From the NCBI GenBank assembly GCA_003567725.1, contig PWYU01000084.1, positions 28,102 through 92,101 of the forward strand: a stretch of 64,000 nucleotides of DNA. Reading direction: 5' to 3'. Position 1 is the first letter of the stretch; each line of letters starts with the position of its first letter. Below are positions 1 to 64,000 of the stretch, piece after piece. The translations under genes and the position numbers were made by a program. The DNA comes from Syntrophomonadaceae bacterium (GTDB lineage Bacteria; Bacillota; Dethiobacteria; DTU022). Under the pieces are notes generated by a model that saw nothing but the letters and a program-made list of their open reading frames with translations, was not told the DNA's origin and made no database searches.

Positions 1-40
1 AGCGAAGAAAAAAAAGCAAAACCGGTTTCTTTTAATTGTT

Positions 41-382
41 ATGGTCCTGATCCTGGGACTGGGCCTGGTGAGCCTGTTATATGGAGGCTTTGATGATAAA
101 GAAGCAGCAGGAGCTGATTCTGAGCTGATCGACAGGGAAAGGTCGGTAGTTTTTGTCGATGTTTTTGACCTTACCCATGCCTGGATTTACCTGAGCGATG
201 ATTTCGATGGCGAACAAACCAAGATCAAGGCAAACGGGACCCCCCTGGAATACCATCCAGAAGACCGGGTCTGGAGGTTAACCATGAGCGGCTACAGCGC
301 CGGGGATGAGTTAACTTTAGAAATAACAGCGGCCAGCCTGGATAAAGCCAGGGAAGAAACCATTGTCATCGAAAGTGAATAA
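41..382 (+). CDS. hypothetical protein with N-terminal hydrophobic segment; reading frame is open back to position 2, so the true start may lie upstream of the window
   Basis: ORF track. Frame upstream of the Met is stop-free to the window edge (AKKKKQNRFLLIV...), typical of a signal or anchor sequence. No recognisable family. Confidence 0.35.
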   Translation: MVLILGLGLVSLLYGGFDDKEAAGADSELIDRERSVVFVDVFDLTHAWIYLSDDFDGEQTKIKANGTPLEYHPEDRVWRLTMSGYSAGDELTLEITAASLDKAREETIVIESE

Positions 383-477
383 ACGTTTATGTGGCAGTTT
401 ACCTGAAAGGAGGTTAGCAGGCACCGGCTCTCAAGGTTTATTCTATAAAAAAAGATCATGTTGAAGGGAGAAAAAAA

Positions 478-1167
478 ATGCTTAGTCTTAAACGAACGGC
501 AGTAGTCCTGATGGTAACATTGATTTTACTCCTGGCTGTTTCAGCTGCTGTTTATGCCAGCACCGCCCCGGATAAAGTCTACTTCGAACGATCTGACGGT
601 AAAATTATTGTAGTTGATTATGAGGAAGCGCTTGCCTTGAAAGCAGCAAGCAAAACCGCGCTCTATGATGCTACCGTACAGGGTATCAGGGATGCTTTAA
701 AGGATTTTCGGGATGTCTGGGTTGAAGTTAAAATAAACGGTAATCCCGAGGTTCTCCACTACAGTGAAGCGGTAAAAGACGGTTTAACTTATGATGGGAT
801 GGTAAGCGATCCTAATGCGTACAAAGTTAGCGCTCCTCAACCGGACTGGGAAATGTATCTTGACGGAGTGGCAAATGTTAAGTTGCGGACTCCAACCCCG
901 CTTGATTTTCCTGATTGGCTGGAGGATGTAAATGTTTCCTGGCAGGAGCAATGGGGAATAACGGTGATTGATGTATTCATCGATGAAAATGAACTGCCTC
1001 TTAACTGGTATGAGCTTAAAGATATAGAAGAGGTAATGGTCCTGGGGGTTAGAGCAAAAGAAGATCCCGCAGAGAAAGGACGCTGGCGGGTAACTATTGA
1101 AGAAGAAATAACAGAACTACAACCAGGTGATGTAGTGATCAGGGTTAACGGAAAAACCTATAACTAA
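478..1167 (+). CDS. secreted hypothetical protein (N-terminal signal peptide)
   Basis: GAAGGGAG RBS 7 nt upstream of ATG. N-terminus MLSLKRTAVVLMVTLILLLAVSAAVYAS is signal-peptide-like. No family recognised. Confidence 0.5.
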   Translation: MLSLKRTAVVLMVTLILLLAVSAAVYASTAPDKVYFERSDGKIIVVDYEEALALKAASKTALYDATVQGIRDALKDFRDVWVEVKINGNPEVLHYSEAVKDGLTYDGMVSDPNAYKVSAPQPDWEMYLDGVANVKLRTPTPLDFPDWLEDVNVSWQEQWGITVIDVFIDENELPLNWYELKDIEEVMVLGVRAKEDPAEKGRWRVTIEEEITELQPGDVVIRVNGKTYN

Positions 1168-1220
1168 ACTGAACAATAATCGCAACTACTCAGCCTATTG
1201 TCTTTGTTGAATGATAAGCG

Positions 1221-1254
1221 GCGCCGCGGGGCATATAACCTCGCGGCCTTTTTT
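1221..1254 (+). terminator. rho-independent terminator-like hairpin (GCCGCGGGG...CCTCGCGGC followed by T6)
   Basis: Stem-loop followed by TTTTTT, seen directly in sequence downstream of the 478..1167 CDS. Confidence 0.5.
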
Positions 1255-1348
1255 GTCGTTAAATACAGGCTTTAGTTTTTATTTATATATAACTGCTAAC
1301 TGCCTGTCCTGCTTGAAGATTACTGCCCTTGCCGATCCTTTGGGCTGG

Positions 1349-1385
1349 AACTGTACCGGCTTAGCTTTAAGCCTTTCGCCCGCGC
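1349..1385 (+). repeat. 37-nt hairpin-containing element (GGCTTA-GCTT-TAAGCC core) repeated at 60298..60334
   Basis: 33/37 identity with the second copy. Both copies lie downstream of + strand genes. Confidence 0.4.
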
Positions 1386-1458
1386 TATTTACTTTATAAC
1401 CTGGCAGCTGCCGGTTAAGTGTGGATCTTATTAACCTGCCCGCGGTTAAAGCAGCCCT

Positions 1459-1872
1459 TTAGCTGCCTATGACGGTAACAAAAACGGTTCTTTGTGTGCG
1501 CGGACCGTCAAACTCGCAGAAGAAAATATTCTGCCAGGTCGAAAGCCCCATGCTGCCGTCGATTAATGGAATAGTTTCATTGGGTCCGACTAGCCCTGCT
1601 TTTAAGTGGGCATCGGCGTTTCCATCCTGGCGGTCATGTTCCCAGATCCCGCGGGGGATAGTTTTGGCCAGCAGGTTGACAACATCGTTTTGGACGCTGT
1701 CGTCCCAGCCTTCCTGGATCATTATTGCTGCTGTAGCCCCCTGGGCATAAATATTTACCAGGCCGTTTTGCATACCGCTTTCCCCGACGGCCTGTTTTAC
1801 CTGGCTGGTTATATCAAGCAGCATTTCCCTTTTTACGGTATTGAGGGTTAATACTGACCTCCTGCAGTCCAT
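1459..1872 (-). CDS. YjbQ/UPF0047 family protein (secondary thiamine-phosphate synthase-like)
   Basis: Motifs LLDITSQV, GLVNIYAQGATAAIMIQEGWDD and DGNADAHLKAGLVGPNETIPL match YjbQ-family conservation. Start placed at an internal Met consistent with the ~135 aa family length. Confidence 0.7.
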   Translation of the reverse strand: MDCRRSVLTLNTVKREMLLDITSQVKQAVGESGMQNGLVNIYAQGATAAIMIQEGWDDSVQNDVVNLLAKTIPRGIWEHDRQDGNADAHLKAGLVGPNETIPLIDGSMGLSTWQNIFFCEFDGPRTQRTVFVTVIGS

Positions 1873-1883
1873 TTTAACCCTCC

Positions 1884-2609
1884 TTAAGCGGGTTTGCCGA
1901 ATGAAGACATGTATATTACAAATTCCCATTCTCCATCAACGCCGATCACCTGGTTAGCCTCTTCATCAAAAAAGGCCCCAATTTGACAGGAACCGAGGCC
2001 GCAGGATACTGCCGCCAGGGCAGCATTTTGGGCGAGATGGCCAGCATCTAAATAAATATAGCGATAGGCGCGCTGTTCATATTTCCATTTAGAGCGTTCG
2101 ATCATAGCAGTCCACACCAGGTTGAAATCGGCATCGCGGAGCATCTTCTGGCCCAGCGCCGCCTGGGCCAGATCCAGGCCGAAAGCCCCCTCTTTAACTA
2201 AAGCCAGGGCATGATAGGGCACCTGGTAGTGGTAAATGCCGGGTTTGAAACCTTCTACTTTATTAATGGCGCAGTAGGTTTCAATGGGAAACAATCCTCC
2301 GGCTGAAGGAGCGGCTCTGAACTGGTGGTGAGCAGTGGATGAAGTAATGCCCTGGGTTGCCCAGAGAATTTGGGAGAGGTTTTTTTCTGCTGCTGCAGCG
2401 CTGCTGTAATTACGAACCGATCGCCTTTGCTGTAAAATCCCATAAAGGGGTTGTCCTCCTTTACGGTCAGGTTCAGAAAGTTTGAACAGCTCTGCATCGG
2501 GGTCCTTTTTGTATAGTGGTGGTTTGTTCTCCCAATCTAAACTTCTGCCTTTCAGGGTATGCCGGGAATATTTGCTGAGGCGTTGAAAATCATCGCCAAA
2601 GGTCATCAC
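1884..2609 (-). CDS. SagB-type dehydrogenase / nitroreductase-fold protein
   Basis: Nitroreductase-family C-terminal half with the N-terminal extension typical of SagB/ThcOx-type dehydrogenases (RRSVRNYS, LDAGHLAQN motifs). Confidence 0.55.
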   Translation of the reverse strand: MMTFGDDFQRLSKYSRHTLKGRSLDWENKPPLYKKDPDAELFKLSEPDRKGGQPLYGILQQRRSVRNYSSAAAAEKNLSQILWATQGITSSTAHHQFRAAPSAGGLFPIETYCAINKVEGFKPGIYHYQVPYHALALVKEGAFGLDLAQAALGQKMLRDADFNLVWTAMIERSKWKYEQRAYRYIYLDAGHLAQNAALAAVSCGLGSCQIGAFFDEEANQVIGVDGEWEFVIYMSSFGKPA

Positions 2610-2627
2610 AAAAAACCTCCTTCTGTT

Positions 2628-3782
2628 TTAGCAGGCTGCTTCCACGCGGTTACGGCCTTTACTTTTTGCGCTCGATAAAGCCCGGCTGGCTTTCTGGTAC
2701 ACACTGTCAGATGTAGCCTTTTGATCCTGGTTTATAGGGACAACCCCGCAGCTTGCTGTCATATGTAAATCTTCCATTTTGCCGGTGAAGGTGCAACCTT
2801 CTATAGCCTGCCGGATTTTTTCTGCTACCCTTAAGGCTCCTTCCAGTGAGGTGCCGGGCAAAATTATCATAAATTCTTCTCCGCTGAAACGAGCCGGTAT
2901 GTCAGTTTTTCGCAGCTGTCCTTTAATCACTCCGGCCATTAATTGAAGCACAATGTCTCCGTTGGGATGGCCATAAAAGTCATTTACTTCATTGAAATGA
3001 TCCAGATCCAGCAAGATCAGGCTGGATTCTTCCCCGGTTCGGTTGATGCGCTCAATTTCGCTTTCTAAATATTCAGTGATGCGCATCCGGTTATAAAGGC
3101 CGGTCATCATGTCGGTCCGGGCCATGTGATTAAGCTCTTCCTGCTGCTTTTGCAGTAGTTTATTCTGTCGTTTAAGCAGATTCTTCTGCAGGATGTTCAG
3201 GGCATTAATCCGCCACAGCATTAAAGACAGGCCCAGGCCGATGGCTGCGGCTGCAGCACCATCAAGGCGCAATGAGAGCAGTTCTTTGCTGTGCAGCTGG
3301 TTCAGGGGAAGGTTTAGATAAAGAGCAAGATAAGTTAAGCCGTAGATAAAAGCTGCAAACCCGGGTTTCATAATTATGACTGCAGCTGCAGCGATACTGG
3401 CAATTAAGTAGGGATTGATCCCGGCGATTAAAGGTTCATCGAGGACGTAAAGGGCAGCTCCGAATAACAGGTATGCTGCTGCCAGACCCGGAGCTAAATT
3501 ATGATAGATGAAAGTATCCCCGCTTTTATTTTTACGGAGATTAAGAGTAATTAACCCCATCAAAGCGATGATGATCAGTACGGCGCCATGGGCAAAAATA
3601 AGCCCTGCATACAACTGGTTAGTTAACCAGAAAAAAATGATATAACCGAGGTGGATGGGAATTAAGACCAAAGCAATAATTAAAACCCGCTGGTTATTAA
3701 GGCGGGCGATATCCGCAGCCGGCACCTGACCGGTTAAAAAAAACTGATTGTAAAGCTTCCCTATCCTGGTTTTAACAGACAA
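2628..3782 (-). CDS. membrane protein with C-terminal GGDEF domain carrying a variant active-site motif (SGEEF) and an intact RxxD I-site
   Basis: About six TM helices followed by a GGDEF fold (LYNRMRITEYL, DLDHFNEVND, RKTDIPARFSGEEF). Confidence 0.7.
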   Translation of the reverse strand: MSVKTRIGKLYNQFFLTGQVPAADIARLNNQRVLIIALVLIPIHLGYIIFFWLTNQLYAGLIFAHGAVLIIIALMGLITLNLRKNKSGDTFIYHNLAPGLAAAYLLFGAALYVLDEPLIAGINPYLIASIAAAAVIIMKPGFAAFIYGLTYLALYLNLPLNQLHSKELLSLRLDGAAAAAIGLGLSLMLWRINALNILQKNLLKRQNKLLQKQQEELNHMARTDMMTGLYNRMRITEYLESEIERINRTGEESSLILLDLDHFNEVNDFYGHPNGDIVLQLMAGVIKGQLRKTDIPARFSGEEFMIILPGTSLEGALRVAEKIRQAIEGCTFTGKMEDLHMTASCGVVPINQDQKATSDSVYQKASRALSSAKSKGRNRVEAAC

Positions 3783-4153
3783 TATTATTATCTCCGGATT
3801 CTGCGTTTTGTTGGATCAACAGCACTGTTAAGAGCGGCCAGCATGATCATTGGTTTTCAAGATGCCCCCTTTTAAACCTGGCTTAATTATGCTCAATTAT
3901 TCTCCATCTGCAGCTCTAATTCCTGCTGCAGATGTTTGATTGGCTTTAAACTTTTAAGTTTAAGAAAAATTTACCCCGGTAGTATGTTATAATTTTAATA
4001 ATTGCTTAGCCTGCTTAAGAAAACTGCACTTGCTGATGTTTGGGACCGGGCAGTACCAGACGACGCAGTTGAGTAGTTACTAATTTTAAGAAATGTCCTG
4101 CAGCTTCTATAAAAAATACGGGAATTTATGCTATCTTCAGTGAAAAATATCTC

Positions 4154-5080
4154 TTGATCAGGGGTGATAAATTGAAAACGGAATTAGGATTGCTTGATCT
4201 GATCAGCGTCACAGTAATGATGGATGATTATGCCGGTTATGACAGCGGCTTACTGTCACAGCACGGGGCTTCATACCTGCTTGAAGCCGGATACAAAGCT
4301 AATAAAAAAGCGGGACGAACTATTTTATTTGATACCGGCCAGTCCGCCGGACCGGTCTTGAACAATATGCATGCTTTGGGAAAAGATCCCCAGGCTTTAG
4401 ACCTGGTTTTCCTTTCGCACTGTCATTACGATCACACCGGGGGTCTGGTGGATATCCTGAAAGCAAGCAATCGCTGCCGATTGCCTGTTATCGCCCATCC
4501 TGCCATTTTTCGGCCGCATTATGCGCTTAAGCCATCACTGCGCCCGGTAGGTGTGGGGCCTGAAAACTCTCCTGAAGCGATCAAAGCAGCCGGTGGTGAA
4601 ATGATCCTAACCGCAGAACCGTTAACCCTGATGCCCGGAGTTATCAGCACGGGGGAAATAACAGAACGAACCCACTTTGAAGCCTCTCCTACCCTTTCTC
4701 TAAAGACCCTGGAAGATGGAAAACAAAATAGCGATCACATGTTAGATGACACCTCACTGGTCTTCATGATGCGGGAAGGCCTGGTTATTGTAACCGGCTG
4801 TTCGCATGCGGGAATAATCAGCATTATCGAAAAGGCCATTTCTTTGACCGGTATGAAAAAGGTGGCAGCCCTTATTGGCGGATTTCACCTGATTGACGCC
4901 GAAAATGACAGGATTGAAAAGACCATTGCCCGCCTGGAGGAACTGGAGGTAGAACTAATTTACACCGGTCACTGCAGCGGTTTGAAGGCTGAAGCCCTGC
5001 TTATGGAGAGGTTTAAAGATCGGTTTCATAAACTGCGTACCGGTATGGTCATCGAAATGCCATCCAGAAAAGAGGTATAA
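4154..5080 (+). CDS. MBL-fold metallo-hydrolase
   Basis: HCHYDHTGG (HxHxDH) metal-binding motif. A downstream His cluster is also present. Confidence 0.65.
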   Translation: MIRGDKLKTELGLLDLISVTVMMDDYAGYDSGLLSQHGASYLLEAGYKANKKAGRTILFDTGQSAGPVLNNMHALGKDPQALDLVFLSHCHYDHTGGLVDILKASNRCRLPVIAHPAIFRPHYALKPSLRPVGVGPENSPEAIKAAGGEMILTAEPLTLMPGVISTGEITERTHFEASPTLSLKTLEDGKQNSDHMLDDTSLVFMMREGLVIVTGCSHAGIISIIEKAISLTGMKKVAALIGGFHLIDAENDRIEKTIARLEELEVELIYTGHCSGLKAEALLMERFKDRFHKLRTGMVIEMPSRKEV

Positions 5081-5083
5081 AAG

Positions 5084-6361
5084 ATGCATCAGAACAGGCC
5101 CTATGATCTGGAATATATCAGGAATCAGTTCCCAGCCCTTGCCCTTTCGGTTAACAGCTATCCGGCGGCATTTTTTGATGGCCCCGGGGGCACTCAGGTG
5201 CCTCAAAGGGTCCTTGATGCCGTTAACGATTATCTAATTTATAGCAATGCTAATGCCGGTGGTAAATTCTTAACCAGCCACAATTCAGATCTTGTTATCA
5301 AAGAAGCCAGAAAAGCCCTGGCCGATTTTCTGGGAGCCCGTCCTGATGAGATTGCCTTCGGTCAGAACATGACCACCTTGAATTACCAGCTGGCCCTGGC
5401 CCTGACTCGCTGCCCCGGGCAGCGCCGGGAGATTGTGATCACCGAAATAGACCACGAAGCCAACCGGGGCCCCTGGCTGGCTTTAAAAGAGCGGGGCTAT
5501 AAAATCCGTGAGGTCAGGATGGATACGGAGACCTGCACCATTGATATGGATGATTATCGTAACAAGCTTTCTGGAGATACTTTTCTGGTAGCGCTCAATT
5601 ACGCTTCTAACGGTGTGGGCACCATTAACAGTGTGGAAGAAATGATCAGCCTGGCTCATCAGGCCGGGGCTATTACTGTGATTGATGCCGTCCACTATGC
5701 CTTGCACGGCCCGATTGATGTTAAAAAAATTGCTGCCGATTACCTGCTGTGTTCCGCTTATAAATTTTTTGGACCACACATCGGCATTATTTACGGCAAA
5801 AAGGCGCTTTTTTCTGAACTGCCTGCTTACCGGCTCAGAACCCAGTCCGGACTGGCCCCTAATTTGATTGAAACCGGAACCCTCAACCATGAGGGTATAG
5901 CCGGCGCTTCTGAAGCGGTGGAATTTATAGCCGATCTGGGCCGGCGCTTTGGCCCTTCTGATAGTGGTGACGGCCTTTCCGGGAGAAAGGATATGACTGA
6001 GCGGCGCCGCCATGTCTTGTCCGGAATGAAGGCGATGGAGCAGTACGAGCGGCCCCTGGCTGAAAAAATGCTCGATGAGCTTTCTTCAATACAGGGCGTC
6101 CGGGTGTACGGGCCTCCCCGGGATTACCCCCGTACTTCGACCATTTCTTTTACCATTGAAGGCAAAAGGGCAGACCGGGTAGCTTCAGAACTTGGTCAAA
6201 AAGGCCTTTTTGTCTGGGACGGCCATTTTTATGCCATTCGCCTGGTAGAAAAACTGGACCTTCAGGAAAGCGGCGGTCTGATCAGGGCAGGACTTTGCCC
6301 TTATAATACCGAACAAGAAGTGGACCGGCTGCTGGAAGAGATCAAGAGGCTAGCGAAATAA
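5084..6361 (+). CDS. aminotransferase class V / cysteine desulfurase-like PLP enzyme
   Basis: Class V fold motifs including the SAYKFFGP lysine region. Starts 3 nt after the MBL gene stop, suggesting an operon. Confidence 0.7.
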   Translation: MHQNRPYDLEYIRNQFPALALSVNSYPAAFFDGPGGTQVPQRVLDAVNDYLIYSNANAGGKFLTSHNSDLVIKEARKALADFLGARPDEIAFGQNMTTLNYQLALALTRCPGQRREIVITEIDHEANRGPWLALKERGYKIREVRMDTETCTIDMDDYRNKLSGDTFLVALNYASNGVGTINSVEEMISLAHQAGAITVIDAVHYALHGPIDVKKIAADYLLCSAYKFFGPHIGIIYGKKALFSELPAYRLRTQSGLAPNLIETGTLNHEGIAGASEAVEFIADLGRRFGPSDSGDGLSGRKDMTERRRHVLSGMKAMEQYERPLAEKMLDELSSIQGVRVYGPPRDYPRTSTISFTIEGKRADRVASELGQKGLFVWDGHFYAIRLVEKLDLQESGGLIRAGLCPYNTEQEVDRLLEEIKRLAK

Positions 6362-6686
6362 TAAATTTGAAAAAGACAGCGGCGTTTTAATTATATCCTC
6401 CGGCGGCCCCTGGTTCAGGCCGGGGCAGTTTTAGGTAGACCCGGCAGGTTTAGAGGAAAATTCAGGCGAGCAATCAAGGATGAAGTTTTGAAACTGCCGG
6501 TAAAAAGAGGCCTGAAGTGAGCTGACCGGGCAGCAAAGACAATAAAACTGTCCCCTGGCAAGGCGTTTTTTGAAATAGCCTGTCTTTCGCTGCAGGGCCG
6601 GCAAAGTTTTCATTTAGGGCCATTTAAGCAACGGCCCGGCAGGGGCTGTTCAGATACCATATTTTTATAAAGGAGCGGTTATTAAT

Positions 6687-7640
6687 TTGAAGATCAAGGA
6701 AATATATAATTTTGTATTAGAAAAGGGTATGGACAAGGATCCTCGCAAGCGTGAAGTTGTGGAAGAAGTACTGGCCAGGGAAAAGAAAAAATTCGAAGAA
6801 ATGAAAGAGGAAGATAAAAAGGATTATGACCGGGAAAAGTTAACCAATCCTTACAGCGACACGCGTATTTTATGCGGTGACCCGGAGGCCGGAGTAAAAA
6901 GGCTGATGGTCGGGGTTGATATCGAAGTTGGTGAAGTGCTGCTGGCCGATCGGCTGGCTGAAAAAGGACAGCCCATTGATTTAATCATAACTCATCATCC
7001 CGAAGGAAAAGCGCTTTCCATGCTGCATGATGTTATGCACATGCAGGAAGATATCCTGGCCCGCTATGGAGTGCCCATCAACATCGCCGAAGGGATTATG
7101 TCATCCAGGATCAGCGAGGTTAAACGCGGGCTGATGCCGATCAACCATAACCGGTCTATCGATGCGGCAAAGATTTTAGGGATCGCCATGATGAGCGCTC
7201 ATACGGTAGCCGATAACCAGGTTACGGCATTTCTGCAGGAGATGTTTGATCAGGAAGAACCGCGCACCCTGGGCGATATTCTTAAACTGTTAAAAGATAT
7301 CCCTGAATATGCCGAGGCGGCCAGGCATGGTTCCGGCCCGGACCTGGTCATTGGCAGTAAGGAACGCCGGGCCGGGAAGGTGCTGGTAGATATGACCGGC
7401 GGTACGGGCGGATCCGATAAAGCTTACGCCAAATTGTCCCAGGCGGGTATCGGTACTATTGTGGGTATGCATATTAGTGAGAAGAATCGTAAAGAAGCGG
7501 AAAAACATCATATCAACGTGGTCATAGCAGGCCATATCTCCAGCGATTCAGTCGGTATGAACCTGCTTCTTGACGAGCTTGAAAATAAAGGAATAGAGGT
7601 TATTCCTTGTTCCGGCATAATCCGGCATAACCGCCGGTAA
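6687..7640 (+). CDS. Nif3-like (DUF34) dinuclear metal centre protein with a charged N-terminal extension
   Basis: DLIITHHP motif and C-terminal GH..S..G block align with the YbgI/Nif3 family. TTG start with AAGGAG RBS. Confidence 0.5.
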   Translation: MKIKEIYNFVLEKGMDKDPRKREVVEEVLAREKKKFEEMKEEDKKDYDREKLTNPYSDTRILCGDPEAGVKRLMVGVDIEVGEVLLADRLAEKGQPIDLIITHHPEGKALSMLHDVMHMQEDILARYGVPINIAEGIMSSRISEVKRGLMPINHNRSIDAAKILGIAMMSAHTVADNQVTAFLQEMFDQEEPRTLGDILKLLKDIPEYAEAARHGSGPDLVIGSKERRAGKVLVDMTGGTGGSDKAYAKLSQAGIGTIVGMHISEKNRKEAEKHHINVVIAGHISSDSVGMNLLLDELENKGIEVIPCSGIIRHNRR

Positions 7641-8101
7641 CCGGTAGATTGAAAGAGTGTTAATCCGCCCGGCTGGTTTCCTTGCTTCACGGTTTCAGGC
7701 CCTTAATTCCGAAGGTCTGACTAAACCCGGCAGGAGTTTTGAAACTGCCTGGTTAACACCGGCCCAGGTTCTTTTCGGCATCAGGTATAGCTGTTTTCCA
7801 TTACCCTGGCAACCCTAAAATGAAAGCTCGGGTGAATAGGGTAGAAGCTTTATCCGTCGAGTTTTTTAAGAGGTGCGCCGGGGCTTCTGCTGGCCCTGGT
7901 TTTAGCTTACTAAAGGCAGCCAGGCGGAAAAACTGCAACTGCTGATCTGGAAAAGCTTAAAAAACCACCGTTGCAAATTGAGGGTTTACATGCACTTCCA
8001 TATCAGTAGTTACTGCAAAATAAGTCTATCAAAACCCCGCTATTATCGCCCTGGCTGGTCCAGATTTAAGCAGGCGCAGGACCGTAACGGCCTGCTACCG
8101 G

Positions 8102-10213
8102 TTATCGGGGATAGCAGCGTATCCTGGCATCGAGTGCAGCGGCTCCCCTGCCGGCGGCAAAAACCCGTAACGGGTTGATGTCAAGCTCTTCAATGCCGGG
8201 CTGATGGGCAAGCAGGTGGGATGTGCGCACTACCATGTCAAGAAAAGCCTCTGTGTCACCGGGGGCTTTTCCGCGCATACCTTTTAGTATTTTGGCCGCA
8301 TTTAATCCTTCAAGCCTTTTTCTCACACTCTCTTTAGTGGTGGGGCAGATCACGTTTGCAACATCCCTGAATGCCTCAATATAGACACCGCCCAGGCCGA
8401 AGAAGATAACAGGCCCGAAAGAGGGATCCTGACGGCCGCCGATAAACATATCGTAGCCCTCTTCGGCCATTTTTTGGATCCTCACCCCTGCAAAACGGGC
8501 GTTCTGGTTGTAGGCATAGAGATTTTTTTCGATAGTATCAAAGGCTTCCAGGACCTGCTGCCGATCCTTTAATCCAAGCAGGACCCCTCCGGCTTCAGAT
8601 TTATGGAGGGCATCGGGGGAAATGATCTTCATGACTACCGGAAACCCTAATTCTTCAGCCAGGGAGGCGGCTTCTTCAGCGTTTAATGCTTGAGCAGAGG
8701 GGGCGGCTTCCAGGCCGTAAGCGTTTAGAAGTTCCAGGGCTTCCTCGCCATAATCGCCCTTTTTATCTGCAAGCCACTTTGCAGCAGCTTTACGGTCCAT
8801 ACCTTCCGGTAGAGGATACCGGCCAGGTTTCTGACCTGATTTTTTATGCTGGTGGAAGTTCATTTGGATAGCCAGGGCTTTGATCATTTCTTCGGGGCTG
8901 TTGAAAATAGGGAATTCCACGCTGCGTTTACTCTGCTGGATTACCCGGGCAGGGCCGAAAAGGCAGACCCCCAGAGGCTTGGCGGCAGAAAGAATTGATC
9001 CCCAGGCTTCCTTGGACAGATCGCTTAAAAACATTCTTTGAAAAATATTGTCGCCCTGGGGCATCTGTGGGCGCTGGCTGATATAGATGGCACCGTCGAC
9101 CCGGTCGGAATGCATTACCGAATAAATTACATGGGCAGTTAGTTGCGGGTCATAGATATCGCCCATATCCAGGGGATTGGAAAACCTGATCACCCCGGCG
9201 CTGCTGAACTGCTGCAAACTATCGTAGAAATCCGTTCCCATATCGGCGAATTCAAACCCCGCTTTTTCGCAGAGATCTGCTCCTATAACAGAGAATCCGC
9301 CGGCCGGACTCATGATCATGATCCGCCGCCCTTTCATCGGGGGCAGCTGAAAAGCCTTGGTTACCGCAATAAAGTCGAGGAAATTAGCAATGCGGATTAT
9401 ACCCGCTTCTTCGAAAGCCGAATTGAGCACGCCGTCGTCACTGCTGAGCGCCGCAGTATGGCTCATAGCGGCTTTGCTGCCTGTTTCGGTAGTGCCGGCT
9501 TTGTAAACGATAACCGGCTTATCAATCTTGGCCGCAGCTTCAATAAATTCCCGGCCCCGGTTCAGGCTCTCCAGGTAAACGCAGATGATTTCAGTCTGCC
9601 GGTCCTGTCCTAAATACTGCAGGAAATCAACCTCGTCCAGATCTAACTTATTGCCAATACTGGCAAACTTGGCCAGCCCGATTCTTTCATCCTGGAGGTA
9701 ATTAAGCATGGTTAAGGCCAGGCCACCGCTCTGGGAAATAATAGACATATTGCCTTTCGGGGCTTTGTGTAGAGCTACGAAGGGAAGGCAGAGCCCGTTA
9801 TCGGTGTTGGCCACGGTGACGCTGTTAGGCCCGACAAAACGGATTCCGTACCTTTCGGCCAGGATTTTCAGCTGCTCTGAAAGGGTTTTGCCCTCATCGC
9901 TGTATTCAGAAAAACCGCCCGATGGGATGGCCATTCGTTTAATGCCAAACTGGCCGCAGCGTTCCATCATGCCTGGAATTAGTTTGGCCGGGGTCATACA
10001 ATAAGCCAGATCCGGGACTTCAGGCAGATCTTCAATGTTTTTGTAAATCCGGATACCATCTACATGGATATCTTCGCTTCTTTCATTAACTCCAAAAATT
10101 CTACCCCGGTAACCCCAGCGCAGGATATTTTCCAGGGTCAACCTGGGGATATTGCTCGCTTTTGAAGATAAGCCGATAATCACAACTGATTCCGGGTAAA
10201 AAATCTTGTGCAT
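8102..10213 (-). CDS. acetate--CoA ligase (ADP-forming), fused alpha/beta domains
   Basis: N-terminal CoA-binding domain (VVIIGLS), succinyl-CoA-synthetase-like and ATP-grasp domains, ~704 aa. Start set at MHKIFYP, which has a GAGGTGAGGA RBS. Confidence 0.75.
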   Translation of the reverse strand: MHKIFYPESVVIIGLSSKASNIPRLTLENILRWGYRGRIFGVNERSEDIHVDGIRIYKNIEDLPEVPDLAYCMTPAKLIPGMMERCGQFGIKRMAIPSGGFSEYSDEGKTLSEQLKILAERYGIRFVGPNSVTVANTDNGLCLPFVALHKAPKGNMSIISQSGGLALTMLNYLQDERIGLAKFASIGNKLDLDEVDFLQYLGQDRQTEIICVYLESLNRGREFIEAAAKIDKPVIVYKAGTTETGSKAAMSHTAALSSDDGVLNSAFEEAGIIRIANFLDFIAVTKAFQLPPMKGRRIMIMSPAGGFSVIGADLCEKAGFEFADMGTDFYDSLQQFSSAGVIRFSNPLDMGDIYDPQLTAHVIYSVMHSDRVDGAIYISQRPQMPQGDNIFQRMFLSDLSKEAWGSILSAAKPLGVCLFGPARVIQQSKRSVEFPIFNSPEEMIKALAIQMNFHQHKKSGQKPGRYPLPEGMDRKAAAKWLADKKGDYGEEALELLNAYGLEAAPSAQALNAEEAASLAEELGFPVVMKIISPDALHKSEAGGVLLGLKDRQQVLEAFDTIEKNLYAYNQNARFAGVRIQKMAEEGYDMFIGGRQDPSFGPVIFFGLGGVYIEAFRDVANVICPTTKESVRKRLEGLNAAKILKGMRGKAPGDTEAFLDMVVRTSHLLAHQPGIEELDINPLRVFAAGRGAAALDARIRCYPR

Positions 10214-10640
10214 GGTTATGTCCTCACCTCGCAGCAAAATTCTACCAAACATCCACTTCTGATTTTATCACAAGTTGCCGCTCCGGGCATGGTTATTTGT
10301 GATCCTTTCGGTAAGCTTTTTAAAATTTGATCGCAGGTGGAGAGGGGCTGCGGATCTTGCGGTGTGTTATAATCCATACTGTAAAGCATTACCAGTAAAA
10401 GAGTTAAAAATCATCCTTTTAGGATGATATAAAAATCGGCCTGATGGTCCGTTGCTTGAAAAACAGCCCTGTTAAGCTGAGATTATGGGAAGCGGGCCGC
10501 ATGGCAGGCATGATCGCCCGCGGCGATTACCGGGCCCGGGTAGAAGCCGGCCGGGGGCTAAATTAACTCCTGACAAAATAATTGTTAAAATGCTATAATC
10601 GATGTGATTTAAAACAGCTAAATGAGAGGTCACATAAAAA

Positions 10641-11243
10641 ATGAACAATAATGACAGCCCTGCTCCACGCGAACCGGCGATCCTGGTATGGATTAAGCAA
10701 ATCCTGCTGATCGTGGCGCTTACTTTTTTGATCAGCACTTTAATTATCCAAACCTACGATGTTAATGATGTTTCCATGCAGCCCACTTTTGATGCGCAGG
10801 GTAACAGGGTCCTGGTGTTTTTGACCCCTTATCTTTTCAACGCCGAACCCAACCATGGAGACATTGTAATAGTTGATAGCAGGGTGGACAGACAAAGAAC
10901 TGTTTGGGACAGAATTAACGAAAACCCCATTATTGCTATGGTCACAGGGCAGTATAACAGGCACCTCTGGATTAAACGGGTTATAGGCCGGCCTGGTGAT
11001 GAGCTGGAATACAGCGGTGGTTATGTTTACCGAAATGGGAACCGGCTGGAAGAAGGCTATACGGCGGGGCTTATGGTTGCTGGCTTCGAACCGGTGAAAG
11101 TGCCCGATGATCATATTTTCATTATGGGTGATAATCGAAACAGGAGCAGTGACAGCAGGCAGGTCGGCCCGGTACCGCTGCATAACGTCCAGGGCCGGGT
11201 GTTGATCAGGCTTTTCCCCCTGGATAAAATAAGCACTTTTTAG
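10641..11243 (+). CDS. lepB: signal peptidase I
   Basis: S26 motifs VSMQPTF (catalytic Ser) and GDNRNRSSDSR. N-terminal TM anchor. Confidence 0.8.
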   Translation: MNNNDSPAPREPAILVWIKQILLIVALTFLISTLIIQTYDVNDVSMQPTFDAQGNRVLVFLTPYLFNAEPNHGDIVIVDSRVDRQRTVWDRINENPIIAMVTGQYNRHLWIKRVIGRPGDELEYSGGYVYRNGNRLEEGYTAGLMVAGFEPVKVPDDHIFIMGDNRNRSSDSRQVGPVPLHNVQGRVLIRLFPLDKISTF

Positions 11244-11344
11244 AGATCTCAAGTCATACTGGTTTAGCTATGTTATTATCTTGTTCGATCAGGTATTTTA
11301 AGGGCCCCTGCTTATCTGGCCTGTGATCATGAACCGCTTCTTAA

Positions 11345-12676
11345 ATGTTTGCTAACATCTATAAGGCAGGTGCAGAAGTGGATAGAAAAGATCGTCATAA
11401 AAAAAGTTTTCCCTTTCTGAAAATCATCCTGGTTTTGCTGGTCTTTTTATTGGCTGCAGGGGCGCTGCTTGCGTATTTTCCAGCCCTGCTTTTTACTTCC
11501 GCTGCTGTCGCAACCGACGAAAGTCCTGGAAGCGGACTGGATTTAACCGGTGAAAATACTGTTAACATTGCCCTGCTTGGTTTTGATGGCCCGGTCTCCG
11601 CACAAGAAGAGCAAAACCTCTACCGGCCCGACATGATCCTTATCGCAGCCTTTAATTTTAGGGAGGGTACTGTTTCGCTGGTCAGTATTCCCCGCGATAG
11701 CTACGTTAAAATTCATGGCACCGATATTTATGATAAGATTAACCACTCCTTTATGTACGGTCATTACCGCGCTGCTGCAGGCCAGAATCGCTACCACAGC
11801 GGTATTGAAACTACTCTTAAGACCATTGTCGATTTTTTAGGCGGTGTACCTCTGCACGGTTATGCAGTAGTCGATATGAAGGGAGTAGAGTCAATAATCG
11901 ACCGCATCGGTGGGATATATTACGACGTAGAAACTGAAGTTAGAAGCGATTTTGGCCAGGGCAGGCTTTTGGTTGAAGAAGGGCACCAGCTTTTAGACGG
12001 CAAGAAGTTTATGTATTATGTCCGCAACAGGGCCGGATTCCAGGGAGGGGAAAGCGGCCGTACCGAGCGGCAGCGCAATATCATGGTTGCCCTCTTTGAA
12101 CGTTTTAAACAACCGGCTAATATCCCCCGTATTCCTGCTCTTTACCTGGCTTTTATGGAAAATGTTGATACAAATCTCAACTTACCCCGGCTTCTGGGCC
12201 TGGGCCTGTTTGGATTGCGGGTAAACTCGTCTGAAATTGAAACGGCAGTTTTCAGTGGGAGCGGTCAGCTGTCTTACCGTGATGGCCAAAATATCTGGTA
12301 CCTGGTTATTGATGAGGGAGAAAGAGTCAGGATTATTGAGAGGATTTTTGGTGTTACCGTGCAGCAAAGATCTCAGATTACCCTCCCCGGGCCGGTGGCA
12401 CCTGAACTGGAAGAGCCGGAACCGGAGCCCGAGCTTGAACCTGAACCGGAACCTGAAAAGGAGCCGGAACCGGAGCCGGATCCTGAAGCAGAACCAGACC
12501 CGGAACCTGATCCGGAACCTGATCCGGAACCTGATCCTGAACCAGAACCGGATCCTGAACCTGAAGAAGATCCTGATCCGGAAGAAGAAGCAGAAAATGA
12601 CACATCTGAGCAGGATCTGGAAGAAGATTCAGATCCCGATCAAGAAGGTGAACTAAAAGAGCCCGGGGATAATTAA
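11345..12676 (+). CDS. LytR-CpsA-Psr (LCP) family protein with a low-complexity Glu/Pro/Asp-rich C-terminal tail
   Basis: N-terminal TM anchor. LCP core motifs include [11 protein letters not shown]-terminal ~90 aa is (E/D)P dipeptide repeats. Confidence 0.7.
12400..12600 (+). repeat. tandem short-period DNA repeat (gaaccggaNcc-type units) encoding the EP/DP repeat tail
   Basis: Visible near-perfect repetition of ccggaacctgat units. It also produces artefactual GS-rich and KR-rich ORFs in other frames. Confidence 0.8.
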
Positions 12677-12911
12677 AGATTGGGGGAAGTGGCATAAAGC
12701 CTAAGGAATTTCTAAAGTGGATATGCTCCGCCTGCTTCCGGGAAATAACCTTATGCAAAGGGCATAACCCGGACAGTAAACCTAAATAATTATTCAGAGA
12801 GGAGATTCTCGTCCCGGTGGCGAAAAACATATTAACCAAAACCGGTCGAAAAAATTTGACAGGGTAACAAGCAAGTGCTAAACTTTTTACAGTCTGGCAC
12901 CCTTTAAGAGT

Positions 12912-12992
12912 AGTCCTGTGAGGCTGGCAAGGGGGCGACAGTTTAACTGCCTTTATCCGCCCGCTCTCCCACCGGCTTCGGGCGGTTTTTTA
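12912..12992 (+). promoter_or_regulatory. PyrR-binding loop (AGUCCUGUGAGGCUGGCAAGG) followed by an intrinsic terminator: pyr operon transcription attenuator
   Basis: Sequence matches the conserved PyrR binding-loop motif of Bacillus-type pyr leaders. The hairpin CCGCCCG...CGGGCGG plus a T-run (12957..12992) lies ~200 nt upstream of pyrR. Confidence 0.7.
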
Positions 12993-13077
12993 TGTGCCGG
13001 CTAACTAAACAGCCTGTACTGTTATGATCCAGTAAAGCCTGCTGAAGAAAGCTGAAGCTAAGCCGCTGCATTTTTAG

Positions 13078-13752
<675 letters not shown>

Positions 13753-13808
13753 TCATATACCTGAAAAAGTTGCCCAGGTGTTTATGGTAGGAGGAGGTAT
13801 GTAAATAG

Positions 13809-14741
13809 GTGCAGACTTTAAGGCGTAAAGATATGCTGGGATTGGAAGAGGTTTCTGCTGAAGAGATAAACCTGATCCTGGAAACTTCCCGCTCCATGCG
13901 GGAAATTATGCAGCGTAAAATCAAAAAAGTGCCAACCCTGCGAGGACGTTCTGTATTAAATCTTTTTTACGAACCCAGCACCAGGACCAAGGCCAGTTTT
14001 GAACTGGCCCAAAAATACATGAGTTCTGATTCGGTCAGTGTGACCGGCAGCTCTTCGAGCCTGGTCAAGGGGGAGACTTTAAAGGACACGGTCCGGAATG
14101 TTGAAATAATGGGTATTGAATGTGTTATTATGAGGCACCCGGCTTCCGGTTCTTCTCATTATTTAGCCCATAACGTGGAAGCTTCGGTTATTAATGCCGG
14201 CGATGGTATGCATGAACATCCCACGCAGGGCTTGCTGGACATGTTTACCATCTGGGAAAAAAAAGGCCGGCTGGAAAACTTGAAAGTAACTATTGTTGGC
14301 GATATCCGCCACAGCCGGGTGGCCCGTTCGAACCTGTGGGGTTTGCAAAAAATGGGTGCAGAGGTTGTAGTTTCCGGCCCTCCCACCTTAATGCCCCCCG
14401 ATCTGGATGCTTTTGGGGTTAAGTATTATCATGACTTAGAAGAAGCGGCAGAAGGCGCTGATGTAGTCATGGCTCTCAGGCTGCAAAAAGAGCGCCAGGA
14501 AAGCGGACTTTTCCCCAGTATGCGTGAATATGCGGAACTTTACGGGGTAACACCCCAGAAAATAACCAGGGCCAGGGAAGACCTTTTGATCATGCACCCC
14601 GGCCCTATGAACAGGGGCATTGAGATCAGCTCGGAGCTGGCCGACGGGCCGCATTCGGTGGTCCTGGAACAGGCCGCTTCGGGTGTTGCCGTCAGAATGG
14701 CGCTGCTTTATCTTTTGCTGGGAGGGACGAAAGAACAATGA
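13809..14741 (+). CDS. pyrB: aspartate carbamoyltransferase catalytic subunit
   Basis: STRTK carbamoyl-phosphate motif and HPTQ motif. GTG start after a GGAGGAGG RBS. Confidence 0.9.
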   Translation: MQTLRRKDMLGLEEVSAEEINLILETSRSMREIMQRKIKKVPTLRGRSVLNLFYEPSTRTKASFELAQKYMSSDSVSVTGSSSSLVKGETLKDTVRNVEIMGIECVIMRHPASGSSHYLAHNVEASVINAGDGMHEHPTQGLLDMFTIWEKKGRLENLKVTIVGDIRHSRVARSNLWGLQKMGAEVVVSGPPTLMPPDLDAFGVKYYHDLEEAAEGADVVMALRLQKERQESGLFPSMREYAELYGVTPQKITRAREDLLIMHPGPMNRGIEISSELADGPHSVVLEQAASGVAVRMALLYLLLGGTKEQ

Positions 14742-16057
14742 AACAGTTGATAATTAAAGGCGGGCGGGTCATTGATCCGGCCTGCAATTATGACCGGGCC
14801 GCCGATGTTTTGCTCAAGGACTCTCTGGTGGAAAAAATAGAACCCGGCCTTGAAGCGCCTGCCGACGCTGTAATAATCGAGGCTGAGGGTTTGATCGTAA
14901 CTCCCGGGCTGATTGATATCCATGTTCATTTGCGCGACCCCGGACAGGAATACAAAGAAGATATTCATTCTGGAACGCGGGCGGCTGCAGCCGGCGGCTT
15001 TACAGCACTGGCGGCCATGGCCAACACCGACCCGGTTGGAGACGATCCTGCCATGATCGGTTATATACGTAAAAAAGCAGCCGGGGCGGCAGCGCGGGTT
15101 TACCCTCTAGGCGCTTTGACCAAAGGCCTTGCGGGAAAGGAAATGGCCGAACTGGGCCGGATGAAGTTTGCCGGAGCAGCCGGTTTTTCAGACGATGGCA
15201 AGCCGGTTATGAATGGTATGCTGATGCGAAATGCCCTGCATTATGCTTCTGGAATCGGCGCGGTCGTCATTGCTCATGAAGAAGACCTGCATCTGGCAGC
15301 AGGAGGGATGATGCATGAAGGAACGGTTTCATCCATCCTCGGTCTGCGGGGCATTCCCTCGGTTGCGGAAGAAGCGATGATCAGCCGTGACCTGATGATT
15401 TTAAAAATAACCGGTGGGAGGCTGCATATTGCCCATGTTTCAACCGCCGGATCCGTAGATTTGCTGCGCCGGGCCAAAGCTGAAGGTCTAAATGTTACAG
15501 CCGAAGTTACGCCCCATCATCTTTTGCTAACCGATCGCCTGGTCAAAAATTCCGGTTATAATACCAGCACCAAGGTTAACCCCCCGCTGCGGACTGAACA
15601 TGACCGTCAGGCCCTGTGGAAAGGCCTGCTCGATGGGACCATCGATGCTATTGCTTCGGATCATGCCCCCCACCATACCGATGATAAGGATGTTGAGTAT
15701 GACTTTGCTCCCTGCGGGATAGCGGGCCTGGAAACTACACTGCCCCTGATGCTTGACGAGCTGGCCTCCGGCCGGATAAAAGGTTTTACCCTGCCTTTGC
15801 TTTTAGAAAAATTAAGCAGTGCTCCGGCCCGGATTCTCGATTTGCCCGGTGGAAGTTTAAAACAGGGCAGCCCGGCTGATGTGACCGTTATCGATCCGGA
15901 GCGCCAGTTCATAATCGAACCTGATAAATGGTATTCCAAATCGCGTAACACACCTTTTGCCGGCAAACGCGTGAAAGGCGCTCCGGTTTTTACTGTCGTA
16001 GGTGGAGAGATAACCATGAAAGAAGGTGTTGTTACTGAAAGAACAGCCCAGGGGTAA
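14738..16057 (+). CDS. pyrC: dihydroorotase
   Basis: DIHVHLRDPG metal-binding motif. 4-nt overlap with pyrB. Confidence 0.9.
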   Translation: MKQLIIKGGRVIDPACNYDRAADVLLKDSLVEKIEPGLEAPADAVIIEAEGLIVTPGLIDIHVHLRDPGQEYKEDIHSGTRAAAAGGFTALAAMANTDPVGDDPAMIGYIRKKAAGAAARVYPLGALTKGLAGKEMAELGRMKFAGAAGFSDDGKPVMNGMLMRNALHYASGIGAVVIAHEEDLHLAAGGMMHEGTVSSILGLRGIPSVAEEAMISRDLMILKITGGRLHIAHVSTAGSVDLLRRAKAEGLNVTAEVTPHHLLLTDRLVKNSGYNTSTKVNPPLRTEHDRQALWKGLLDGTIDAIASDHAPHHTDDKDVEYDFAPCGIAGLETTLPLMLDELASGRIKGFTLPLLLEKLSSAPARILDLPGGSLKQGSPADVTVIDPERQFIIEPDKWYSKSRNTPFAGKRVKGAPVFTVVGGEITMKEGVVTERTAQG

Positions 16058-16817
16058 GTGCCGACAGGAAAACTGTTCGGTTTTAGAGAACCGCTCCATG
16101 GGGCCTGGCTTTTGCCGGATTACCCTGGCTGCCCCGGATATTGCCTCCCTGGTTGAACCGGGGCAATTTGTCCAGGTTTTTATGCCGCCGGAGCATCCTC
16201 ATATGCTGCCGCGGCCTTTCAGTATATACAAAGCCGATGCCGAAAACGGTGTTCTAACTATCCTGGTTGAAATTAAAGGGAAGGGGTCTCGTTTGCTGGC
16301 AGACAGAGGCCCGGGCAGCTTTTTAAAACTGCTGGGGCCGCTGGGCAGAGGTTTTCCTCCGCCACCTCCCGGATCTATCCTCGTGGCTGGGGGAATGGGT
16401 ATTGCTCCCCTGGCTTTTCTGGCTGAATCTGTAAATAAACCCCGAACCTTGCTATACTGCGCCCGCACGGCCGATTTACTGGTCTGCCCCGGCGCCGATC
16501 TCGATTTACCGGGCTTGCAGATCATAAGGGCTACCGATGACGGGACGACGGGTATCAAGGGTACAGCTGCGGACCTGCTGTCAGGCCAAATCGAAGGAGC
16601 CCCTGCAGTTTTTGCCTGCGGCCCCCGGCCGATGCTGACTGCAGTAAAAGAGATCTGCCTGCGATGGGGAGTCAATGCCTGGCTGTCTCTGGAAGAACGG
16701 ATGGCCTGCGGTATAGGAGCCTGTGTGGGCTGTGTCGTTCTTACCATTGACGGATACAAGCGGGTATGCCGGGACGGGCCTGTATTTCCGGCAGAGGAGG
16801 TAATCCTCGATGGATGA
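16026..16817 (+). CDS. pyrK: dihydroorotate dehydrogenase electron-transfer subunit (FAD/NAD-binding, 2Fe-2S)
   Basis: C-terminal CGIGACVGC cluster motif and ferredoxin-reductase fold. GTG start overlapping the pyrC end. The exact start is uncertain; alternative ATG at 16098. Confidence 0.8.
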   Translation: MLLLKEQPRGKCRQENCSVLENRSMGPGFCRITLAAPDIASLVEPGQFVQVFMPPEHPHMLPRPFSIYKADAENGVLTILVEIKGKGSRLLADRGPGSFLKLLGPLGRGFPPPPPGSILVAGGMGIAPLAFLAESVNKPRTLLYCARTADLLVCPGADLDLPGLQIIRATDDGTTGIKGTAADLLSGQIEGAPAVFACGPRPMLTAVKEICLRWGVNAWLSLEERMACGIGACVGCVVLTIDGYKRVCRDGPVFPAEEVILDG

Positions 16818-17763
16818 AAAAAAAGATAAAAAAAGGCAGGAAAAAGAATTTGAACCGGATTTAAGCGTTGACCTGGCCGGAATTGTTCTAAAAAACCCTG
16901 TTTTGGCTGCTTCGGGGCCCTTTGGTTACGGGCACGAATATGGTGAATTGACCAACTTTAAAGACCTGGCCGGTATTATAGTCAAGGGTGTTTCCCTGGA
17001 ACCCTGGCCGGGCAATTCCCCTCCACGAATAAGTGAAACTCCTGCGGGCATGTTGAATGCGGTGGGTTTACAAAATCCGGGTTTGCGAAATTTTATAAAA
17101 GAAGATTTGCCCCGCCTGCGTAATTGCGGCCTGCGCCTCATTGTCAACGTGGTCGGATGTACCATGGATGAATACGCCGGAGTGGCTTGCGGGCTTGCGG
17201 GGGAAGTAGGGATTGACGGCCTGGAATTAAATATATCCTGCCCCAATATAAAAGCGGGGGGTATGGCTTTCGGCACCGACCCGGCGGCAACCCGGCAGGT
17301 GGTAGAAGCTGTCCGCCGCGAAACTAAACTGCCTTTATTGGTCAAGCTGTCACCTAATGTTGCTGATATTGGTATCATGGCCAGGGCCGCTGAAGAAGCA
17401 GGGGCAGATGGCATATCTTTAATAAATACCCTTTCCGGGATGTTGATCAATACTGCTGACAAAAAGCCCCTGCTGGGCAATACTTTTGGCGGCCTTTCCG
17501 GCCCTGCTATAATGCCTGTGGCCCTAAAAATGGTCTGGCAGGCTGCTGAAGCAGTAAAAATACCAGTCCTGGGGATGGGTGGAATAACTACGGCTGATGA
17601 CGCCCTGCAGTTTATTATGGCCGGGGCCCGGGCTGTAGCAATTGGAACAGGTTTGTTTTACAACCCGGAACTGGCCACGGTCATTAAAACCGGTCTTGAA
17701 AGATACTTAAAAAAAGAAGGCCTTCTAAACCTGGATCAGCTCGAAGGCATCGCCCGATCCTGA
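16810..17763 (+). CDS. pyrD: dihydroorotate dehydrogenase catalytic subunit (class 1B)
   Basis: Motifs LKNPVLAASGPFGYG, NISCPN and GGITTADDA. Confidence 0.9.
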   Translation: MDEKKDKKRQEKEFEPDLSVDLAGIVLKNPVLAASGPFGYGHEYGELTNFKDLAGIIVKGVSLEPWPGNSPPRISETPAGMLNAVGLQNPGLRNFIKEDLPRLRNCGLRLIVNVVGCTMDEYAGVACGLAGEVGIDGLELNISCPNIKAGGMAFGTDPAATRQVVEAVRRETKLPLLVKLSPNVADIGIMARAAEEAGADGISLINTLSGMLINTADKKPLLGNTFGGLSGPAIMPVALKMVWQAAEAVKIPVLGMGGITTADDALQFIMAGARAVAIGTGLFYNPELATVIKTGLERYLKKEGLLNLDQLEGIARS

Positions 17764-17844
17764 ACAGGGCTGGGGCGTTCAGCGGGAAAAAAGGCCCGCC
17801 GGGATAAAACTCAGAACCCCGTAACTTGGGCAGCGGTGCGGCGG

Positions 17845-17960
17845 GAGACTAAAGCATCAATGGGAACGGTTTGAGCGGCGCCATGGGGACCCTTTGAGCG
17901 TCCCGAAGCGCAGCGTAGGCCGAAGGGAAGACGATGGAACCGTCCCCGTGGCTTACAGAT
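17845..17960 (+). ncRNA. copy A of a three-copy structured leader element (hairpins GGGAC..GUCCC and GACGAUGGAACCGUC, then CCGUGGCUUA)
   Basis: Shares an ordered motif set with 35150..35240 and 36480..36560. Lies in the 235-nt pyrD-pyrF spacer. Confidence 0.4.
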
Positions 17961-17998
17961 TTAAGCCGCTCACTATATTATGAAGGGCAGGAGTTAAA

Positions 17999-18742
17999 AT
18001 GACAGCTAATAATGAGGCCAGAACCGGTTCAGCCAGGGAAAAAGATTTTTCTCCCGGCCAGTTGATTATTGCCCTTGATTATTCTGACCCCGGCCAGGCC
18101 CGGGAACTGGTTGAAAAGCTTAATCCCCTTGGGGTTGGTTTTAAAGTGGGACTGGAGCTATTTTTAGCCGGCGGCCCCCCCCTGGTCAAAGAACTGGCCC
18201 GGCGTTCTCCTGTTTTCCTTGATCTAAAATTCCACGATATTCCCAATACGGTGGCTGCTGCTGTTAAATCAGCGGCCTCTCTTGGGGTGTGGATGCTCAA
18301 TGTCCATGCTGCCGGGGGTAAAAAGATGCTAAAGGCCGCCCGGGAAGCCCTGCAAGATCAGAAGCATAAACCGATTCTTTTAGCCGTAACTGTGTTGACC
18401 AGCATGGATGACCAGGAAATGGCCGAAACCGGCTGCCCCGGTACGACCGGTGAGCGGGTGATCCGGCTGGCCCGCTTAAGCGCTGAATGCGGTTTGGACG
18501 GGGTGGTCTGTTCTCCCCTTGAAATTGATCTGGTTAAAAACCATGTTTCCGGAAATCTGCTCACCCTTACTCCAGGGATCAGGCCCGCCGGCGAAAATGC
18601 CGGCGATCAAGTCCGGATTGCTACCCCGGACAGGGTGATCGAGGCCGGCGGTGATTACCTGGTTGTTGGCAGGCCTGTTACCAGGGCTCCTGATCCTTAC
18701 AAAGCAGTGCAGAACATCTTTGCTGCTATGCAAATTGTTTGA
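17999..18742 (+). CDS. pyrF: orotidine 5'-phosphate decarboxylase
   Basis: IIALDYSD...GFKVGLELF and DLKFHDIPNT motifs. Confidence 0.85.
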   Translation: MTANNEARTGSAREKDFSPGQLIIALDYSDPGQARELVEKLNPLGVGFKVGLELFLAGGPPLVKELARRSPVFLDLKFHDIPNTVAAAVKSAASLGVWMLNVHAAGGKKMLKAAREALQDQKHKPILLAVTVLTSMDDQEMAETGCPGTTGERVIRLARLSAECGLDGVVCSPLEIDLVKNHVSGNLLTLTPGIRPAGENAGDQVRIATPDRVIEAGGDYLVVGRPVTRAPDPYKAVQNIFAAMQIV

Positions 18743-18761
18743 TCAAGTAAAGGAGGATATA

Positions 18762-19346
18762 ATGAAAGATAATCACAACCTTAACCGGTCAAACCTCTTT
18801 GAACTGCTAAAAGAGACCGGGGTTATTATGGACGGGCATTTCCTGCTTACCTCCGGAAGGCATAGCGCCCGTTTTCTGCAGTGTTCTCAACTGATGCAAT
18901 ATCCGGAGCATGCGGAAAAAGTGTGCCGCCTGGTGGCCGCACCCTTTACAGAGAAGCAGATCCATACCGTGATTGGACCTGCCATGGGCGGGGTAATTAT
19001 GGCTTATGAAACAGCCCGGGCCCTGGGGGCAAGGGCGCTCTTTGCCGAGCGTACAGAAGATGGGCTAATGGCCCTGCGGCGTGGTTTCCGGGTTGAAGCA
19101 GGCGAAAGGATCCTGGTGGTGGAAGATGCGGTTACTACGGGCGGTTCGGTCCGCAAGGTCCTTGATTTACTGGAAAAAGCCGGTGCAGAGATTGCGGGGG
19201 TTTCAATTATGATCGACCGGACAGCCGGCAAACTCAAATTTGATGTACCCGTGCACTCCCTTATTTCGATGGAGATTGAATCTTTTACCCCGCAAGAATG
19301 CCCCCTGTGCCGGGACGGTATCCCTCTTTACAGGCCGAAGGGTTAA
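18762..19346 (+). CDS. pyrE: orotate phosphoribosyltransferase
   Basis: PRPP-binding motif VVEDAVTTGGS. ATG at 18762 is preceded by an AAGGAGGA RBS; the upstream part of the track ORF overlaps pyrF and is not coding. Confidence 0.85.
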   Translation: MKDNHNLNRSNLFELLKETGVIMDGHFLLTSGRHSARFLQCSQLMQYPEHAEKVCRLVAAPFTEKQIHTVIGPAMGGVIMAYETARALGARALFAERTEDGLMALRRGFRVEAGERILVVEDAVTTGGSVRKVLDLLEKAGAEIAGVSIMIDRTAGKLKFDVPVHSLISMEIESFTPQECPLCRDGIPLYRPKG

Positions 19347-19472
19347 GCGGGGGAGGGGCAGCCTGCTTGCCAAGACTGATTGCCAGCGGCTTTCATATGG
19401 CAAGAACACTGTGCATTTGAGAGCATTACGTGACAGGAAAATTATTGACTAAACAAGGAGAGCGCTATCCTA

Positions 19473-21644
19473 ATGCAGGAACAAATCTATCAACGTTTAA
19501 GCAAAGAACTAAATATCCCACTTAAACAGGTGACCCAGACGGCCTCCCTGCTCGATGAAGGCAACACGGTGCCGTTTATTGCCCGTTACCGCAAAGAAGT
19601 GACCGGAGGATTAACTGATGAGCAGGTCCGCCTGCTTGAAAATAAGCTGGGCGGTTACCGTAACCTGGAACAGCGGCGAGAAGAAGTGTTCCGCCTGATC
19701 GAGGCCCAGGGAGCGCTTACCGAAGACATCAAAAAACAAATAAATAAAGCTGTTACTGTAACAGAGCTTGACGATCTTTACCGGCCGTTCCGGCCTAAAA
19801 AAAGAACCAGGGCCTCCATAGCCCGGGAAAAAGGACTTGAACCCCTGGCCGCGGCGATTTTAGAAGGTGCTGTCAAGCCGGATGAAGAAGCTGTAAAATA
19901 TATTGATCCCGAAAAAGACCTGGTTGATCAAGCGGCCGTTATCAAGGGTGCTTCTGACATTATTGCCGAAATCATATCTGATGATGCCGCTGTCCGGAAA
20001 GCCCTGCGCCATATTTACCGTAACAAAGGCAGTATTGCAGTGGAAAAAAGAGATGACGCTGCAATCACCACTTATAATGACTATGCCGACTACCAGGAAC
20101 CGCTGGCAAAAATAAAAGGGCACCGGGTTTTAGCTGTCAACAGGGGTGTTAAAGAAAAAGTGCTGGAACAAAAGGTCAACGTTCCGGAGGAAAAGGCTGT
20201 TGCTGTCATGTTTGACAGCTATAGCAATGAAAATCAAAACGAAGATTGCCGGGAAATCATAGCATCAGCTGCTACCGACAGTTACCGGCGTTTAATTCAC
20301 CCTTCCCTGGAAAGGGAGATGTGGCATGAGCTATTTGAAAAAGCGATGGAGGGCGCCCTGGTTGTCTTTAAGGAAAATTTAAAAAAAAGACTGCTGGTAC
20401 CTCCGATCCGCCACCGCAGGGTCCTGGGGTGGGATCCCGGTTACCGGACCGGCTGTAAACTGGCCTGTGTTTCTGAAACCGGCGAGCTTTTAGAAACAGC
20501 GGCTGTTTTCCCCACTGCGCCCCGCAATGACCGGAAAGGGGCAGCGGGGACAGTGCTGCATTTAATGAAAAAGCATCGCATCGATTGTATCGCCATAGGA
20601 AACGGGACTGCCTCCCGGGAAAGCGAAACTTATATAGCTGATCTGATCAAAGAACAGGATCTGACTTTAGAATATACCATCGTTAATGAAGCAGGAGCCA
20701 GTGTCTACTCGGCTTCTCCTGCCGCTAAAAAAGAATTTCCCGACCTGGATGTTGCTGAAAGAAGCGCTGTTTCCATTGCCAGGCGCCTTCAGGATCCCCT
20801 GGCCGAACTGGTTAAAATCGATCCAAAAGCGATCGGGGTAGGCCAGTATCAACATGATATGCCGGCTAAAGAGCTCGATTCAGCCCTGACCGGCACTGTG
20901 GAAAATTGTGTTAACAGGGTTGGGGTTGATTTAAACAGCGCCTCTGCAGCCCTGCTTTCCTATGTAGCCGGAATTAATATCTCGGTGGCCAATAAAATAG
21001 TGCTCAAGAGGAATGAAATTGGCACTTTCAATAACCGGACCCAGCTTTTTGAAGTGCCCGGGCTCGGCCCGAAGGTTTTTAAGCAGTGTGCCGGTTTCCT
21101 GCGCTTGCCTGACAGCGACAACTACTTAGAAAGAAGCGCGGTGCACCCCGAATCATATGAACTGGCTGGAAAGATTATGGTTGAGCTGGAAATAAAACCT
21201 GAAGGGCTGGGCGACCCCGGGGCAGTGCCACCCTTGTCCGGTGAAGACTTAAGGGCGCTGGCCTCCAGCCTTCAAGCGGGAGAGCCAACTGTAAAAGACA
21301 TCCTGGAAGAATTCCGCAAACCGGGCCGTGATCCCAGGGAAGATTTGCAACGGCCGGTTTTTCTCAAGTCGGTTACCGAACTTGATGATCTGGAACCGGG
21401 GATGACCCTGCAGGGTATAGTCCGCAACATCGTCGACTTTGGAGCCTTTGTCGATATTGGGGTTCATCAGGATGGGCTGGTCCATATTTCTGAAATATCC
21501 GAGCGTTATATTAAGCATCCTTTGGAAATCCTGCAAATTGAAGCGGTAGTGCCGGTGAAAATCCTTGCTATTGATCGAGAACGCGGCAGGATATCGCTAT
21601 CGATCAAAGAGGCGGAACGGGAAAAAAAGAATCAAGATGATTGA
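19473..21644 (+). CDS. tex: Tex-like RNA-binding transcription accessory protein
   Basis: IARYRKE motif, YqgF/HhH core and C-terminal S1 domain; 723 aa. Confidence 0.9.
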   Translation: MQEQIYQRLSKELNIPLKQVTQTASLLDEGNTVPFIARYRKEVTGGLTDEQVRLLENKLGGYRNLEQRREEVFRLIEAQGALTEDIKKQINKAVTVTELDDLYRPFRPKKRTRASIAREKGLEPLAAAILEGAVKPDEEAVKYIDPEKDLVDQAAVIKGASDIIAEIISDDAAVRKALRHIYRNKGSIAVEKRDDAAITTYNDYADYQEPLAKIKGHRVLAVNRGVKEKVLEQKVNVPEEKAVAVMFDSYSNENQNEDCREIIASAATDSYRRLIHPSLEREMWHELFEKAMEGALVVFKENLKKRLLVPPIRHRRVLGWDPGYRTGCKLACVSETGELLETAAVFPTAPRNDRKGAAGTVLHLMKKHRIDCIAIGNGTASRESETYIADLIKEQDLTLEYTIVNEAGASVYSASPAAKKEFPDLDVAERSAVSIARRLQDPLAELVKIDPKAIGVGQYQHDMPAKELDSALTGTVENCVNRVGVDLNSASAALLSYVAGINISVANKIVLKRNEIGTFNNRTQLFEVPGLGPKVFKQCAGFLRLPDSDNYLERSAVHPESYELAGKIMVELEIKPEGLGDPGAVPPLSGEDLRALASSLQAGEPTVKDILEEFRKPGRDPREDLQRPVFLKSVTELDDLEPGMTLQGIVRNIVDFGAFVDIGVHQDGLVHISEISERYIKHPLEILQIEAVVPVKILAIDRERGRISLSIKEAEREKKNQDD

Positions 21645-22337
21645 ATGAAAAGAAAACAGAGCATGAGCTTTTTCTTCAGGTGAAACAAAACGCTTTTGAC
21701 CCCTGCTTTTATCCCTGGTGAGCGAAGCGGCGCTAAAGGCGGGCCGGCCCCGGAAAGAAACTAGCCAGGGCATGTAAAAAAGGCCGTGAATAAGCGGTAT
21801 ACCGGTGAAAAGAAGATATTTTCTTCCCTGGGGCATCACTTCCCAGAAACCCTGCTTAAAACTGCGCCAGGCCCTGGAAAAATCCGGGCTGGGCATGTTT
21901 ACTGATATAAATCCTTCTTCATTCACTGCAACCAGCACTTCATCACTGTTTTCCAGGGCGGTTACCGGTTTGCCATCATAATCGGCCCAGATGTGGGTTA
22001 AAGAAACATGTTTCCGGTACGCAATATCCAGCTCCTCCATCAGGGAAGCAAAAAGCAGGAAGCGGGCTTTGCAGTCCCCGGCGCCCATGTTTAATGCTTC
22101 ATTTAATGTAGGAAAATACCAGGGCATACTGTGTACTTCCCAATCATAACTGTAGGGCAGCCTGGCATATACAAACTGCTCGATTTCCAGGGGTGTTTTA
22201 TCTTCCAGTTCCCGGGCATAGTCGCTAACCGCGGCTGGCGCAACCGGCGGATGATATAACCTGTACACACTAAACACTAAATGCAGGGGGTTGGGATACA
22301 TTATAACCAAAAACCACCCCATGAGCATTATGATCAT
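21597..22337 (-). CDS. transglutaminase-like cysteine peptidase domain protein (N-terminal TM)
   Basis: GAGDCKARFLLFASL Cys motif, then THIWADYDGK His/Asp block typical of transglutaminase-like cores. The 3' end overlaps the tex 3' end by 48 nt (convergent). Confidence 0.5.
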   Translation of the reverse strand: MIIMLMGWFLVIMYPNPLHLVFSVYRLYHPPVAPAAVSDYARELEDKTPLEIEQFVYARLPYSYDWEVHSMPWYFPTLNEALNMGAGDCKARFLLFASLMEELDIAYRKHVSLTHIWADYDGKPVTALENSDEVLVAVNEEGFISVNMPSPDFSRAWRSFKQGFWEVMPQGRKYLLFTGIPLIHGLFYMPWLVSFRGRPAFSAASLTRDKSRGQKRFVSPEEKAHALFSFHSIILILFFPFRLFDR

Positions 22338-22835
22338 GATCAGGTTTTTATTGGAAATCTGTTTATGCCGGTTCAGCAGGAGGTTCAGCTCCCTTCTTAC
22401 AGTTTATAAATTGGTCCTGTTCAGCCACTACCGGGCTGCTTTTGCGATAAACTCACCTTAAGCTCTCACCCGGCGGCCGGTTTCTTGCCGGACGGCCCGC
22501 TTCGGGCCTCGCTTCGCCGGCCAATTCCAGGCTTTCACTTAATGCTTGACCCGGGCTTTCATTACGGGTATGCCGGGTTAATTTAAAACAGGCTGATCTT
22601 CCATCATGAAAATGGTAAGAAAAGACAGTATACAGATAGAGATAATTACTTCCTTAAAAGTAATATAAGTGAAAAAAGTGAAAAATGCAATCCGCACCAG
22701 ATCGCTGTGGCTAACCAGGACTTAGTTAACCTTATCCTGGCTTTAAAATGCTTTTGTTTGTAATTGTGATCACTTTTATATACAATGGTGCCAGGGATTT
22801 TTAGCTGGAGAAGATAATTTCGAGGAGGCTGGATT

Positions 22836-24107
22836 ATGAAAGCAAAAGCCCTGACTGTTATAACTGGTGTCCTGCTTCTTACTGCCGCAGCAGCCTGGCT
22901 GTTAAGAGTGGAGTTTGCCTTTTTTAGTAATTTTTATCTCCTCTATCTCGGTTTGCTCCTGGCTTTGCTGGGGCTGACCTTTATTCTGCTGCAATTTATA
23001 TTAGCATCAAGGATAAAAATACTGGAGAGAGGGTTTGGCTTAGACCGGATGTTTAGCTGGCACCGCATTTTTGGTCGGGCCGGTTTGATTATGGTTACCT
23101 TGCATGCGGTGTTGATCGTGGCCTTTCGGTTAAGTTATTTTGGCCAGATCTTTTTTAATGTTTTTATATTTTTAGGAGTGCTGGCTTTGCTGGGTTTTAT
23201 GGTAACCGCCGGGTTGGCCTCGACTTACAAGAAGATCGGTCTGGCTTATGAAACCTGGCGCAACATTCACCTGGCTAACTATGTCCTTTTCCCTGTGGTC
23301 ATGGTTCATGCCTTTTATCACGGCCCACCGGGCTCCTTGCTCTACTACTATCTATATTTACTGGGCCTGCTTTTTTTGGCCGTTATAATCTATCGCCTGG
23401 TGAGGATTATTTCTATGCGCCGCAACCCTTATGAAGTGACTGAAGTCCGGCAGGAAGCAGATGATATCTGGAGCCTGTTTTTTAAAGGTCCCCGCCTGGA
23501 TTTTAAGCCGGGGCAGTTTATGTTTATCCAGCTTTTTAGGGATGGGCAGCTCTCATCTCCCCATCCTTTTACCATATCAGCCAGCCCTACAGCTGAAAAC
23601 CTCTCCATTACCCCCAAAAAATTGGGCGATTTTACGATGACCATCAAGGATACCAGGCCCGGTGACAGAGCCTATATTGATGCTCCGTACGGGGTGTTTA
23701 GCTTCCTTAACGTTGCACCCGGTGAACTGGTATTTATAGCCGGCGGTATTGGCATTACCCCTTTTATGAGCATGCTTCGCTACAGCTATGATCATAAGCT
23801 TGATCAAAAGGTAACTTTATTCTGGGCCAACCGCAGCGAAAAAAATCTCTGTTTTCAGGAAGAACTGGAAACCATGCAAAAAGAAATGCCCGGCCTGAAA
23901 GTAATCCCGGTCATGTCTGATCAACCTGACTGGAGCGGTGAAAAAGGCCATATCAAAGCCCCGGTGCTTATGAATTACCTGGAGTCCCTGGGCAATAAAG
24001 AATATTTTGTATGCGGCCCTCCGGCCATGAGCAGGGCTGTCATCAATGAACTCAAGCAATTAAATGTATCATCTTTAAAAATACACACTGAACTATTTGA
24101 GCTGTAA
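22836..24107 (+). CDS. ferric reductase-like transmembrane protein fused to an FAD/NAD-binding oxidoreductase domain (NOX/FRE-type)
   Basis: Six TM helices with conserved His pairs, the HPFTISASP FAD motif, and GGIGITPF NAD motif. Confidence 0.65.
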   Translation: MKAKALTVITGVLLLTAAAAWLLRVEFAFFSNFYLLYLGLLLALLGLTFILLQFILASRIKILERGFGLDRMFSWHRIFGRAGLIMVTLHAVLIVAFRLSYFGQIFFNVFIFLGVLALLGFMVTAGLASTYKKIGLAYETWRNIHLANYVLFPVVMVHAFYHGPPGSLLYYYLYLLGLLFLAVIIYRLVRIISMRRNPYEVTEVRQEADDIWSLFFKGPRLDFKPGQFMFIQLFRDGQLSSPHPFTISASPTAENLSITPKKLGDFTMTIKDTRPGDRAYIDAPYGVFSFLNVAPGELVFIAGGIGITPFMSMLRYSYDHKLDQKVTLFWANRSEKNLCFQEELETMQKEMPGLKVIPVMSDQPDWSGEKGHIKAPVLMNYLESLGNKEYFVCGPPAMSRAVINELKQLNVSSLKIHTELFEL

Positions 24108-24135
24108 TCATTAATCAGCTGGGAGGGACCGGATT

Positions 24136-25767
24136 TTGAGCGATTTGATTTTTCACAACGGCCGGGTGATTACCATGGAAGAAAGGCCGGCAGAAGCCGA
24201 AGCTGTGGCCGTTAGCGGCGATATAATAGCTGCAGTAGGAAAAAACGCCGATATTTTGAAACTGCAAAATGAAAAGACCAGCCTTATCGATTTGCAGGGC
24301 CGGACGCTGTTGCCGGGCTTCAACGACAGCCATATGCATCTGATTGGTCAGGCCATGACTTCGGAAAAAGCGGATTTACGCACCTGTTCCGGAGTTGATG
24401 AGATCGTAGATGCTGTAAGGGATTTTATCAAAGTTAACGAGGTTGATAAAGGGCACTGGGTTTTCGGTTGGGGTTGGGATCAAAGCCTGTTCAATGAAAA
24501 ACATTTCCCCACCCGTGATGATTTAGATCGGGCTTCTCTTGATCATCCCTTAGCGATTATGCGCACCTGCTGCCATGTTCTGGTGGCTAACACGGCCGCT
24601 TTGAAAGCGGCCGGGATCGATCGCAAAGCTGTTGAGGTCGAAGGTGGTAATATCAGGCTTGATCACCGGGGAGAACCTAACGGGATCCTGGAAGAAAGGG
24701 CTATGAACCTGGTAACAGATTTACAGCCTCCCATGGACAAGGATAAATTAAAAAGCCTGATCAAGATGGCTGCAAAAAAATTCCTGGCAGCCGGCCTGAC
24801 TTCTGTTCAGACTGATGACCTGGCCGGCGCCGGAGTAGAGTGGGCTCCTTTTCTAATTGATGTATACCAGGAGCTGGAAAAATGCGGCGAGCTGCCCCTG
24901 CGGGTTAATTTGCAGGTGCTTTTGCCTGAAATAACATTGCTGCGTTCTTTTCTTGATCAGGGTTACCGCACCGGGCAGGGCGGTGACTATTTTAAAATAG
25001 GGCCGCTCAAACTCTTGACAGATGGTTCGATCGGCGGCCGCACTGCTCTATTATCCAACCCTTATGAAGGCAGCCCTGGTGGCTGCGGGGTAGCGGTTCT
25101 GGAACGCGGAAAAGTTGAAGAACTGGTTAACCTGGCCACTGAAAATGGGATGCAATGCGCTGTGCATGCCATTGGTGATGCGGCGGTCAAGATGGTGCTT
25201 GAAATATATCAGGAGGCAGTCAGGCTCTATCCTCACCCCGATCCGCGCTTCCGGATCATTCATGTTTCCATGGCCAGTCCCAGGATCCTGGACCGCTTTG
25301 AAAAACAGGAAGTTATTGCTGATATTCAGCCCTCTTTCACTCCTTCTGATTATCTTCTGGTGGACAAGCATCTGGGGCCCAAACGGGCAGCCTGGACCTA
25401 TCGCTGGAAGGAGTTTGCTGATCGGGGGATAAAAATGGGCGGCGGTTCTGACTGCCCGGTGGAAAACTATGAACCCCTGGAAGGCATCCATGCCGCCGTG
25501 AACAGGCAGGATCGAAACGGTAATCCTCCGGGAGGTTGGTATCCCCAGCAATGCTTAAGCCTTGAGGAAACCCTTTACATATATACCATGGGTTCTGCTT
25601 ACTGCACTTATGAAGAAAATGAAAAAGGCAGCATTGTCCCGGGAAAGCTGGCCGATCTGGTTGTTCTTTCCGAAGATATTGTCAGCGCTGATCCGGCCCG
25701 GATCGCAGATTTAAAAGTTGATCTTACTGTGGTAGGCGGTGAAATTGCTTTCAGCAGGGTTTTATAA
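24136..25767 (+). CDS. amidohydrolase family protein (amidohydrolase-3 / YtcJ-like)
   Basis: GFNDSHMHL metal-binding motif. TTG start with GGGAGGGA RBS. Confidence 0.7.
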   Translation: MSDLIFHNGRVITMEERPAEAEAVAVSGDIIAAVGKNADILKLQNEKTSLIDLQGRTLLPGFNDSHMHLIGQAMTSEKADLRTCSGVDEIVDAVRDFIKVNEVDKGHWVFGWGWDQSLFNEKHFPTRDDLDRASLDHPLAIMRTCCHVLVANTAALKAAGIDRKAVEVEGGNIRLDHRGEPNGILEERAMNLVTDLQPPMDKDKLKSLIKMAAKKFLAAGLTSVQTDDLAGAGVEWAPFLIDVYQELEKCGELPLRVNLQVLLPEITLLRSFLDQGYRTGQGGDYFKIGPLKLLTDGSIGGRTALLSNPYEGSPGGCGVAVLERGKVEELVNLATENGMQCAVHAIGDAAVKMVLEIYQEAVRLYPHPDPRFRIIHVSMASPRILDRFEKQEVIADIQPSFTPSDYLLVDKHLGPKRAAWTYRWKEFADRGIKMGGGSDCPVENYEPLEGIHAAVNRQDRNGNPPGGWYPQQCLSLEETLYIYTMGSAYCTYEENEKGSIVPGKLADLVVLSEDIVSADPARIADLKVDLTVVGGEIAFSRVL

Positions 25768-26159
25768 ATGACGCTTTAATAACCCGAACAGGACTAATGG
25801 CCCCGGTTTTTTTGTTGACTGATTAGTGCTGCAAGGGCTGGCTCTTGTTTTATAATAACCGCCCTGGCGGGGAAGCCCTTTTGAAGCCTTTTCTGACGGC
25901 ATTTTGTTTTGCTGCGGTTACTATAGAATCTTTTCTGCCGGTGCTGCCGGACGGCCTGAAGTTAGCCGTCATACTTATTAAATATAATCATGTCTGCTCA
26001 GCCTGTGTCGTCTGGTATTGCTGAAGCAGGCTAAGCAGTTCATAATATCATGTAATGGCCTTATTTAAATTTTCTACCGGCCTGTGCGGTTTGTAAAATA
26101 TAACTGAAAAAGGGTGGATAACAATTACAAAAATATCAGCGCTTGGACGACCGATTGAA

Positions 26160-26957
26160 TTGAGCTGGGCCGCTAACCGGGTCATCGTATACCTGACCCT
26201 GGCCGTTTTTGCTGCTGTATTTCTATATCAGCTGGTTTTAACAGTTCCTTTCATTGAGGCGCTGGGGGTTGCCGGTTCTACCGCCCTGGCTGTTTTTCTG
26301 ACCTGGGCAATGAGCCGGGAAATAGATCCAGCCCATGACTGGTCTGCTTTTGCAGGCCTGCCTTTTACGCTGGCTGCTGCTTTGCTTTACGGTTCTCCTA
26401 CTCTGATCACCCTGTTCTTTTTATTGCTTTTTAGCCGGATGATAAATGGAACAACCGGCCGCCGGGCCACCTTATTTGACGCTGTTATGCTGAGCGCACT
26501 GGCAGTAATACTTTTTACAAATAGCGTCTTCATTGGCCTGCCTCTGCTTGCGCTTGGCTTTGGCTTTGAGGCAATAACTGTCCCGGGCAATCGTGACAAA
26601 GCCTATTTTTCTGTTCTGTCCATAATTATTTTTATAATGATGCTAATCTTTTTTTATCCGGACCATTATTATGTTCCCGGCTACAATCTTTATACCGGAA
26701 CTGCTGCCCTGATAATGATAATCTTAACCATTATTTTGATTGCCGGGACAAAAGAAAGCCGGGTCAAAGCAGATCACGGTAATAAAAAGCTTGAAAACAG
26801 CCGCATCCTGCTGACCCAGGCGGCGGCAGCCTTTTTTATCATTACAGAACTTTTTTTCAAAGGCAACATCGCCCTGGTTATGCTTTATCCGGTCCTGTTT
26901 GCCTACCTGGGGACTGCTGTTTACAATCTGGTAAGGAGGCCTGATCGTGGTGGATAA
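26160..26957 (+). CDS. polytopic membrane protein of unknown family, translationally coupled to the decarboxylase
   Basis: Seven or eight hydrophobic helices. TTG start. Overlaps the next gene by 11 nt. Confidence 0.45.
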   Translation: MSWAANRVIVYLTLAVFAAVFLYQLVLTVPFIEALGVAGSTALAVFLTWAMSREIDPAHDWSAFAGLPFTLAAALLYGSPTLITLFFLLLFSRMINGTTGRRATLFDAVMLSALAVILFTNSVFIGLPLLALGFGFEAITVPGNRDKAYFSVLSIIIFIMMLIFFYPDHYYVPGYNLYTGTAALIMIILTIILIAGTKESRVKADHGNKKLENSRILLTQAAAAFFIITELFFKGNIALVMLYPVLFAYLGTAVYNLVRRPDRGG

Positions 26958-28356
26958 AGAATCATTTCGCCGGCACGGATATCAATTTATTGACTGGTTG
27001 GCTGATTATTTTGAAGAAGTGGAGAAATATCCGGTTCGCTCTACCCTCAAACCGGGTGAGGTCAAGGATGCCCTGCCGGGTGGGCCGCCTTTGCAGGGTG
27101 AATCAATGGATATAATTTTCGATGATTTTCAGAAGATTATCGTGCCCGGGATTACCCACTGGCAGCATCCGGGCTGGTTTGCCTATTTTCCAGCCAACAA
27201 CAGCCCGGCTTCGGTCCTGGCCGAACTATTAACCGCCGGGATTGGAGCCCAGTGCATGATCTGGCAAACCTCTCCGGCCGCTACCGAGCTTGAAGAAGTA
27301 GTCATGCGCTGGCTGGCCCAGATGATTGGTCTGCCCGAGTCAATGAGCGGGGTAATTCAGGATACTGCTTCTACGGCCACCCTGTGTGCCCTGCTAACAG
27401 CCCGGGAAAAAGCTACCAGTTATGAAGCCAACCGTACCGGGCTGCGCCGGCCTCTCTGTGTTTATACTTCCGAGGAAGGCCATTCCAGCATCGATAAAGA
27501 TGTTAAAATCGCCGGTTATGGCACCGATTACCTGCGCCACATTCCTACTGACCGCAATTTTGCCATGATCCCGTCAGAACTGGAAAAGGCCATTGAAAAA
27601 GACCGGGCACAGGGGCTGGAGCCAGCCTGTGTAATCGGCACTATCGGGACCACTTCATCAACGGCCGTGGATCCCTTGAGCGAGATTGGTTCTATCTGCC
27701 GCCGTCACGGACTCTTTTTTCATGTAGATGCCGCTTACGGCGGGACGGCCGCTTTACTGGAAGAGAATAAAGATCTGCTGGCCGGTGCTGAGGACTTTGA
27801 TTCCTTTGTTTTCAATCCTCACAAGTGGATGCTCACCAATTTTGACTGCTCTGCCTATTTTGTAAAAGATGAAGAAGCGCTGACCCGTACTTTCGAGATC
27901 CATCCCGAGTACCTGAAAACCGGTTTAGATGCGGAAGTTAAAAATTACAGGGACTGGGGGATTCAGCTGGGAAGACGTTTTCGGGCTTTAAAGCTGTGGT
28001 TTGTTATTCGCAGTTACGGGGTTGAAGGTTTACGTGATCTTGTCCGGGAGCACCTGCGCCTGGCCGGCCTGTTCAAAAAACTGGTGGATGAAGATGAACG
28101 GTTTGAAGTGATGGCCCCGGTCCGCTTCAGCCTGGTTTGCTTCCGCTATAAAAAGCCCGGAGCCTCAGAACAAGAGCTGGCCCGGTTGAATGCAGCGCTG
28201 CTGGAAAAAATAAACCGCAGCGGCCGGGTTTTTTTAACCCATACTTCACTGAAAGGCAGCTATACTATCAGAATGGCCATTGGCCAGAGAACTACAACAG
28301 AAAAGCATGTCCGTCAGGCCTGGGACCTGATTTCTAAAAGCGCTGCTGAACTTTAG
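26947..28356 (+). CDS. aromatic-L-amino-acid decarboxylase (group II PLP-dependent decarboxylase)
   Basis: FNPHKWMLTNFDCSAYFVKD (PLP-lysine region) and global similarity to DDC/TyrDC family proteins. GTG start after an AGGAGG RBS. Confidence 0.8.
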   Translation: MVDKESFRRHGYQFIDWLADYFEEVEKYPVRSTLKPGEVKDALPGGPPLQGESMDIIFDDFQKIIVPGITHWQHPGWFAYFPANNSPASVLAELLTAGIGAQCMIWQTSPAATELEEVVMRWLAQMIGLPESMSGVIQDTASTATLCALLTAREKATSYEANRTGLRRPLCVYTSEEGHSSIDKDVKIAGYGTDYLRHIPTDRNFAMIPSELEKAIEKDRAQGLEPACVIGTIGTTSSTAVDPLSEIGSICRRHGLFFHVDAAYGGTAALLEENKDLLAGAEDFDSFVFNPHKWMLTNFDCSAYFVKDEEALTRTFEIHPEYLKTGLDAEVKNYRDWGIQLGRRFRALKLWFVIRSYGVEGLRDLVREHLRLAGLFKKLVDEDERFEVMAPVRFSLVCFRYKKPGASEQELARLNAALLEKINRSGRVFLTHTSLKGSYTIRMAIGQRTTTEKHVRQAWDLISKSAAEL

Positions 28357-28566
28357 ATCTTTAATTGATATAATCTGAATATATAAACTTCGGTTTTAGG
28401 CTGGCCGGCCGGCCAGGGTATGATATAATAGCTTTAACCGACCGACCGGTCAGCCGGTTTTTTGCGGCATTTGCCGGCCGGGTTTGGAAAATAAGAAAAA
28501 GTTTGCAGCTTAAGCCTGTCATCAATCAATCCTTTAGGCCTGCTGCTCTTTTAGGAGATAGCTAGC

Positions 28567-31500
28567 ATGAATTTGGCGAAAATGGCTGTTAAACGGCCTG
28601 TTGCTACCGGCGCTATTCTGGTTTTAATCCTCGTTATCGGGCTGGTCAGCCTCAGTCAAAGCCCCCTCGATCTTTTGCCCGACATTGAGGCTCCCGTCCT
28701 GGCTGTGATTACAGCGTTGCCCGGCAGTTCTCCCCAGGAATCTTTAGAGCTGGTGACCCGCCCGATTGAGGAGAGTGTTTCTACTGTAGGCGGGGTAACC
28801 GGTATAAATTCCATTTCCCGGGAAAATACGTCCCTGGTTATCGTGCTTTTCGACTGGGGCGCTGATGTGAAAAATTTGCGCGAAGATATCAGGATGCGCA
28901 TGGATCTGGTTGATCTGCCCGATGATGCCAGCCGCCCGATGATTCTTGAATTTGATCCCACCCTGATGCCCATCATGCAGATTTCAGCCAGCGGCGCTGA
29001 TGATCCGGCCCGCCTGACCGCCTGGCTTCAAGAAACAGCCGCTCCCAGGCTGGAATCCATCCGCGGTGTGGCCGAAGTACAGATCCAGGGCGGCGTGGAA
29101 GAGGATATTTTCGTCCGGGCTAACCCTAAAGAAATGGCCGAGTATGAAATATCCTTTGGCCAGATTGCCAGCGTATTAAGAACAAGTTTGATGGATCTGC
29201 CGGCCGGGATTGTCGATCTGGAATACCGCCAGGTCCGGCTTCGCTTCCTGGGACGTTATGCAGAACCGGAACTGCTTTCCGATTTGATTGTAGGTTTTAA
29301 AGTTGATCAAGAAGAGTTGGACCGGTTAATCGGTGAGGAAATTGAACTCGATCTAAACCGCCTGATTGAGGCTCAGGATTTTGGTTTTGCGGGCAGTGGT
29401 TCAGGTGGTATGGGCAGCCTGCCGGTTCGGGAGTTATACTGGGATGATATTTTTGACTTTAACTCAGCTGTAGTTGTCGGAGAAAGTATAATATTACCAA
29501 TAACAGATCGGGTTGCCGGTAGGGAAGATCTGGATCTTGAAAGGAGCATGCGCCTCTTTACAGTTAATCCGGAGATAACCCTTCAGGCTGAAAGCAATTA
29601 CCTGAATCTTTCTTTATCTTCACTGGGCCTGATGCCTGTTTCTGTTGATGAGGCCCCAAATGACAGCAGCTTTCCGGTCAAACTGGAGCAATTATGGCTC
29701 ATAGAATATGCCTCCTGGGATCAGGATCAGGTCATTGTTCCCCTTGACCCTGCGGCGTTGCAGGAAAATAATATTTCTTCTGCGGGACTGACCAGGTTAG
29801 CTGAACGTCATCCCCTGATAACGCAGGCAGCACCCGGCTACATTTTAATTAGCTTTCATCAAAACTGGCCTGAAATACGCGAAGAGCCGCTAATATCCAT
29901 TCCAGACCTGCAGGGTTTGCTCTCTGATTTGGAAAGTGGAGCCAGGCAGGGTTTAAATGAAGCTTCCGGCGGCCTGGAAGATTTAATGATTGAACTGACC
30001 ACAACGATGCTGGGCGGGAATACCGGCGGAAGCAGCACCGGAGCCAACCCTTTTTCTGGGGTGGATCTGGGTGATGATATCCCTGTTGATCCGGTTACTC
30101 TGGGCATGGTTGCTGAAATTGAAAAAACGCAGTATGAACCCTCCTCTTTTTCTCGCTATAACATGCAGCCAAGCATCGGCCTTTCCATTCAAAAAGAAGG
30201 GGATGCCAATACCGTAACCGTAGCTCGTCAGGTCAGGGAGGTATTAGATGAGCTCTCTGAAGAGAGTATTGGCACTTTTTCTCAGATCAGCTTTGATACT
30301 ATTTTCGACCAGGCTGAAGAAATCGAGTTTGCCCTGGCCGATTTAGCCCGCTCACTGCTTGGCGGAGCGGTCCTGGCTATTGTTGTGCTGCTTTTGTTCT
30401 TGAAAAACTGGCGTACCACCATGTTTATCGGCCTGAGCATTCCTTCAGCAATTATCGCCACTTTTACCCTGCTTTATTTTACCGATATAACCATCAACCT
30501 GATGACCTTGGGCGGGCTGGCCCTGGCGGCCGGGATGCTGGTTGATAATGCCATTGTTGTGAGCGAAAATATTTACCGGCAGTACCAGCTGGGTGAAAAT
30601 CCCAATGATGCAGCCATTAAAGGGGCCCGGGAAGTAGCCGGTGCGATCACCGCTTCCACCCTGACCACAATCAGTGTTTTCTTTCCCGTAGTATTTCTCT
30701 CCGGCCTGGCCGGACAGCTGTTCTGGGAGTTTGCCCTCACTGTTGGTTGTGCTATCCTGGCTTCATTATTTATGGCCCTTACGGTTATACCTCTGTTGGC
30801 ATCCCGCACCTTGCAGCGCAGGCACGAACAGGGATCAAAGCTTTCCAGCCTGCCCCGGCTCCCTTCCTACCGCCGGGCTCTAAAGTTTACCCTCCATCGG
30901 CCCTGGCTTGTGCTTCTCATTACAGTTATCTTCGTAGCAGGTGGCGCGCTCGGTTTTACCACCCTGGGGACAGAACTTTTCCCCAGCCCGGAGGAATCGT
31001 CTTTTACCGTAAATATTAGCCTGCCGCCGGGGTCTACCCTGGAGACAACCGATGCCTATGTGTCTGAAATTGAATCAATATTAGAAGACCAGCCAGATGT
31101 AGCTAATTATTCAGTGCGGACCGGCGGATCGGGGTTTATGGGTATGAGAGGCGGAGGAGGAGCTTCAAATGAAGCCCGGATCAGGGTTGATCTGGATCCC
31201 GCTGCCCTGGGCGAAATTGATCGTGTCATAGAAGAAGTCAGGTCCCGGGCTGACCGGTTACCCTATGAAGCAGTTAATACTTATTCCAGCCAGTCTGTGC
31301 TTGATACTGCCGGTTTTGAGGCCCGCCTTGAGCTGGTTGTCAGCGGTGATAACCTGGAGGAGGTTACCAGGATAACCGGCCAGGCGGCGGATATATTAGC
31401 CGAACATCCCCGCTTCAGCGATGTTCAGTCCTCGCTGGAAGAAAACCGGCCCGAGGTGCATATTCGTCTGGATCACAGCGAAGCCCTGCAGAAAGGGGTG

Positions 31501-32553
31501 ACTTTATCCCAGGTAGCCAGTGCTGTTCGGGAGTCTTTGGAAGGGATTCCGGTCAGCAGGATTGAAACCGCAGAGGGGATCATGGAAATTGTCCTCGGGT
31601 ATGAAAAACAGGAAATCAATACCCTTGAAGATTTAAGTGAAGTCGGGTTTTATACTGCCGGTGGGGAATTTGTGCGGATCAGCGAAGTGGCCGAACTGGA
31701 AGAAGCTTTTGGGCCCAGAAGCATTCCCCGGGAGAACCGGAGGATCGTCGGCCAGATTGAAGCCAGTTATGGAGATCTTGACCTGGGCACGGCAGCCGAG
31801 GAAGCCTTTGCCGCCCTGGAGCAGATTGCCCTGCCTGACGGCTATACCATTAACACTGCCGGCAGCGTCGTGGTAATGGACGAAGTGCTGGATGAGCTGG
31901 CGCTGATCCTGATTGTTGCCATGGTCCTGGTTTACCTGGTTATGGCCGCCCAGTTTGAATCTCTTTTGCATCCCTTTATTATCATTTTAACTTTACCTAT
32001 GGCTTATGCCGGATCGGTGCTGGCCTTAATGATCACCGGTAACAATATCAGCGTACCGGCGCTGATCGGCTTGATCGTCTTATCGGGTATCCTGGTTAAT
32101 GATGGAATTATCATGGTCGATTATATCAACCAGCAGAGAAGGCTCTATGGGCTGGAGCTAAACCGGGCCATACTGGAAGGGGCGGCCGCCAGACTGCGTC
32201 CAATTATGATGACCACAGCTACCACCGCCCTTGGTCTTTTCCCCCTGGCTTTAGGAATTGGTGAAGGAGCTGAACTGCAGGCCCCGATGGCCATAACCAT
32301 AATTGGAGGACAGTTCACGGGAACCCTTCTTTTACTGCTGGCCGTTCCTGCTATCTATAAAATGGTAACCAGGGAACACCCTGATCAGGGTGCAGCTAAA
32401 GCCGCCCTTGCTTACACCAGCCCTGCCGGGGATGATAGGGGTAAACCCCTGATGAAAATGGTTTTACGAATGGTTATTGTGTTAATCCTGGCCGCCCTTA
32501 TTCTCATACTGTTCAATGTAACCGGCCAGGAAACTTTTATGGTAATTCGGTAA
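28567..32553 (+). CDS. RND (AcrB/HAE-type) efflux permease, unusually long (1328 aa), with a ~300-aa insertion in the first periplasmic loop
   Basis: N-terminal RND signature (MNLAKMAVKRPVATGAILVLILVIGL...DLLPDIEAPVL) and 12-TM pseudo-repeat architecture. No adaptor or OMF gene is adjacent. Confidence 0.8.
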   Translation: MNLAKMAVKRPVATGAILVLILVIGLVSLSQSPLDLLPDIEAPVLAVITALPGSSPQESLELVTRPIEESVSTVGGVTGINSISRENTSLVIVLFDWGADVKNLREDIRMRMDLVDLPDDASRPMILEFDPTLMPIMQISASGADDPARLTAWLQETAAPRLESIRGVAEVQIQGGVEEDIFVRANPKEMAEYEISFGQIASVLRTSLMDLPAGIVDLEYRQVRLRFLGRYAEPELLSDLIVGFKVDQEELDRLIGEEIELDLNRLIEAQDFGFAGSGSGGMGSLPVRELYWDDIFDFNSAVVVGESIILPITDRVAGREDLDLERSMRLFTVNPEITLQAESNYLNLSLSSLGLMPVSVDEAPNDSSFPVKLEQLWLIEYASWDQDQVIVPLDPAALQENNISSAGLTRLAERHPLITQAAPGYILISFHQNWPEIREEPLISIPDLQGLLSDLESGARQGLNEASGGLEDLMIELTTTMLGGNTGGSSTGANPFSGVDLGDDIPVDPVTLGMVAEIEKTQYEPSSFSRYNMQPSIGLSIQKEGDANTVTVARQVREVLDELSEESIGTFSQISFDTIFDQAEEIEFALADLARSLLGGAVLAIVVLLLFLKNWRTTMFIGLSIPSAIIATFTLLYFTDITINLMTLGGLALAAGMLVDNAIVVSENIYRQYQLGENPNDAAIKGAREVAGAITASTLTTISVFFPVVFLSGLAGQLFWEFALTVGCAILASLFMALTVIPLLASRTLQRRHEQGSKLSSLPRLPSYRRALKFTLHRPWLVLLITVIFVAGGALGFTTLGTELFPSPEESSFTVNISLPPGSTLETTDAYVSEIESILEDQPDVANYSVRTGGSGFMGMRGGGGASNEARIRVDLDPAALGEIDRVIEEVRSRADRLPYEAVNTYSSQSVLDTAGFEARLELVVSGDNLEEVTRITGQAADILAEHPRFSDVQSSLEENRPEVHIRLDHSEALQKGVTLSQVASAVRESLEGIPVSRIETAEGIMEIVLGYEKQEINTLEDLSEVGFYTAGGEFVRISEVAELEEAFGPRSIPRENRRIVGQIEASYGDLDLGTAAEEAFAALEQIALPDGYTINTAGSVVVMDEVLDELALILIVAMVLVYLVMAAQFESLLHPFIIILTLPMAYAGSVLALMITGNNISVPALIGLIVLSGILVNDGIIMVDYINQQRRLYGLELNRAILEGAAARLRPIMMTTATTALGLFPLALGIGEGAELQAPMAITIIGGQFTGTLLLLLAVPAIYKMVTREHPDQGAAKAALAYTSPAGDDRGKPLMKMVLRMVIVLILAALILILFNVTGQETFMVIR

Positions 32554-32555
32554 GC

Positions 32556-32584
32556 GCCCCCTATTTTTAGAAGGGGGCATTTTG
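32556..32584 (+). terminator. intrinsic terminator after the RND gene (GCCCCCT...AGGGGGC, then ATTTT)
   Basis: Perfect 7-bp GC stem directly after the stop codon. Confidence 0.5.
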
Positions 32585-32698
32585 AAATCCAACTTTTTAT
32601 AGCACCGGTTTGTCCGGGTTAGGGTCAGTAAATCCGGTTTATTATTGTGGCTTTTAAGGAGCATTATGTTTAAGAGGACTGAAAGGAGCATTTAAACC

Positions 32699-33322
32699 AT
32701 GGCCCCGGTTAAGAACAATAAAAATCAGAACAGTAGCAAGCGCGACCAGATTCTCCATGCGGCTGTTGACAAGTTTTTGGAAAAAGATTTTTACCAGGTG
32801 ACGGTTACTGAAATAGCCGAGCTGGCCGGTGTGGGTAAAGGAACGGTCTATGAATATTTCTCCAGTAAAGAAGAGCTTTTCAAAGAAAGCTTTTCTTACT
32901 GTGCCGGCATTTACCTGCAGACCTTTAAGATAAATTTTGCCGAGCTGGCTTCAGCCAGGATTACTATGGAAGATATTTTAGTCACCCATCTGAATTTGAT
33001 CAAGGAAAACCGCAACAAGCTGCATCTGCTGTTCAATGAACGGCCGCAGAACCTTAAAGAGCTGCAAGCATGGATTCTTGAACAGCGCCGGGAACTGCTT
33101 AATGAACTAACCGGCTTGATCAGTGAAGGGATCAGGCTTGGCGAAGTGCGATCCGATTTAAACGTTGACATGGCCGCCCGCCTGTTCCTGGCATTGAATC
33201 AACAGGTCATTGGAGAAATGGTGCTGCTCGATAATATTGCAGTGGAAGAAGCGCAGTTAAAAGAACTGCTTGATCTGTACTGGAACGGTATCGGTAAATC
33301 AGCGCTGTGGCAGGGCCATTAA
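32699..33322 (+). CDS. TetR/AcrR family transcriptional regulator
   Basis: HTH motif VTVTEIAELAGVGKGTVYEYF. Confidence 0.8.
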   Translation: MAPVKNNKNQNSSKRDQILHAAVDKFLEKDFYQVTVTEIAELAGVGKGTVYEYFSSKEELFKESFSYCAGIYLQTFKINFAELASARITMEDILVTHLNLIKENRNKLHLLFNERPQNLKELQAWILEQRRELLNELTGLISEGIRLGEVRSDLNVDMAARLFLALNQQVIGEMVLLDNIAVEEAQLKELLDLYWNGIGKSALWQGH

Positions 33323-33355
33323 AGGGGGACCGGCTTTATAGCCCGCATCCCCCTT
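33322..33355. terminator. bidirectional terminator between the convergent TetR and flavodiiron genes (AAGGGGGA...TCCCCCTT)
   Basis: 8-bp inverted repeat with nested GGCT/AGCC hairpin; flanking A and T runs. Confidence 0.45.
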
Positions 33356-33396
33356 AAGTATGCAATATTATAAAATTAATGGTTACTCTTCAGTCA

Positions 33397-34611
33397 CTAC
33401 CGGGTTGTTGATGGAACTGCCAGGGCTGTGCCAATTTCCTGCCCGTAAGCTTTGGCGGCGGCAACTGCTTCTTCGTCCGGATTCCAGAGCATCCTCAGCC
33501 CCTGGTCATTGATCAGTTCAAAGCCCGCTTCATCCAGCAGCCCGTTGATCAATTTGACCGATTCACCGCTCCAGCCGTAACAGCCAAAAGCACAACCTTT
33601 TTTCTGCTGGAAATTAAGGCCTTTGGCTATTTCCATAAATGAGGCAATTGAGTGCAAAATACCTTTGTTAATGGTGGGCGACCCTACCACTATGCCTTTA
33701 GATTTGAAGGTTTCTGTAACTATATCGTTAATATCGGACCGGGCGGCATTATAAAGCTTAATAGTGATTTCAGGGTTGCTTTGCCTGATGCCCTTAGCAA
33801 TCGCTTCAGCGGCCCTTCTGGTGCCGTTCCACATGGTATCGTATATAATCGTAACCTGGTTTTCCTGGTATGCGTCTGCCCATTCCATGTATTTATTAAC
33901 AATCTGCAGGGGATCCTGACGCCAGATAATTCCGTGGCTGGGACAGATCATCTCCACCGGCAGTTCTAAGCCTACAACCTCCTTGATTTTTGCGGTAACC
34001 AGTTTGCTGAAAGGAGTGAGGATATTGGCGTAATATTTGATAGCCTCCCGGTACAGTTCCTCCTGGTCCACCAGGTCGTTGTACATATGCTCAGAGGCAT
34101 AATGCTGACCGAAAGCATCGTTGGGAAAGAGAATATTGTCTCCGGTGAGGTAGCAAAACATGCTATCGGGCCAGTGCAGCATTTTTGCCTCCACAAAAAT
34201 CAGCTCTCTGTCCCCAAGGTTTAACTTGTCTCCAGTTTTAACTGGCTGGAAATTCCAATCCTGGTGGTACTGGCCCCGCAGCGATTTGACAGCAGCCTTG
34301 CTGCAGTAGACCGGTGTTCCCGGTATTTCTCTAAGTAATTCACTTAATGCTCCGCTGTGATCAATTTCGCCGTGATTGGCCACAATGTAGTCGATTTCTT
34401 TTAAATCGATTTCTTTTTTGAGGTTGTTAACAAACTCTTCTGCAAAAGGCTTCCATACAGTATCGATGAGGGCTGTTTTTTCACTGCCCCTGATTAAATA
34501 GGAATTATAGCTGGTGCCTTTATGAGTGCTAAGCTCTTCGCCGTGAAATTTACGCAGCTCCCAATCAATTTTTCCAACATAGGTGATGTTATCTTTAATT
34601 TTAAATGACAT
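33397..34611 (-). CDS. flavodiiron protein (FprA-type O2/NO reductase: MBL-like diiron domain plus flavodoxin domain)
   Basis: Diiron motif HGEIDHSGAL (HxExDH) and C-terminal flavodoxin-like domain. Start chosen at MSFKIKDN, which has a GGAGG RBS. Confidence 0.8.
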   Translation of the reverse strand: MSFKIKDNITYVGKIDWELRKFHGEELSTHKGTSYNSYLIRGSEKTALIDTVWKPFAEEFVNNLKKEIDLKEIDYIVANHGEIDHSGALSELLREIPGTPVYCSKAAVKSLRGQYHQDWNFQPVKTGDKLNLGDRELIFVEAKMLHWPDSMFCYLTGDNILFPNDAFGQHYASEHMYNDLVDQEELYREAIKYYANILTPFSKLVTAKIKEVVGLELPVEMICPSHGIIWRQDPLQIVNKYMEWADAYQENQVTIIYDTMWNGTRRAAEAIAKGIRQSNPEITIKLYNAARSDINDIVTETFKSKGIVVGSPTINKGILHSIASFMEIAKGLNFQQKKGCAFGCYGWSGESVKLINGLLDEAGFELINDQGLRMLWNPDEEAVAAAKAYGQEIGTALAVPSTTR

Positions 34612-34673
34612 TGATAAAACCTCCATAATAATATTTTTTCCGGGGAATAATCATTACCACTAAACTATATCCT

Positions 34674-35000
34674 TTATGATCGAATCATGACCAGCATCAT
34701 TTTAAATCTTTCATTGGCCTTAAGGGCGTGCGGCACATCGGCTGGCATAATGATCATTTCTCCTTCCTTTACCTGATGTGACTGGCCGGTAATAATTATT
34801 TCAGCGGTTCCATCGAGAATGCAAACCATGGCATCAAAGGGAGCGGTATGTTCGCTCAAACCCTGGTCCTGGTCAAAAGCAAAGAGGGTAACATTGCCGG
34901 TCTCCTTTTTAAATATTTCCTTACTAACGATGGCACCATCCTGGTATTCAGTGAGGCTTTTTAAGTTTAAAGTCTGTGCCGTTAGTTTATTCTCACTCAT
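34674..35000 (-). CDS. cupin domain protein
   Basis: Single cupin barrel with a conserved HxH....E....H-like spacing (LSEHTAPFD...PADVPHAL). Confidence 0.55.
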   Translation of the reverse strand: MSENKLTAQTLNLKSLTEYQDGAIVSKEIFKKETGNVTLFAFDQDQGLSEHTAPFDAMVCILDGTAEIIITGQSHQVKEGEMIIMPADVPHALKANERFKMMLVMIRS

Positions 35001-35149
35001 TTTAATACCCTCCCGGGATCCTTAATTTATAACCATATCAGTTAAGTATATTTTAACACATTGTTCGCAGCCGGACAACCATTATTTGAGCTGCTTTGGT
35101 TATTCAAAGCTTGTATTAACTGATCTGTAAGTGCAGGTCAGCCTTCCAA

Positions 35150-35240
35150 TTTGTAACGGGGACGGTTCGAACGTCCCTTAAAGCATAGCTTTAAGACCGG
35201 AGGGGAGACGGTGGAACCGTCCCCTGTGGCTTAGAGCATC
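35150..35240 (+). ncRNA. copy B of the three-copy structured leader element (hairpins GGGACG-GUUCGAA-CGUCCC; CUUAAAGC-AUA-GCUUUAAG; GACGG-UGGAA-CCGUC)
   Basis: Three consecutive perfect hairpins, then CCUGUGGCUUAG. Lies ~130 nt upstream of sppA on the same strand. Confidence 0.4.
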
Positions 35241-35371
35241 AAGTAAATATTATGAGAAGACAGGGCCGGCATGACGACGAGTGAATCTGGTTTCAACCGG
35301 CAGGCAGGAAATCATTATTCGCTGTCAAAGTTAAAGCAGATGAACTCAATCATAAGTAGGAGTGGTTAGCA

Positions 35372-36304
35372 GTGAAGAAGAAAAAAATAATTATAATTTC
35401 TTTGGTAGCCCTGGCGGTGGTGGTAGTTTTAGCTTTGCCATTCATTAACGGCACAGATAGCCGGATAGAGCGAAATGCAAGGGCTGAAGACTGGATTGCT
35501 GTCATCACCCTGCAGGGAGCGATTCAGGAAGGAATGAGCGGCTTCTTTGCCGGGGGAATATCGCCGGATTATGTTTACCATCAGCTCCAGCGCGTTTTAA
35601 ATGAACCCCGGGTTGAAGGGGTGGTATTAAGGGTAGAAAGTCCCGGTGGATCAATAGCTGCTTCTCAGGAAATAGCGGCCATGGTGAGGAACTTTGAAAA
35701 ACCGATCGTGGTTTCCATGGCTGATATGGTTGCCTCTGGAGGCTACTATATCTCCGCTCCGGCCCAGGGCATAGTAGCCCAGCCCGGAACATTGACCGGC
35801 TCAATTGGAGTGATCAGCAGTTTAATGAACACGGAAGAGCTTTATGAAAAGCTGGGCATCGAGGTTGAAACGATCAAGTCCGGAAAGCATAAAGATATGT
35901 TCAGCCGCGCGTTAACTGATGAAGAAAGGCAGCTGATGCAGGATATCTCCGATCAGGCTTACGATCAGTTTGTCATGGAGGTGGCGCAAGGCCGCAGCAT
36001 GGAGGTTCAGCAAGTGAAAGAACTGGCTACCGGTGAACTTTTCCTCGGCAGCCAGGCTAAAGAGCTCGGCCTGGTTGACCGCCTGGGAGGAATAGATGAA
36101 GCCATTGAATACCTGGCGGAATTAAACGATCTGGATAATCCGGTTCGCTACGAATTTCCGGCCCCGCCTGTGTGGACTCAGCTGTTTGATTATGGCTACA
36201 GCGCTCTGGCTTCGCTGGAAAGGGCTTTTATTAACCCGGAGATTATTTTGCTGGAAAAACTAAAGGAAGGGGTGCCTCCTGATATTCGTTACCAGGTTAG
36301 ATAA
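35372..36304 (+). CDS. sppA: signal peptide peptidase SppA (S49 family, 36K type)
   Basis: S49 fold with catalytic Ser region ADMVASGGYYIS and N-terminal TM. GTG start after an AGGAGTGG RBS. Confidence 0.75.
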   Translation: MKKKKIIIISLVALAVVVVLALPFINGTDSRIERNARAEDWIAVITLQGAIQEGMSGFFAGGISPDYVYHQLQRVLNEPRVEGVVLRVESPGGSIAASQEIAAMVRNFEKPIVVSMADMVASGGYYISAPAQGIVAQPGTLTGSIGVISSLMNTEELYEKLGIEVETIKSGKHKDMFSRALTDEERQLMQDISDQAYDQFVMEVAQGRSMEVQQVKELATGELFLGSQAKELGLVDRLGGIDEAIEYLAELNDLDNPVRYEFPAPPVWTQLFDYGYSALASLERAFINPEIILLEKLKEGVPPDIRYQVR

Positions 36305-36335
36305 GCCCGGCCAGGAGTGCGAGCCGGTTTTTTTA
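36305..36335 (+). terminator. weak intrinsic terminator after sppA (CCGGC...GCCGG then T7)
   Basis: Short stem followed by TTTTTTT. Confidence 0.35.
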
Positions 36336-36479
36336 CCGGCTGGAAGCATGATTGTTAAAAAAGGGCGACTGTCCTGGCGATCTGCGAGCACTGTTTTCGC
36401 CTCAGGCAGTTTCAGCAACAACCCGGCAGTGGCTGTAAGGATTTAAAAAGCCTTGTTTTATGGGCTTAAGCGTTTGATG

Positions 36480-36560
36480 CTTTGCTTTCGTTAAAACGTC
36501 TCTTAAAGCATAGCTTTAAGGCCGAAGGAAAGACGGTGGAACTGTTCGTGCGGCTTAGTT
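36480..36560 (+). ncRNA. copy C of the three-copy structured leader element
   Basis: Identical 8-bp hairpin CUUAAAGC-AUA-GCUUUAAG. The third hairpin is retained through G-U wobbles (GACGG...CUGUU), an RNA-level covariation. Confidence 0.4.
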
Positions 36561-36583
36561 TTGATCAAAGGAGGAAACGGCTA

Positions 36584-37198
36584 ATGGAAGAAAGAACGGG
36601 AGATAAGTTAATAGAGTGGCTTTACGGGGTCCTGGCCAGGCCGGTAGACACCCTGAATGAAATAGCCCGGGAGAAACCGGTAGGGCTGGCCTTTTTAGTT
36701 TATCTGGTGGTAGCAATCCTGGTTATGGCCGCCAACATTTTCGGTGGAGAGGGCCTTGCTCCTCTGGAGGAGTTAATGTTTGAAATAGGAATAGCCATTC
36801 CCTTATCGGTAATTATGGTCGGCGGGCTTTTATTCGCCCTGGTTTCTATATTCGTTATTGCCGGGTTTCTTCACCTGCTGGCCCGCTTGTTTGGCGGCAA
36901 AGGGGGCTACTGGAATTTTTTCAGCGCCTATGCTTTTGCTGATTTTCCCATGATTATCACTGTCCCGTTCACCCTAATCGCTGTTTTTGCCGGTGTGATC
37001 GGTTCTATTTTGGATGGTGTAATTACCTTTGGCGCTTCTATTTGGACAATCGTGCTGCAGGTTATCGCTTTAAGGGAAAGCTACGGCCTTTCCACCTGGG
37101 CCAGTATTGGCGCTTATGTGATCCAGCTTATCATTATCATTGTTATCCCGCTTGCTATTGCTATCGCATTTGTGGCAGTGCTGTTTCTCGGGATTTAA
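36584..37198 (+). CDS. Yip1-domain membrane protein
   Basis: Five TM segments with a Yip1-like N-terminal region. ATG at 36584 follows an AAAGGAGGA RBS; the longer track ORF would run through leader element C. Confidence 0.5.
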   Translation: MEERTGDKLIEWLYGVLARPVDTLNEIAREKPVGLAFLVYLVVAILVMAANIFGGEGLAPLEELMFEIGIAIPLSVIMVGGLLFALVSIFVIAGFLHLLARLFGGKGGYWNFFSAYAFADFPMIITVPFTLIAVFAGVIGSILDGVITFGASIWTIVLQVIALRESYGLSTWASIGAYVIQLIIIIVIPLAIAIAFVAVLFLGI

Positions 37199-37219
37199 TC
37201 AGGCCGCTTTCAGTTATTT

Positions 37220-37477
37220 TTACAACTCGTCATCGGGCAGCAGCAGATCATCAAGGGCTTTTAATTCTTCCACTACCCAGTTAAAACCGCCCTCGAGGCT
37301 GGCCCGGTGTGCTGCCGGAGCGGCTTCAGACATAACCTGGTTAATTATCTCACGCACATTTTTCTCATCGCCGCGGTAACGGGCTTTTCGCGCTTCCACC
37401 AGGGCGCGGTGGATTTTCTTTTTTAGAGCTTCCTTTTCACCTGAGCGAAAAGGCGGTATCCTGTCATCGGTAGTCAT
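37220..37477 (-). CDS. small hypothetical protein (85 aa, charged, helical)
   Basis: Strong AGGAAAGGAG RBS upstream of ATG. No family recognised. Confidence 0.4.
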   Translation of the reverse strand: MTTDDRIPPFRSGEKEALKKKIHRALVEARKARYRGDEKNVREIINQVMSEAAPAAHRASLEGGFNWVVEELKALDDLLLPDDEL

Positions 37478-37802
37478 CTTAAAAGCTCCTTTCCTGTACT
37501 CATTTTATCAATGTTGATTGTTATTAACAATGACCCGCAGCCTGGCCATTAAAAGCCGGATTATTCTTACAGGCTGAACGATCGCTATTTCTAAATTTTA
37601 AAAATTAGGGGATAATAAGGGTAAGGTTGAAATTTTAAAAACATAAAATATTTGGAGGGGGGAAAGGTTAATCGGTTGGAGAGACGGAAATGACGGGGAT
37701 TATGACGATCTTGATCGGCAAATAAAAGAAGAGATAAACCGCAAATACGCGGAAGGCGATTTAGAATCAGATCTTGCTGCCCGTTCCCAAAAAAGGCGGT
37801 TT

Positions 37803-38501
37803 ATGCTGGGAACTACTGCCTTGATCCTGGCTGTGCTCTTTATATTCACTGTAACCGCCCGCTGGTTATACGTATTTGCCGGCCCGGCTTTTACCTTCCT
37901 GCAGGAATCCTGGGCCCTGGCAGATGATCCGGTAGTCCAGGAAGCAAGAAAATCCGTGGTCCAGGTTTATATCGATTCAGCAGCCGGCCCGCGTGGCGGG
38001 CAGCGGCGGGGCAGCGGTTTTAATATCGATTCAGAAGGTTTGATTGTGACGAACCGTCACCTGGTGGAAGGGGCTTCACTGCTCAGGGTCTCTTTTCCGG
38101 AACGGGGTGTCTATGTGGCAAAGAGTTGGGAAATATCCCCTTATGTTGATCTGGCCGTAATAGAAATCGAGGCTGAAGATTTACCGGTAGTACCCCTTGG
38201 CAGCAGGCCGGGAGTGCAGGGCCAGGATCTGCTGGTTATCGGAAATCCCCTCCAGTTTGCCCGCATTGCCAATAAGGGGGAGCTGGTTGGTTTTTCGGAA
38301 AACCCGGGCCGGGAGATCCCCTACCTGGTAATCAGGGCTGCTATTTATCCCGGCAGCAGCGGTAGCCCGCTCTTCAATGAACGGGGCGAAGTGGTGGGAG
38401 TGGTTTTCGCTACCCTGCGCAATGGCGATCCTTCAGAAGTTAAAGGGCTTGCTGTGGATGTGCGGGAGGTTAAAGAGCTGCTTGAAGAACTAAAGCAGTG
38501 A
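37803..38501 (+). CDS. trypsin-like (S1 family) serine protease without PDZ domain
   Basis: Catalytic His (VTNRHLV), Asp, and Ser motif GSSGSPLF. N-terminal TM/signal. Confidence 0.6.
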   Translation: MLGTTALILAVLFIFTVTARWLYVFAGPAFTFLQESWALADDPVVQEARKSVVQVYIDSAAGPRGGQRRGSGFNIDSEGLIVTNRHLVEGASLLRVSFPERGVYVAKSWEISPYVDLAVIEIEAEDLPVVPLGSRPGVQGQDLLVIGNPLQFARIANKGELVGFSENPGREIPYLVIRAAIYPGSSGSPLFNERGEVVGVVFATLRNGDPSEVKGLAVDVREVKELLEELKQ

Positions 38502-38513
38502 GAGGTTCAAGTA

Positions 38514-39695
38514 TTAATGGGCTTCCACTTTAATATCGTCTGTCCGACTTGAATCCTCTATAGCCCGGTCCAGGTCGGCGTGCCCCAGGCCTAAAGCCCT
38601 GCCGATGATGATAATATTATCTGAGTTTATTTCTCCTGGTTCATAATCCGCTTTTTTCACCGGCAGCGGTATTTCCCCTGCCGCTGTATTTTTCATCAGC
38701 GACCGGTAACCGGAGATCAGGCTGTGTTTGCATGTATTGAGGCAAAAGTTTGCTTTCAGGGCTTTGGTTTTGCCATTTTGATTATTTTGACCGGGCTCAT
38801 AAGTCACCGCTTTGCCCTTTCCTGATTCTTTGGCCCAATAAAGGGCATGGTCGGCATGCTGAATCAGTTCCTTGAGATCCCGGCTCCTGTCCGGATAGGA
38901 CGATGCGCCAATTGACAGGGTCGGCTTAACGCCGTTTTTAATTTTTCCGGGCAGTTTTCGGCCGGTATAGTTTTGAGCCAGGCGTTTGGCCAGCAGCACT
39001 GCTTCATGAGCGCTGGTGTCCGGCAGGATAATTACAAACTCATCTCCCCCGTAGCGGCAGACTATATCATGAATCCGCACCATTTTTTTAAGAAACTGGG
39101 CTGTATCCTTTAGAACCCGGTCTCCAAGCAAATGCCCGTTCTGGTCATTGAATGTTTTAAAATTATCCAGGTCGATAAAGAGCAGGGCCACAGGGCTGCC
39201 GTTTCTCTTGGAACGGGCAATTTCTTCGGTTAAGCGCTGCTGGAAATAGCGGTGGTTGTATATTTCGGTCAGGCAGTCCATGTTTGAAATCCATTCTAAG
39301 TTTTGCCGGTGCGCTTCTTCCTTCCCTTTAAAAAAAGCGATGATCAGTGAACCAAGGCTGGAATAGACCAGCATGGAAATAATTGCCATAACAGCGCCGT
39401 TTCCGGTTGCCGACCAGTGATTATAGAGCAGGGCTGCAGCTGTAAAGTTTGCTGTCAGGGCAATAACCAGTCCGGAATAATTGTACAGAAAGGTTATGAT
39501 AATAGCGATAATAGCCACCGCGGGCAATAAGAATAACCTGGTTGCAGATGGCAAAGCCCATCCCGCCATAACAGTTAGAATCAAAATAAACAGGGCTGCC
39601 CCGGCCAGGTAGAAGCAGGTTTTGTTCATCAACGAATCCAACCCGGTTAAAAAGACGGCTCTTTTAAAGCCCATACTGATCTTTGCCATTATCAA
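38514..39695 (-). CDS. membrane-anchored diguanylate cyclase (canonical GGDEF, intact I-site) with ~110-aa C-terminal extension
   Basis: RIHDIVCRYGGDEF, preceded by multi-TM sensor region. Confidence 0.75.
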   Translation of the reverse strand: MIMAKISMGFKRAVFLTGLDSLMNKTCFYLAGAALFILILTVMAGWALPSATRLFLLPAVAIIAIIITFLYNYSGLVIALTANFTAAALLYNHWSATGNGAVMAIISMLVYSSLGSLIIAFFKGKEEAHRQNLEWISNMDCLTEIYNHRYFQQRLTEEIARSKRNGSPVALLFIDLDNFKTFNDQNGHLLGDRVLKDTAQFLKKMVRIHDIVCRYGGDEFVIILPDTSAHEAVLLAKRLAQNYTGRKLPGKIKNGVKPTLSIGASSYPDRSRDLKELIQHADHALYWAKESGKGKAVTYEPGQNNQNGKTKALKANFCLNTCKHSLISGYRSLMKNTAAGEIPLPVKKADYEPGEINSDNIIIIGRALGLGHADLDRAIEDSSRTDDIKVEAH

Positions 39696-39821
39696 TAACC
39701 TCTGCTTTCTTTAAGACTGGAGTGTTAAACTCGTGTTGTAGGAATGTTTTCTTATTATCGCTTTGCAGTTATTATCGGCAGGAAAAAGCTTTAATTAACA
39801 GGCAAAGGGCGGGTTATTCAT

Positions 39822-39855
39822 AAAAAGCCCGGAAGAATTCTTTTCCGGGCTTTTT
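39822..39855. terminator. bidirectional intrinsic terminator (AAAAAGCCCGGAA-GAATTC-TTCCGGGCTTTTT)
   Basis: Perfect 10-bp stem flanked by A5 and T5 runs, 19 nt downstream of the RnfD-like gene's 3' end. Confidence 0.6.
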
Positions 39856-39873
39856 AAAGTGTTTGTAAAAAAT

Positions 39874-40731
39874 TCAGGCTGCCTTTGGTTTTGGTTTGGG
39901 CCTGGTATAGTGGTTAATGATAGGCACAAAGAGGTTCATTCCGATGATGGCAAAGGTGGTTCCTTCCGGCAGCCATCCCCAGAGGCGCATTGCCATAATG
40001 ATCAATCCTACCCCGAAGCCGAAGATGTAGCGGCCGGGCTGGGTCTTCGGTGACGAAGAAGGATCCGTGGCCATGAAAAAAGCGCCGATTAAAAGGCTTC
40101 CCGATAGCAGGTGAAACAGGACATCTTGTCCGGTCAAAATGCAGATCAGGACCACTGCAGAAAGGCAGCTCAGGGGAATACGCCAGTTGGCGTAGCGCTT
40201 ATAAATTAACCAGCCACCACCGAGCAGAAGCAGCAGGGCTGAAGTTTCTCCCAGGCTGCCCGGGATTGTCCCTAAAAACAGGTCCTGCAGAGGGGTTAAG
40301 GTTCCTTCACTGCGTGCTATTTGCAGCGGAGTTGCTGTGGCAACCCCATCAAAAGGGGTAAGCCAGGGGGCCATAGTGCCGGGGAAAGCGTAAATAATGA
40401 AGATCCGGCCGAATAAAGCCGGGTTAAAGATATTTTTGCCGTAACCTCCAAACAGCTGCTTGCCCACGACTATTCCAAAAACTGCTCCGGACGCCACTAC
40501 GTAAAGAGGCAGGGAAGGGGAAACTGTCAGGGCCAGGAGCAGCCCGGTAACTACGGCACTTAAGTCTTTGATTTTTAAAGGTTTTTTTGTAAAATATTGA
40601 TATAGAGCTTCCGAGGATACTGCGGCAGATATACTGATAGTAATAAGCAAAGCGGCGTTCAGGCCGTATGAATAGATGGCAAAAATCGTTATAGGTATCA
40701 GGGCTAGAAGCATTCCTTTCATCATTTTCAT
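39874..40731 (-). CDS. RnfD/NqrB-family membrane protein (orphan, compact 285 aa)
   Basis: Strong matches to the RnfD conserved blocks GKQLFGGYGKNIFNPAL, GAFFMATDPSSSP and NLFVPIINHYTRPKP. No other rnf/nqr genes are nearby. Confidence 0.7.
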   Translation of the reverse strand: MKMMKGMLLALIPITIFAIYSYGLNAALLITISISAAVSSEALYQYFTKKPLKIKDLSAVVTGLLLALTVSPSLPLYVVASGAVFGIVVGKQLFGGYGKNIFNPALFGRIFIIYAFPGTMAPWLTPFDGVATATPLQIARSEGTLTPLQDLFLGTIPGSLGETSALLLLLGGGWLIYKRYANWRIPLSCLSAVVLICILTGQDVLFHLLSGSLLIGAFFMATDPSSSPKTQPGRYIFGFGVGLIIMAMRLWGWLPEGTTFAIIGMNLFVPIINHYTRPKPKPKAA

Positions 40732-40873
40732 AACTATTCCTCCTTATTTATATAAATATTATAGAACAAATAGGATATTCTATCAAACTGGTGCGGCAGG
40801 AATTAAAGTTCTTTTGCAGAACAATTATTTCATAGAGAAACAGCATTGCAAGTTTTTAAAGGAGGAGACCACC

Positions 40874-41413
40874 ATTTCTGGCTACAAAAAACTGGAAGAA
40901 ATCTTTGAAAACCACAATTATAAAGATTACCGCTGGATTAATGCCTCCCAAATAATGGTTGCCAACTGGGTGCGTTTTAAATGTATTTTTGGCTGCGTCA
41001 GCTATGGCAAGAAAGGTTCCTGCCCGCCCCAGGTCCCGTCAGTAGAAGAATGCCGCGCTTTTTTTGGCGAATATGATCAGGCTGTGATCTTTCACATTGC
41101 TAAAATAGTGGAAAAACCCGAAGACCGGGTCGCCTGGAGCAGGGAAGTTAGTAAAGAGCTGCTTAAGGTGGAACGGGAAGTATTCTGGGCCGGTTATCAT
41201 AAGGCTTTTATGCTTTTTATGGATGAATGCCGCCTCTGTAACGGCTGTACCGGCACAAGGGAAGCCTGTGTAAATAAAGAAGATTCGCGTCCCGGGCCCG
41301 AGTCGCTTGCCGTTGATGTTTTTTTAACTGTGCGCAGTGTAGGCTACCCGATTGAAGTCCTTTCTGGTTATGACCAGGAAATGAACCGTTACGCTTTCCT
41401 GCTGGTTGAATAA
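40874..41413 (+). CDS. DUF2284-like cysteine-rich predicted metal-binding protein; start codon uncertain (non-ATG)
   Basis: RVRLKC..GC..YGK...CPP and later C..C.GC clusters match the DUF2284 pattern. AAAGGAGGAG RBS at 40857 but no ATG/GTG/TTG within normal spacing; ATT at 40874 is assumed. The long track ORF overlaps the opposite-strand RnfD-like gene. Confidence 0.45.
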   Translation: MSGYKKLEEIFENHNYKDYRWINASQIMVANWVRFKCIFGCVSYGKKGSCPPQVPSVEECRAFFGEYDQAVIFHIAKIVEKPEDRVAWSREVSKELLKVEREVFWAGYHKAFMLFMDECRLCNGCTGTREACVNKEDSRPGPESLAVDVFLTVRSVGYPIEVLSGYDQEMNRYAFLLVE

Positions 41414-41419
41414 ATCATT

Positions 41420-41458
41420 AAAAAGTCCTTCCCCGGCCAGTAAGCAGGGAAGGACTTA
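41420..41458. terminator. bidirectional terminator between the convergent DUF2284 and ferritin genes (AGTCCTTCCC...GGGAAGGACT)
   Basis: 10-bp perfect inverted repeat with flanking A and T runs. Confidence 0.55.
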
Positions 41459-41486
41459 TAGCTTTAAACTAAAACATCAGGCTCGT

Positions 41487-42002
41487 TTAAGCACCCTCAG
41501 GTGTAAAGCTTCTGGCGGCCAGTTCACGGTCCAGCATGAGGATACCGTGCCCGGTTTCACCGACTCGCTTCAGCTGGTTTAGAAGTTTGCCCATAGTGGC
41601 CTCTTCTTCCACCTGCTCATCAACAAACCACTGCAGGTAGCTAATGCTGGGGTAGTGATTTTCTTCCTGTGCTATAGCCATCAGCTCGTTAATCAGGCTG
41701 CTTACCAGCTTTTCATGTTCTAAGGCCAGGGTAAAGATCTCTTCGGCCGATTTGAAGTCCCGCTTGGGATCTTTAAAACCGGTAATAACTGCTTCTTCAC
41801 CCTGATCATAGATAAAGTTAAAAAACTTCATAGCATGATAACGCTCTTCTTCGGCCTGCACCTCAAAAAAATTGGCGAAACCGTCCAGGTCTTCCTTTTT
41901 AAAATAGGCGGCCATAGCCAGGTAATAGTGGGCGGAAAAAAATTCATGGGTGATTTGTTCATTCAGTTTGGATAATAATTTTTCTGAAAGCATATCGATC
42001 AT
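41487..42002 (-). CDS. ftn: bacterial non-heme ferritin
   Basis: Ferroxidase-centre ligand pattern (E..H, E..E..H, QWFV.EQ.EEE) typical of Ftn. Confidence 0.8.
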   Translation of the reverse strand: MIDMLSEKLLSKLNEQITHEFFSAHYYLAMAAYFKKEDLDGFANFFEVQAEEERYHAMKFFNFIYDQGEEAVITGFKDPKRDFKSAEEIFTLALEHEKLVSSLINELMAIAQEENHYPSISYLQWFVDEQVEEEATMGKLLNQLKRVGETGHGILMLDRELAARSFTPEGA

Positions 42003-42067
42003 CTCCTTTTACCTTATTATAACATATCCAGCCAGTATTACTACTAATCTAATCGCTTAACCGGAAA

Positions 42068-42235
42068 TTAAGAACCCCAAAACCCGGGCAGTTTTTTAAC
42101 CACGGCAGTGGCAACAATATGCCCCGCCATCATGCTAACAATCACTAAAAAAATATTCTCAGTGTAATAAGCAGTCAAAGCTATGGCCGCGGTCATTATG
42201 CCAATATACACAATAGAGTGCACCCAATCAGGCAT
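42068..42235 (-). CDS. possible small hydrophobic protein (55 aa; MPDWVHSIVYIGIMTAAIALTAYY...), below the ORF-track size cutoff
   Basis: Own translation of the minus strand: two predicted TM helices. No RBS checked; low support. Confidence 0.2.
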   Translation of the reverse strand: MPDWVHSIVYIGIMTAAIALTAYYTENIFLVIVSMMAGHIVATAVVKKLPGFWGS

Positions 42236-42251
42236 CCATCACTCATCCCCC

Positions 42252-42655
42252 TCCCGGGACACGGGGACAGGTCCCTTGTCCCAGCTTATGTAAACCCGCA
42301 CTGCCAATCATCTTCCGAATTAGATGGCAGCAGGTCTTTTTTAACAATTTAAGAATATAGAGCTCTATTCATTTGTTCCGTTAACTCTATTATAACCTTC
42401 ATTAACGGACCGGATGAATTATTATGGCGGTCAGAAGAAAAGATGGAGTAACGGAGTTCAACCCTGGCCCCCAATACATTCTAACCGGAGGAGATGCATT
42501 GATTGTAATGGGGCATGAAGAGCAGATTAATAAACTGCGTTTCCTTACCGCCGGAGATGAATCTGGGACACGGGGACAGGTCCCTTGTCCCAGATTCATC
42601 TATAGCTAAAAGTTTACATAACCTGGGACAAGGGACCTGTCCCCGTGTCCCAGGT
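42252..42655. mobile_element. MITE-like element: ~43-bp terminal inverted repeats (GGGACACGGGGACAGGTCCCTTGTCCCAG-YTTATGTAAAC) at 42252..42295 and 42612..42655, with a third internal hairpin copy at 42556..42600
   Basis: Copy 3 plus its flank is the exact reverse complement (2 mismatches) of copy 1 plus its flank. Each unit is itself a nested hairpin. Confidence 0.35.
42424..42560 (+). pseudogene. remnant of a TrkA-C (RCK_C) domain: C-terminal half only
   Basis: Translation KDGVTEFNPGPQYILTGGDALIVMGHEEQINKL resembles RCK_C beta-strand/turn consensus. No N-terminal partner and no plausible start context. Confidence 0.3.
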
Positions 42656-42677
42656 TTGGGTCAGCCTCCTACCCGAT

Positions 42678-45356
42678 TTATACTTTTTCCAGGTTAATGG
42701 CGCAAACTTTTAATTCCGGGATGTTTGCTACCGGGTCCAGCTCGGAGTTGGTGAGCTGATTGGCACACGTTTCAGCAAAATGGAAAGTCATAAACACAAT
42801 GCCTTCCTTTAAGTCCGAAACAGGTTTGACTTCAGCTTCGACTTCACCCCGCCTGGAGGTCAGGCGCACCTTATCGTTTTCATTCAAACCCATGCGTTCT
42901 GCGTCTTCCTTGCTGATCAGAGCTTTTTCTACATTGTAAAGATCACTTAACCCATCTGAACGCCGGGTCATGGTCCCGGTATGGTAATGATAAAGTGATC
43001 TGCCGGTGGTGAGAATGAATGGGTAGTCCTGATCGGGAGTTTCAGCCGGGGGCTTATAATCTACCGGCTTAAACTGGGCTTTGCCGCTGCCTGTCAGGAA
43101 TTTTTCTTCATATAGGATCGGTGTGCCCGGGTGGTTTTCGTCCGGGCAGGGCCAGCATATACCGCCTTCTTCGAGCCTTTCGTAGGTGATACCTTTCCAT
43201 TTTGGGCTAAGTTCTGCAACTTCCTGCATAACTTCGCCAGGTTTTTTGAATTCGAATCCTTTCAAGCCTAATTTAAGGCCCAATTTGCAGAGAATTTCAA
43301 AGTCGCTCCTGGCTTCACCCGGAGGATTGATCGCCTTACGGCCCCGCTGGATCCGCCGCTCAGTGTTGACAAATGTGCCGTCTTTTTCGGCGAAAGAAGC
43401 TGCCGGCAGCACGACATCGGCGTAATCTGCAGTTTCTGTGAAGAAAAGATCCTGAACAACAACCAGCTCCAATTTTTCAAGGGCATCCTTGATTTTGCAG
43501 ATGTCTGGTTCACTGACAACGGGGTTTTCACCCATGATATAAACGCCTTTAATTTTATCTTCCAGCGCAGCTTTAAACATCTTGGTCATGGGCATACCCG
43601 GCTTATCGGGGATCTTAGCGCCGTAAGCTTCAGAGAATTTCTGGTTTGCTTCCGGCGAACTTACCGGTTGATAACCGGGGAAGACGTTGGGCAGTGCGCC
43701 CATATCGCAGGCCCCCTGCACGTTATTCTGGCCGCGCAGCGGATTGACGCCGCCGCCTCTTTTACCCATGTTTCCGGTTAAGGTAGCCAGCCCGGCCAGG
43801 GCTAAGACATTGTCCGTGCCGCTGGTGTGCTGGGTGATGCCCATGGTATAAAGAATGGCAGCCGGGTCGCTTCCAGCGTAAATTCTGGCCGCCTGGGTGA
43901 TCTTTTCCGCCGGAACCCCGGTAATATCGGCCATTTCGTTCAAATCGATAGCACGGATTTTTTCGGCATATTCCTCGAACCCTTCGGTCCGGTTTTTGAT
44001 GAATTCAGCATCGTAAAGCTCCTCATCGATAATTACCCTGGCCATGCCCTGCAGCAGGGCGGCGTTGGTTCCCGGTTTAAGCTGGAGGAATACATCTGCT
44101 TTCTCCGCAATCTTGATCCGCCTGGGATCGGCTACGATCAATTTGGCGCCGTTTTTAACGGCCCGTCTGATCCGGTAGCCAATAACGGGGTGAGTTTCAG
44201 TGGTATTGGAACCGATAATGAAAAAGGCTTTCGCTTCATCAGCGATGTCATCAATACTGTTGGTCATCGCGCCACTGCCAAATGTTGTAGCCAGACCGGC
44301 TACAGTCGGCGCGTGTCAGAGACGGGCGCAGTGATCGACGTTGTTTGTGCCAAGAGCCCGGAAGATCTTTTGAAATAGATAATTTTCTTCATTGGAGCAC
44401 CGGGCAGAGCTGATGGCACCTAGGGCGTCGGCGCCGTGTTTTGCTTTGATATCATGCATTTTGTCAGCAATGAAATCTAAAGCTTCATCCCAGGTAGCTT
44501 CTACAAATATGCCATCTTTTTTGATTTTCGGTTTTTTAAGGCGTTCCGGGTGGTTAATAAAATCAAATCCAAAGCGTCCCTTCACGCATAGATCACCGCG
44601 GTTTACCGGGTTGTCACGGTTTCCGTCCACTTTGATTACACGGTCACCGCGCACCCCTATCTTGACCCCGCAGCCTACTCCGCAGTAGGTGCACACGCTT
44701 TCCACCTCGCGCTCTACTAAGGCTGGTTTGGCCAGGTAGAGGGCACCGGTCGGACAGCGCACCAGGCATTCGCCGCAGGATTCACACTTTGAATCTTTAA
44801 GCGGCTTGTCTCCTAAAACAGAAACCCTGGTGTGGAAACCGCGGAAGGCAAAATCAATGGCCGCGACCCCGTTAATCTCTTCGCAGGTGCGAATGCAGAT
44901 TCCGCATAAAATACAGCGTGTAAAATCGCGGTGGAAAAAAGGATTACTGTCATCTGGTTTGACCGCTTCTACCGAGCGGCGAATTTTGCGCATCCGGTCC
45001 TGGTTAATCCCCACAAAAGCGCTCACTTCCTGCAACCTGCAGCTATTGTTCCGCGAACAGCCCTGGCAGTCCTTGTTATGGCTGGCCAGGATCAGCTCCA
45101 CGTTGGTCAAACGGACTTTACGCACTTCCTCCGTATCAGTCTTGACTATCATACCGTCTTTTACCGGGGCCCGGCAGGCGGTAACAATCTTGCCGTCAGC
45201 ATCGACCATACAAATCCGGCAGCCGCCGAAAGTGGGAAGATCAGGGTGATGGCAGAGGGGGGGGATATAGATGCCCGCTTGTTCCGCTGCTTCAAATACG
45301 GTTATTCCCTTTTCGACTTCAATATCTAAACCGTTAATTGTTATTTTTAGCATCAT
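42678..45356 (-). CDS. fdhA: formate dehydrogenase alpha subunit, selenocysteine-containing (NuoG-like 2Fe-2S/4Fe-4S N-terminus plus Mo-bisPGD catalytic domain); in-frame UGA at 44316..44318
   Basis: The two track ORFs 44316..45356 and 42678..44267 are contiguous in frame across a TGA: ...[31 protein letters not shown]..., which aligns with the E. coli FdhF Sec140 region CARV-U-HGPSVAGL...GNGAMSN. Confidence 0.8.
44270..44318 (-). promoter_or_regulatory. bacterial SECIS element: UGA, 11-nt spacer, then hairpin UGUAGCC-GGUCU-GGCUACA
   Basis: Minus-strand mRNA immediately 3' of the UGA forms a 7-bp stem with a GGUC-containing apical loop at the canonical 11-nt spacing. Confidence 0.55.
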
Positions 45357-47267
45357 TTAACCTTCCTTTCCACTAGCCGCAGCAGCCAGATTTTCTTTTC
45401 CAGTCAGGCGCACCACCGCGCTGAAGCGCTCGGGGCATTCCTGGAAGCAGATGCCACACTTGGTGCATTTGTTCTGATCAATCGTATGCGGCACTTTCTT
45501 TTCGCCGCTAATCGCCTCGACCGGGCAAGCCTTACGACAGCGCCCGCAGGCGGTACATTTTTCTTCATCAATATGAAACACGATCAGGTTCTTGCAAACC
45601 AGCGCCGGGCAGGCATGATCCTTGATATGGGCTTCATACTCGTCTCTAAAGTACTGGATGGTGCTCAAAACCGGGTTGGGCGCTGTCTGGCCCAGCCCAC
45701 AGATGGAACCCTTAATAATTGAATCGCCCATCTCGAGCAGATACTCAATATCACCTTCCCGGCCCCGGCCTTCGCAGATATCATTTAAGATTTCGAGCAT
45801 TTGCTGGGTACCCTGGCGGCAGGGGACACACTGGCCGCAGGATTCTTCGAAGGTAAAGTCAAGGAAGTAGCGGGCCACGTCGACCATGCAGGTAGATTCA
45901 TCGATGACGACCATACCGCCTGAGCCCATCATTGAGCCGGCTTTGACCAGGGTATCGAAATCGACTGCCAGGTGCAGTTTATCCTCTGGCAGGCAACCGC
46001 CGGAGGGACCGCCGGTCTGAACAGCTTTGAACTTTTTATCGTCCAAAATGCCTCCGCCAATTTCATATATTATTTTCTTTAACTCAATACCCATGGGCAC
46101 TTCGATCAATCCGCTGCGGTTGATCTTGCCGGTCAGGGCAAAAACGGCCGTGCCGGGGCTGCCTTCTGTGCCGATACTCTTAAACCAGTCGGCTCCTTTG
46201 CTCAAAACCTGGGGCACCACGGAAAAGGTTTTCACATTATTCAAAAGAGTGGGCTTGCCCCACAGGCCTTCCTCAGTTGTCCTGGGACGCGGCAGGGGCT
46301 TGGGCCAGCCGCGGTTACCTTCGATGGACATAACCAGGGCCGTCGATTCTCCGCAGACAAAAGCGCCTGCGCCTTGAAATATTTCCAGGTCAAAATTAAA
46401 ACCAGTGCCGAGGATATCATCGCCGAGCAGATTTTTTTCTTTGGCCTGAGCAATGGCTTTACGCAGCCGTTTAATAGCTAAAGGATATTCTGCGCGCACG
46501 TAAAAATAGCCTTTTGAAGAACCGATGGTATAACCGGCAATGGTCATGCCCTCGATTACCGAATGGGGATCTCCTTCTAAGACCGAACGGTCCATGAAAG
46601 CCCCGGGGTCGCCCTCGTCAGCATTACAGATTACGTACTTTTGATCGGCCTGGGGTTTTAAGCAAGATTCCCACTTGCGCCCGGCCGGAAAACCAGCGCC
46701 CCCGCGCCCGCGCAGGCCGGAGTCTTTAAGGACACTGATTATATCCTCCTGCTTCATTTCCAGGGCTTCGGCCAATCCTTTGTAGCCGCCGTGGGCAATG
46801 TATTCATTAATATTTTCGGGGTCGATTATACCGCAATTTTTTAAGATTACACGCTGCTGGTTTTTAAAAACATCTCCGGTATCGATCCGCTCCACATCTG
46901 CGGGTCCGCCTTCGCCGAAATAGCCGAGGGCTAAATCGGGCCGGTGGTCGTCTTTAACGAGATAGCTATCCACTATTTCTTCGGCTGTTTCAGGAGTTAC
47001 TCCATGGTAGGAAATACGCGGTTGGCCCGGCTTGATCACATCTAAAAGGACTTCGGCAAAACACATTCCGATACAACCTACTTCTTTGATCTCGGCCTTG
47101 ATGTTTTCTTTTTCCAATTTATCGGTGATAGTTTGAACTACTGACTGGGCTCCGGTGGCATTGCCGCAGGTGGCGCAGCCAACATAAATCTGTGGGATGT
47201 CGCTTTTTTGCTCTTTCTCCAGGTTTTCCAGGGCTTCTTTTTCGATTACATCAAACTTTTGGATCAC
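45357..47267 (-). CDS. NuoF/HndC-like FMN- and NAD(P)H-binding subunit with N-terminal thioredoxin-like 2Fe-2S domain and C-terminal 2x[4Fe-4S] ferredoxin domain (formate dehydrogenase beta / diaphorase subunit)
   Basis: NuoF motifs (RGRGGAGFPAGRKWE, FMN/NADH fold, C-terminal CxxCxxC 4Fe-4S). N-terminal CATCG...CIGMC 2Fe-2S. Two CxxCxxCxxxCP ferredoxin motifs. Confidence 0.8.
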   Translation of the reverse strand: MIQKFDVIEKEALENLEKEQKSDIPQIYVGCATCGNATGAQSVVQTITDKLEKENIKAEIKEVGCIGMCFAEVLLDVIKPGQPRISYHGVTPETAEEIVDSYLVKDDHRPDLALGYFGEGGPADVERIDTGDVFKNQQRVILKNCGIIDPENINEYIAHGGYKGLAEALEMKQEDIISVLKDSGLRGRGGAGFPAGRKWESCLKPQADQKYVICNADEGDPGAFMDRSVLEGDPHSVIEGMTIAGYTIGSSKGYFYVRAEYPLAIKRLRKAIAQAKEKNLLGDDILGTGFNFDLEIFQGAGAFVCGESTALVMSIEGNRGWPKPLPRPRTTEEGLWGKPTLLNNVKTFSVVPQVLSKGADWFKSIGTEGSPGTAVFALTGKINRSGLIEVPMGIELKKIIYEIGGGILDDKKFKAVQTGGPSGGCLPEDKLHLAVDFDTLVKAGSMMGSGGMVVIDESTCMVDVARYFLDFTFEESCGQCVPCRQGTQQMLEILNDICEGRGREGDIEYLLEMGDSIIKGSICGLGQTAPNPVLSTIQYFRDEYEAHIKDHACPALVCKNLIVFHIDEEKCTACGRCRKACPVEAISGEKKVPHTIDQNKCTKCGICFQECPERFSAVVRLTGKENLAAAASGKEG

Positions 47268-47709
47268 TTTTTTCTAGAACCTCCTTTGCCTGTTTCGGAA
47301 CAAGACGCCCGAAAACATCGTCATCAACCATAACCACGGGGGCCAGCGCACAGGAGCCGACGCAGTTTACCCGTTCCAGGCTGAACTTGTAATCCGGTGT
47401 GTTTTCACCGGCCTTGATCCCCATTTCACGTTCTAAGGCATCCATAACCTGCATGCCGCCCCGGACGTGGCATGCCGTTCCCAGGCACACTTTCACCGAT
47501 CGATCGCCGCGCCGGCTGAAATAGAACTGGGAATAAAAAGTGGCAGTACCATAAACTTTGCTTTCCGGTATGCCGATATGGTCGGCAATATCCCGGATTG
47601 CTTCTTCCGGCAGGTAACCGATTTCGTTCTGAACCGCTTGTAGCATGGGGATTACTTCGTTGGGTTTACCTTCAAAACCTGATAAAACTTTTTTGGTTTG
47701 TTCCTGCAA
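47251..47709 (-). CDS. NuoE/HndA-like thioredoxin-fold 2Fe-2S subunit
   Basis: Cys pattern C..C....C...C (CLGTACHVRGG...CVGSCALAP) typical of NuoE 24-kDa subunits. Overlaps the nuoF-like start by 17 nt. Confidence 0.8.
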   Translation of the reverse strand: MQEQTKKVLSGFEGKPNEVIPMLQAVQNEIGYLPEEAIRDIADHIGIPESKVYGTATFYSQFYFSRRGDRSVKVCLGTACHVRGGMQVMDALEREMGIKAGENTPDYKFSLERVNCVGSCALAPVVMVDDDVFGRLVPKQAKEVLEKSDPKV

Positions 47710-48041
47710 ATTCTTCCCTCCATTCCGTTGTCTTAAGGTTTTCCTGCAAAGTATAGCAGATGTTAAATATCCTTACTTATATCCGCACTTATTTTCTCGA
47801 TGGAGTCTGTAAATTCCTGCCCGCAGCAATAAGAGTAAAAATTCAAACAAACGCCTCCAATGGTGGTTCGCTTGCTTTACGCTCCTGAGAACCTTAAATT
47901 GCGGGGCCGGTCCTAAAGTTAAAAAGTGACAACCAGAATCTGGCCGCTAAAGCACAAATTTGCCCCGCTGCGCCGTCCTCAGCGCCTTTAATGCTGAACT
48001 GGATCAATGGTGGAATTAGCGGAGTCAAGCATTATTTCACC

Positions 48042-49259
48042 TTACATGAAAAACAAAAAAGTTAGGGGAACGAACATTTTGATGGCTAAAAGGCGGCAGA
48101 GATGAACCATGGAGATTTTAAAGGGATCAAGATCGTGCTTAATGGCTAAAGCGGTCATGACGGAAAAACCGCCCGGGGCGGCTGCCAGGAAGCTGGTGGG
48201 AAAATCCCAATCAGTAATGCGGTATATTACCCCGGCTATAGCGAAAGAACTGATAAACATCACTGTAGTTGCGATCAAAATTGGCAGCAGGAATTCAATT
48301 TTTACCATGGTGTGAATTGTTTCAGGGGTAATATTTCCGGCCAGGGTTACGCCGATTGCTACTAAAAGGAAACTTACAAATTGTTTTGACAACTTTATTA
48401 GAGGGATTCCTGTAATTGATGCAGCAGCAATAAAGAAGGTTGAACCGATCATTAAGCCTGCCGGGATCCCGATCAACAAAAAAACAAATCCTCCCGCAGT
48501 TGCAATTGCGATAGTAGTTAACCCTTTTACCCAGGAGTACTTTACCGAAACCAGCAAGTTAGCTAATTGGGGGCGGCTCAAGATGGTGATAATCGATCTG
48601 TAATGTAGGCCCCAAAAGTTTTGATTCCTGCTTTTTGGGCGGGCGCTGCCTGGTTCAGGAGCTTTCTTTTGACCGGCGTTCCCAGGCTTATTAGCGCCCA
48701 TCAGTTTGGCACCGGTGTGAGCGGGTGGTCCGGCTAAGGTATTGTTGTTGTTCTCTCTATTCTTGATCCATCCGACAATGGCCGGAAAAAGCATGATTGA
48801 GCCGAGCATTCTCAGCATTTGCATAAAAATGACCACCTCAGCGCTGGCCCCTGAAGCGACAGCCAGCACAGATATTTCCGGTAAGCCGCCCATGCTGGCG
48901 GAAAGAAGTGCTGTTTGGAAATCCATAACCGAAAAACGGTTTAAGAAAAAGCCGATAAAAAGGATCATGGAAAGCGCCCAGATTACAACCACCAGGGCCG
49001 AAGCAGCCATCGGTTTTAGGTTTCGAACTGAATTTTTATCCAGCATGGAGCCAATAAAAATTCCGATAGTGATCTGGGCAACGGGAAAAAGATAATTGGG
49101 AGCATCAGGCAGATCCACATGCAAGGCCCGTAATGCCCCTATTAAAAAGATGGGGCCGATTATTTCCGGCGCCGGGAAACGGAGCCTGGCGAGTAAAAAC
49201 CACCCCACCAGTCCTAATCCAAGTAGAAAAGCCAGGTTTTGCAGGCTTTCAAATGACAT
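48042..49259 (-). CDS. AbrB-family duplicated-domain membrane protein (putative transporter)
   Basis: Two homologous ~6-TM halves separated by a hydrophilic Gly/Pro/Lys-rich linker, a pattern typical of the AbrB duplication family. Confidence 0.5.
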   Translation of the reverse strand: MSFESLQNLAFLLGLGLVGWFLLARLRFPAPEIIGPIFLIGALRALHVDLPDAPNYLFPVAQITIGIFIGSMLDKNSVRNLKPMAASALVVVIWALSMILFIGFFLNRFSVMDFQTALLSASMGGLPEISVLAVASGASAEVVIFMQMLRMLGSIMLFPAIVGWIKNRENNNNTLAGPPAHTGAKLMGANKPGNAGQKKAPEPGSARPKSRNQNFWGLHYRSIITILSRPQLANLLVSVKYSWVKGLTTIAIATAGGFVFLLIGIPAGLMIGSTFFIAAASITGIPLIKLSKQFVSFLLVAIGVTLAGNITPETIHTMVKIEFLLPILIATTVMFISSFAIAGVIYRITDWDFPTSFLAAAPGGFSVMTALAIKHDLDPFKISMVHLCRLLAIKMFVPLTFLFFM

Positions 49260-49704
49260 GACCCTATTATATCATTAAGTGCGGGCCATGTGTTTCGGTA
49301 AATAATTGCGGTTAGATGGCATAAAAACCGCAAACCTCGATAACCTCTGCTTTAGGTCTGCTCAAGCTACTTTGTAACTTAATCCTGCTGCATTGATCCT
49401 TATTAAACTGCAGCTGAGGGATTATTTAAATACCTCTTCAGGCCCCCGCACCCCGGTGAACGAAACCACCCGCCGGGATCTTTTATGATGAGCTTTAACA
49501 AGGATCAGGAAACCTCTTACTATTGATCGCACCGGCCTATCCGGGGTAGGAGTTTTAGAAGGAGAAGTAAGCTGCCAATCCTTTGAAACAGTATTAAAGG
49601 AAAAACTAGACGGCCTTACGCGCCTGCTCAAAGTGAACAGCTTATGATATAATAAAAAAAGTACGGCTTTAACCGGCCGGCAGAGAGAGAGGCTTTAGCT
49701 TTAG

Positions 49705-50382
49705 ATGTTTCCACTGCGCGATACAATCACCTATCATGGCGCAATTATTGCAACTATCGGCCTGATTGCTTTGAACACCCTGGCCTTTTTTTATCAACTT
49801 TCTTTTGGCCCCCAACTTATGCAGCCTTTATTTTACAACTTCGGCTTTGTTCCTTACGCTTTTTTTGAAAATCCAACCGGTGAATTCTGGACTATTTTTT
49901 CCAGCATGTTTTTGCATGGTTCATTTGGTCATCTGATCAGCAATATGTGGTTTATCTGGGTTTTCGGCCCCGCTGTCGAAGGCCGGCTGGGATTCAGGCG
50001 CTTCATTTTACTGTTTCTGCTGTCCGGAGTGGCCGCCGCCCTCACTCAAGGGTTCTTTATGTCCGACAGCACTATTCCCATGGTCGGCGCTTCAGGCGGT
50101 GTATCTGGCATTTTGGGAGCTTACCTGGTTTTGTTTCCGCGGGCCCGTATCCTAACCATCATCCCGCCCTTTATATTCTTTTTCTTTTGGCTTCCGGCTT
50201 CCATTTACCTGGGTTACTGGATTATTATCCAGTTTGTTTACGCGCTTTCCGGCCAGCCCGGAGTAGCCTGGTGGGCCCATATCGGGGGATTCGCCCTTGG
50301 TGCGATTTTAATTTTCTTTATGCGGCCCAGGCGGATTTATAAGGCTGATCCTTTCTGGGAATGCTGGCGTGATTACTGTTAA
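49705..50382 (+). CDS. rhomboid family intramembrane serine protease
   Basis: GASGGVSG (GxSG) catalytic Ser helix and downstream HIGGFALG catalytic His helix. Confidence 0.75.
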   Translation: MFPLRDTITYHGAIIATIGLIALNTLAFFYQLSFGPQLMQPLFYNFGFVPYAFFENPTGEFWTIFSSMFLHGSFGHLISNMWFIWVFGPAVEGRLGFRRFILLFLLSGVAAALTQGFFMSDSTIPMVGASGGVSGILGAYLVLFPRARILTIIPPFIFFFFWLPASIYLGYWIIIQFVYALSGQPGVAWWAHIGGFALGAILIFFMRPRRIYKADPFWECWRDYC

Positions 50383-50424
50383 TGATTATTTTAGTGAAGG
50401 TATAGAATTAGGAGGTCACAGAAA

Positions 50425-51258
50425 ATGGAAAATATTTCTCAACTGTTTTGGATCTTTATTATCATCACCGCCCTTACACCGTACCTGCAGCAGCAGATGC
50501 TTCGCTCGGCCCGCACGCGCAAAATGTCTGATCTGGAGCGCAGCCGGGGCAGCCGGGTTATCACCCTGATTCATCGCCAGGAGGCTTTGAATATTTTAGG
50601 AGTGCCTTTAACGCGCTACATCAATATCGAAGACTCAGAGCAGGTGCTGACCGCTATCCGTATGACCGACAAAAATGTGCCCATTGATTTGATTTTGCAC
50701 ACCCCGGGCGGGCTGGTCCTCGCTTCGGAACAGATCGCAGAAGCCCTCCTGCGCCATCCGGGCAAGGTGACTGTTTTTGTCCCTCACTACGCCATGTCAG
50801 GTGGAACCCTGGTAGCGCTTTCTGCCGATGAACTGGTCATGGATCAAAACGCCGTTCTCGGGCCGCTTGATCCCCAGCTGGGCCAGTGTCCGGCAGCTTC
50901 TCTGGTTAAAGTGTTGGAAGCCAAAGAAGCGAAAGATATTGATGATCAGACCTACATCCTGGCCGATGTGGCCACTAAAGCTTTGCGCCAGATCAAGGTA
51001 ACCGTTAAAAACCTTTTAATTAAGCATATGGATGATGAAGCTGCCGAAAAAACGGCCGCTAAGCTTACCCAGGGGACCTGGACTCACGATTATCCCATTG
51101 ACGTTAATGAAATGGCCGGCATGGGGATTACAGTAAATACGGATATGCCTGCCGATATCTATGCCTTGATGAGTATGTTTCCCCAGCCGCGCACTGCCAG
51201 GCCCAGTGTGGAGTATAATCCCGGGCCGGTTTATCCTTCTGCTCCGAAAGAAAAATAG
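50425..51258 (+). CDS. membrane-anchored ClpP/crotonase-fold serine protease (SDH / S49-related family)
   Basis: N-terminal TM, ILHTPGG and AMSGGTLVALSAD blocks resembling the ClpP-fold SDH (serine dehydrogenase proteinase) family. The assignment is approximate. Confidence 0.45.
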   Translation: MENISQLFWIFIIITALTPYLQQQMLRSARTRKMSDLERSRGSRVITLIHRQEALNILGVPLTRYINIEDSEQVLTAIRMTDKNVPIDLILHTPGGLVLASEQIAEALLRHPGKVTVFVPHYAMSGGTLVALSADELVMDQNAVLGPLDPQLGQCPAASLVKVLEAKEAKDIDDQTYILADVATKALRQIKVTVKNLLIKHMDDEAAEKTAAKLTQGTWTHDYPIDVNEMAGMGITVNTDMPADIYALMSMFPQPRTARPSVEYNPGPVYPSAPKEK

Positions 51259-51328
51259 TTTTAAAAGCAAATATTGTCAGAGCAGCTTTGCTGTGTTAAA
51301 TTAACTGGCGGGAGGTATTAAGCTGGCC

Positions 51329-52972
51329 ATGACTGAACGTATTGATCTATCAAAGCTTGAAAAGAAACTGATCATCCGTCAAATGGAAGAAAAAGATATT
51401 GACGAAGTGGTAGAGCTTTCTAAAATCTGCTTTCCCAATATGGATCCCTGGACTGCCGGGCAGCTTAAAAGCCATACGGAAATATTCCCGGAAGGGCAAT
51501 TCTGTGTAGAATATGACGGCCGCATTATCGGGGCCTCTTCCAGCCTGATTATTGATTTTAACGAATACGAAGACCGGCATACCTTTGATGAAATCACCGA
51601 CGATGGTTACATAACCAATCACGATCCAGAAGGTAAAAACCTATACGGTATAGCAATTATGGTTCATCCTGATTTCCGCCGCCTGCACATCGGCTCCCGG
51701 ATTTATGAAGCACGCAAAAACCTGGCCCGACAGCTCAATTTAGAGAGCTTTTTGGTAGGAGGGCGCATTCCCCACTACCATAAATATGCCGGCCAGATGT
51801 CTGCTAACGAATATGTCCAGCAGGTGATTCAGCAGAAAAGCTATGATCCCGTTTTAAGTTTTCAACTGCTCAGCGGCTTCAAACTTAAATGGGTCAATCC
51901 CAATTATTTAGATGATGATCAGGCTTCTCGTAAATATGCCGTCCTTTTGGAGTGGAACAATGTAGATTACATGCCCAGCTCCAAGCGGCTGTACCTGCGG
52001 GCTTTCCCGGTGCGGATCTGCACTGTGCAGTACATGCTCAAAAGAATCGAGTCTTTCGATGATTTTGCCAGCCAGTGTGAATACTTTGTCGATGTAGCCG
52101 CCCTTGATGATTCTGACTTTGTAGTATTCCCCGAAACTTTCACTATCCAGCTGCTTTCATTCCTGGATGAAACTGTCCCCAGCAGGCAGGTCCGGCGCCT
52201 GGCCGATTTTACAGAAGACTATATCAAGCTTTTTAGCATGCTGGCCGTTAAGCACAATGTAAATATTATTGGCGGATCGCACTTTGTGGAAGAAGAGCAG
52301 CTTCTTTACAATGTCAGCTATGTTTTTCGGCGCGACGGCACTATTGACAGGCAGTACAAGCTCCACATTACCCCTGATGAGCGAAAATGGTGGGCCGTTC
52401 AGCCCGGACAGGAATTAAAAGTTTTTGATACCGATTGCGGAAAAATTGCCATTTTGATCTGCTATGACATCCAGTTTCCCGAGCTGGCCCGCATGGCCGT
52501 AGATAAAGGAGCGCGCATTCTATTCACTCCATTTTGTACAGATGACCGCCAGGGGTACCTTCGGGTGCGGTACTGTTCTCAGGCCAGGGCGATTGAAAAT
52601 CAGGTCTATACCGTTATCTCCGGTACTACAGGGAACCTGACCCATGTTCCGCGCAGCGACACCATGTATGCCCGGTCGGGCATCTTTTCCCCATCGGACT
52701 TTTCCTTCTCCCGGGATGGAATTGTTGGCGAATGCAGCGCAAATATTGAAACTGTTGTCATCGGTGAGGTGGATCTGGAAATTCTGCGCCGTAACCGGAT
52801 TAACGGCACGGTTACCCATCTAAAAGATCGCCGCAGGGATTTGTACAGGGTCTTTGAGGGGACAGCTATTCCCCAAAAAAGATATGGTGAGATTCCTGCC
52901 CCCAGGTCCAGTGAATTCAACGATAGTTCTTCCAGCGACGAACCCGGCCCTGCAGATACGTTAAAAAAATAA
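51329..52972 (+). CDS. bifunctional GNAT N-acyltransferase / carbon-nitrogen hydrolase (nitrilase superfamily) fusion protein
   Basis: N-terminal GNAT fold (IRQMEEKDIDEVVEL...). C-terminal CN-hydrolase with catalytic triad context (E in FPE, K, and ILICYD Cys). Confidence 0.65.
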   Translation: MTERIDLSKLEKKLIIRQMEEKDIDEVVELSKICFPNMDPWTAGQLKSHTEIFPEGQFCVEYDGRIIGASSSLIIDFNEYEDRHTFDEITDDGYITNHDPEGKNLYGIAIMVHPDFRRLHIGSRIYEARKNLARQLNLESFLVGGRIPHYHKYAGQMSANEYVQQVIQQKSYDPVLSFQLLSGFKLKWVNPNYLDDDQASRKYAVLLEWNNVDYMPSSKRLYLRAFPVRICTVQYMLKRIESFDDFASQCEYFVDVAALDDSDFVVFPETFTIQLLSFLDETVPSRQVRRLADFTEDYIKLFSMLAVKHNVNIIGGSHFVEEEQLLYNVSYVFRRDGTIDRQYKLHITPDERKWWAVQPGQELKVFDTDCGKIAILICYDIQFPELARMAVDKGARILFTPFCTDDRQGYLRVRYCSQARAIENQVYTVISGTTGNLTHVPRSDTMYARSGIFSPSDFSFSRDGIVGECSANIETVVIGEVDLEILRRNRINGTVTHLKDRRRDLYRVFEGTAIPQKRYGEIPAPRSSEFNDSSSSDEPGPADTLKK

Positions 52973-53094
52973 GTTGCCGGATTGAACCGGGCTTTTTTAC
53001 CTGGCTTTCAGCCCGGTCCTGATGGTCAGTGGTATTGGCCATGGCGGCCCTGTAACGGCAGCTGTCATCAAGATCGAAGTTTAATTGCTGCCCT

Positions 53095-53352
53095 TTATTT
53101 CCGGGGCCTGTAATACAGGCAGGGCAGGCCGGAAGATTGGTAAACTACCCCGGCGGGGGAAAACCTGGTCTTAAACTCCAAAGCCCGGCAGCCCCGGGGG
53201 AAGTTTTTATCCCAGGTAATATAGTAATGGCGGCACTTTAAGCAGTTGATGGTTATTTTCCTGGCTTGCTTATTTTTCAAAACCGCTCCGCCTTTTAAAA
53301 AGATTATTATACCCGGTTCCTGGTGGCCAAACCGCTCCAGGCTTCTCTTCAC
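53095..53352 (-). CDS. small Cys-containing hypothetical protein (85 aa)
   Basis: ORF track only. C-x2-C...C spacing (CLKCRHYY...GCRALEF). Immediately downstream of the PAS-GGDEF-HD-GYP gene on the same strand. Confidence 0.3.
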   Translation of the reverse strand: MKRSLERFGHQEPGIIIFLKGGAVLKNKQARKITINCLKCRHYYITWDKNFPRGCRALEFKTRFSPAGVVYQSSGLPCLYYRPRK

Positions 53353-53576
53353 CTGAATTTCCAGGCCTGCGCTTTATACTCGTTTCAGTTCTCTTCAGCA
53401 GATTTTACTGTATCGTGACAGCAAAGGCCGTGTCGTTAAGGATATTTTTAAAACCGTAATGCCGGCGAGACGGTTCTCTTGGTTTTTTGCCGGATTTTCT
53501 TTTTGCCAGGGTCATAATCGAACTGTTTTCGCAGGCGCTGCCGGCCTGCTTACTTTTCGCTTTAGCGCCGGTTTGA

Positions 53577-56285
53577 TCAAAAAACTTCAAAAAAATGTTC
53601 CAGCAGCTCTGGATCGAGCCTGGTCCCAGCCTGGGTTTTTAACCGGGCAGCAATTTCCGGCCCTGTTTTTTCCTCCTGGCTTTTTGCTCCATGAATAAGA
53701 TCCTGGTAAGCTTCTGCAATGGCCAGGATGCGGCACTCCACCGGTATATCTCTGCCTTTCAGGCCGGAAGGGTAGCCCGAACCGTCCCAGTTTTCATGAT
53801 GGCATAAAATCAGCTCTGCTATCTCAGATAATTCAGGTGAGGCCTGGGCCAGGCGGTAACCTCTTTCAGTATGCTGGCGGATTCTTTCTTTTTCCGGTTC
53901 GCTTAATTGATCTGCCGGCTTATTTAATAATGCCTCTTTAATGGTGACCATGCCGAGTTCACGGACCTGGGCTAAAAGCAGCAAATTGGAAATCTTTTTT
54001 TCATCACGTGAGATTTTACGGCCCAATTTTAAGCAAAGTTCCTGCAGCTTATCATTGTCGGCTTTCAGGTGGCAATCCCTTTCATAAAGGGTTGCCAGAA
54101 GAAATCTGATTATATTCTCCTTGGCATTGCTGCTGTGTTTGAGCTTGTTTTTATACATTAAATCATCGGCGGCCTGGTAGGTCTCTTCCAGGGTTTGACT
54201 GCCGTTTTCGTTGACGGCCAGGCCCAGGGAAATACTCAAGAACAGGCCGGTACTATTTTCGTTATATTCTGCTAAGCGGTTTTCAATTCGCTTGAGCAGC
54301 GCCTCTCCATCTTTGCGGTTGGTTTTAGGAAGGATAAGCACAAATTCATCTCCACCTACCCGGGCTAAGATATCGGCGCTGCGCAAAGAGCTCTTTAAAA
54401 AAGCGGCGCTCCTCTGCAGGTAAAGGTCACCTTCATAATGGCCGATGGCGTCATTGACAAGTTTTAAACCGTCTAAATCGGCTGAAATAATGGCAATGGG
54501 ATAATTGCGTGAATTTTCAAGGCGTTTAAGTTCGTTTACAAAATAATGGCGGTTGTATAAGCCGGTTAGTTGATCATAAAAGCTCAGGCGCCTGATTCGT
54601 TCTTCAGACTGGTGCCTGATCAAGGCATTACTGATCAGTTCAGCGACTACATTCAAGAGGGTAATCTGGTTATCCAGCCAGAATTTTTTTTCTTTAACAG
54701 CATCGAAGCCCAAAAACCCGAAGAGACGGCCGTTTTTTCTAATCGGCACGCATAGAAGAGATTTTATATCCTGATCTTGAAACACTCGTTTTTCTTTTGC
54801 TGCCTCAACAGGAAGATTATCAACATCCGGAATATGGACATAATCATCATGCTTGATTTTTTCCGCCCACCAGGGTAAGGCTTCAAGGTGATGATTCTGG
54901 TTGTTATCTTTTTGAGGGGTGATCCCTGCTGCGCACCATTCATGGGTATTACTCATCAGTTTTCTATCTTCTGAAAAGCGGAACAGGTAGCTGCGATCTA
55001 CTGCAAAAAAAGCGCCGGTTGCCTGCAGGGCATAGTTAATGCCTCTATCCAGGTTTTCAGGAGGCAGGCTGATGAAAAATGAGGAAAGGTTTGAAATCAA
55101 AGTTTCAAAGGCAAATCTTTCATGAGCAATTTTTTCTGCTGCTTTGCGCTCTGTGATATCTCGGGAAATACCGAATATGCCGGTAGGTTCGTCTTCCTGG
55201 TTGCGTAAAAAATGCATTTTTATTTCGGTCCAGATCTTACTGCCGTTTTTGCAATAATGCTCTATTTCCAGTTCTTGAACTCTGTTCCAGGCGTTTTTTT
55301 CATTTTGTTCCAAAGAGACTGCTTTCTGAAAAAGCATTATGGCTTTGTCAAGTGATGCCGGGGTAAGGGTGGTGCTGATATTTTCGCCAATTAATTCTTC
55401 AGGGCTGAATCCAAGCAATTTTTTGACCGAGGGGCTGATGTGGGTATAGGTTAAGTTCATATCACAGGTCCAGACTATATCACTGACGTTTTCAGACAGC
55501 AGGCGGTATTTTTCTTCACTTTTTCTTAAATCCTGTTCCTGTTTTTTCTGGTCCGTCACATCTCTCAGCTGTTCAATAATATGCATTATATTGCCGTTTT
55601 GATCTAAAATCGGGTTGCTGTGGCAGTCTAAATAGAGATCCATTTCGGGGACATATATTTCTACCCTTTCTATTTGCTTGGTTTGCAAGGCCTTCCTGGT
55701 GGCGCACTTTTCGCACTCCCGGTCCCTTCCGATTAATTCGTAACATTTCCTGTTTTTAACCTGCTCCGGACCTAAACCCAGTAAGTTGTAACCGGCCTGG
55801 TTGTAACGCTCAACCGTGTAATCGGGGTACTGGAGCGCTAAAACATCGGGGATAGCATTAAAAATACCTTCGAGCAGCCTGTTTTGGCTGGCCAGCGCTT
55901 CTTCTGTTTCCCTTTGAGCGGTAATATCCCTTACCCACTCTATTATATATTTTACCTCATTATTTTGATCAAGAATGGGAATAACCCTTTGATCAAGCAA
56001 GGTACCATCCTGCAAGCGGGCTTCCTGCTGGAAAGGCTCTTTGGTTTTAAAAACTTCTACCGCCCGGCACTCAGGGCAGATTTGATCAAAGCCCCTGTAG
56101 GTCCGGTAGCATTTGGTTCCAGGCAACCTTTTATCTTCTGCGACGTCCCCAAATCCCTTCCAGTTGCTGTAGATGATCTTCATATCAGGATCCTGGATGG
56201 ATATCAGATCCGGGATCAAATCCAGCAGTTTATCTGAAGACTGCAGTAAAGTTTTAATCAAGCTTTTTTCCGGCTTGCTGTTCAT
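53577..56285 (-). CDS. multidomain c-di-GMP signalling protein: Cys-motif PAS x2, PAS, GAF, GGDEF (RVGGDEF, I-site RSAD), then HD-GYP with HD replaced by RE
   Basis: GGDEF and HHENWDGSGYP motifs are present. The position aligned to HDIGK in the paralog reads VRELGM. Confidence 0.8.
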   Translation of the reverse strand: MNSKPEKSLIKTLLQSSDKLLDLIPDLISIQDPDMKIIYSNWKGFGDVAEDKRLPGTKCYRTYRGFDQICPECRAVEVFKTKEPFQQEARLQDGTLLDQRVIPILDQNNEVKYIIEWVRDITAQRETEEALASQNRLLEGIFNAIPDVLALQYPDYTVERYNQAGYNLLGLGPEQVKNRKCYELIGRDRECEKCATRKALQTKQIERVEIYVPEMDLYLDCHSNPILDQNGNIMHIIEQLRDVTDQKKQEQDLRKSEEKYRLLSENVSDIVWTCDMNLTYTHISPSVKKLLGFSPEELIGENISTTLTPASLDKAIMLFQKAVSLEQNEKNAWNRVQELEIEHYCKNGSKIWTEIKMHFLRNQEDEPTGIFGISRDITERKAAEKIAHERFAFETLISNLSSFFISLPPENLDRGINYALQATGAFFAVDRSYLFRFSEDRKLMSNTHEWCAAGITPQKDNNQNHHLEALPWWAEKIKHDDYVHIPDVDNLPVEAAKEKRVFQDQDIKSLLCVPIRKNGRLFGFLGFDAVKEKKFWLDNQITLLNVVAELISNALIRHQSEERIRRLSFYDQLTGLYNRHYFVNELKRLENSRNYPIAIISADLDGLKLVNDAIGHYEGDLYLQRSAAFLKSSLRSADILARVGGDEFVLILPKTNRKDGEALLKRIENRLAEYNENSTGLFLSISLGLAVNENGSQTLEETYQAADDLMYKNKLKHSSNAKENIIRFLLATLYERDCHLKADNDKLQELCLKLGRKISRDEKKISNLLLLAQVRELGMVTIKEALLNKPADQLSEPEKERIRQHTERGYRLAQASPELSEIAELILCHHENWDGSGYPSGLKGRDIPVECRILAIAEAYQDLIHGAKSQEEKTGPEIAARLKTQAGTRLDPELLEHFFEVF

Positions 56286-56665
56286 ATCTGGCCACCTTAT
56301 CTGTCAAAAAAATCCTGCCGGTCTGGGAGCAGTAAATTAATGTATAAAATTTCCATACTGTTGTCTAAAGCATTATCCTTCTATTGCAAACCCGGCCAGT
56401 TCTCCAAAAATTTATAAATATAGCCCGCATTATTTATGTTAAGAGAAAAATTTACTCCTTATACAAATAGCAGGATTAGGTCAAACAGTCAAGTCTTAAA
56501 GGCCCGGTATCCTGTAAGGTTTTTAAAACAGGGTTAAGGCACGAGTTTTTTTAAATAATATTTGTTAAAATGCCGTCCGGCCTTTAAGATCAAGGGAGCT
56601 GTTTCTTCCGGTTATGCAGGGCCTGACAGGCTTCAACAATTTTTTAAAAAAGCTTCACCCTTAAG

Positions 56666-58879
56666 TTAGAGCCACTCATCTATAACGGGCAAAAACAGTT
56701 CGATCAGCTCTGGATCAAACTGGGTTCCGGAGCAGCTCATGAACTCCGCTTTAATATCACTTTTACTCATGGCCCTTTTGTAAGGCCGGCCGTTGGTCAT
56801 TACTTCAAAAGAATCGGCAATGGCGGTGATGCGGGAAAGCAGGGGAATGTCCCATTCCTTCAATCCTTGCGGGTAGCCCTTGCCGTCCCAGCGTTCATGA
56901 TGGGCCAGAATGTCTTCTGCTACATGTTTAAAATCATCGCTGGCCCAGGCGATGCGAAAGCCAATTTCGGGATGAGTCTTGATTACAGCCCACTCCTGTT
57001 CAGTTAGAGGGCCATTTTTGGTTAAAATCTGCTCGGAAATATTGATTTTCCCAATATCATGCAGAGTAATGAGCAGTTTCAGGCGGCTTTGCTCGGCATC
57101 GGTCAGTTTTAGTTTATGGCCGATTATTTGGCCTACGGCCTGCATGCGCCTGGTATGGGCCTCGGTTTCAAAACTTTTTTCAGCCAGGGTTGTTAACAGG
57201 GTCTGCAAAACGGTGTTTTTCGCGCTGCGGCTCTCTGTCAATTTTCTCCTGTTCAGATTGTTTTCTGCTTCCCGCAGGGTATCAAAAAGAACCCCTGCAG
57301 CTTCTCTTTGCTCCGCCAGTCCCAGGGTTAAAGATAAAGGAACCTCTTCCTTAAACTGTTCTGAACAGGCCTGATCAATGCTTTTGCAAACTTTACTGGC
57401 CTCTTGAAGGCTTGTTTGCGGCATCAAGATTATAAATTCATCGCCGCCCCAGCGGGCAAGGATATCATTTTCCCGGCAGCACTGTTTTAAAATTAAAGCT
57501 GCAGTTTTTAACAATTCATCACCAAAATTGCTGCCGTAAGAATCGTTAATGAGCTTTAAACCGTTTAAATCAGCGATGATAATGCTGATGGGATACTGGT
57601 TTAGCAGGGCGGTATCATTGATTAATTCTTCGAAGTAGTAGCGGTTGTAGAGGCTGGTAAGGCTGTCATGGCGGCTTAAGTGCAGCAGTTCCTGCTCGGT
57701 TTTTTTATGTTCAGTTATGTCGATATGGGTGCCTACGGTAATGTCGGTTAAGCTCCCGTCAGGTTTTTTTAAAGTCTGCCCGCGAGACCAGATCCATACC
57801 CAGTGGCCGTCTTTATGCAGCATTCTGAAAGAATTCTCATACAACCCCGGAGAACCGCTGGTGAGGTAATCTTTAAAACGTTTTGCAGCCTTCTCATTGT
57901 CGCCCTGGTGCATCAGGTCGTTCCAGGTCACTTTAAGATTGGGCCGGCCGTCCATAATGTAATCAGATTGCTTTCGACCCAGCATCTTAAAATATTCCGG
58001 GCTGCACCACAGGTAGCCGGTCTTTCTGTTGTATTCCCAGGCACCGGTATTTGAGACCGTGATAATTGATTTGTAGCGTTCCCAGCTTTCCTTTAAAACA
58101 TCCTCGGTTTCTTTTTGCCTGGTTATATCCTGGGTTATGGCCAGTAAGGAAGTAACCTTGCCATCAGTTCCGTTTCGCTCCGGTATTATCCTGGTAGATA
58201 AGAGCCTGCGGCCTTCTGGTAAAGATAGGAAGCCTTCATGGAGCTGTTCCTTCCCGCTGTTTAAGGATTGCTTTAAAAACTCATGACGGGCTTTGAGCTG
58301 CTCTTTAAGCTCAGGGGTGGGGCTGTTATCTGCCAGGTCCAGAAAAGATTTGCCTTTAAGTTGGTCAAAGGGAATACCAAACAGGCGCTCTAAGGCTTTG
58401 TTAATATAAAGATGTTTAAGCCTGCTGTTAAAACGAGCGATTAACAGGGGCAGGTTATCCATAATTGCAGCAAGTTCGGCTTCAGGGTTTACGTCCGTAC
58501 AGGCTTCTTTTTGCTTTGCCATATCATGCAGGTAAAGGGTGATAAGATCTGGTTCATGGACGTAAGCCGCAATTTCATACCAGCAGTGGGTTGATTGGTT
58601 GTATTTGACCATCCGGGTGTTTTCACCTACATTTTTTAACTGGCTGTATATGCTGAACCATTCAATTTGCAAGCCTTGAGTGATAAAAGGACAGTCTCTA
58701 ACCGATTTACCGACAAGATCTGCTTCAGAAAGCCCGCTGATATTTTCAAAAGCAGGGTTTACATATACAAAAATATAGTCAACGGGATTACCGCTGTCAC
58801 CACGCACCACCATCTGCTGAGCAAAAGCTTTTTCCGAATGAGTATGTAATTGTTTTTGCTGTTTATCTCGGCCGGGCAT
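56666..58879 (-). CDS. PAS x3-GGDEF-HD-GYP bifunctional c-di-GMP cyclase/phosphodiesterase (all catalytic motifs intact)
   Basis: RWGGDEF with REND I-site; HDIGK; HHERWDGKGYP. Confidence 0.8.
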   Translation of the reverse strand: MPGRDKQQKQLHTHSEKAFAQQMVVRGDSGNPVDYIFVYVNPAFENISGLSEADLVGKSVRDCPFITQGLQIEWFSIYSQLKNVGENTRMVKYNQSTHCWYEIAAYVHEPDLITLYLHDMAKQKEACTDVNPEAELAAIMDNLPLLIARFNSRLKHLYINKALERLFGIPFDQLKGKSFLDLADNSPTPELKEQLKARHEFLKQSLNSGKEQLHEGFLSLPEGRRLLSTRIIPERNGTDGKVTSLLAITQDITRQKETEDVLKESWERYKSIITVSNTGAWEYNRKTGYLWCSPEYFKMLGRKQSDYIMDGRPNLKVTWNDLMHQGDNEKAAKRFKDYLTSGSPGLYENSFRMLHKDGHWVWIWSRGQTLKKPDGSLTDITVGTHIDITEHKKTEQELLHLSRHDSLTSLYNRYYFEELINDTALLNQYPISIIIADLNGLKLINDSYGSNFGDELLKTAALILKQCCRENDILARWGGDEFIILMPQTSLQEASKVCKSIDQACSEQFKEEVPLSLTLGLAEQREAAGVLFDTLREAENNLNRRKLTESRSAKNTVLQTLLTTLAEKSFETEAHTRRMQAVGQIIGHKLKLTDAEQSRLKLLITLHDIGKINISEQILTKNGPLTEQEWAVIKTHPEIGFRIAWASDDFKHVAEDILAHHERWDGKGYPQGLKEWDIPLLSRITAIADSFEVMTNGRPYKRAMSKSDIKAEFMSCSGTQFDPELIELFLPVIDEWL

Positions 58880-59221
58880 TTAAAATATCCTCTCGCTTAC
58901 AGGTTTGCTGATAGATTCCTGGAGTTATCTTTGTCCTTTAAGCCGAAATTGCTCAAATTTGTTATTTATAATTACTACAAAAACACCTTAATTCCTGCCA
59001 GCTTATAGCTGTTCTTTTAAAATTGCTTTTTATAAAAATATTTAAAACATGATAAAATAATCAAAATCAGCCCTGCTGGGGATCTATTTTGGAATGAATT
59101 GTGCTAATATTAAAATATCTAATTGCTTGCTGTTTTATGCCGCCCTGTAAGATTGATCTGTTTTGAAATTTTAGTTTTGCCTGTTCCTTTCTTATCTTTT
59201 ATTTACAAGGAGGTTTAATTT

Positions 59222-60205
59222 ATGGACAGTACTTTACAAGTGGAACTTAAGTGTTCACGGCCCGAAGTAGAGGGGTTTCAGGATTACTTTGAAAAGGCAA
59301 TGTACCCCTCTTTAATGGAAATGGAAGAAAACCGGGTGGAAGCCCAAAAAAAATCTAATAGAAACGCATTATTAGCCCTTATTCCCCTTCTTCTGGCTAT
59401 TGCCGCTTTTTTTGCCCTGGGCTTTAGCATCCGGGAAGATGCTTTAGCTTTCTTTTCTGTTGGAGCTTTATACATCATTGTGGCCTGTATTTTTATAGCC
59501 AGGCCCATGCGCAAAGTGGGAACAGATATTAAAACTTTTCTGATGGATAGCATCTGCTCTTTTTTGAAAGTAGATTACAGCGCTACCGATAAAGACTTTC
59601 CTTTCAAGGTCTTTAAAGATGCAGGCCTGCTGCCGGGGCATGATGACAGAGCTTTAAAAGATCATGTCTATGGCATTTATAAAAAAATCGCTTTTAATTT
59701 AGTTGAATGTCACCTTTTTAAAACCCAAACCCATGGCAGCAGTGATAGCACCAGTACCAGCTCAGAAACAGTTTATCACGGCATCTTGATAACCATTGAT
59801 TACCCTGATCCCATTACGGGAAAAACCCTGATCAGCGGTGACTCCGGCATGTTCAGGAACTTCTTTAAAGGCCTTTTTCACGGTCAAAAGATCGAACTGG
59901 GGCATTCGGGCCTTGACGATCATTATTTGATCCATACTTCCGACGAAGAAGAAGCCCGAAAGCTGCTCTCCCCGCGCCGGGTTGAAAAGATCATGGCCCT
60001 GGTAGAGCACATCGGTCCCTGTGCCCTGGAAATGGCTTTTATGGACGGCTACCTCCTGCTGTCCGTCAGGATTGATCACAGCCATTTTGCAGTAACCTCC
60101 CATAACCCGGCCACCTGTACCCGGACTGTGGGCTATATTGTCCAGGAAATATGCATTATCTTTGATCTCATCGATATCCTAGGTTTTGAAGAAAAAACGG
60201 CCTGA
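59222..60205 (+). CDS. hypothetical membrane protein (two N-terminal TM helices plus large C-terminal domain; DUF3137-like architecture)
   Basis: ORF follows an AT-rich promoter-like spacer and an AAGGAGG RBS. The family assignment is from remembered architecture only. Confidence 0.45.
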   Translation: MDSTLQVELKCSRPEVEGFQDYFEKAMYPSLMEMEENRVEAQKKSNRNALLALIPLLLAIAAFFALGFSIREDALAFFSVGALYIIVACIFIARPMRKVGTDIKTFLMDSICSFLKVDYSATDKDFPFKVFKDAGLLPGHDDRALKDHVYGIYKKIAFNLVECHLFKTQTHGSSDSTSTSSETVYHGILITIDYPDPITGKTLISGDSGMFRNFFKGLFHGQKIELGHSGLDDHYLIHTSDEEEARKLLSPRRVEKIMALVEHIGPCALEMAFMDGYLLLSVRIDHSHFAVTSHNPATCTRTVGYIVQEICIIFDLIDILGFEEKTA

Positions 60206-60297
60206 GGCGCTTTTATGGTTTAACCCTGTACCCTTTATAGCCAGTAGGCCAAAAGTGAAAAAGTCACGAATACTTGTTGCCGCTGTAACTGCACCGG

Positions 60298-60334
60298 TTT
60301 AGCTTTAAGCTTTTCGCCCGGGCCTGCCCTTTTG
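60298..60334 (+). repeat. second copy of the 37-nt hairpin element seen at 1349..1385 (stem GGUUUA/UAAGCU with compensatory changes)
   Basis: AACTGCACCGGTTTAGCTTTAAGCTTTTCGCCCGGGC versus AACTGTACCGGCTTAGCTTTAAGCCTTTCGCCCGCGC. Confidence 0.4.
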
Positions 60335-60483
60335 GTAAGCTCATCTTAAGCTCTTTTCCGGTGGCCGGCTTCCTGACAACAAGACCGTTTTAGGTTTCGC
60401 TTTACCGGTGTCTTAAGGCCTTTATTTATGCTCGCTTCAGTAATCTTCAAGCAGGCTTTCAGCACCAACAGGCGAAGCAGGTG

Positions 60484-61214
60484 ATGGAAGCGGTCCATGA
60501 AATGCAATTGCAAACAGAAGAAGTGCTTCTCATACTGCCTGGCGAAAACGACGGTTTTTGAAGTAAACCGCTTGATTGAAGCTTTAAATGCTGCAGGAAT
60601 TGATTTTTTCGGAGGTATTTTTCCCGGTATTATATATGATGAAGCGAGATATGACAGTGGAATGATTCTGACTACATAAAGCGCTCCGGCCAAACCCTGC
60701 ATCATCAAGGGATTTTACTTCAGTAGATGAGATTATCCCTGCCATAGAAGATTTACGGGCAGCTGAACAGCTACCGGGATGGTTGTTAAATCTTATTGCG
60801 CCTGGGTGAGCTGGGCATTCTCAAGCTTTATTATCACGATCAAAAAAAGCTTAAACGACCTGGAAGCGATCCATTATGAAGACAGAGCCGCCGTTGCACA
60901 AAGCCTATGCCCGCTACATGATCAATGGAATTTTAAACCAGGAGTTCAGGATAACCCGTCCTGATAATGAGATAAAGTGGGTCTGGGCCCGTTCATTTCC
61001 CGTTAAGGACGATGCCGGCGAGACGATCAGTCATACCGGAATAGTGGTCGATGTTACCGCACGCAAAGAAACGGAGCTGGAGCTGGAACTATCCAGGGAA
61101 AAAGCCGAAGAGGCCAACCGGGCTAAAAGGCAATTTATGGCTAATATGTCTCACGAAATAAGGACTCCTTTCAGCGGTATTTTAAATCTGGCAGGATTAA
61201 ATGCCGGCGGATAG
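60484..61214 (+). pseudogene. decayed sensor histidine kinase (FIST-like N-terminal fragment, PAS/PAC, HisKA H-box MSHEIRTP): at least two frameshifts and truncation before the ATPase domain
   Basis: Three adjacent track ORFs in different frames (60497..60679, 60779..60964, 60876..61214) together read as one PAS-HisKA protein. The last ends 15 aa after the H-box. Confidence 0.5.
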
Positions 61215-61350
61215 AATATACTATCTAGGTAGTTACTGACGTTTAATAGTGTGCTGGCCTTAAATACTGGCTTCTAAGGAACGGTATTAACGCTTCAAAT
61301 CTTTACTTAAACGACAGCATGAATCGGCATTAATAAATAAGGAGTTTTTT

Positions 61351-61716
61351 ATGGGCCGGGAAGAAGAAAAAGAACAATTGATCATCGACAAACTGCCGGA
61401 AGGTTTCGAGCCCCTGGGTAAAGCCTGGAAAATGAACCCGAACAGGCTGCGCGCCATCGAGAGAGGCAGACTGGTGCGCTTCAATAATCTTTATGAAGCT
61501 GCAATGGGTGCCATCAACAAGGTTGCCGCTTCAGCCATTCAGAGTGTTTTCGACCTTGGCGATATCATTTATTTTATGCCCCGCAATAGGCCGCTTAAGA
61601 ACCTTGAGGTCATCGAACTTTATGCGGCCCGGGTTGGTTCCCTGCTGGCCAGGCTTGAAGCGGAAAAAGAAGCTGAAGTAAGCCGGGATCAGGCGCAGTA
61701 TAAGCGCTGCCATTAA
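61351..61716 (+). CDS. hypothetical protein (121 aa)
   Basis: Strong AAGGAG RBS 8 nt upstream. No family recognised. Confidence 0.45.
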   Translation: MGREEEKEQLIIDKLPEGFEPLGKAWKMNPNRLRAIERGRLVRFNNLYEAAMGAINKVAASAIQSVFDLGDIIYFMPRNRPLKNLEVIELYAARVGSLLARLEAEKEAEVSRDQAQYKRCH

Positions 61717-61738
61717 AAAAAACAAACCCTGGAGTATA

Positions 61739-61897
61739 GAATACCGCATTCTTGCCATCGCTAAAGCTTATTTGGATTTAACTAAAGAGGGCCTTCACCG
61801 CCGGGCCCCGGATCATCACCAGGCCCTTGCCGAGATCAAAAAAGAGGCCGGTACCCGCTTTGACCCGGCTTTAACGGAAACTTTCAGCGAACTCTAA
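61739..61897 (+). pseudogene. orphan C-terminal tail of an HD-GYP domain (EYRILAIAKAYLDLTKEG...FDPALTETFSEL), no upstream domain
   Basis: Translation in a frame different from 61351..61716 aligns with the C-terminus of the 53577..56285 protein (ILAIAEAYQDL...LDPELLEHF). Confidence 0.4.
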
Positions 61898-61981
61898 AAG
61901 CTTCCGGTGAAAGGTAGTTTGCTTTCAAGGTTTGCTTAACCGCTCATGGAGCGGTAAAATATAAAAACGAGGTGTTATAAA

Positions 61982-62287
61982 ATGAAAAAAGAAATTCCTG
62001 AGTTTATCAAAGCCTATGATAACCGTGACAACCCTCTCTATGAAGCAGTTGTTAAAGTTTCTGAGACTGCTTTTGCCGGAGATGCATTGGATCACAAGAC
62101 AAAACTGCTCATTGCCCTGGCGCTTGATGCTGTGCTGGGCTCAGATCACGGCGTTGCTTCTCTGGCCAGGCAGATCCGGTCGGTCGGCGGTACTGATGCA
62201 GAAATAAACGACGCTCTCCGGGTGGCTTACTATGTGGCCGGTATGAACACTCTGGTTTGCGGAAATGCCGCTTTTGAAGGCGAGTAA
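61982..62287 (+). CDS. carboxymuconolactone decarboxylase (AhpD-like) family protein
   Basis: Size and helical pattern (KTKLLIALALDAVLG..H) resemble the CMD family. GAGGTG RBS. Moderate support only. Confidence 0.4.
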   Translation: MKKEIPEFIKAYDNRDNPLYEAVVKVSETAFAGDALDHKTKLLIALALDAVLGSDHGVASLARQIRSVGGTDAEINDALRVAYYVAGMNTLVCGNAAFEGE

Positions 62288-62592
62288 ATGATAAGCGGCG
62301 CCGCAGAAAAAATTTTCTTTTACCCCTTAATCAACTTCAGCCCCTGCCGATAACAGCTATAAGAGTTAATATAGCTGTTATATCACCGGAAAGGAGCATC
62401 TGGGCTATCAGCGTAATCAGCAAAGTATATCTCTTTAATGCCTACCGCAAGCAAAAAGGTGAATCAGTCGGCTCCGGTCAAAAGCCCGGTTCTGCCGAAG
62501 AACGCCCGCCTGCCAGTTCTAACCGGCCCAAGGTTGAAAAATTTAGCACCGCTGAAAAAACCTCTGCCCGCATTTTTGAGCTGAGCCGTTAC

Positions 62593-62853
62593 ATGAATGA
62601 TGGTGGAGGTTCGTCTGAGCTGATTAAAGTCGCTAAAGACGCTCTCGATGAAATCGACTCCGTTCTCCAGGAAATGCGCTCTTTATCCGAGCATGCGGCC
62701 GGTGATAAGATGACTCCTTTTGAGCGATCAATGGCCCAGAATTCGATTGACGGTTACATCGCTGAAATCGATCGCATTGCCACTGAAGCAGAATTAAAAG
62801 CGGCCCGCCTGCAAAATGCTTCCCGCCCCGGCCCCCGTGAACCGTTGCATTAA
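62593..62853 (+). CDS. flagellin N-terminal (D1 helix)-like fragment, probably a gene remnant
   Basis: ALDEIDSVLQEMRSLSEHAAGDKMTPFERSMAQNSIDGYIAEIDRIATEAE parallels the flagellin ALNEINDILQRMRELAVQAANGTNS..DRDSIQAEIDQLTEEIDRIANQTEFNG. No RBS, and no N-terminal D0 or C-terminal segments. Confidence 0.3.
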   Translation: MNDGGGSSELIKVAKDALDEIDSVLQEMRSLSEHAAGDKMTPFERSMAQNSIDGYIAEIDRIATEAELKAARLQNASRPGPREPLH

Positions 62854-63128
62854 AGCAGTTACCCGGGGCGTGCTTTTTCTAAAGAATTGATTACTTCATT
62901 ACTCAAAGCTTCCAGTTTGCCACGCATTAATATATTTTTAGCCCAGGCAAAGAATAGTTCGAATTCATCCGACTCTAATTTGTAAACGTGAACTCCTACT
63001 TAATCATGACGGGTTCTTCTTGAAAAAAAGTTGCCAACAACCCCGCTTCCTTGGCAATCAAGCATATCATTGCATATTCATACCATAACTGTTAAAGAGT
63101 AAGAAAACCGAAGCTCTAAGCGGACAGC

Positions 63129-63884
63129 TTATGGCGCTGTTTTTAAGGCTATTGGCTCCAGGATTGGGTTTCCTTCCCCGTCAAATCCAACCAACTTTTC
63201 GTAATCGGCCACCCCTTGCTCAGGTAGGGCTGTGGAGTGGTAGATGGCTTTGGCTATATCATTTCCCGCCTTAAAATACTGGGTGCTGTATTCAGAGAGT
63301 GCAATAAATTTGTTACCGGAGCGGATAGCATGGATATAGGCTGTGTAATCAAGAGCATTTAAATAATCATATAATTGGTTACCGCTTTGTTCAAAAAGAA
63401 CACTACCGTACTTGGTGATACAGACCTCCATCTGTGCTACCCCTGCGTTCAAGATTAATTTTTCTACCCTGGCTTCGTCTAGTACATGTACAGGAACTGT
63501 TTTGGTATGGCACAAGTAGTTTCCGGCTTCTACAGTGACCTCGATCATAGCTATTCCTTCTCCTTTTGCTTTGATCACTGCAGATGTATTATTATGGCCG
63601 GTTTCTATAGTAACAACATTTTCATCGGAGCTGATGAATTTTACCTTATAGTCTTGATCAGGTTCCATTACCTTTGCAGCAAGCCTTTTTCCCTCACCCA
63701 GATTCATTTCCAGTTCGGCTGGAGTGACCGAAAAACTAACCGGTTTAGTTTCTCCTGCCAAGGCCGTATAAAGATAAGGGATATTAACTTCTTCCAGAAG
63801 TTCAATCTTATTCTCCTTAACAATACCCCATAATGTATGAAGCTTCTTAAGCACCTCTTTGGTAGGCTGAATTAACTCTATCAA
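63129..63884 (-). CDS. hypothetical protein with a bacterial Ig-like (Big_2) domain
   Basis: Residues ~45-120 (VSFSVTPAELEMNLGEGKRLAAKV...KFISSDENVVTI...GIAMIEVTV) fit the Big_2 pattern. The C-terminal half is unknown. Confidence 0.45.
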   Translation of the reverse strand: MIELIQPTKEVLKKLHTLWGIVKENKIELLEEVNIPYLYTALAGETKPVSFSVTPAELEMNLGEGKRLAAKVMEPDQDYKVKFISSDENVVTIETGHNNTSAVIKAKGEGIAMIEVTVEAGNYLCHTKTVPVHVLDEARVEKLILNAGVAQMEVCITKYGSVLFEQSGNQLYDYLNALDYTAYIHAIRSGNKFIALSEYSTQYFKAGNDIAKAIYHSTALPEQGVADYEKLVGFDGEGNPILEPIALKTAP

Positions 63885-64000
63885 TTACGATTATAGCATA
63901 TTTAAAACTGGCCTGCCCTCCTTATGGGATAAAACCCTTTTATATTATCAACGCCAGGGATGATATGAGCTATATTGATATCCCTGACGCCATGACGCGG

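Follow-up and report, generated by a model that had tools for sequence, protein, structure and literature searches.

The window, by which we mean the whole 64,000-nucleotide stretch that was analysed, carries two neighbouring minus-strand genes whose products join a GGDEF domain to a C-terminal HD-GYP domain. Both open reading frames lie exactly where the first-pass annotation had placed them: P1 (53577..56285) encodes 902 aa with the Pfam layout PAS(3-Cys)-PAS(4-Cys)-PAS-GAF-GGDEF-degenerate HD-GYP, and P2 (56666..58879) encodes 737 aa with the layout PAS-PAS-PAS-GGDEF-HD-GYP, its motifs all canonical. P1 had been called the upstream copy; because both genes sit on the minus strand, it is the downstream gene and P2 the upstream one. 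The description of the pair as tandem paralogs holds as regards paralogy, and the relationship is an old one: since the two proteins are 37% identical across 344 aa of GGDEF-HD-GYP (BLASTP), have unrelated sensor halves (BLASTP) and fall into different HD-GYP clades in a neighbor-joining (NJ) tree, they are ancient paralogs, and a recent tandem duplication is ruled out by the identity and the clade placement. The P2-P1 order is syntenic in a relative (GCA_036681025.1), where the P1 ortholog is 88% identical and of equal length. The database proteins matching P1 were 100% (P0001) and 88% (P0002) identical to it, and no P1 ortholog above 40% identity was found in the GTDB species genomes. An Rfam scan of the whole window returned zero families and thus no c-di-GMP riboswitch, and promoter and terminator scans of positions 53000-62500 gave no excess over the shuffled expectation.

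Profile annotation confirmed the PAS domains proposed for the P1 N-terminus and additionally found a third PAS domain and a GAF domain. Along the minus strand, P1 is composed of PAS1 (55896..56243, residues ~15-130), PAS2 (55536..55877, residues ~137-250), a PAS3 that lacks a Cys motif (55131..55511, residues 259-379, with PAS_9/PAS/PAS_3 matches), the GAF domain (54621..55031, residues 419-555, PF01590 E 1.2e-11), the GGDEF domain (54129..54590, PF00990 E 6.7e-36) and the degenerate HD-GYP domain (53580..54119, HD_5 E 7e-30, profile positions 10-170 of 170). The sensor end of P2 was annotated as three PAS-like stretches, and its GGDEF domain matched PF00990 with an E value of 1e-31. An intact GGDEF motif with an RxxD I-site had been claimed for both proteins and is present in both, as RSADILARVGGDEF in P1 (RSAD and GGDEF, 54342-54383) and as RENDILARWGGDEF in P2 (REND and GGDEF, 57434-57475, minus strand), the I-site standing five residues upstream of GGDEF in each case. 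The GGDEF substrate and metal motifs (DxLTGLxNR and DxDxFKxxND) were identified by alignment to solved cyclases, where they read DQLTGLYNR and ADLDGLKLVND. At the position that we take, mapping by eye, to be that of PleD R446 (the GTP-phosphate Arg in the C-terminal part of GGDEF), both P1 and P2 appear to carry Ser, so the cyclase activity of either protein is predicted from its motifs only.

The two HD-GYP domains differ sharply in their conservation. In P2, the two motifs described as intact are found on the minus strand, namely LHDIGK (57047-57064, with the canonical HD and catalytic Lys) and HHERWDGKGYP (56870-56902), GRPYK (56777-56791) is present as well, and all eight metal ligands, K225, the GYP residues and RPYK of PmGH, the GAF-HD-GYP phosphodiesterase of Persephonella marina (4MCW/4MDZ), are matched. 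A single pairwise comparison with the relative gave a dN/dS of 0.19 for this domain. P2 would be a separate, canonical GGDEF-HD-GYP protein able to supply the phosphodiesterase activity missing from P1. In P1, HHENWDGSGYP is retained (53769-53801, minus strand), and the HD dyad is replaced by RE within VRELGM (53949-53966, minus strand), where K also becomes M. The homology of these positions was confirmed by HMMER alignment to 4MCW, with which MAFFT and BLASTP agree: R775-E776 stand exactly beneath H221-D222 of PmGH. The C-terminal RPY region, noted earlier as altered, has lost RPYK altogether and reads AKSQ instead (HGAKSQEE, 53670-53693, minus strand), and AIAEAYQD (53700-53723, minus strand) carries D305->E and D308->Q. 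Altogether P1 departs from PmGH at ten positions (185, 189, 221, 222, 225, 305, 308, 314, 316 and 317): E185->H739, H189->D743, H221->R775, D222->E776, K225->M779, D305->E858, D308->Q861, and A867, S869 and Q870 at 314, 316 and 317. These changes affect five of the eight metal-ligand positions, four of which (H739, D743, E776, E858) still hold His, Asp or Glu; H805, H829 and H830 (PmGH H250, H276 and H277) are kept, and E278 and the GYP residues are also shared. The ERDCH segment of P1 was considered as an equivalent of ETxxH (E185/H189) and rejected, BLASTP and MAFFT both placing H739 and D743 there and the ortholog having Tyr for H739. As each of the substitutions H189A, H221A, D222A and K225A abolishes PmGH activity (PMC4159591), the suggestion of a catalytically impaired domain is not only borne out but strengthened, the predicted loss extending far beyond HD->RE.

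Despite this loss, the domain appears to be folded and maintained. Its AlphaFold2 (AF2) model is confident (pLDDT 89.5, pTM 0.86), the former RPY loop being the sole low-confidence block besides the N-terminal linker helices, and the top Foldseek matches were PA4781 (TM 0.82), PmGH (TM 0.81) and DvhD of Desulfovibrio vulgaris (TM 0.76). In a single pairwise comparison with the 88% ortholog, dN/dS was 0.24 over residues 723-842 and reached 0.52 over residues 843-902, the last 60 residues being 73% identical compared to 88% for the whole protein, and the domain as such is under purifying selection. In the NJ tree, P1 lies in a single clade of degenerate HD-GYP domains whose HD motif reads YD, YN, HN, AD or RE (YN occurs in the P1 relatives P0018 and P0019), while HHExxDGxGYP is invariant throughout. 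The RE dyad was confined, among 72 aligned domains, to P1 and its 88% ortholog; since P1 falls within this clade, RE is best seen as having arisen late, when the domain was already dead. The P1 HD-GYP would accordingly neither hydrolyse c-di-GMP nor bind it at the canonical site, and may have persisted because it serves the cyclase structurally, in dimerisation or in partner interaction. GYP-mediated contacts of HD-GYP with GGDEF domains are known from RpfG.

There are precedents for such retention. PA2572 is an inactive protein with a YN-GYP motif, the variant also seen in P0018 and P0019. HnoD (SE) and ECA3548 (HT) are likewise inactive HD-GYP proteins (Galperin and Chou, bioRxiv 10.1101/2021.11.05.467447). 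In all three, as in P1, the dyad is degenerate and, as proposed for P1, the domain is kept for regulation or protein-protein interaction, although these are REC- or PilZ-linked, whereas in P1 the HD-GYP follows a GGDEF that appears to be active. A further non-catalytic HD-GYP within a signalling protein is that of DvhD (SQ for HD, 9RBZ/9RC0, PMC13090378), which, unlike P1, is a membrane receptor of dCache-PAS-HD-GYP layout and has no GGDEF. The two domains share the GYP Tyr and differ in what else they keep: DvhD has lost HH and kept the Lys and R-x-Y-R contacts, whereas P1 has kept HH and lost the Lys and the whole of R-P-Y-K.

This difference bears on the earlier suggestion that the P1 HD-GYP might sense c-di-GMP, in a DvhD-like manner and with the product of its own GGDEF as ligand. 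Degenerate HD-GYPs can indeed be metal-free, high-affinity receptors (Kd about 0.1 uM for DvhD; PMC13090378), the P1 domain is modelled as folded and is under purifying selection, and it keeps the GYP Tyr that contacts the phosphodiester in both DvhD and PmGH. However, K582, R650 and Y652/R653 of DvhD, together with R314 and K317 of PmGH, are replaced in P1 by M779, A867, S869 and Q870; because the binding residues of DvhD are missing, the suggestion finds no support here. The contact loop is moreover variable, AKSQEE in P1 corresponding to VNGQEG in the 88% ortholog within the region of highest dN/dS (0.52), and product sensing is already served by the canonical RxxD I-site of P1, so that we regard such a receptor as unlikely. 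Slightly more doubtful still is a remodelled metal site (E776, H805, H829, H830, E858 and D743) with residual or altered hydrolysis, for example of pGpG or another nucleotide. Of the five ligand positions that changed, four do hold residues of other metal-binding types; the G-site ligands H250, H276 and H277 are unchanged, and HD-GYP metal centres are known to be heterogeneous, bi- or trinuclear (PMC4159591). Yet PmGH is dead with H221A or K225A, the positions at which P1 carries Arg and Met. Nor is the site conserved within the degenerate clade: the 88% ortholog has Tyr in place of H739, and among the clade relatives D305 is replaced by Ile, Val or Ser and H221 by Tyr.

Simple decay, with no retained role and a merely coincidental pairing with P2, could explain the lower identity (73% against 88% overall) and the dN/dS of 0.52 in the last 60 residues, and a truly decayed P1-like tail does lie 5 kb away. 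This remnant (61736..61897, plus strand), which had been proposed as a third, decayed paralog, comprises ~55 C-terminal residues that match HD_5 at positions 120-170 (E 1e-7) and the P1 tail at 41% identity (E 9e-10), both in keeping with the remains of a P1-like gene. It reads IAKAY where IADxF is expected and lacks both RPY and an upstream coding frame. Adjoining it is a truncated histidine-kinase fragment (60876..61214, plus strand) made up of a PAS_3 C-terminus and the start of HisKA, and the remnant and the unrelated PAS-HisKA fragments lie together in 2.8 kb of DNA that the relative lacks. P1 itself, in contrast, has no stops or frameshifts and an ortholog of the same length, a dN/dS of 0.24 over residues 723-842, a confident AF2 model, an HHExxDGxGYP motif that is invariant across the degenerate clade and a syntenic pairing with P2 in the relative, which together make decay without function very improbable. 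We therefore return to a retained pseudo-enzyme: P1 is probably a multi-input diguanylate cyclase with a catalytically dead HD-GYP domain at its C-terminus.

The inputs of this predicted cyclase include two unusual domains. The first-pass annotation had described a C-x(9-12)-C-x2-C motif in each of the first two PAS domains, and both motifs are present, as CYRTYRGFDQICPEC in PAS1 (residues 59-73; C59-x10-C70-x2-C73, 56067-56111) and as CYELIGRDRECEKC in PAS2 (residues 181-194; C181-x9-C191-x2-C194, 55704-55745); it had missed a fourth conserved Cys of PAS2, C221 (55623-55625). No other sensor protein of the window carries such a motif. PAS1 and PAS2 gave PAS_4/PAS_9 matches, and an AF2 model of the tandem (pLDDT 87) showed the PAS fold, a five-stranded sheet with helices Calpha to Falpha, and was matched by Foldseek to the tandem PAS of DosP, FixL, MmoS and NifL. 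In this model the cysteines sit where Ealpha begins, at the Falpha N-terminus and on Hbeta. Conservation of the cysteines among relatives was confirmed: the motif showed no variation in 19/19 tandem cassettes or among 96 PAS segments, and C1, C2, C3 and C4 of the PAS2 type are present in 152, 151, 151 and 143 of 152 cluster representatives, respectively, these being the high-scoring domains from 50%-identity representatives plus P1 homologs. An exhaustive profile search at E<=1e-30 placed the four-Cys form in 664 clusters of 50% identity. P1-type PAS domains occur in bacteria and methanogens, ahead of kinases, GGDEF domains and one sigma-54 activator (P0263), and the named homologs belong mostly to strict anaerobes (Methanocalculus, Desulfonatronospira, Desulfobulbus and anaerobic Bacillota MAGs). 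The two N-terminal PAS domains of P1 would thus represent a mobile cassette, with a Cys cluster at the Ealpha/Falpha edge of each PAS pocket, formed by three Cys in PAS1 and by three plus a fourth on Hbeta in PAS2. Attachment of c-type heme (CxxCH) was excluded, as the residue after CxxC is R, A, P, K or Q and never His in the set examined.

When the PDB was searched with the cassette, by sequence and by profile, only generic PAS domains came up, none with the motif, and Foldseek gave the same outcome; no NreB-named chain was among the PDB sequence matches, even for the cassette profile at E<=10, and no solved or characterised relative of the family was found in these searches. Judged by analogy, the nearest precedents appear to be two Fe-S PAS domains, those of OrpR and NreB. 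The PAS domain of OrpR, a sigma-54 activator of D. vulgaris, holds a redox-sensitive [4Fe-4S] cluster with three Cys (PMC8359166). As in the P1-type PAS, three conserved Cys lie at about positions 50-65 in anaerobes; the acidic D/E54 two residues after the first Cys has a counterpart in the Glu found there in 122/152 PAS2-type domains, and a sigma-54 activator output is common to OrpR and P0263. The spacing is different, C52-x8-C61-x3-C65 in the published OrpR motif against C-x9-11-C-x2-C here. The NreB motif of Staphylococcus carnosus, C59-x2-C62-x11-C74-x2-C77, resembles the P1 motifs in its x11 and x2 spacings. NreB binds a [4Fe-4S] cluster in S. carnosus and, through three Cys and a labile sulfur ligand, a [2Fe-2S] cluster in B. 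licheniformis, where it is established that three Cys coordinate the cluster and the fourth site is open (PMC13478379). Its Cys cluster occupies the loop/helix region before Falpha, as in the P1 PAS domains, although the order in B. licheniformis is CxxC-x11-C as opposed to C-x9-10-C-xx-C in P1. The earlier proposal of a metal or Fe-S redox sensor is therefore plausible in view of the near-invariant Cys and these two precedents, even though sequence similarity to a solved motif-bearing PAS is missing.

The cysteines could instead form a structural or regulatory Zn(II) site or a thiol/disulfide switch, which we consider a possible though less probable arrangement. The four Cys of PAS2 give the classic Zn(Cys)4 count, the spacing is unlike that of both OrpR and NreB, and Zn sites often combine a CPxC knuckle with a distal Cys. 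Zn-regulated PAS domains do exist, WalK, cited in PMC10468136, being one. However, the PAS1 type has only three Cys, with no invariant His, Asp or Glu nearby, and is in this respect similar to OrpR and NreB with their open-site Fe-S clusters. In addition, the Zn site of WalK is built from His/Asp/Glu and not from Cys, and strict anaerobes account for most of the named homologs. We infer that an Fe-S cluster or a metal ion is the most likely ligand of the Cys clusters, which, like those of OrpR and NreB, would inform the cyclase of redox state, oxygen or a small sulfur or iron ligand.

GGDEF-HD-GYP hybrids are common in anaerobes, and to our knowledge almost none have been studied. The locus offers a natural matched pair: both catalytic domains of P2 are canonical, and the HD-GYP of P1 lacks the catalytic and known nucleotide-contact residues yet is maintained, which makes the pair a clean system in which to ask what a pseudo-HD-GYP contributes to a cyclase. 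The Cys-bearing PAS domains are the more important part of P1. As a tentative proposal, short of probable, the C-x9-11-C-x2-C PAS may constitute a large undescribed Fe-S or metal-thiolate sensor family of anaerobes, with PAS1-PAS2 as a mobile two-cluster redox cassette in cyclases, kinases and sigma-54 activators of bacteria and methanogenic archaea; c-di-GMP synthesis by P1 would then be redox- or sulfide-dependent, and its dead HD-GYP a signal-transmitting scaffold. If the domains do bind Fe-S clusters, they would represent a third type of Fe-S PAS, far more widespread than those of NreB and OrpR, and would reveal which input many orphan kinases and cyclases respond to in anaerobic bacteria and in methanogens.

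P1 (53577-56285, 902 aa), which carries a GGDEF and a degenerate HD-GYP domain, and P2 (56666-58879, 737 aa), a canonical GGDEF-HD-GYP protein, are both encoded on the minus strand with a spacer of 380 bp, and P1 is the downstream gene by direction of transcription, not the upstream copy as initially annotated. As an observation, the first-pass annotation is confirmed. Searches against Pfam and NCBIfam profiles divided P1 into two PAS_4/PAS_9 stretches, a third PAS domain (residues 259-379), GAF (419-555), GGDEF (569-718, E 7e-36) and HD_5/HD (736-894, E 7e-30), and P2 into three PAS-like stretches, GGDEF (403-548) and HD_5/HD (565-725); the earlier domain list for P1 was accurate for GGDEF, HD-GYP and the cysteine-bearing PAS domains, and had overlooked the GAF and third PAS domains. 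By BLASTP, the two proteins share 37% identity across 344 aa of the GGDEF-HD-GYP region, with no significant similarity between their sensor halves. In a neighbor-joining (NJ) tree of 72 HD-GYP domains they fell into separate clades, and the nearest relatives of each are in other organisms rather than in the partner gene, which argues for ancient paralogs. The description as tandem paralogs therefore stands for adjacency and paralogy, but not for a recent duplication. The pairing is kept in a contig of GCA_036681025.1, where adjacent 737-aa and 902-aa genes lie between the same neighbours as here (CMD on one flank, acetyltransferase/CN-hydrolase beyond the opposite end) and the P1 ortholog is 88% identical; no ortholog exceeding 40% identity was found among GTDB species-level genomes. 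Just 5' of the P1 start codon, the spacer contains a promoter-like site (56367-56339, minus strand) and a weak hairpin with a T-run behind it (56332-56315, minus strand). The counts of such sites around the spacer showed no excess over shuffled expectation.

In both proteins RxxD lies exactly five residues N-terminal to the GGDEF motif, and DxLTGLxNR and DxDxxKxxND are present, confirming the proposed intact GGDEF with I-site; at motif level, both are predicted cyclases with product inhibition. The HD-GYP domains were mapped to the Persephonella marina phosphodiesterase PmGH (4MCW), using its ligands E185, H189, H221, D222, H250, H276, H277 and D305, the catalytic D183/K225 and the substrate contacts R314/K317 (PMC4159591). 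P2 matched every defining residue (E, H, HD, K, H, HH-E, GYP, D, RPYK), in agreement with its annotation as fully intact. In P1, VRELGM aligned to MHDIGK of PmGH by HMMER, showing that RE is homologous to the HD dyad, as the first-pass annotation requires, and the degeneracy was far wider than this substitution. E185, H189, H221, D222 and K225 correspond to H739, D743, R775, E776 and M779, and D305, D308, R314, Y316 and K317 to E858, Q861, A867, S869 and Q870, respectively. D183 (D737), H250 (H805), H276/H277 (H829/H830) and GYP are kept, consistent with the reported retention of HHENWDGSGYP and alteration of the RPY region. Since alanine at H189, H221, D222 or K225 abolishes PmGH activity (PMC4159591), the P1 domain can safely be predicted to lack phosphodiesterase activity, and the first-pass annotation was right to call it catalytically impaired.

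The further suggestion that P1 might sense c-di-GMP fared differently. The best precedent is DvhD of Desulfovibrio vulgaris, an SQ-type HD-GYP receptor binding c-di-GMP metal-free with a Kd of ~0.1 uM (PMC13090378), whose canonical site comprises K582 (the GK lysine), R650/Y652/R653 (R-x-Y-R) and the GYP tyrosine, with L577 and M646 as hydrophobic clamps (PMC13090378). The GYP tyrosine is retained in P1 (Y838) and the clamps correspond to V774 and L863, whereas K582, R650, Y652 and R653 are replaced by M779, A867, S869 and Q870, so that P1 has neither of the basic residues that bind phosphate, nor the tyrosine that stacks on the base. The former RPY loop also differs between P1 (AKSQEE) and its 88% ortholog (VNGQEG). 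The c-di-GMP sensor reading is therefore not supported, and the residue mapping contradicts it. Separately, a sister clade of GAF-GGDEF-HD-GYP homologs with a YD dyad (P0006, P0008, P0009, P0023, P0024, P0026 and P0083) keeps the GK lysine, with RPY/RSY in 6/7; judged by these residues, its members would be better candidates than P1 for DvhD-like receptors.

The P1 HD-GYP domain contains no frameshift and its ortholog is equal in length. In this one pairwise comparison with the ortholog, Nei-Gojobori dN/dS was 0.24 over residues 723-842 but rose to 0.52 in the final 60, with 0.19 for the P2 HD-GYP domain. Its AF2 model is a confident HD-GYP fold (pLDDT 89.5, pTM 0.86); beyond the linker helices at the N-terminus (blocks 1-30 of the model), its sole weak block is the former RPY loop, and the best Foldseek matches were PA4781, PmGH and DvhD (TM-scores 0.76-0.82). 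In the NJ tree, P1 belongs to a single clade whose members are degenerate in varied ways and all lack H189; its subgroup with K225 replaced by Met (P0042, P0003, P0018/19 and P1) has HD, YN or RE dyads, and members of the sister group combine YD with an Ile, Val or Ser in place of D305. Among the 72 domains, only P1 and its ortholog carry RE; this substitution came late, to a domain presumably no longer catalytic by then. P1 is an additional member of the known pseudo-HD-GYP class, with precedents in HnoD (SE) and ECA3548 (HT) (bioRxiv 10.1101/2021.11.05.467447), and its impairment is ordinary. The domain is probably kept for a structural role, for dimerisation or for contact with a partner, as a module behind the cyclase.

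The orphan HD-GYP tail, annotated as a third decayed paralog, is a real remnant (61736-61897, plus strand, encoding IEYRILAIAKAYLDL...GTRFDPALTETFSEL), matching HD_5 profile positions 120-170 (E 1e-7) and the P1 tail (41% identity, E 9e-10), though Lys stands in place of D305 and RPY is absent. Next to it are an unassigned 121-aa ORF (61351-61716) and a PAS_3/HisKA fragment (60876-61214), and the three form a graveyard of sensor-gene fragments rather than a simple third paralog. All lie within a 2.8 kb stretch (59146-61922), which also holds a DUF3137 gene (59222-60205, plus strand) and is missing from the closely related contig L081 (~117 bp there; blastn segments 79-94% identical), reflecting either an insertion in this genome or a deletion in the relative. 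At 62593-62853 (plus strand), the match of an 86-aa ORF to the flagellin N-terminal profile is confined to positions 68-128; in the related contig the corresponding gene is 158 aa long, so the ORF looks like a truncated flagellin-like gene. Near the P2-P1 pair, NuoE-like (2Fe-2S thioredoxin-like), NuoF-like (Complex1_51K), NuoG-like and molybdopterin oxidoreductase genes (42678-47267, minus strand), conserved beside it in both related contigs, look like the NAD-linked formate dehydrogenase of an anaerobe. A 1328-aa AcrB/RND-type transporter ORF (28567-32553, plus strand) has two ACR_tran stretches, the best-scoring at residues 508-1267 (profile positions 251-1020 of 1021); the ORF exceeds the Pfam profile (1,021 positions) by ~300 residues and may contain extra sequence or an over-extended start.

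The P1 cysteine motifs are C59-x10-C70-x2-C73 in PAS1 and C181-x9-C191-x2-C194 in PAS2. Among the 120 best P1 homologs, 96 PAS segments with C-x8-13-C-x2-C aligned in register, and the PAS1-PAS2 cassette was present in 19 proteins with the domains ~122 residues apart; the six motif cysteines and a seventh, C221 on PAS2 strand Hbeta, were invariant in 19/19 cassettes. An exhaustive PAS2 profile search of 1.84 billion cluster representatives matched 664 proteins at E<=1e-30 and 9,546 at E<=1e-10. In the 152 highest-scoring PAS2-type domains, the three motif positions (C1/C2/C3) and that of C221 (C4) were cysteine in 152/151/151/143, so conservation among homologs is near-invariant; nearby positions vary more, with Glu at C1+2 in only 122/152. 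Distant PAS domains (30-60 bits) kept C1/C2/C3 in 108/92/111 of 115, with C4 replaced by Leu, Val or Ile. Fusion partners include histidine kinases, GGDEF, GGDEF-HD-GYP and one sigma-54 activator. Organisms with the domain include Methanocalculus, Desulfonatronospira and Desulfobulbus as well as Bacillota MAGs.

In the tandem PAS AF2 model (pLDDT 87), C1 lies where the short helix Ealpha starts, C2 and C3 at the Falpha N-terminus and C4 on Hbeta, which are the elements lining the PAS cofactor pocket. PDB sequence, profile and Foldseek searches returned no solved structure with this motif, and a large PAS survey mentions Fe-S sites of NreB type only (PMC10468136). OrpR holds an O2- and redox-labile [4Fe-4S] through C52, C61 and C65 and conserves an acidic residue at +2 (PMC8359166), and NreB holds [2Fe-2S] through three cysteines plus labile sulfide (PMC13478379); the P1-type spacing fits neither, and the domain is therefore placed in neither family. 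The most likely reading, by analogy, is that these domains would work like OrpR or NreB. That the clusters bind Fe-S specifically is a tentative proposal with slightly less than an even chance, and we consider it rather unlikely that the same cysteines form a Zn site or a thiol switch. P0263 (989 aa), a sigma-54 enhancer-binding protein outside the window recovered from a 50%-identity representative search, has a four-cysteine PAS2-type domain (CYELIGRDRECDGC) and a second PAS with C-x10-C-x2-C directly N-terminal to its AAA+ domain, a link between this motif family and the class of proteins that includes the Fe-S sensor OrpR. Collectively, the cassette is the part of this locus that merits follow-up, being a variant of cofactor-binding PAS domains that is widespread, well conserved and apparently uncharacterised.
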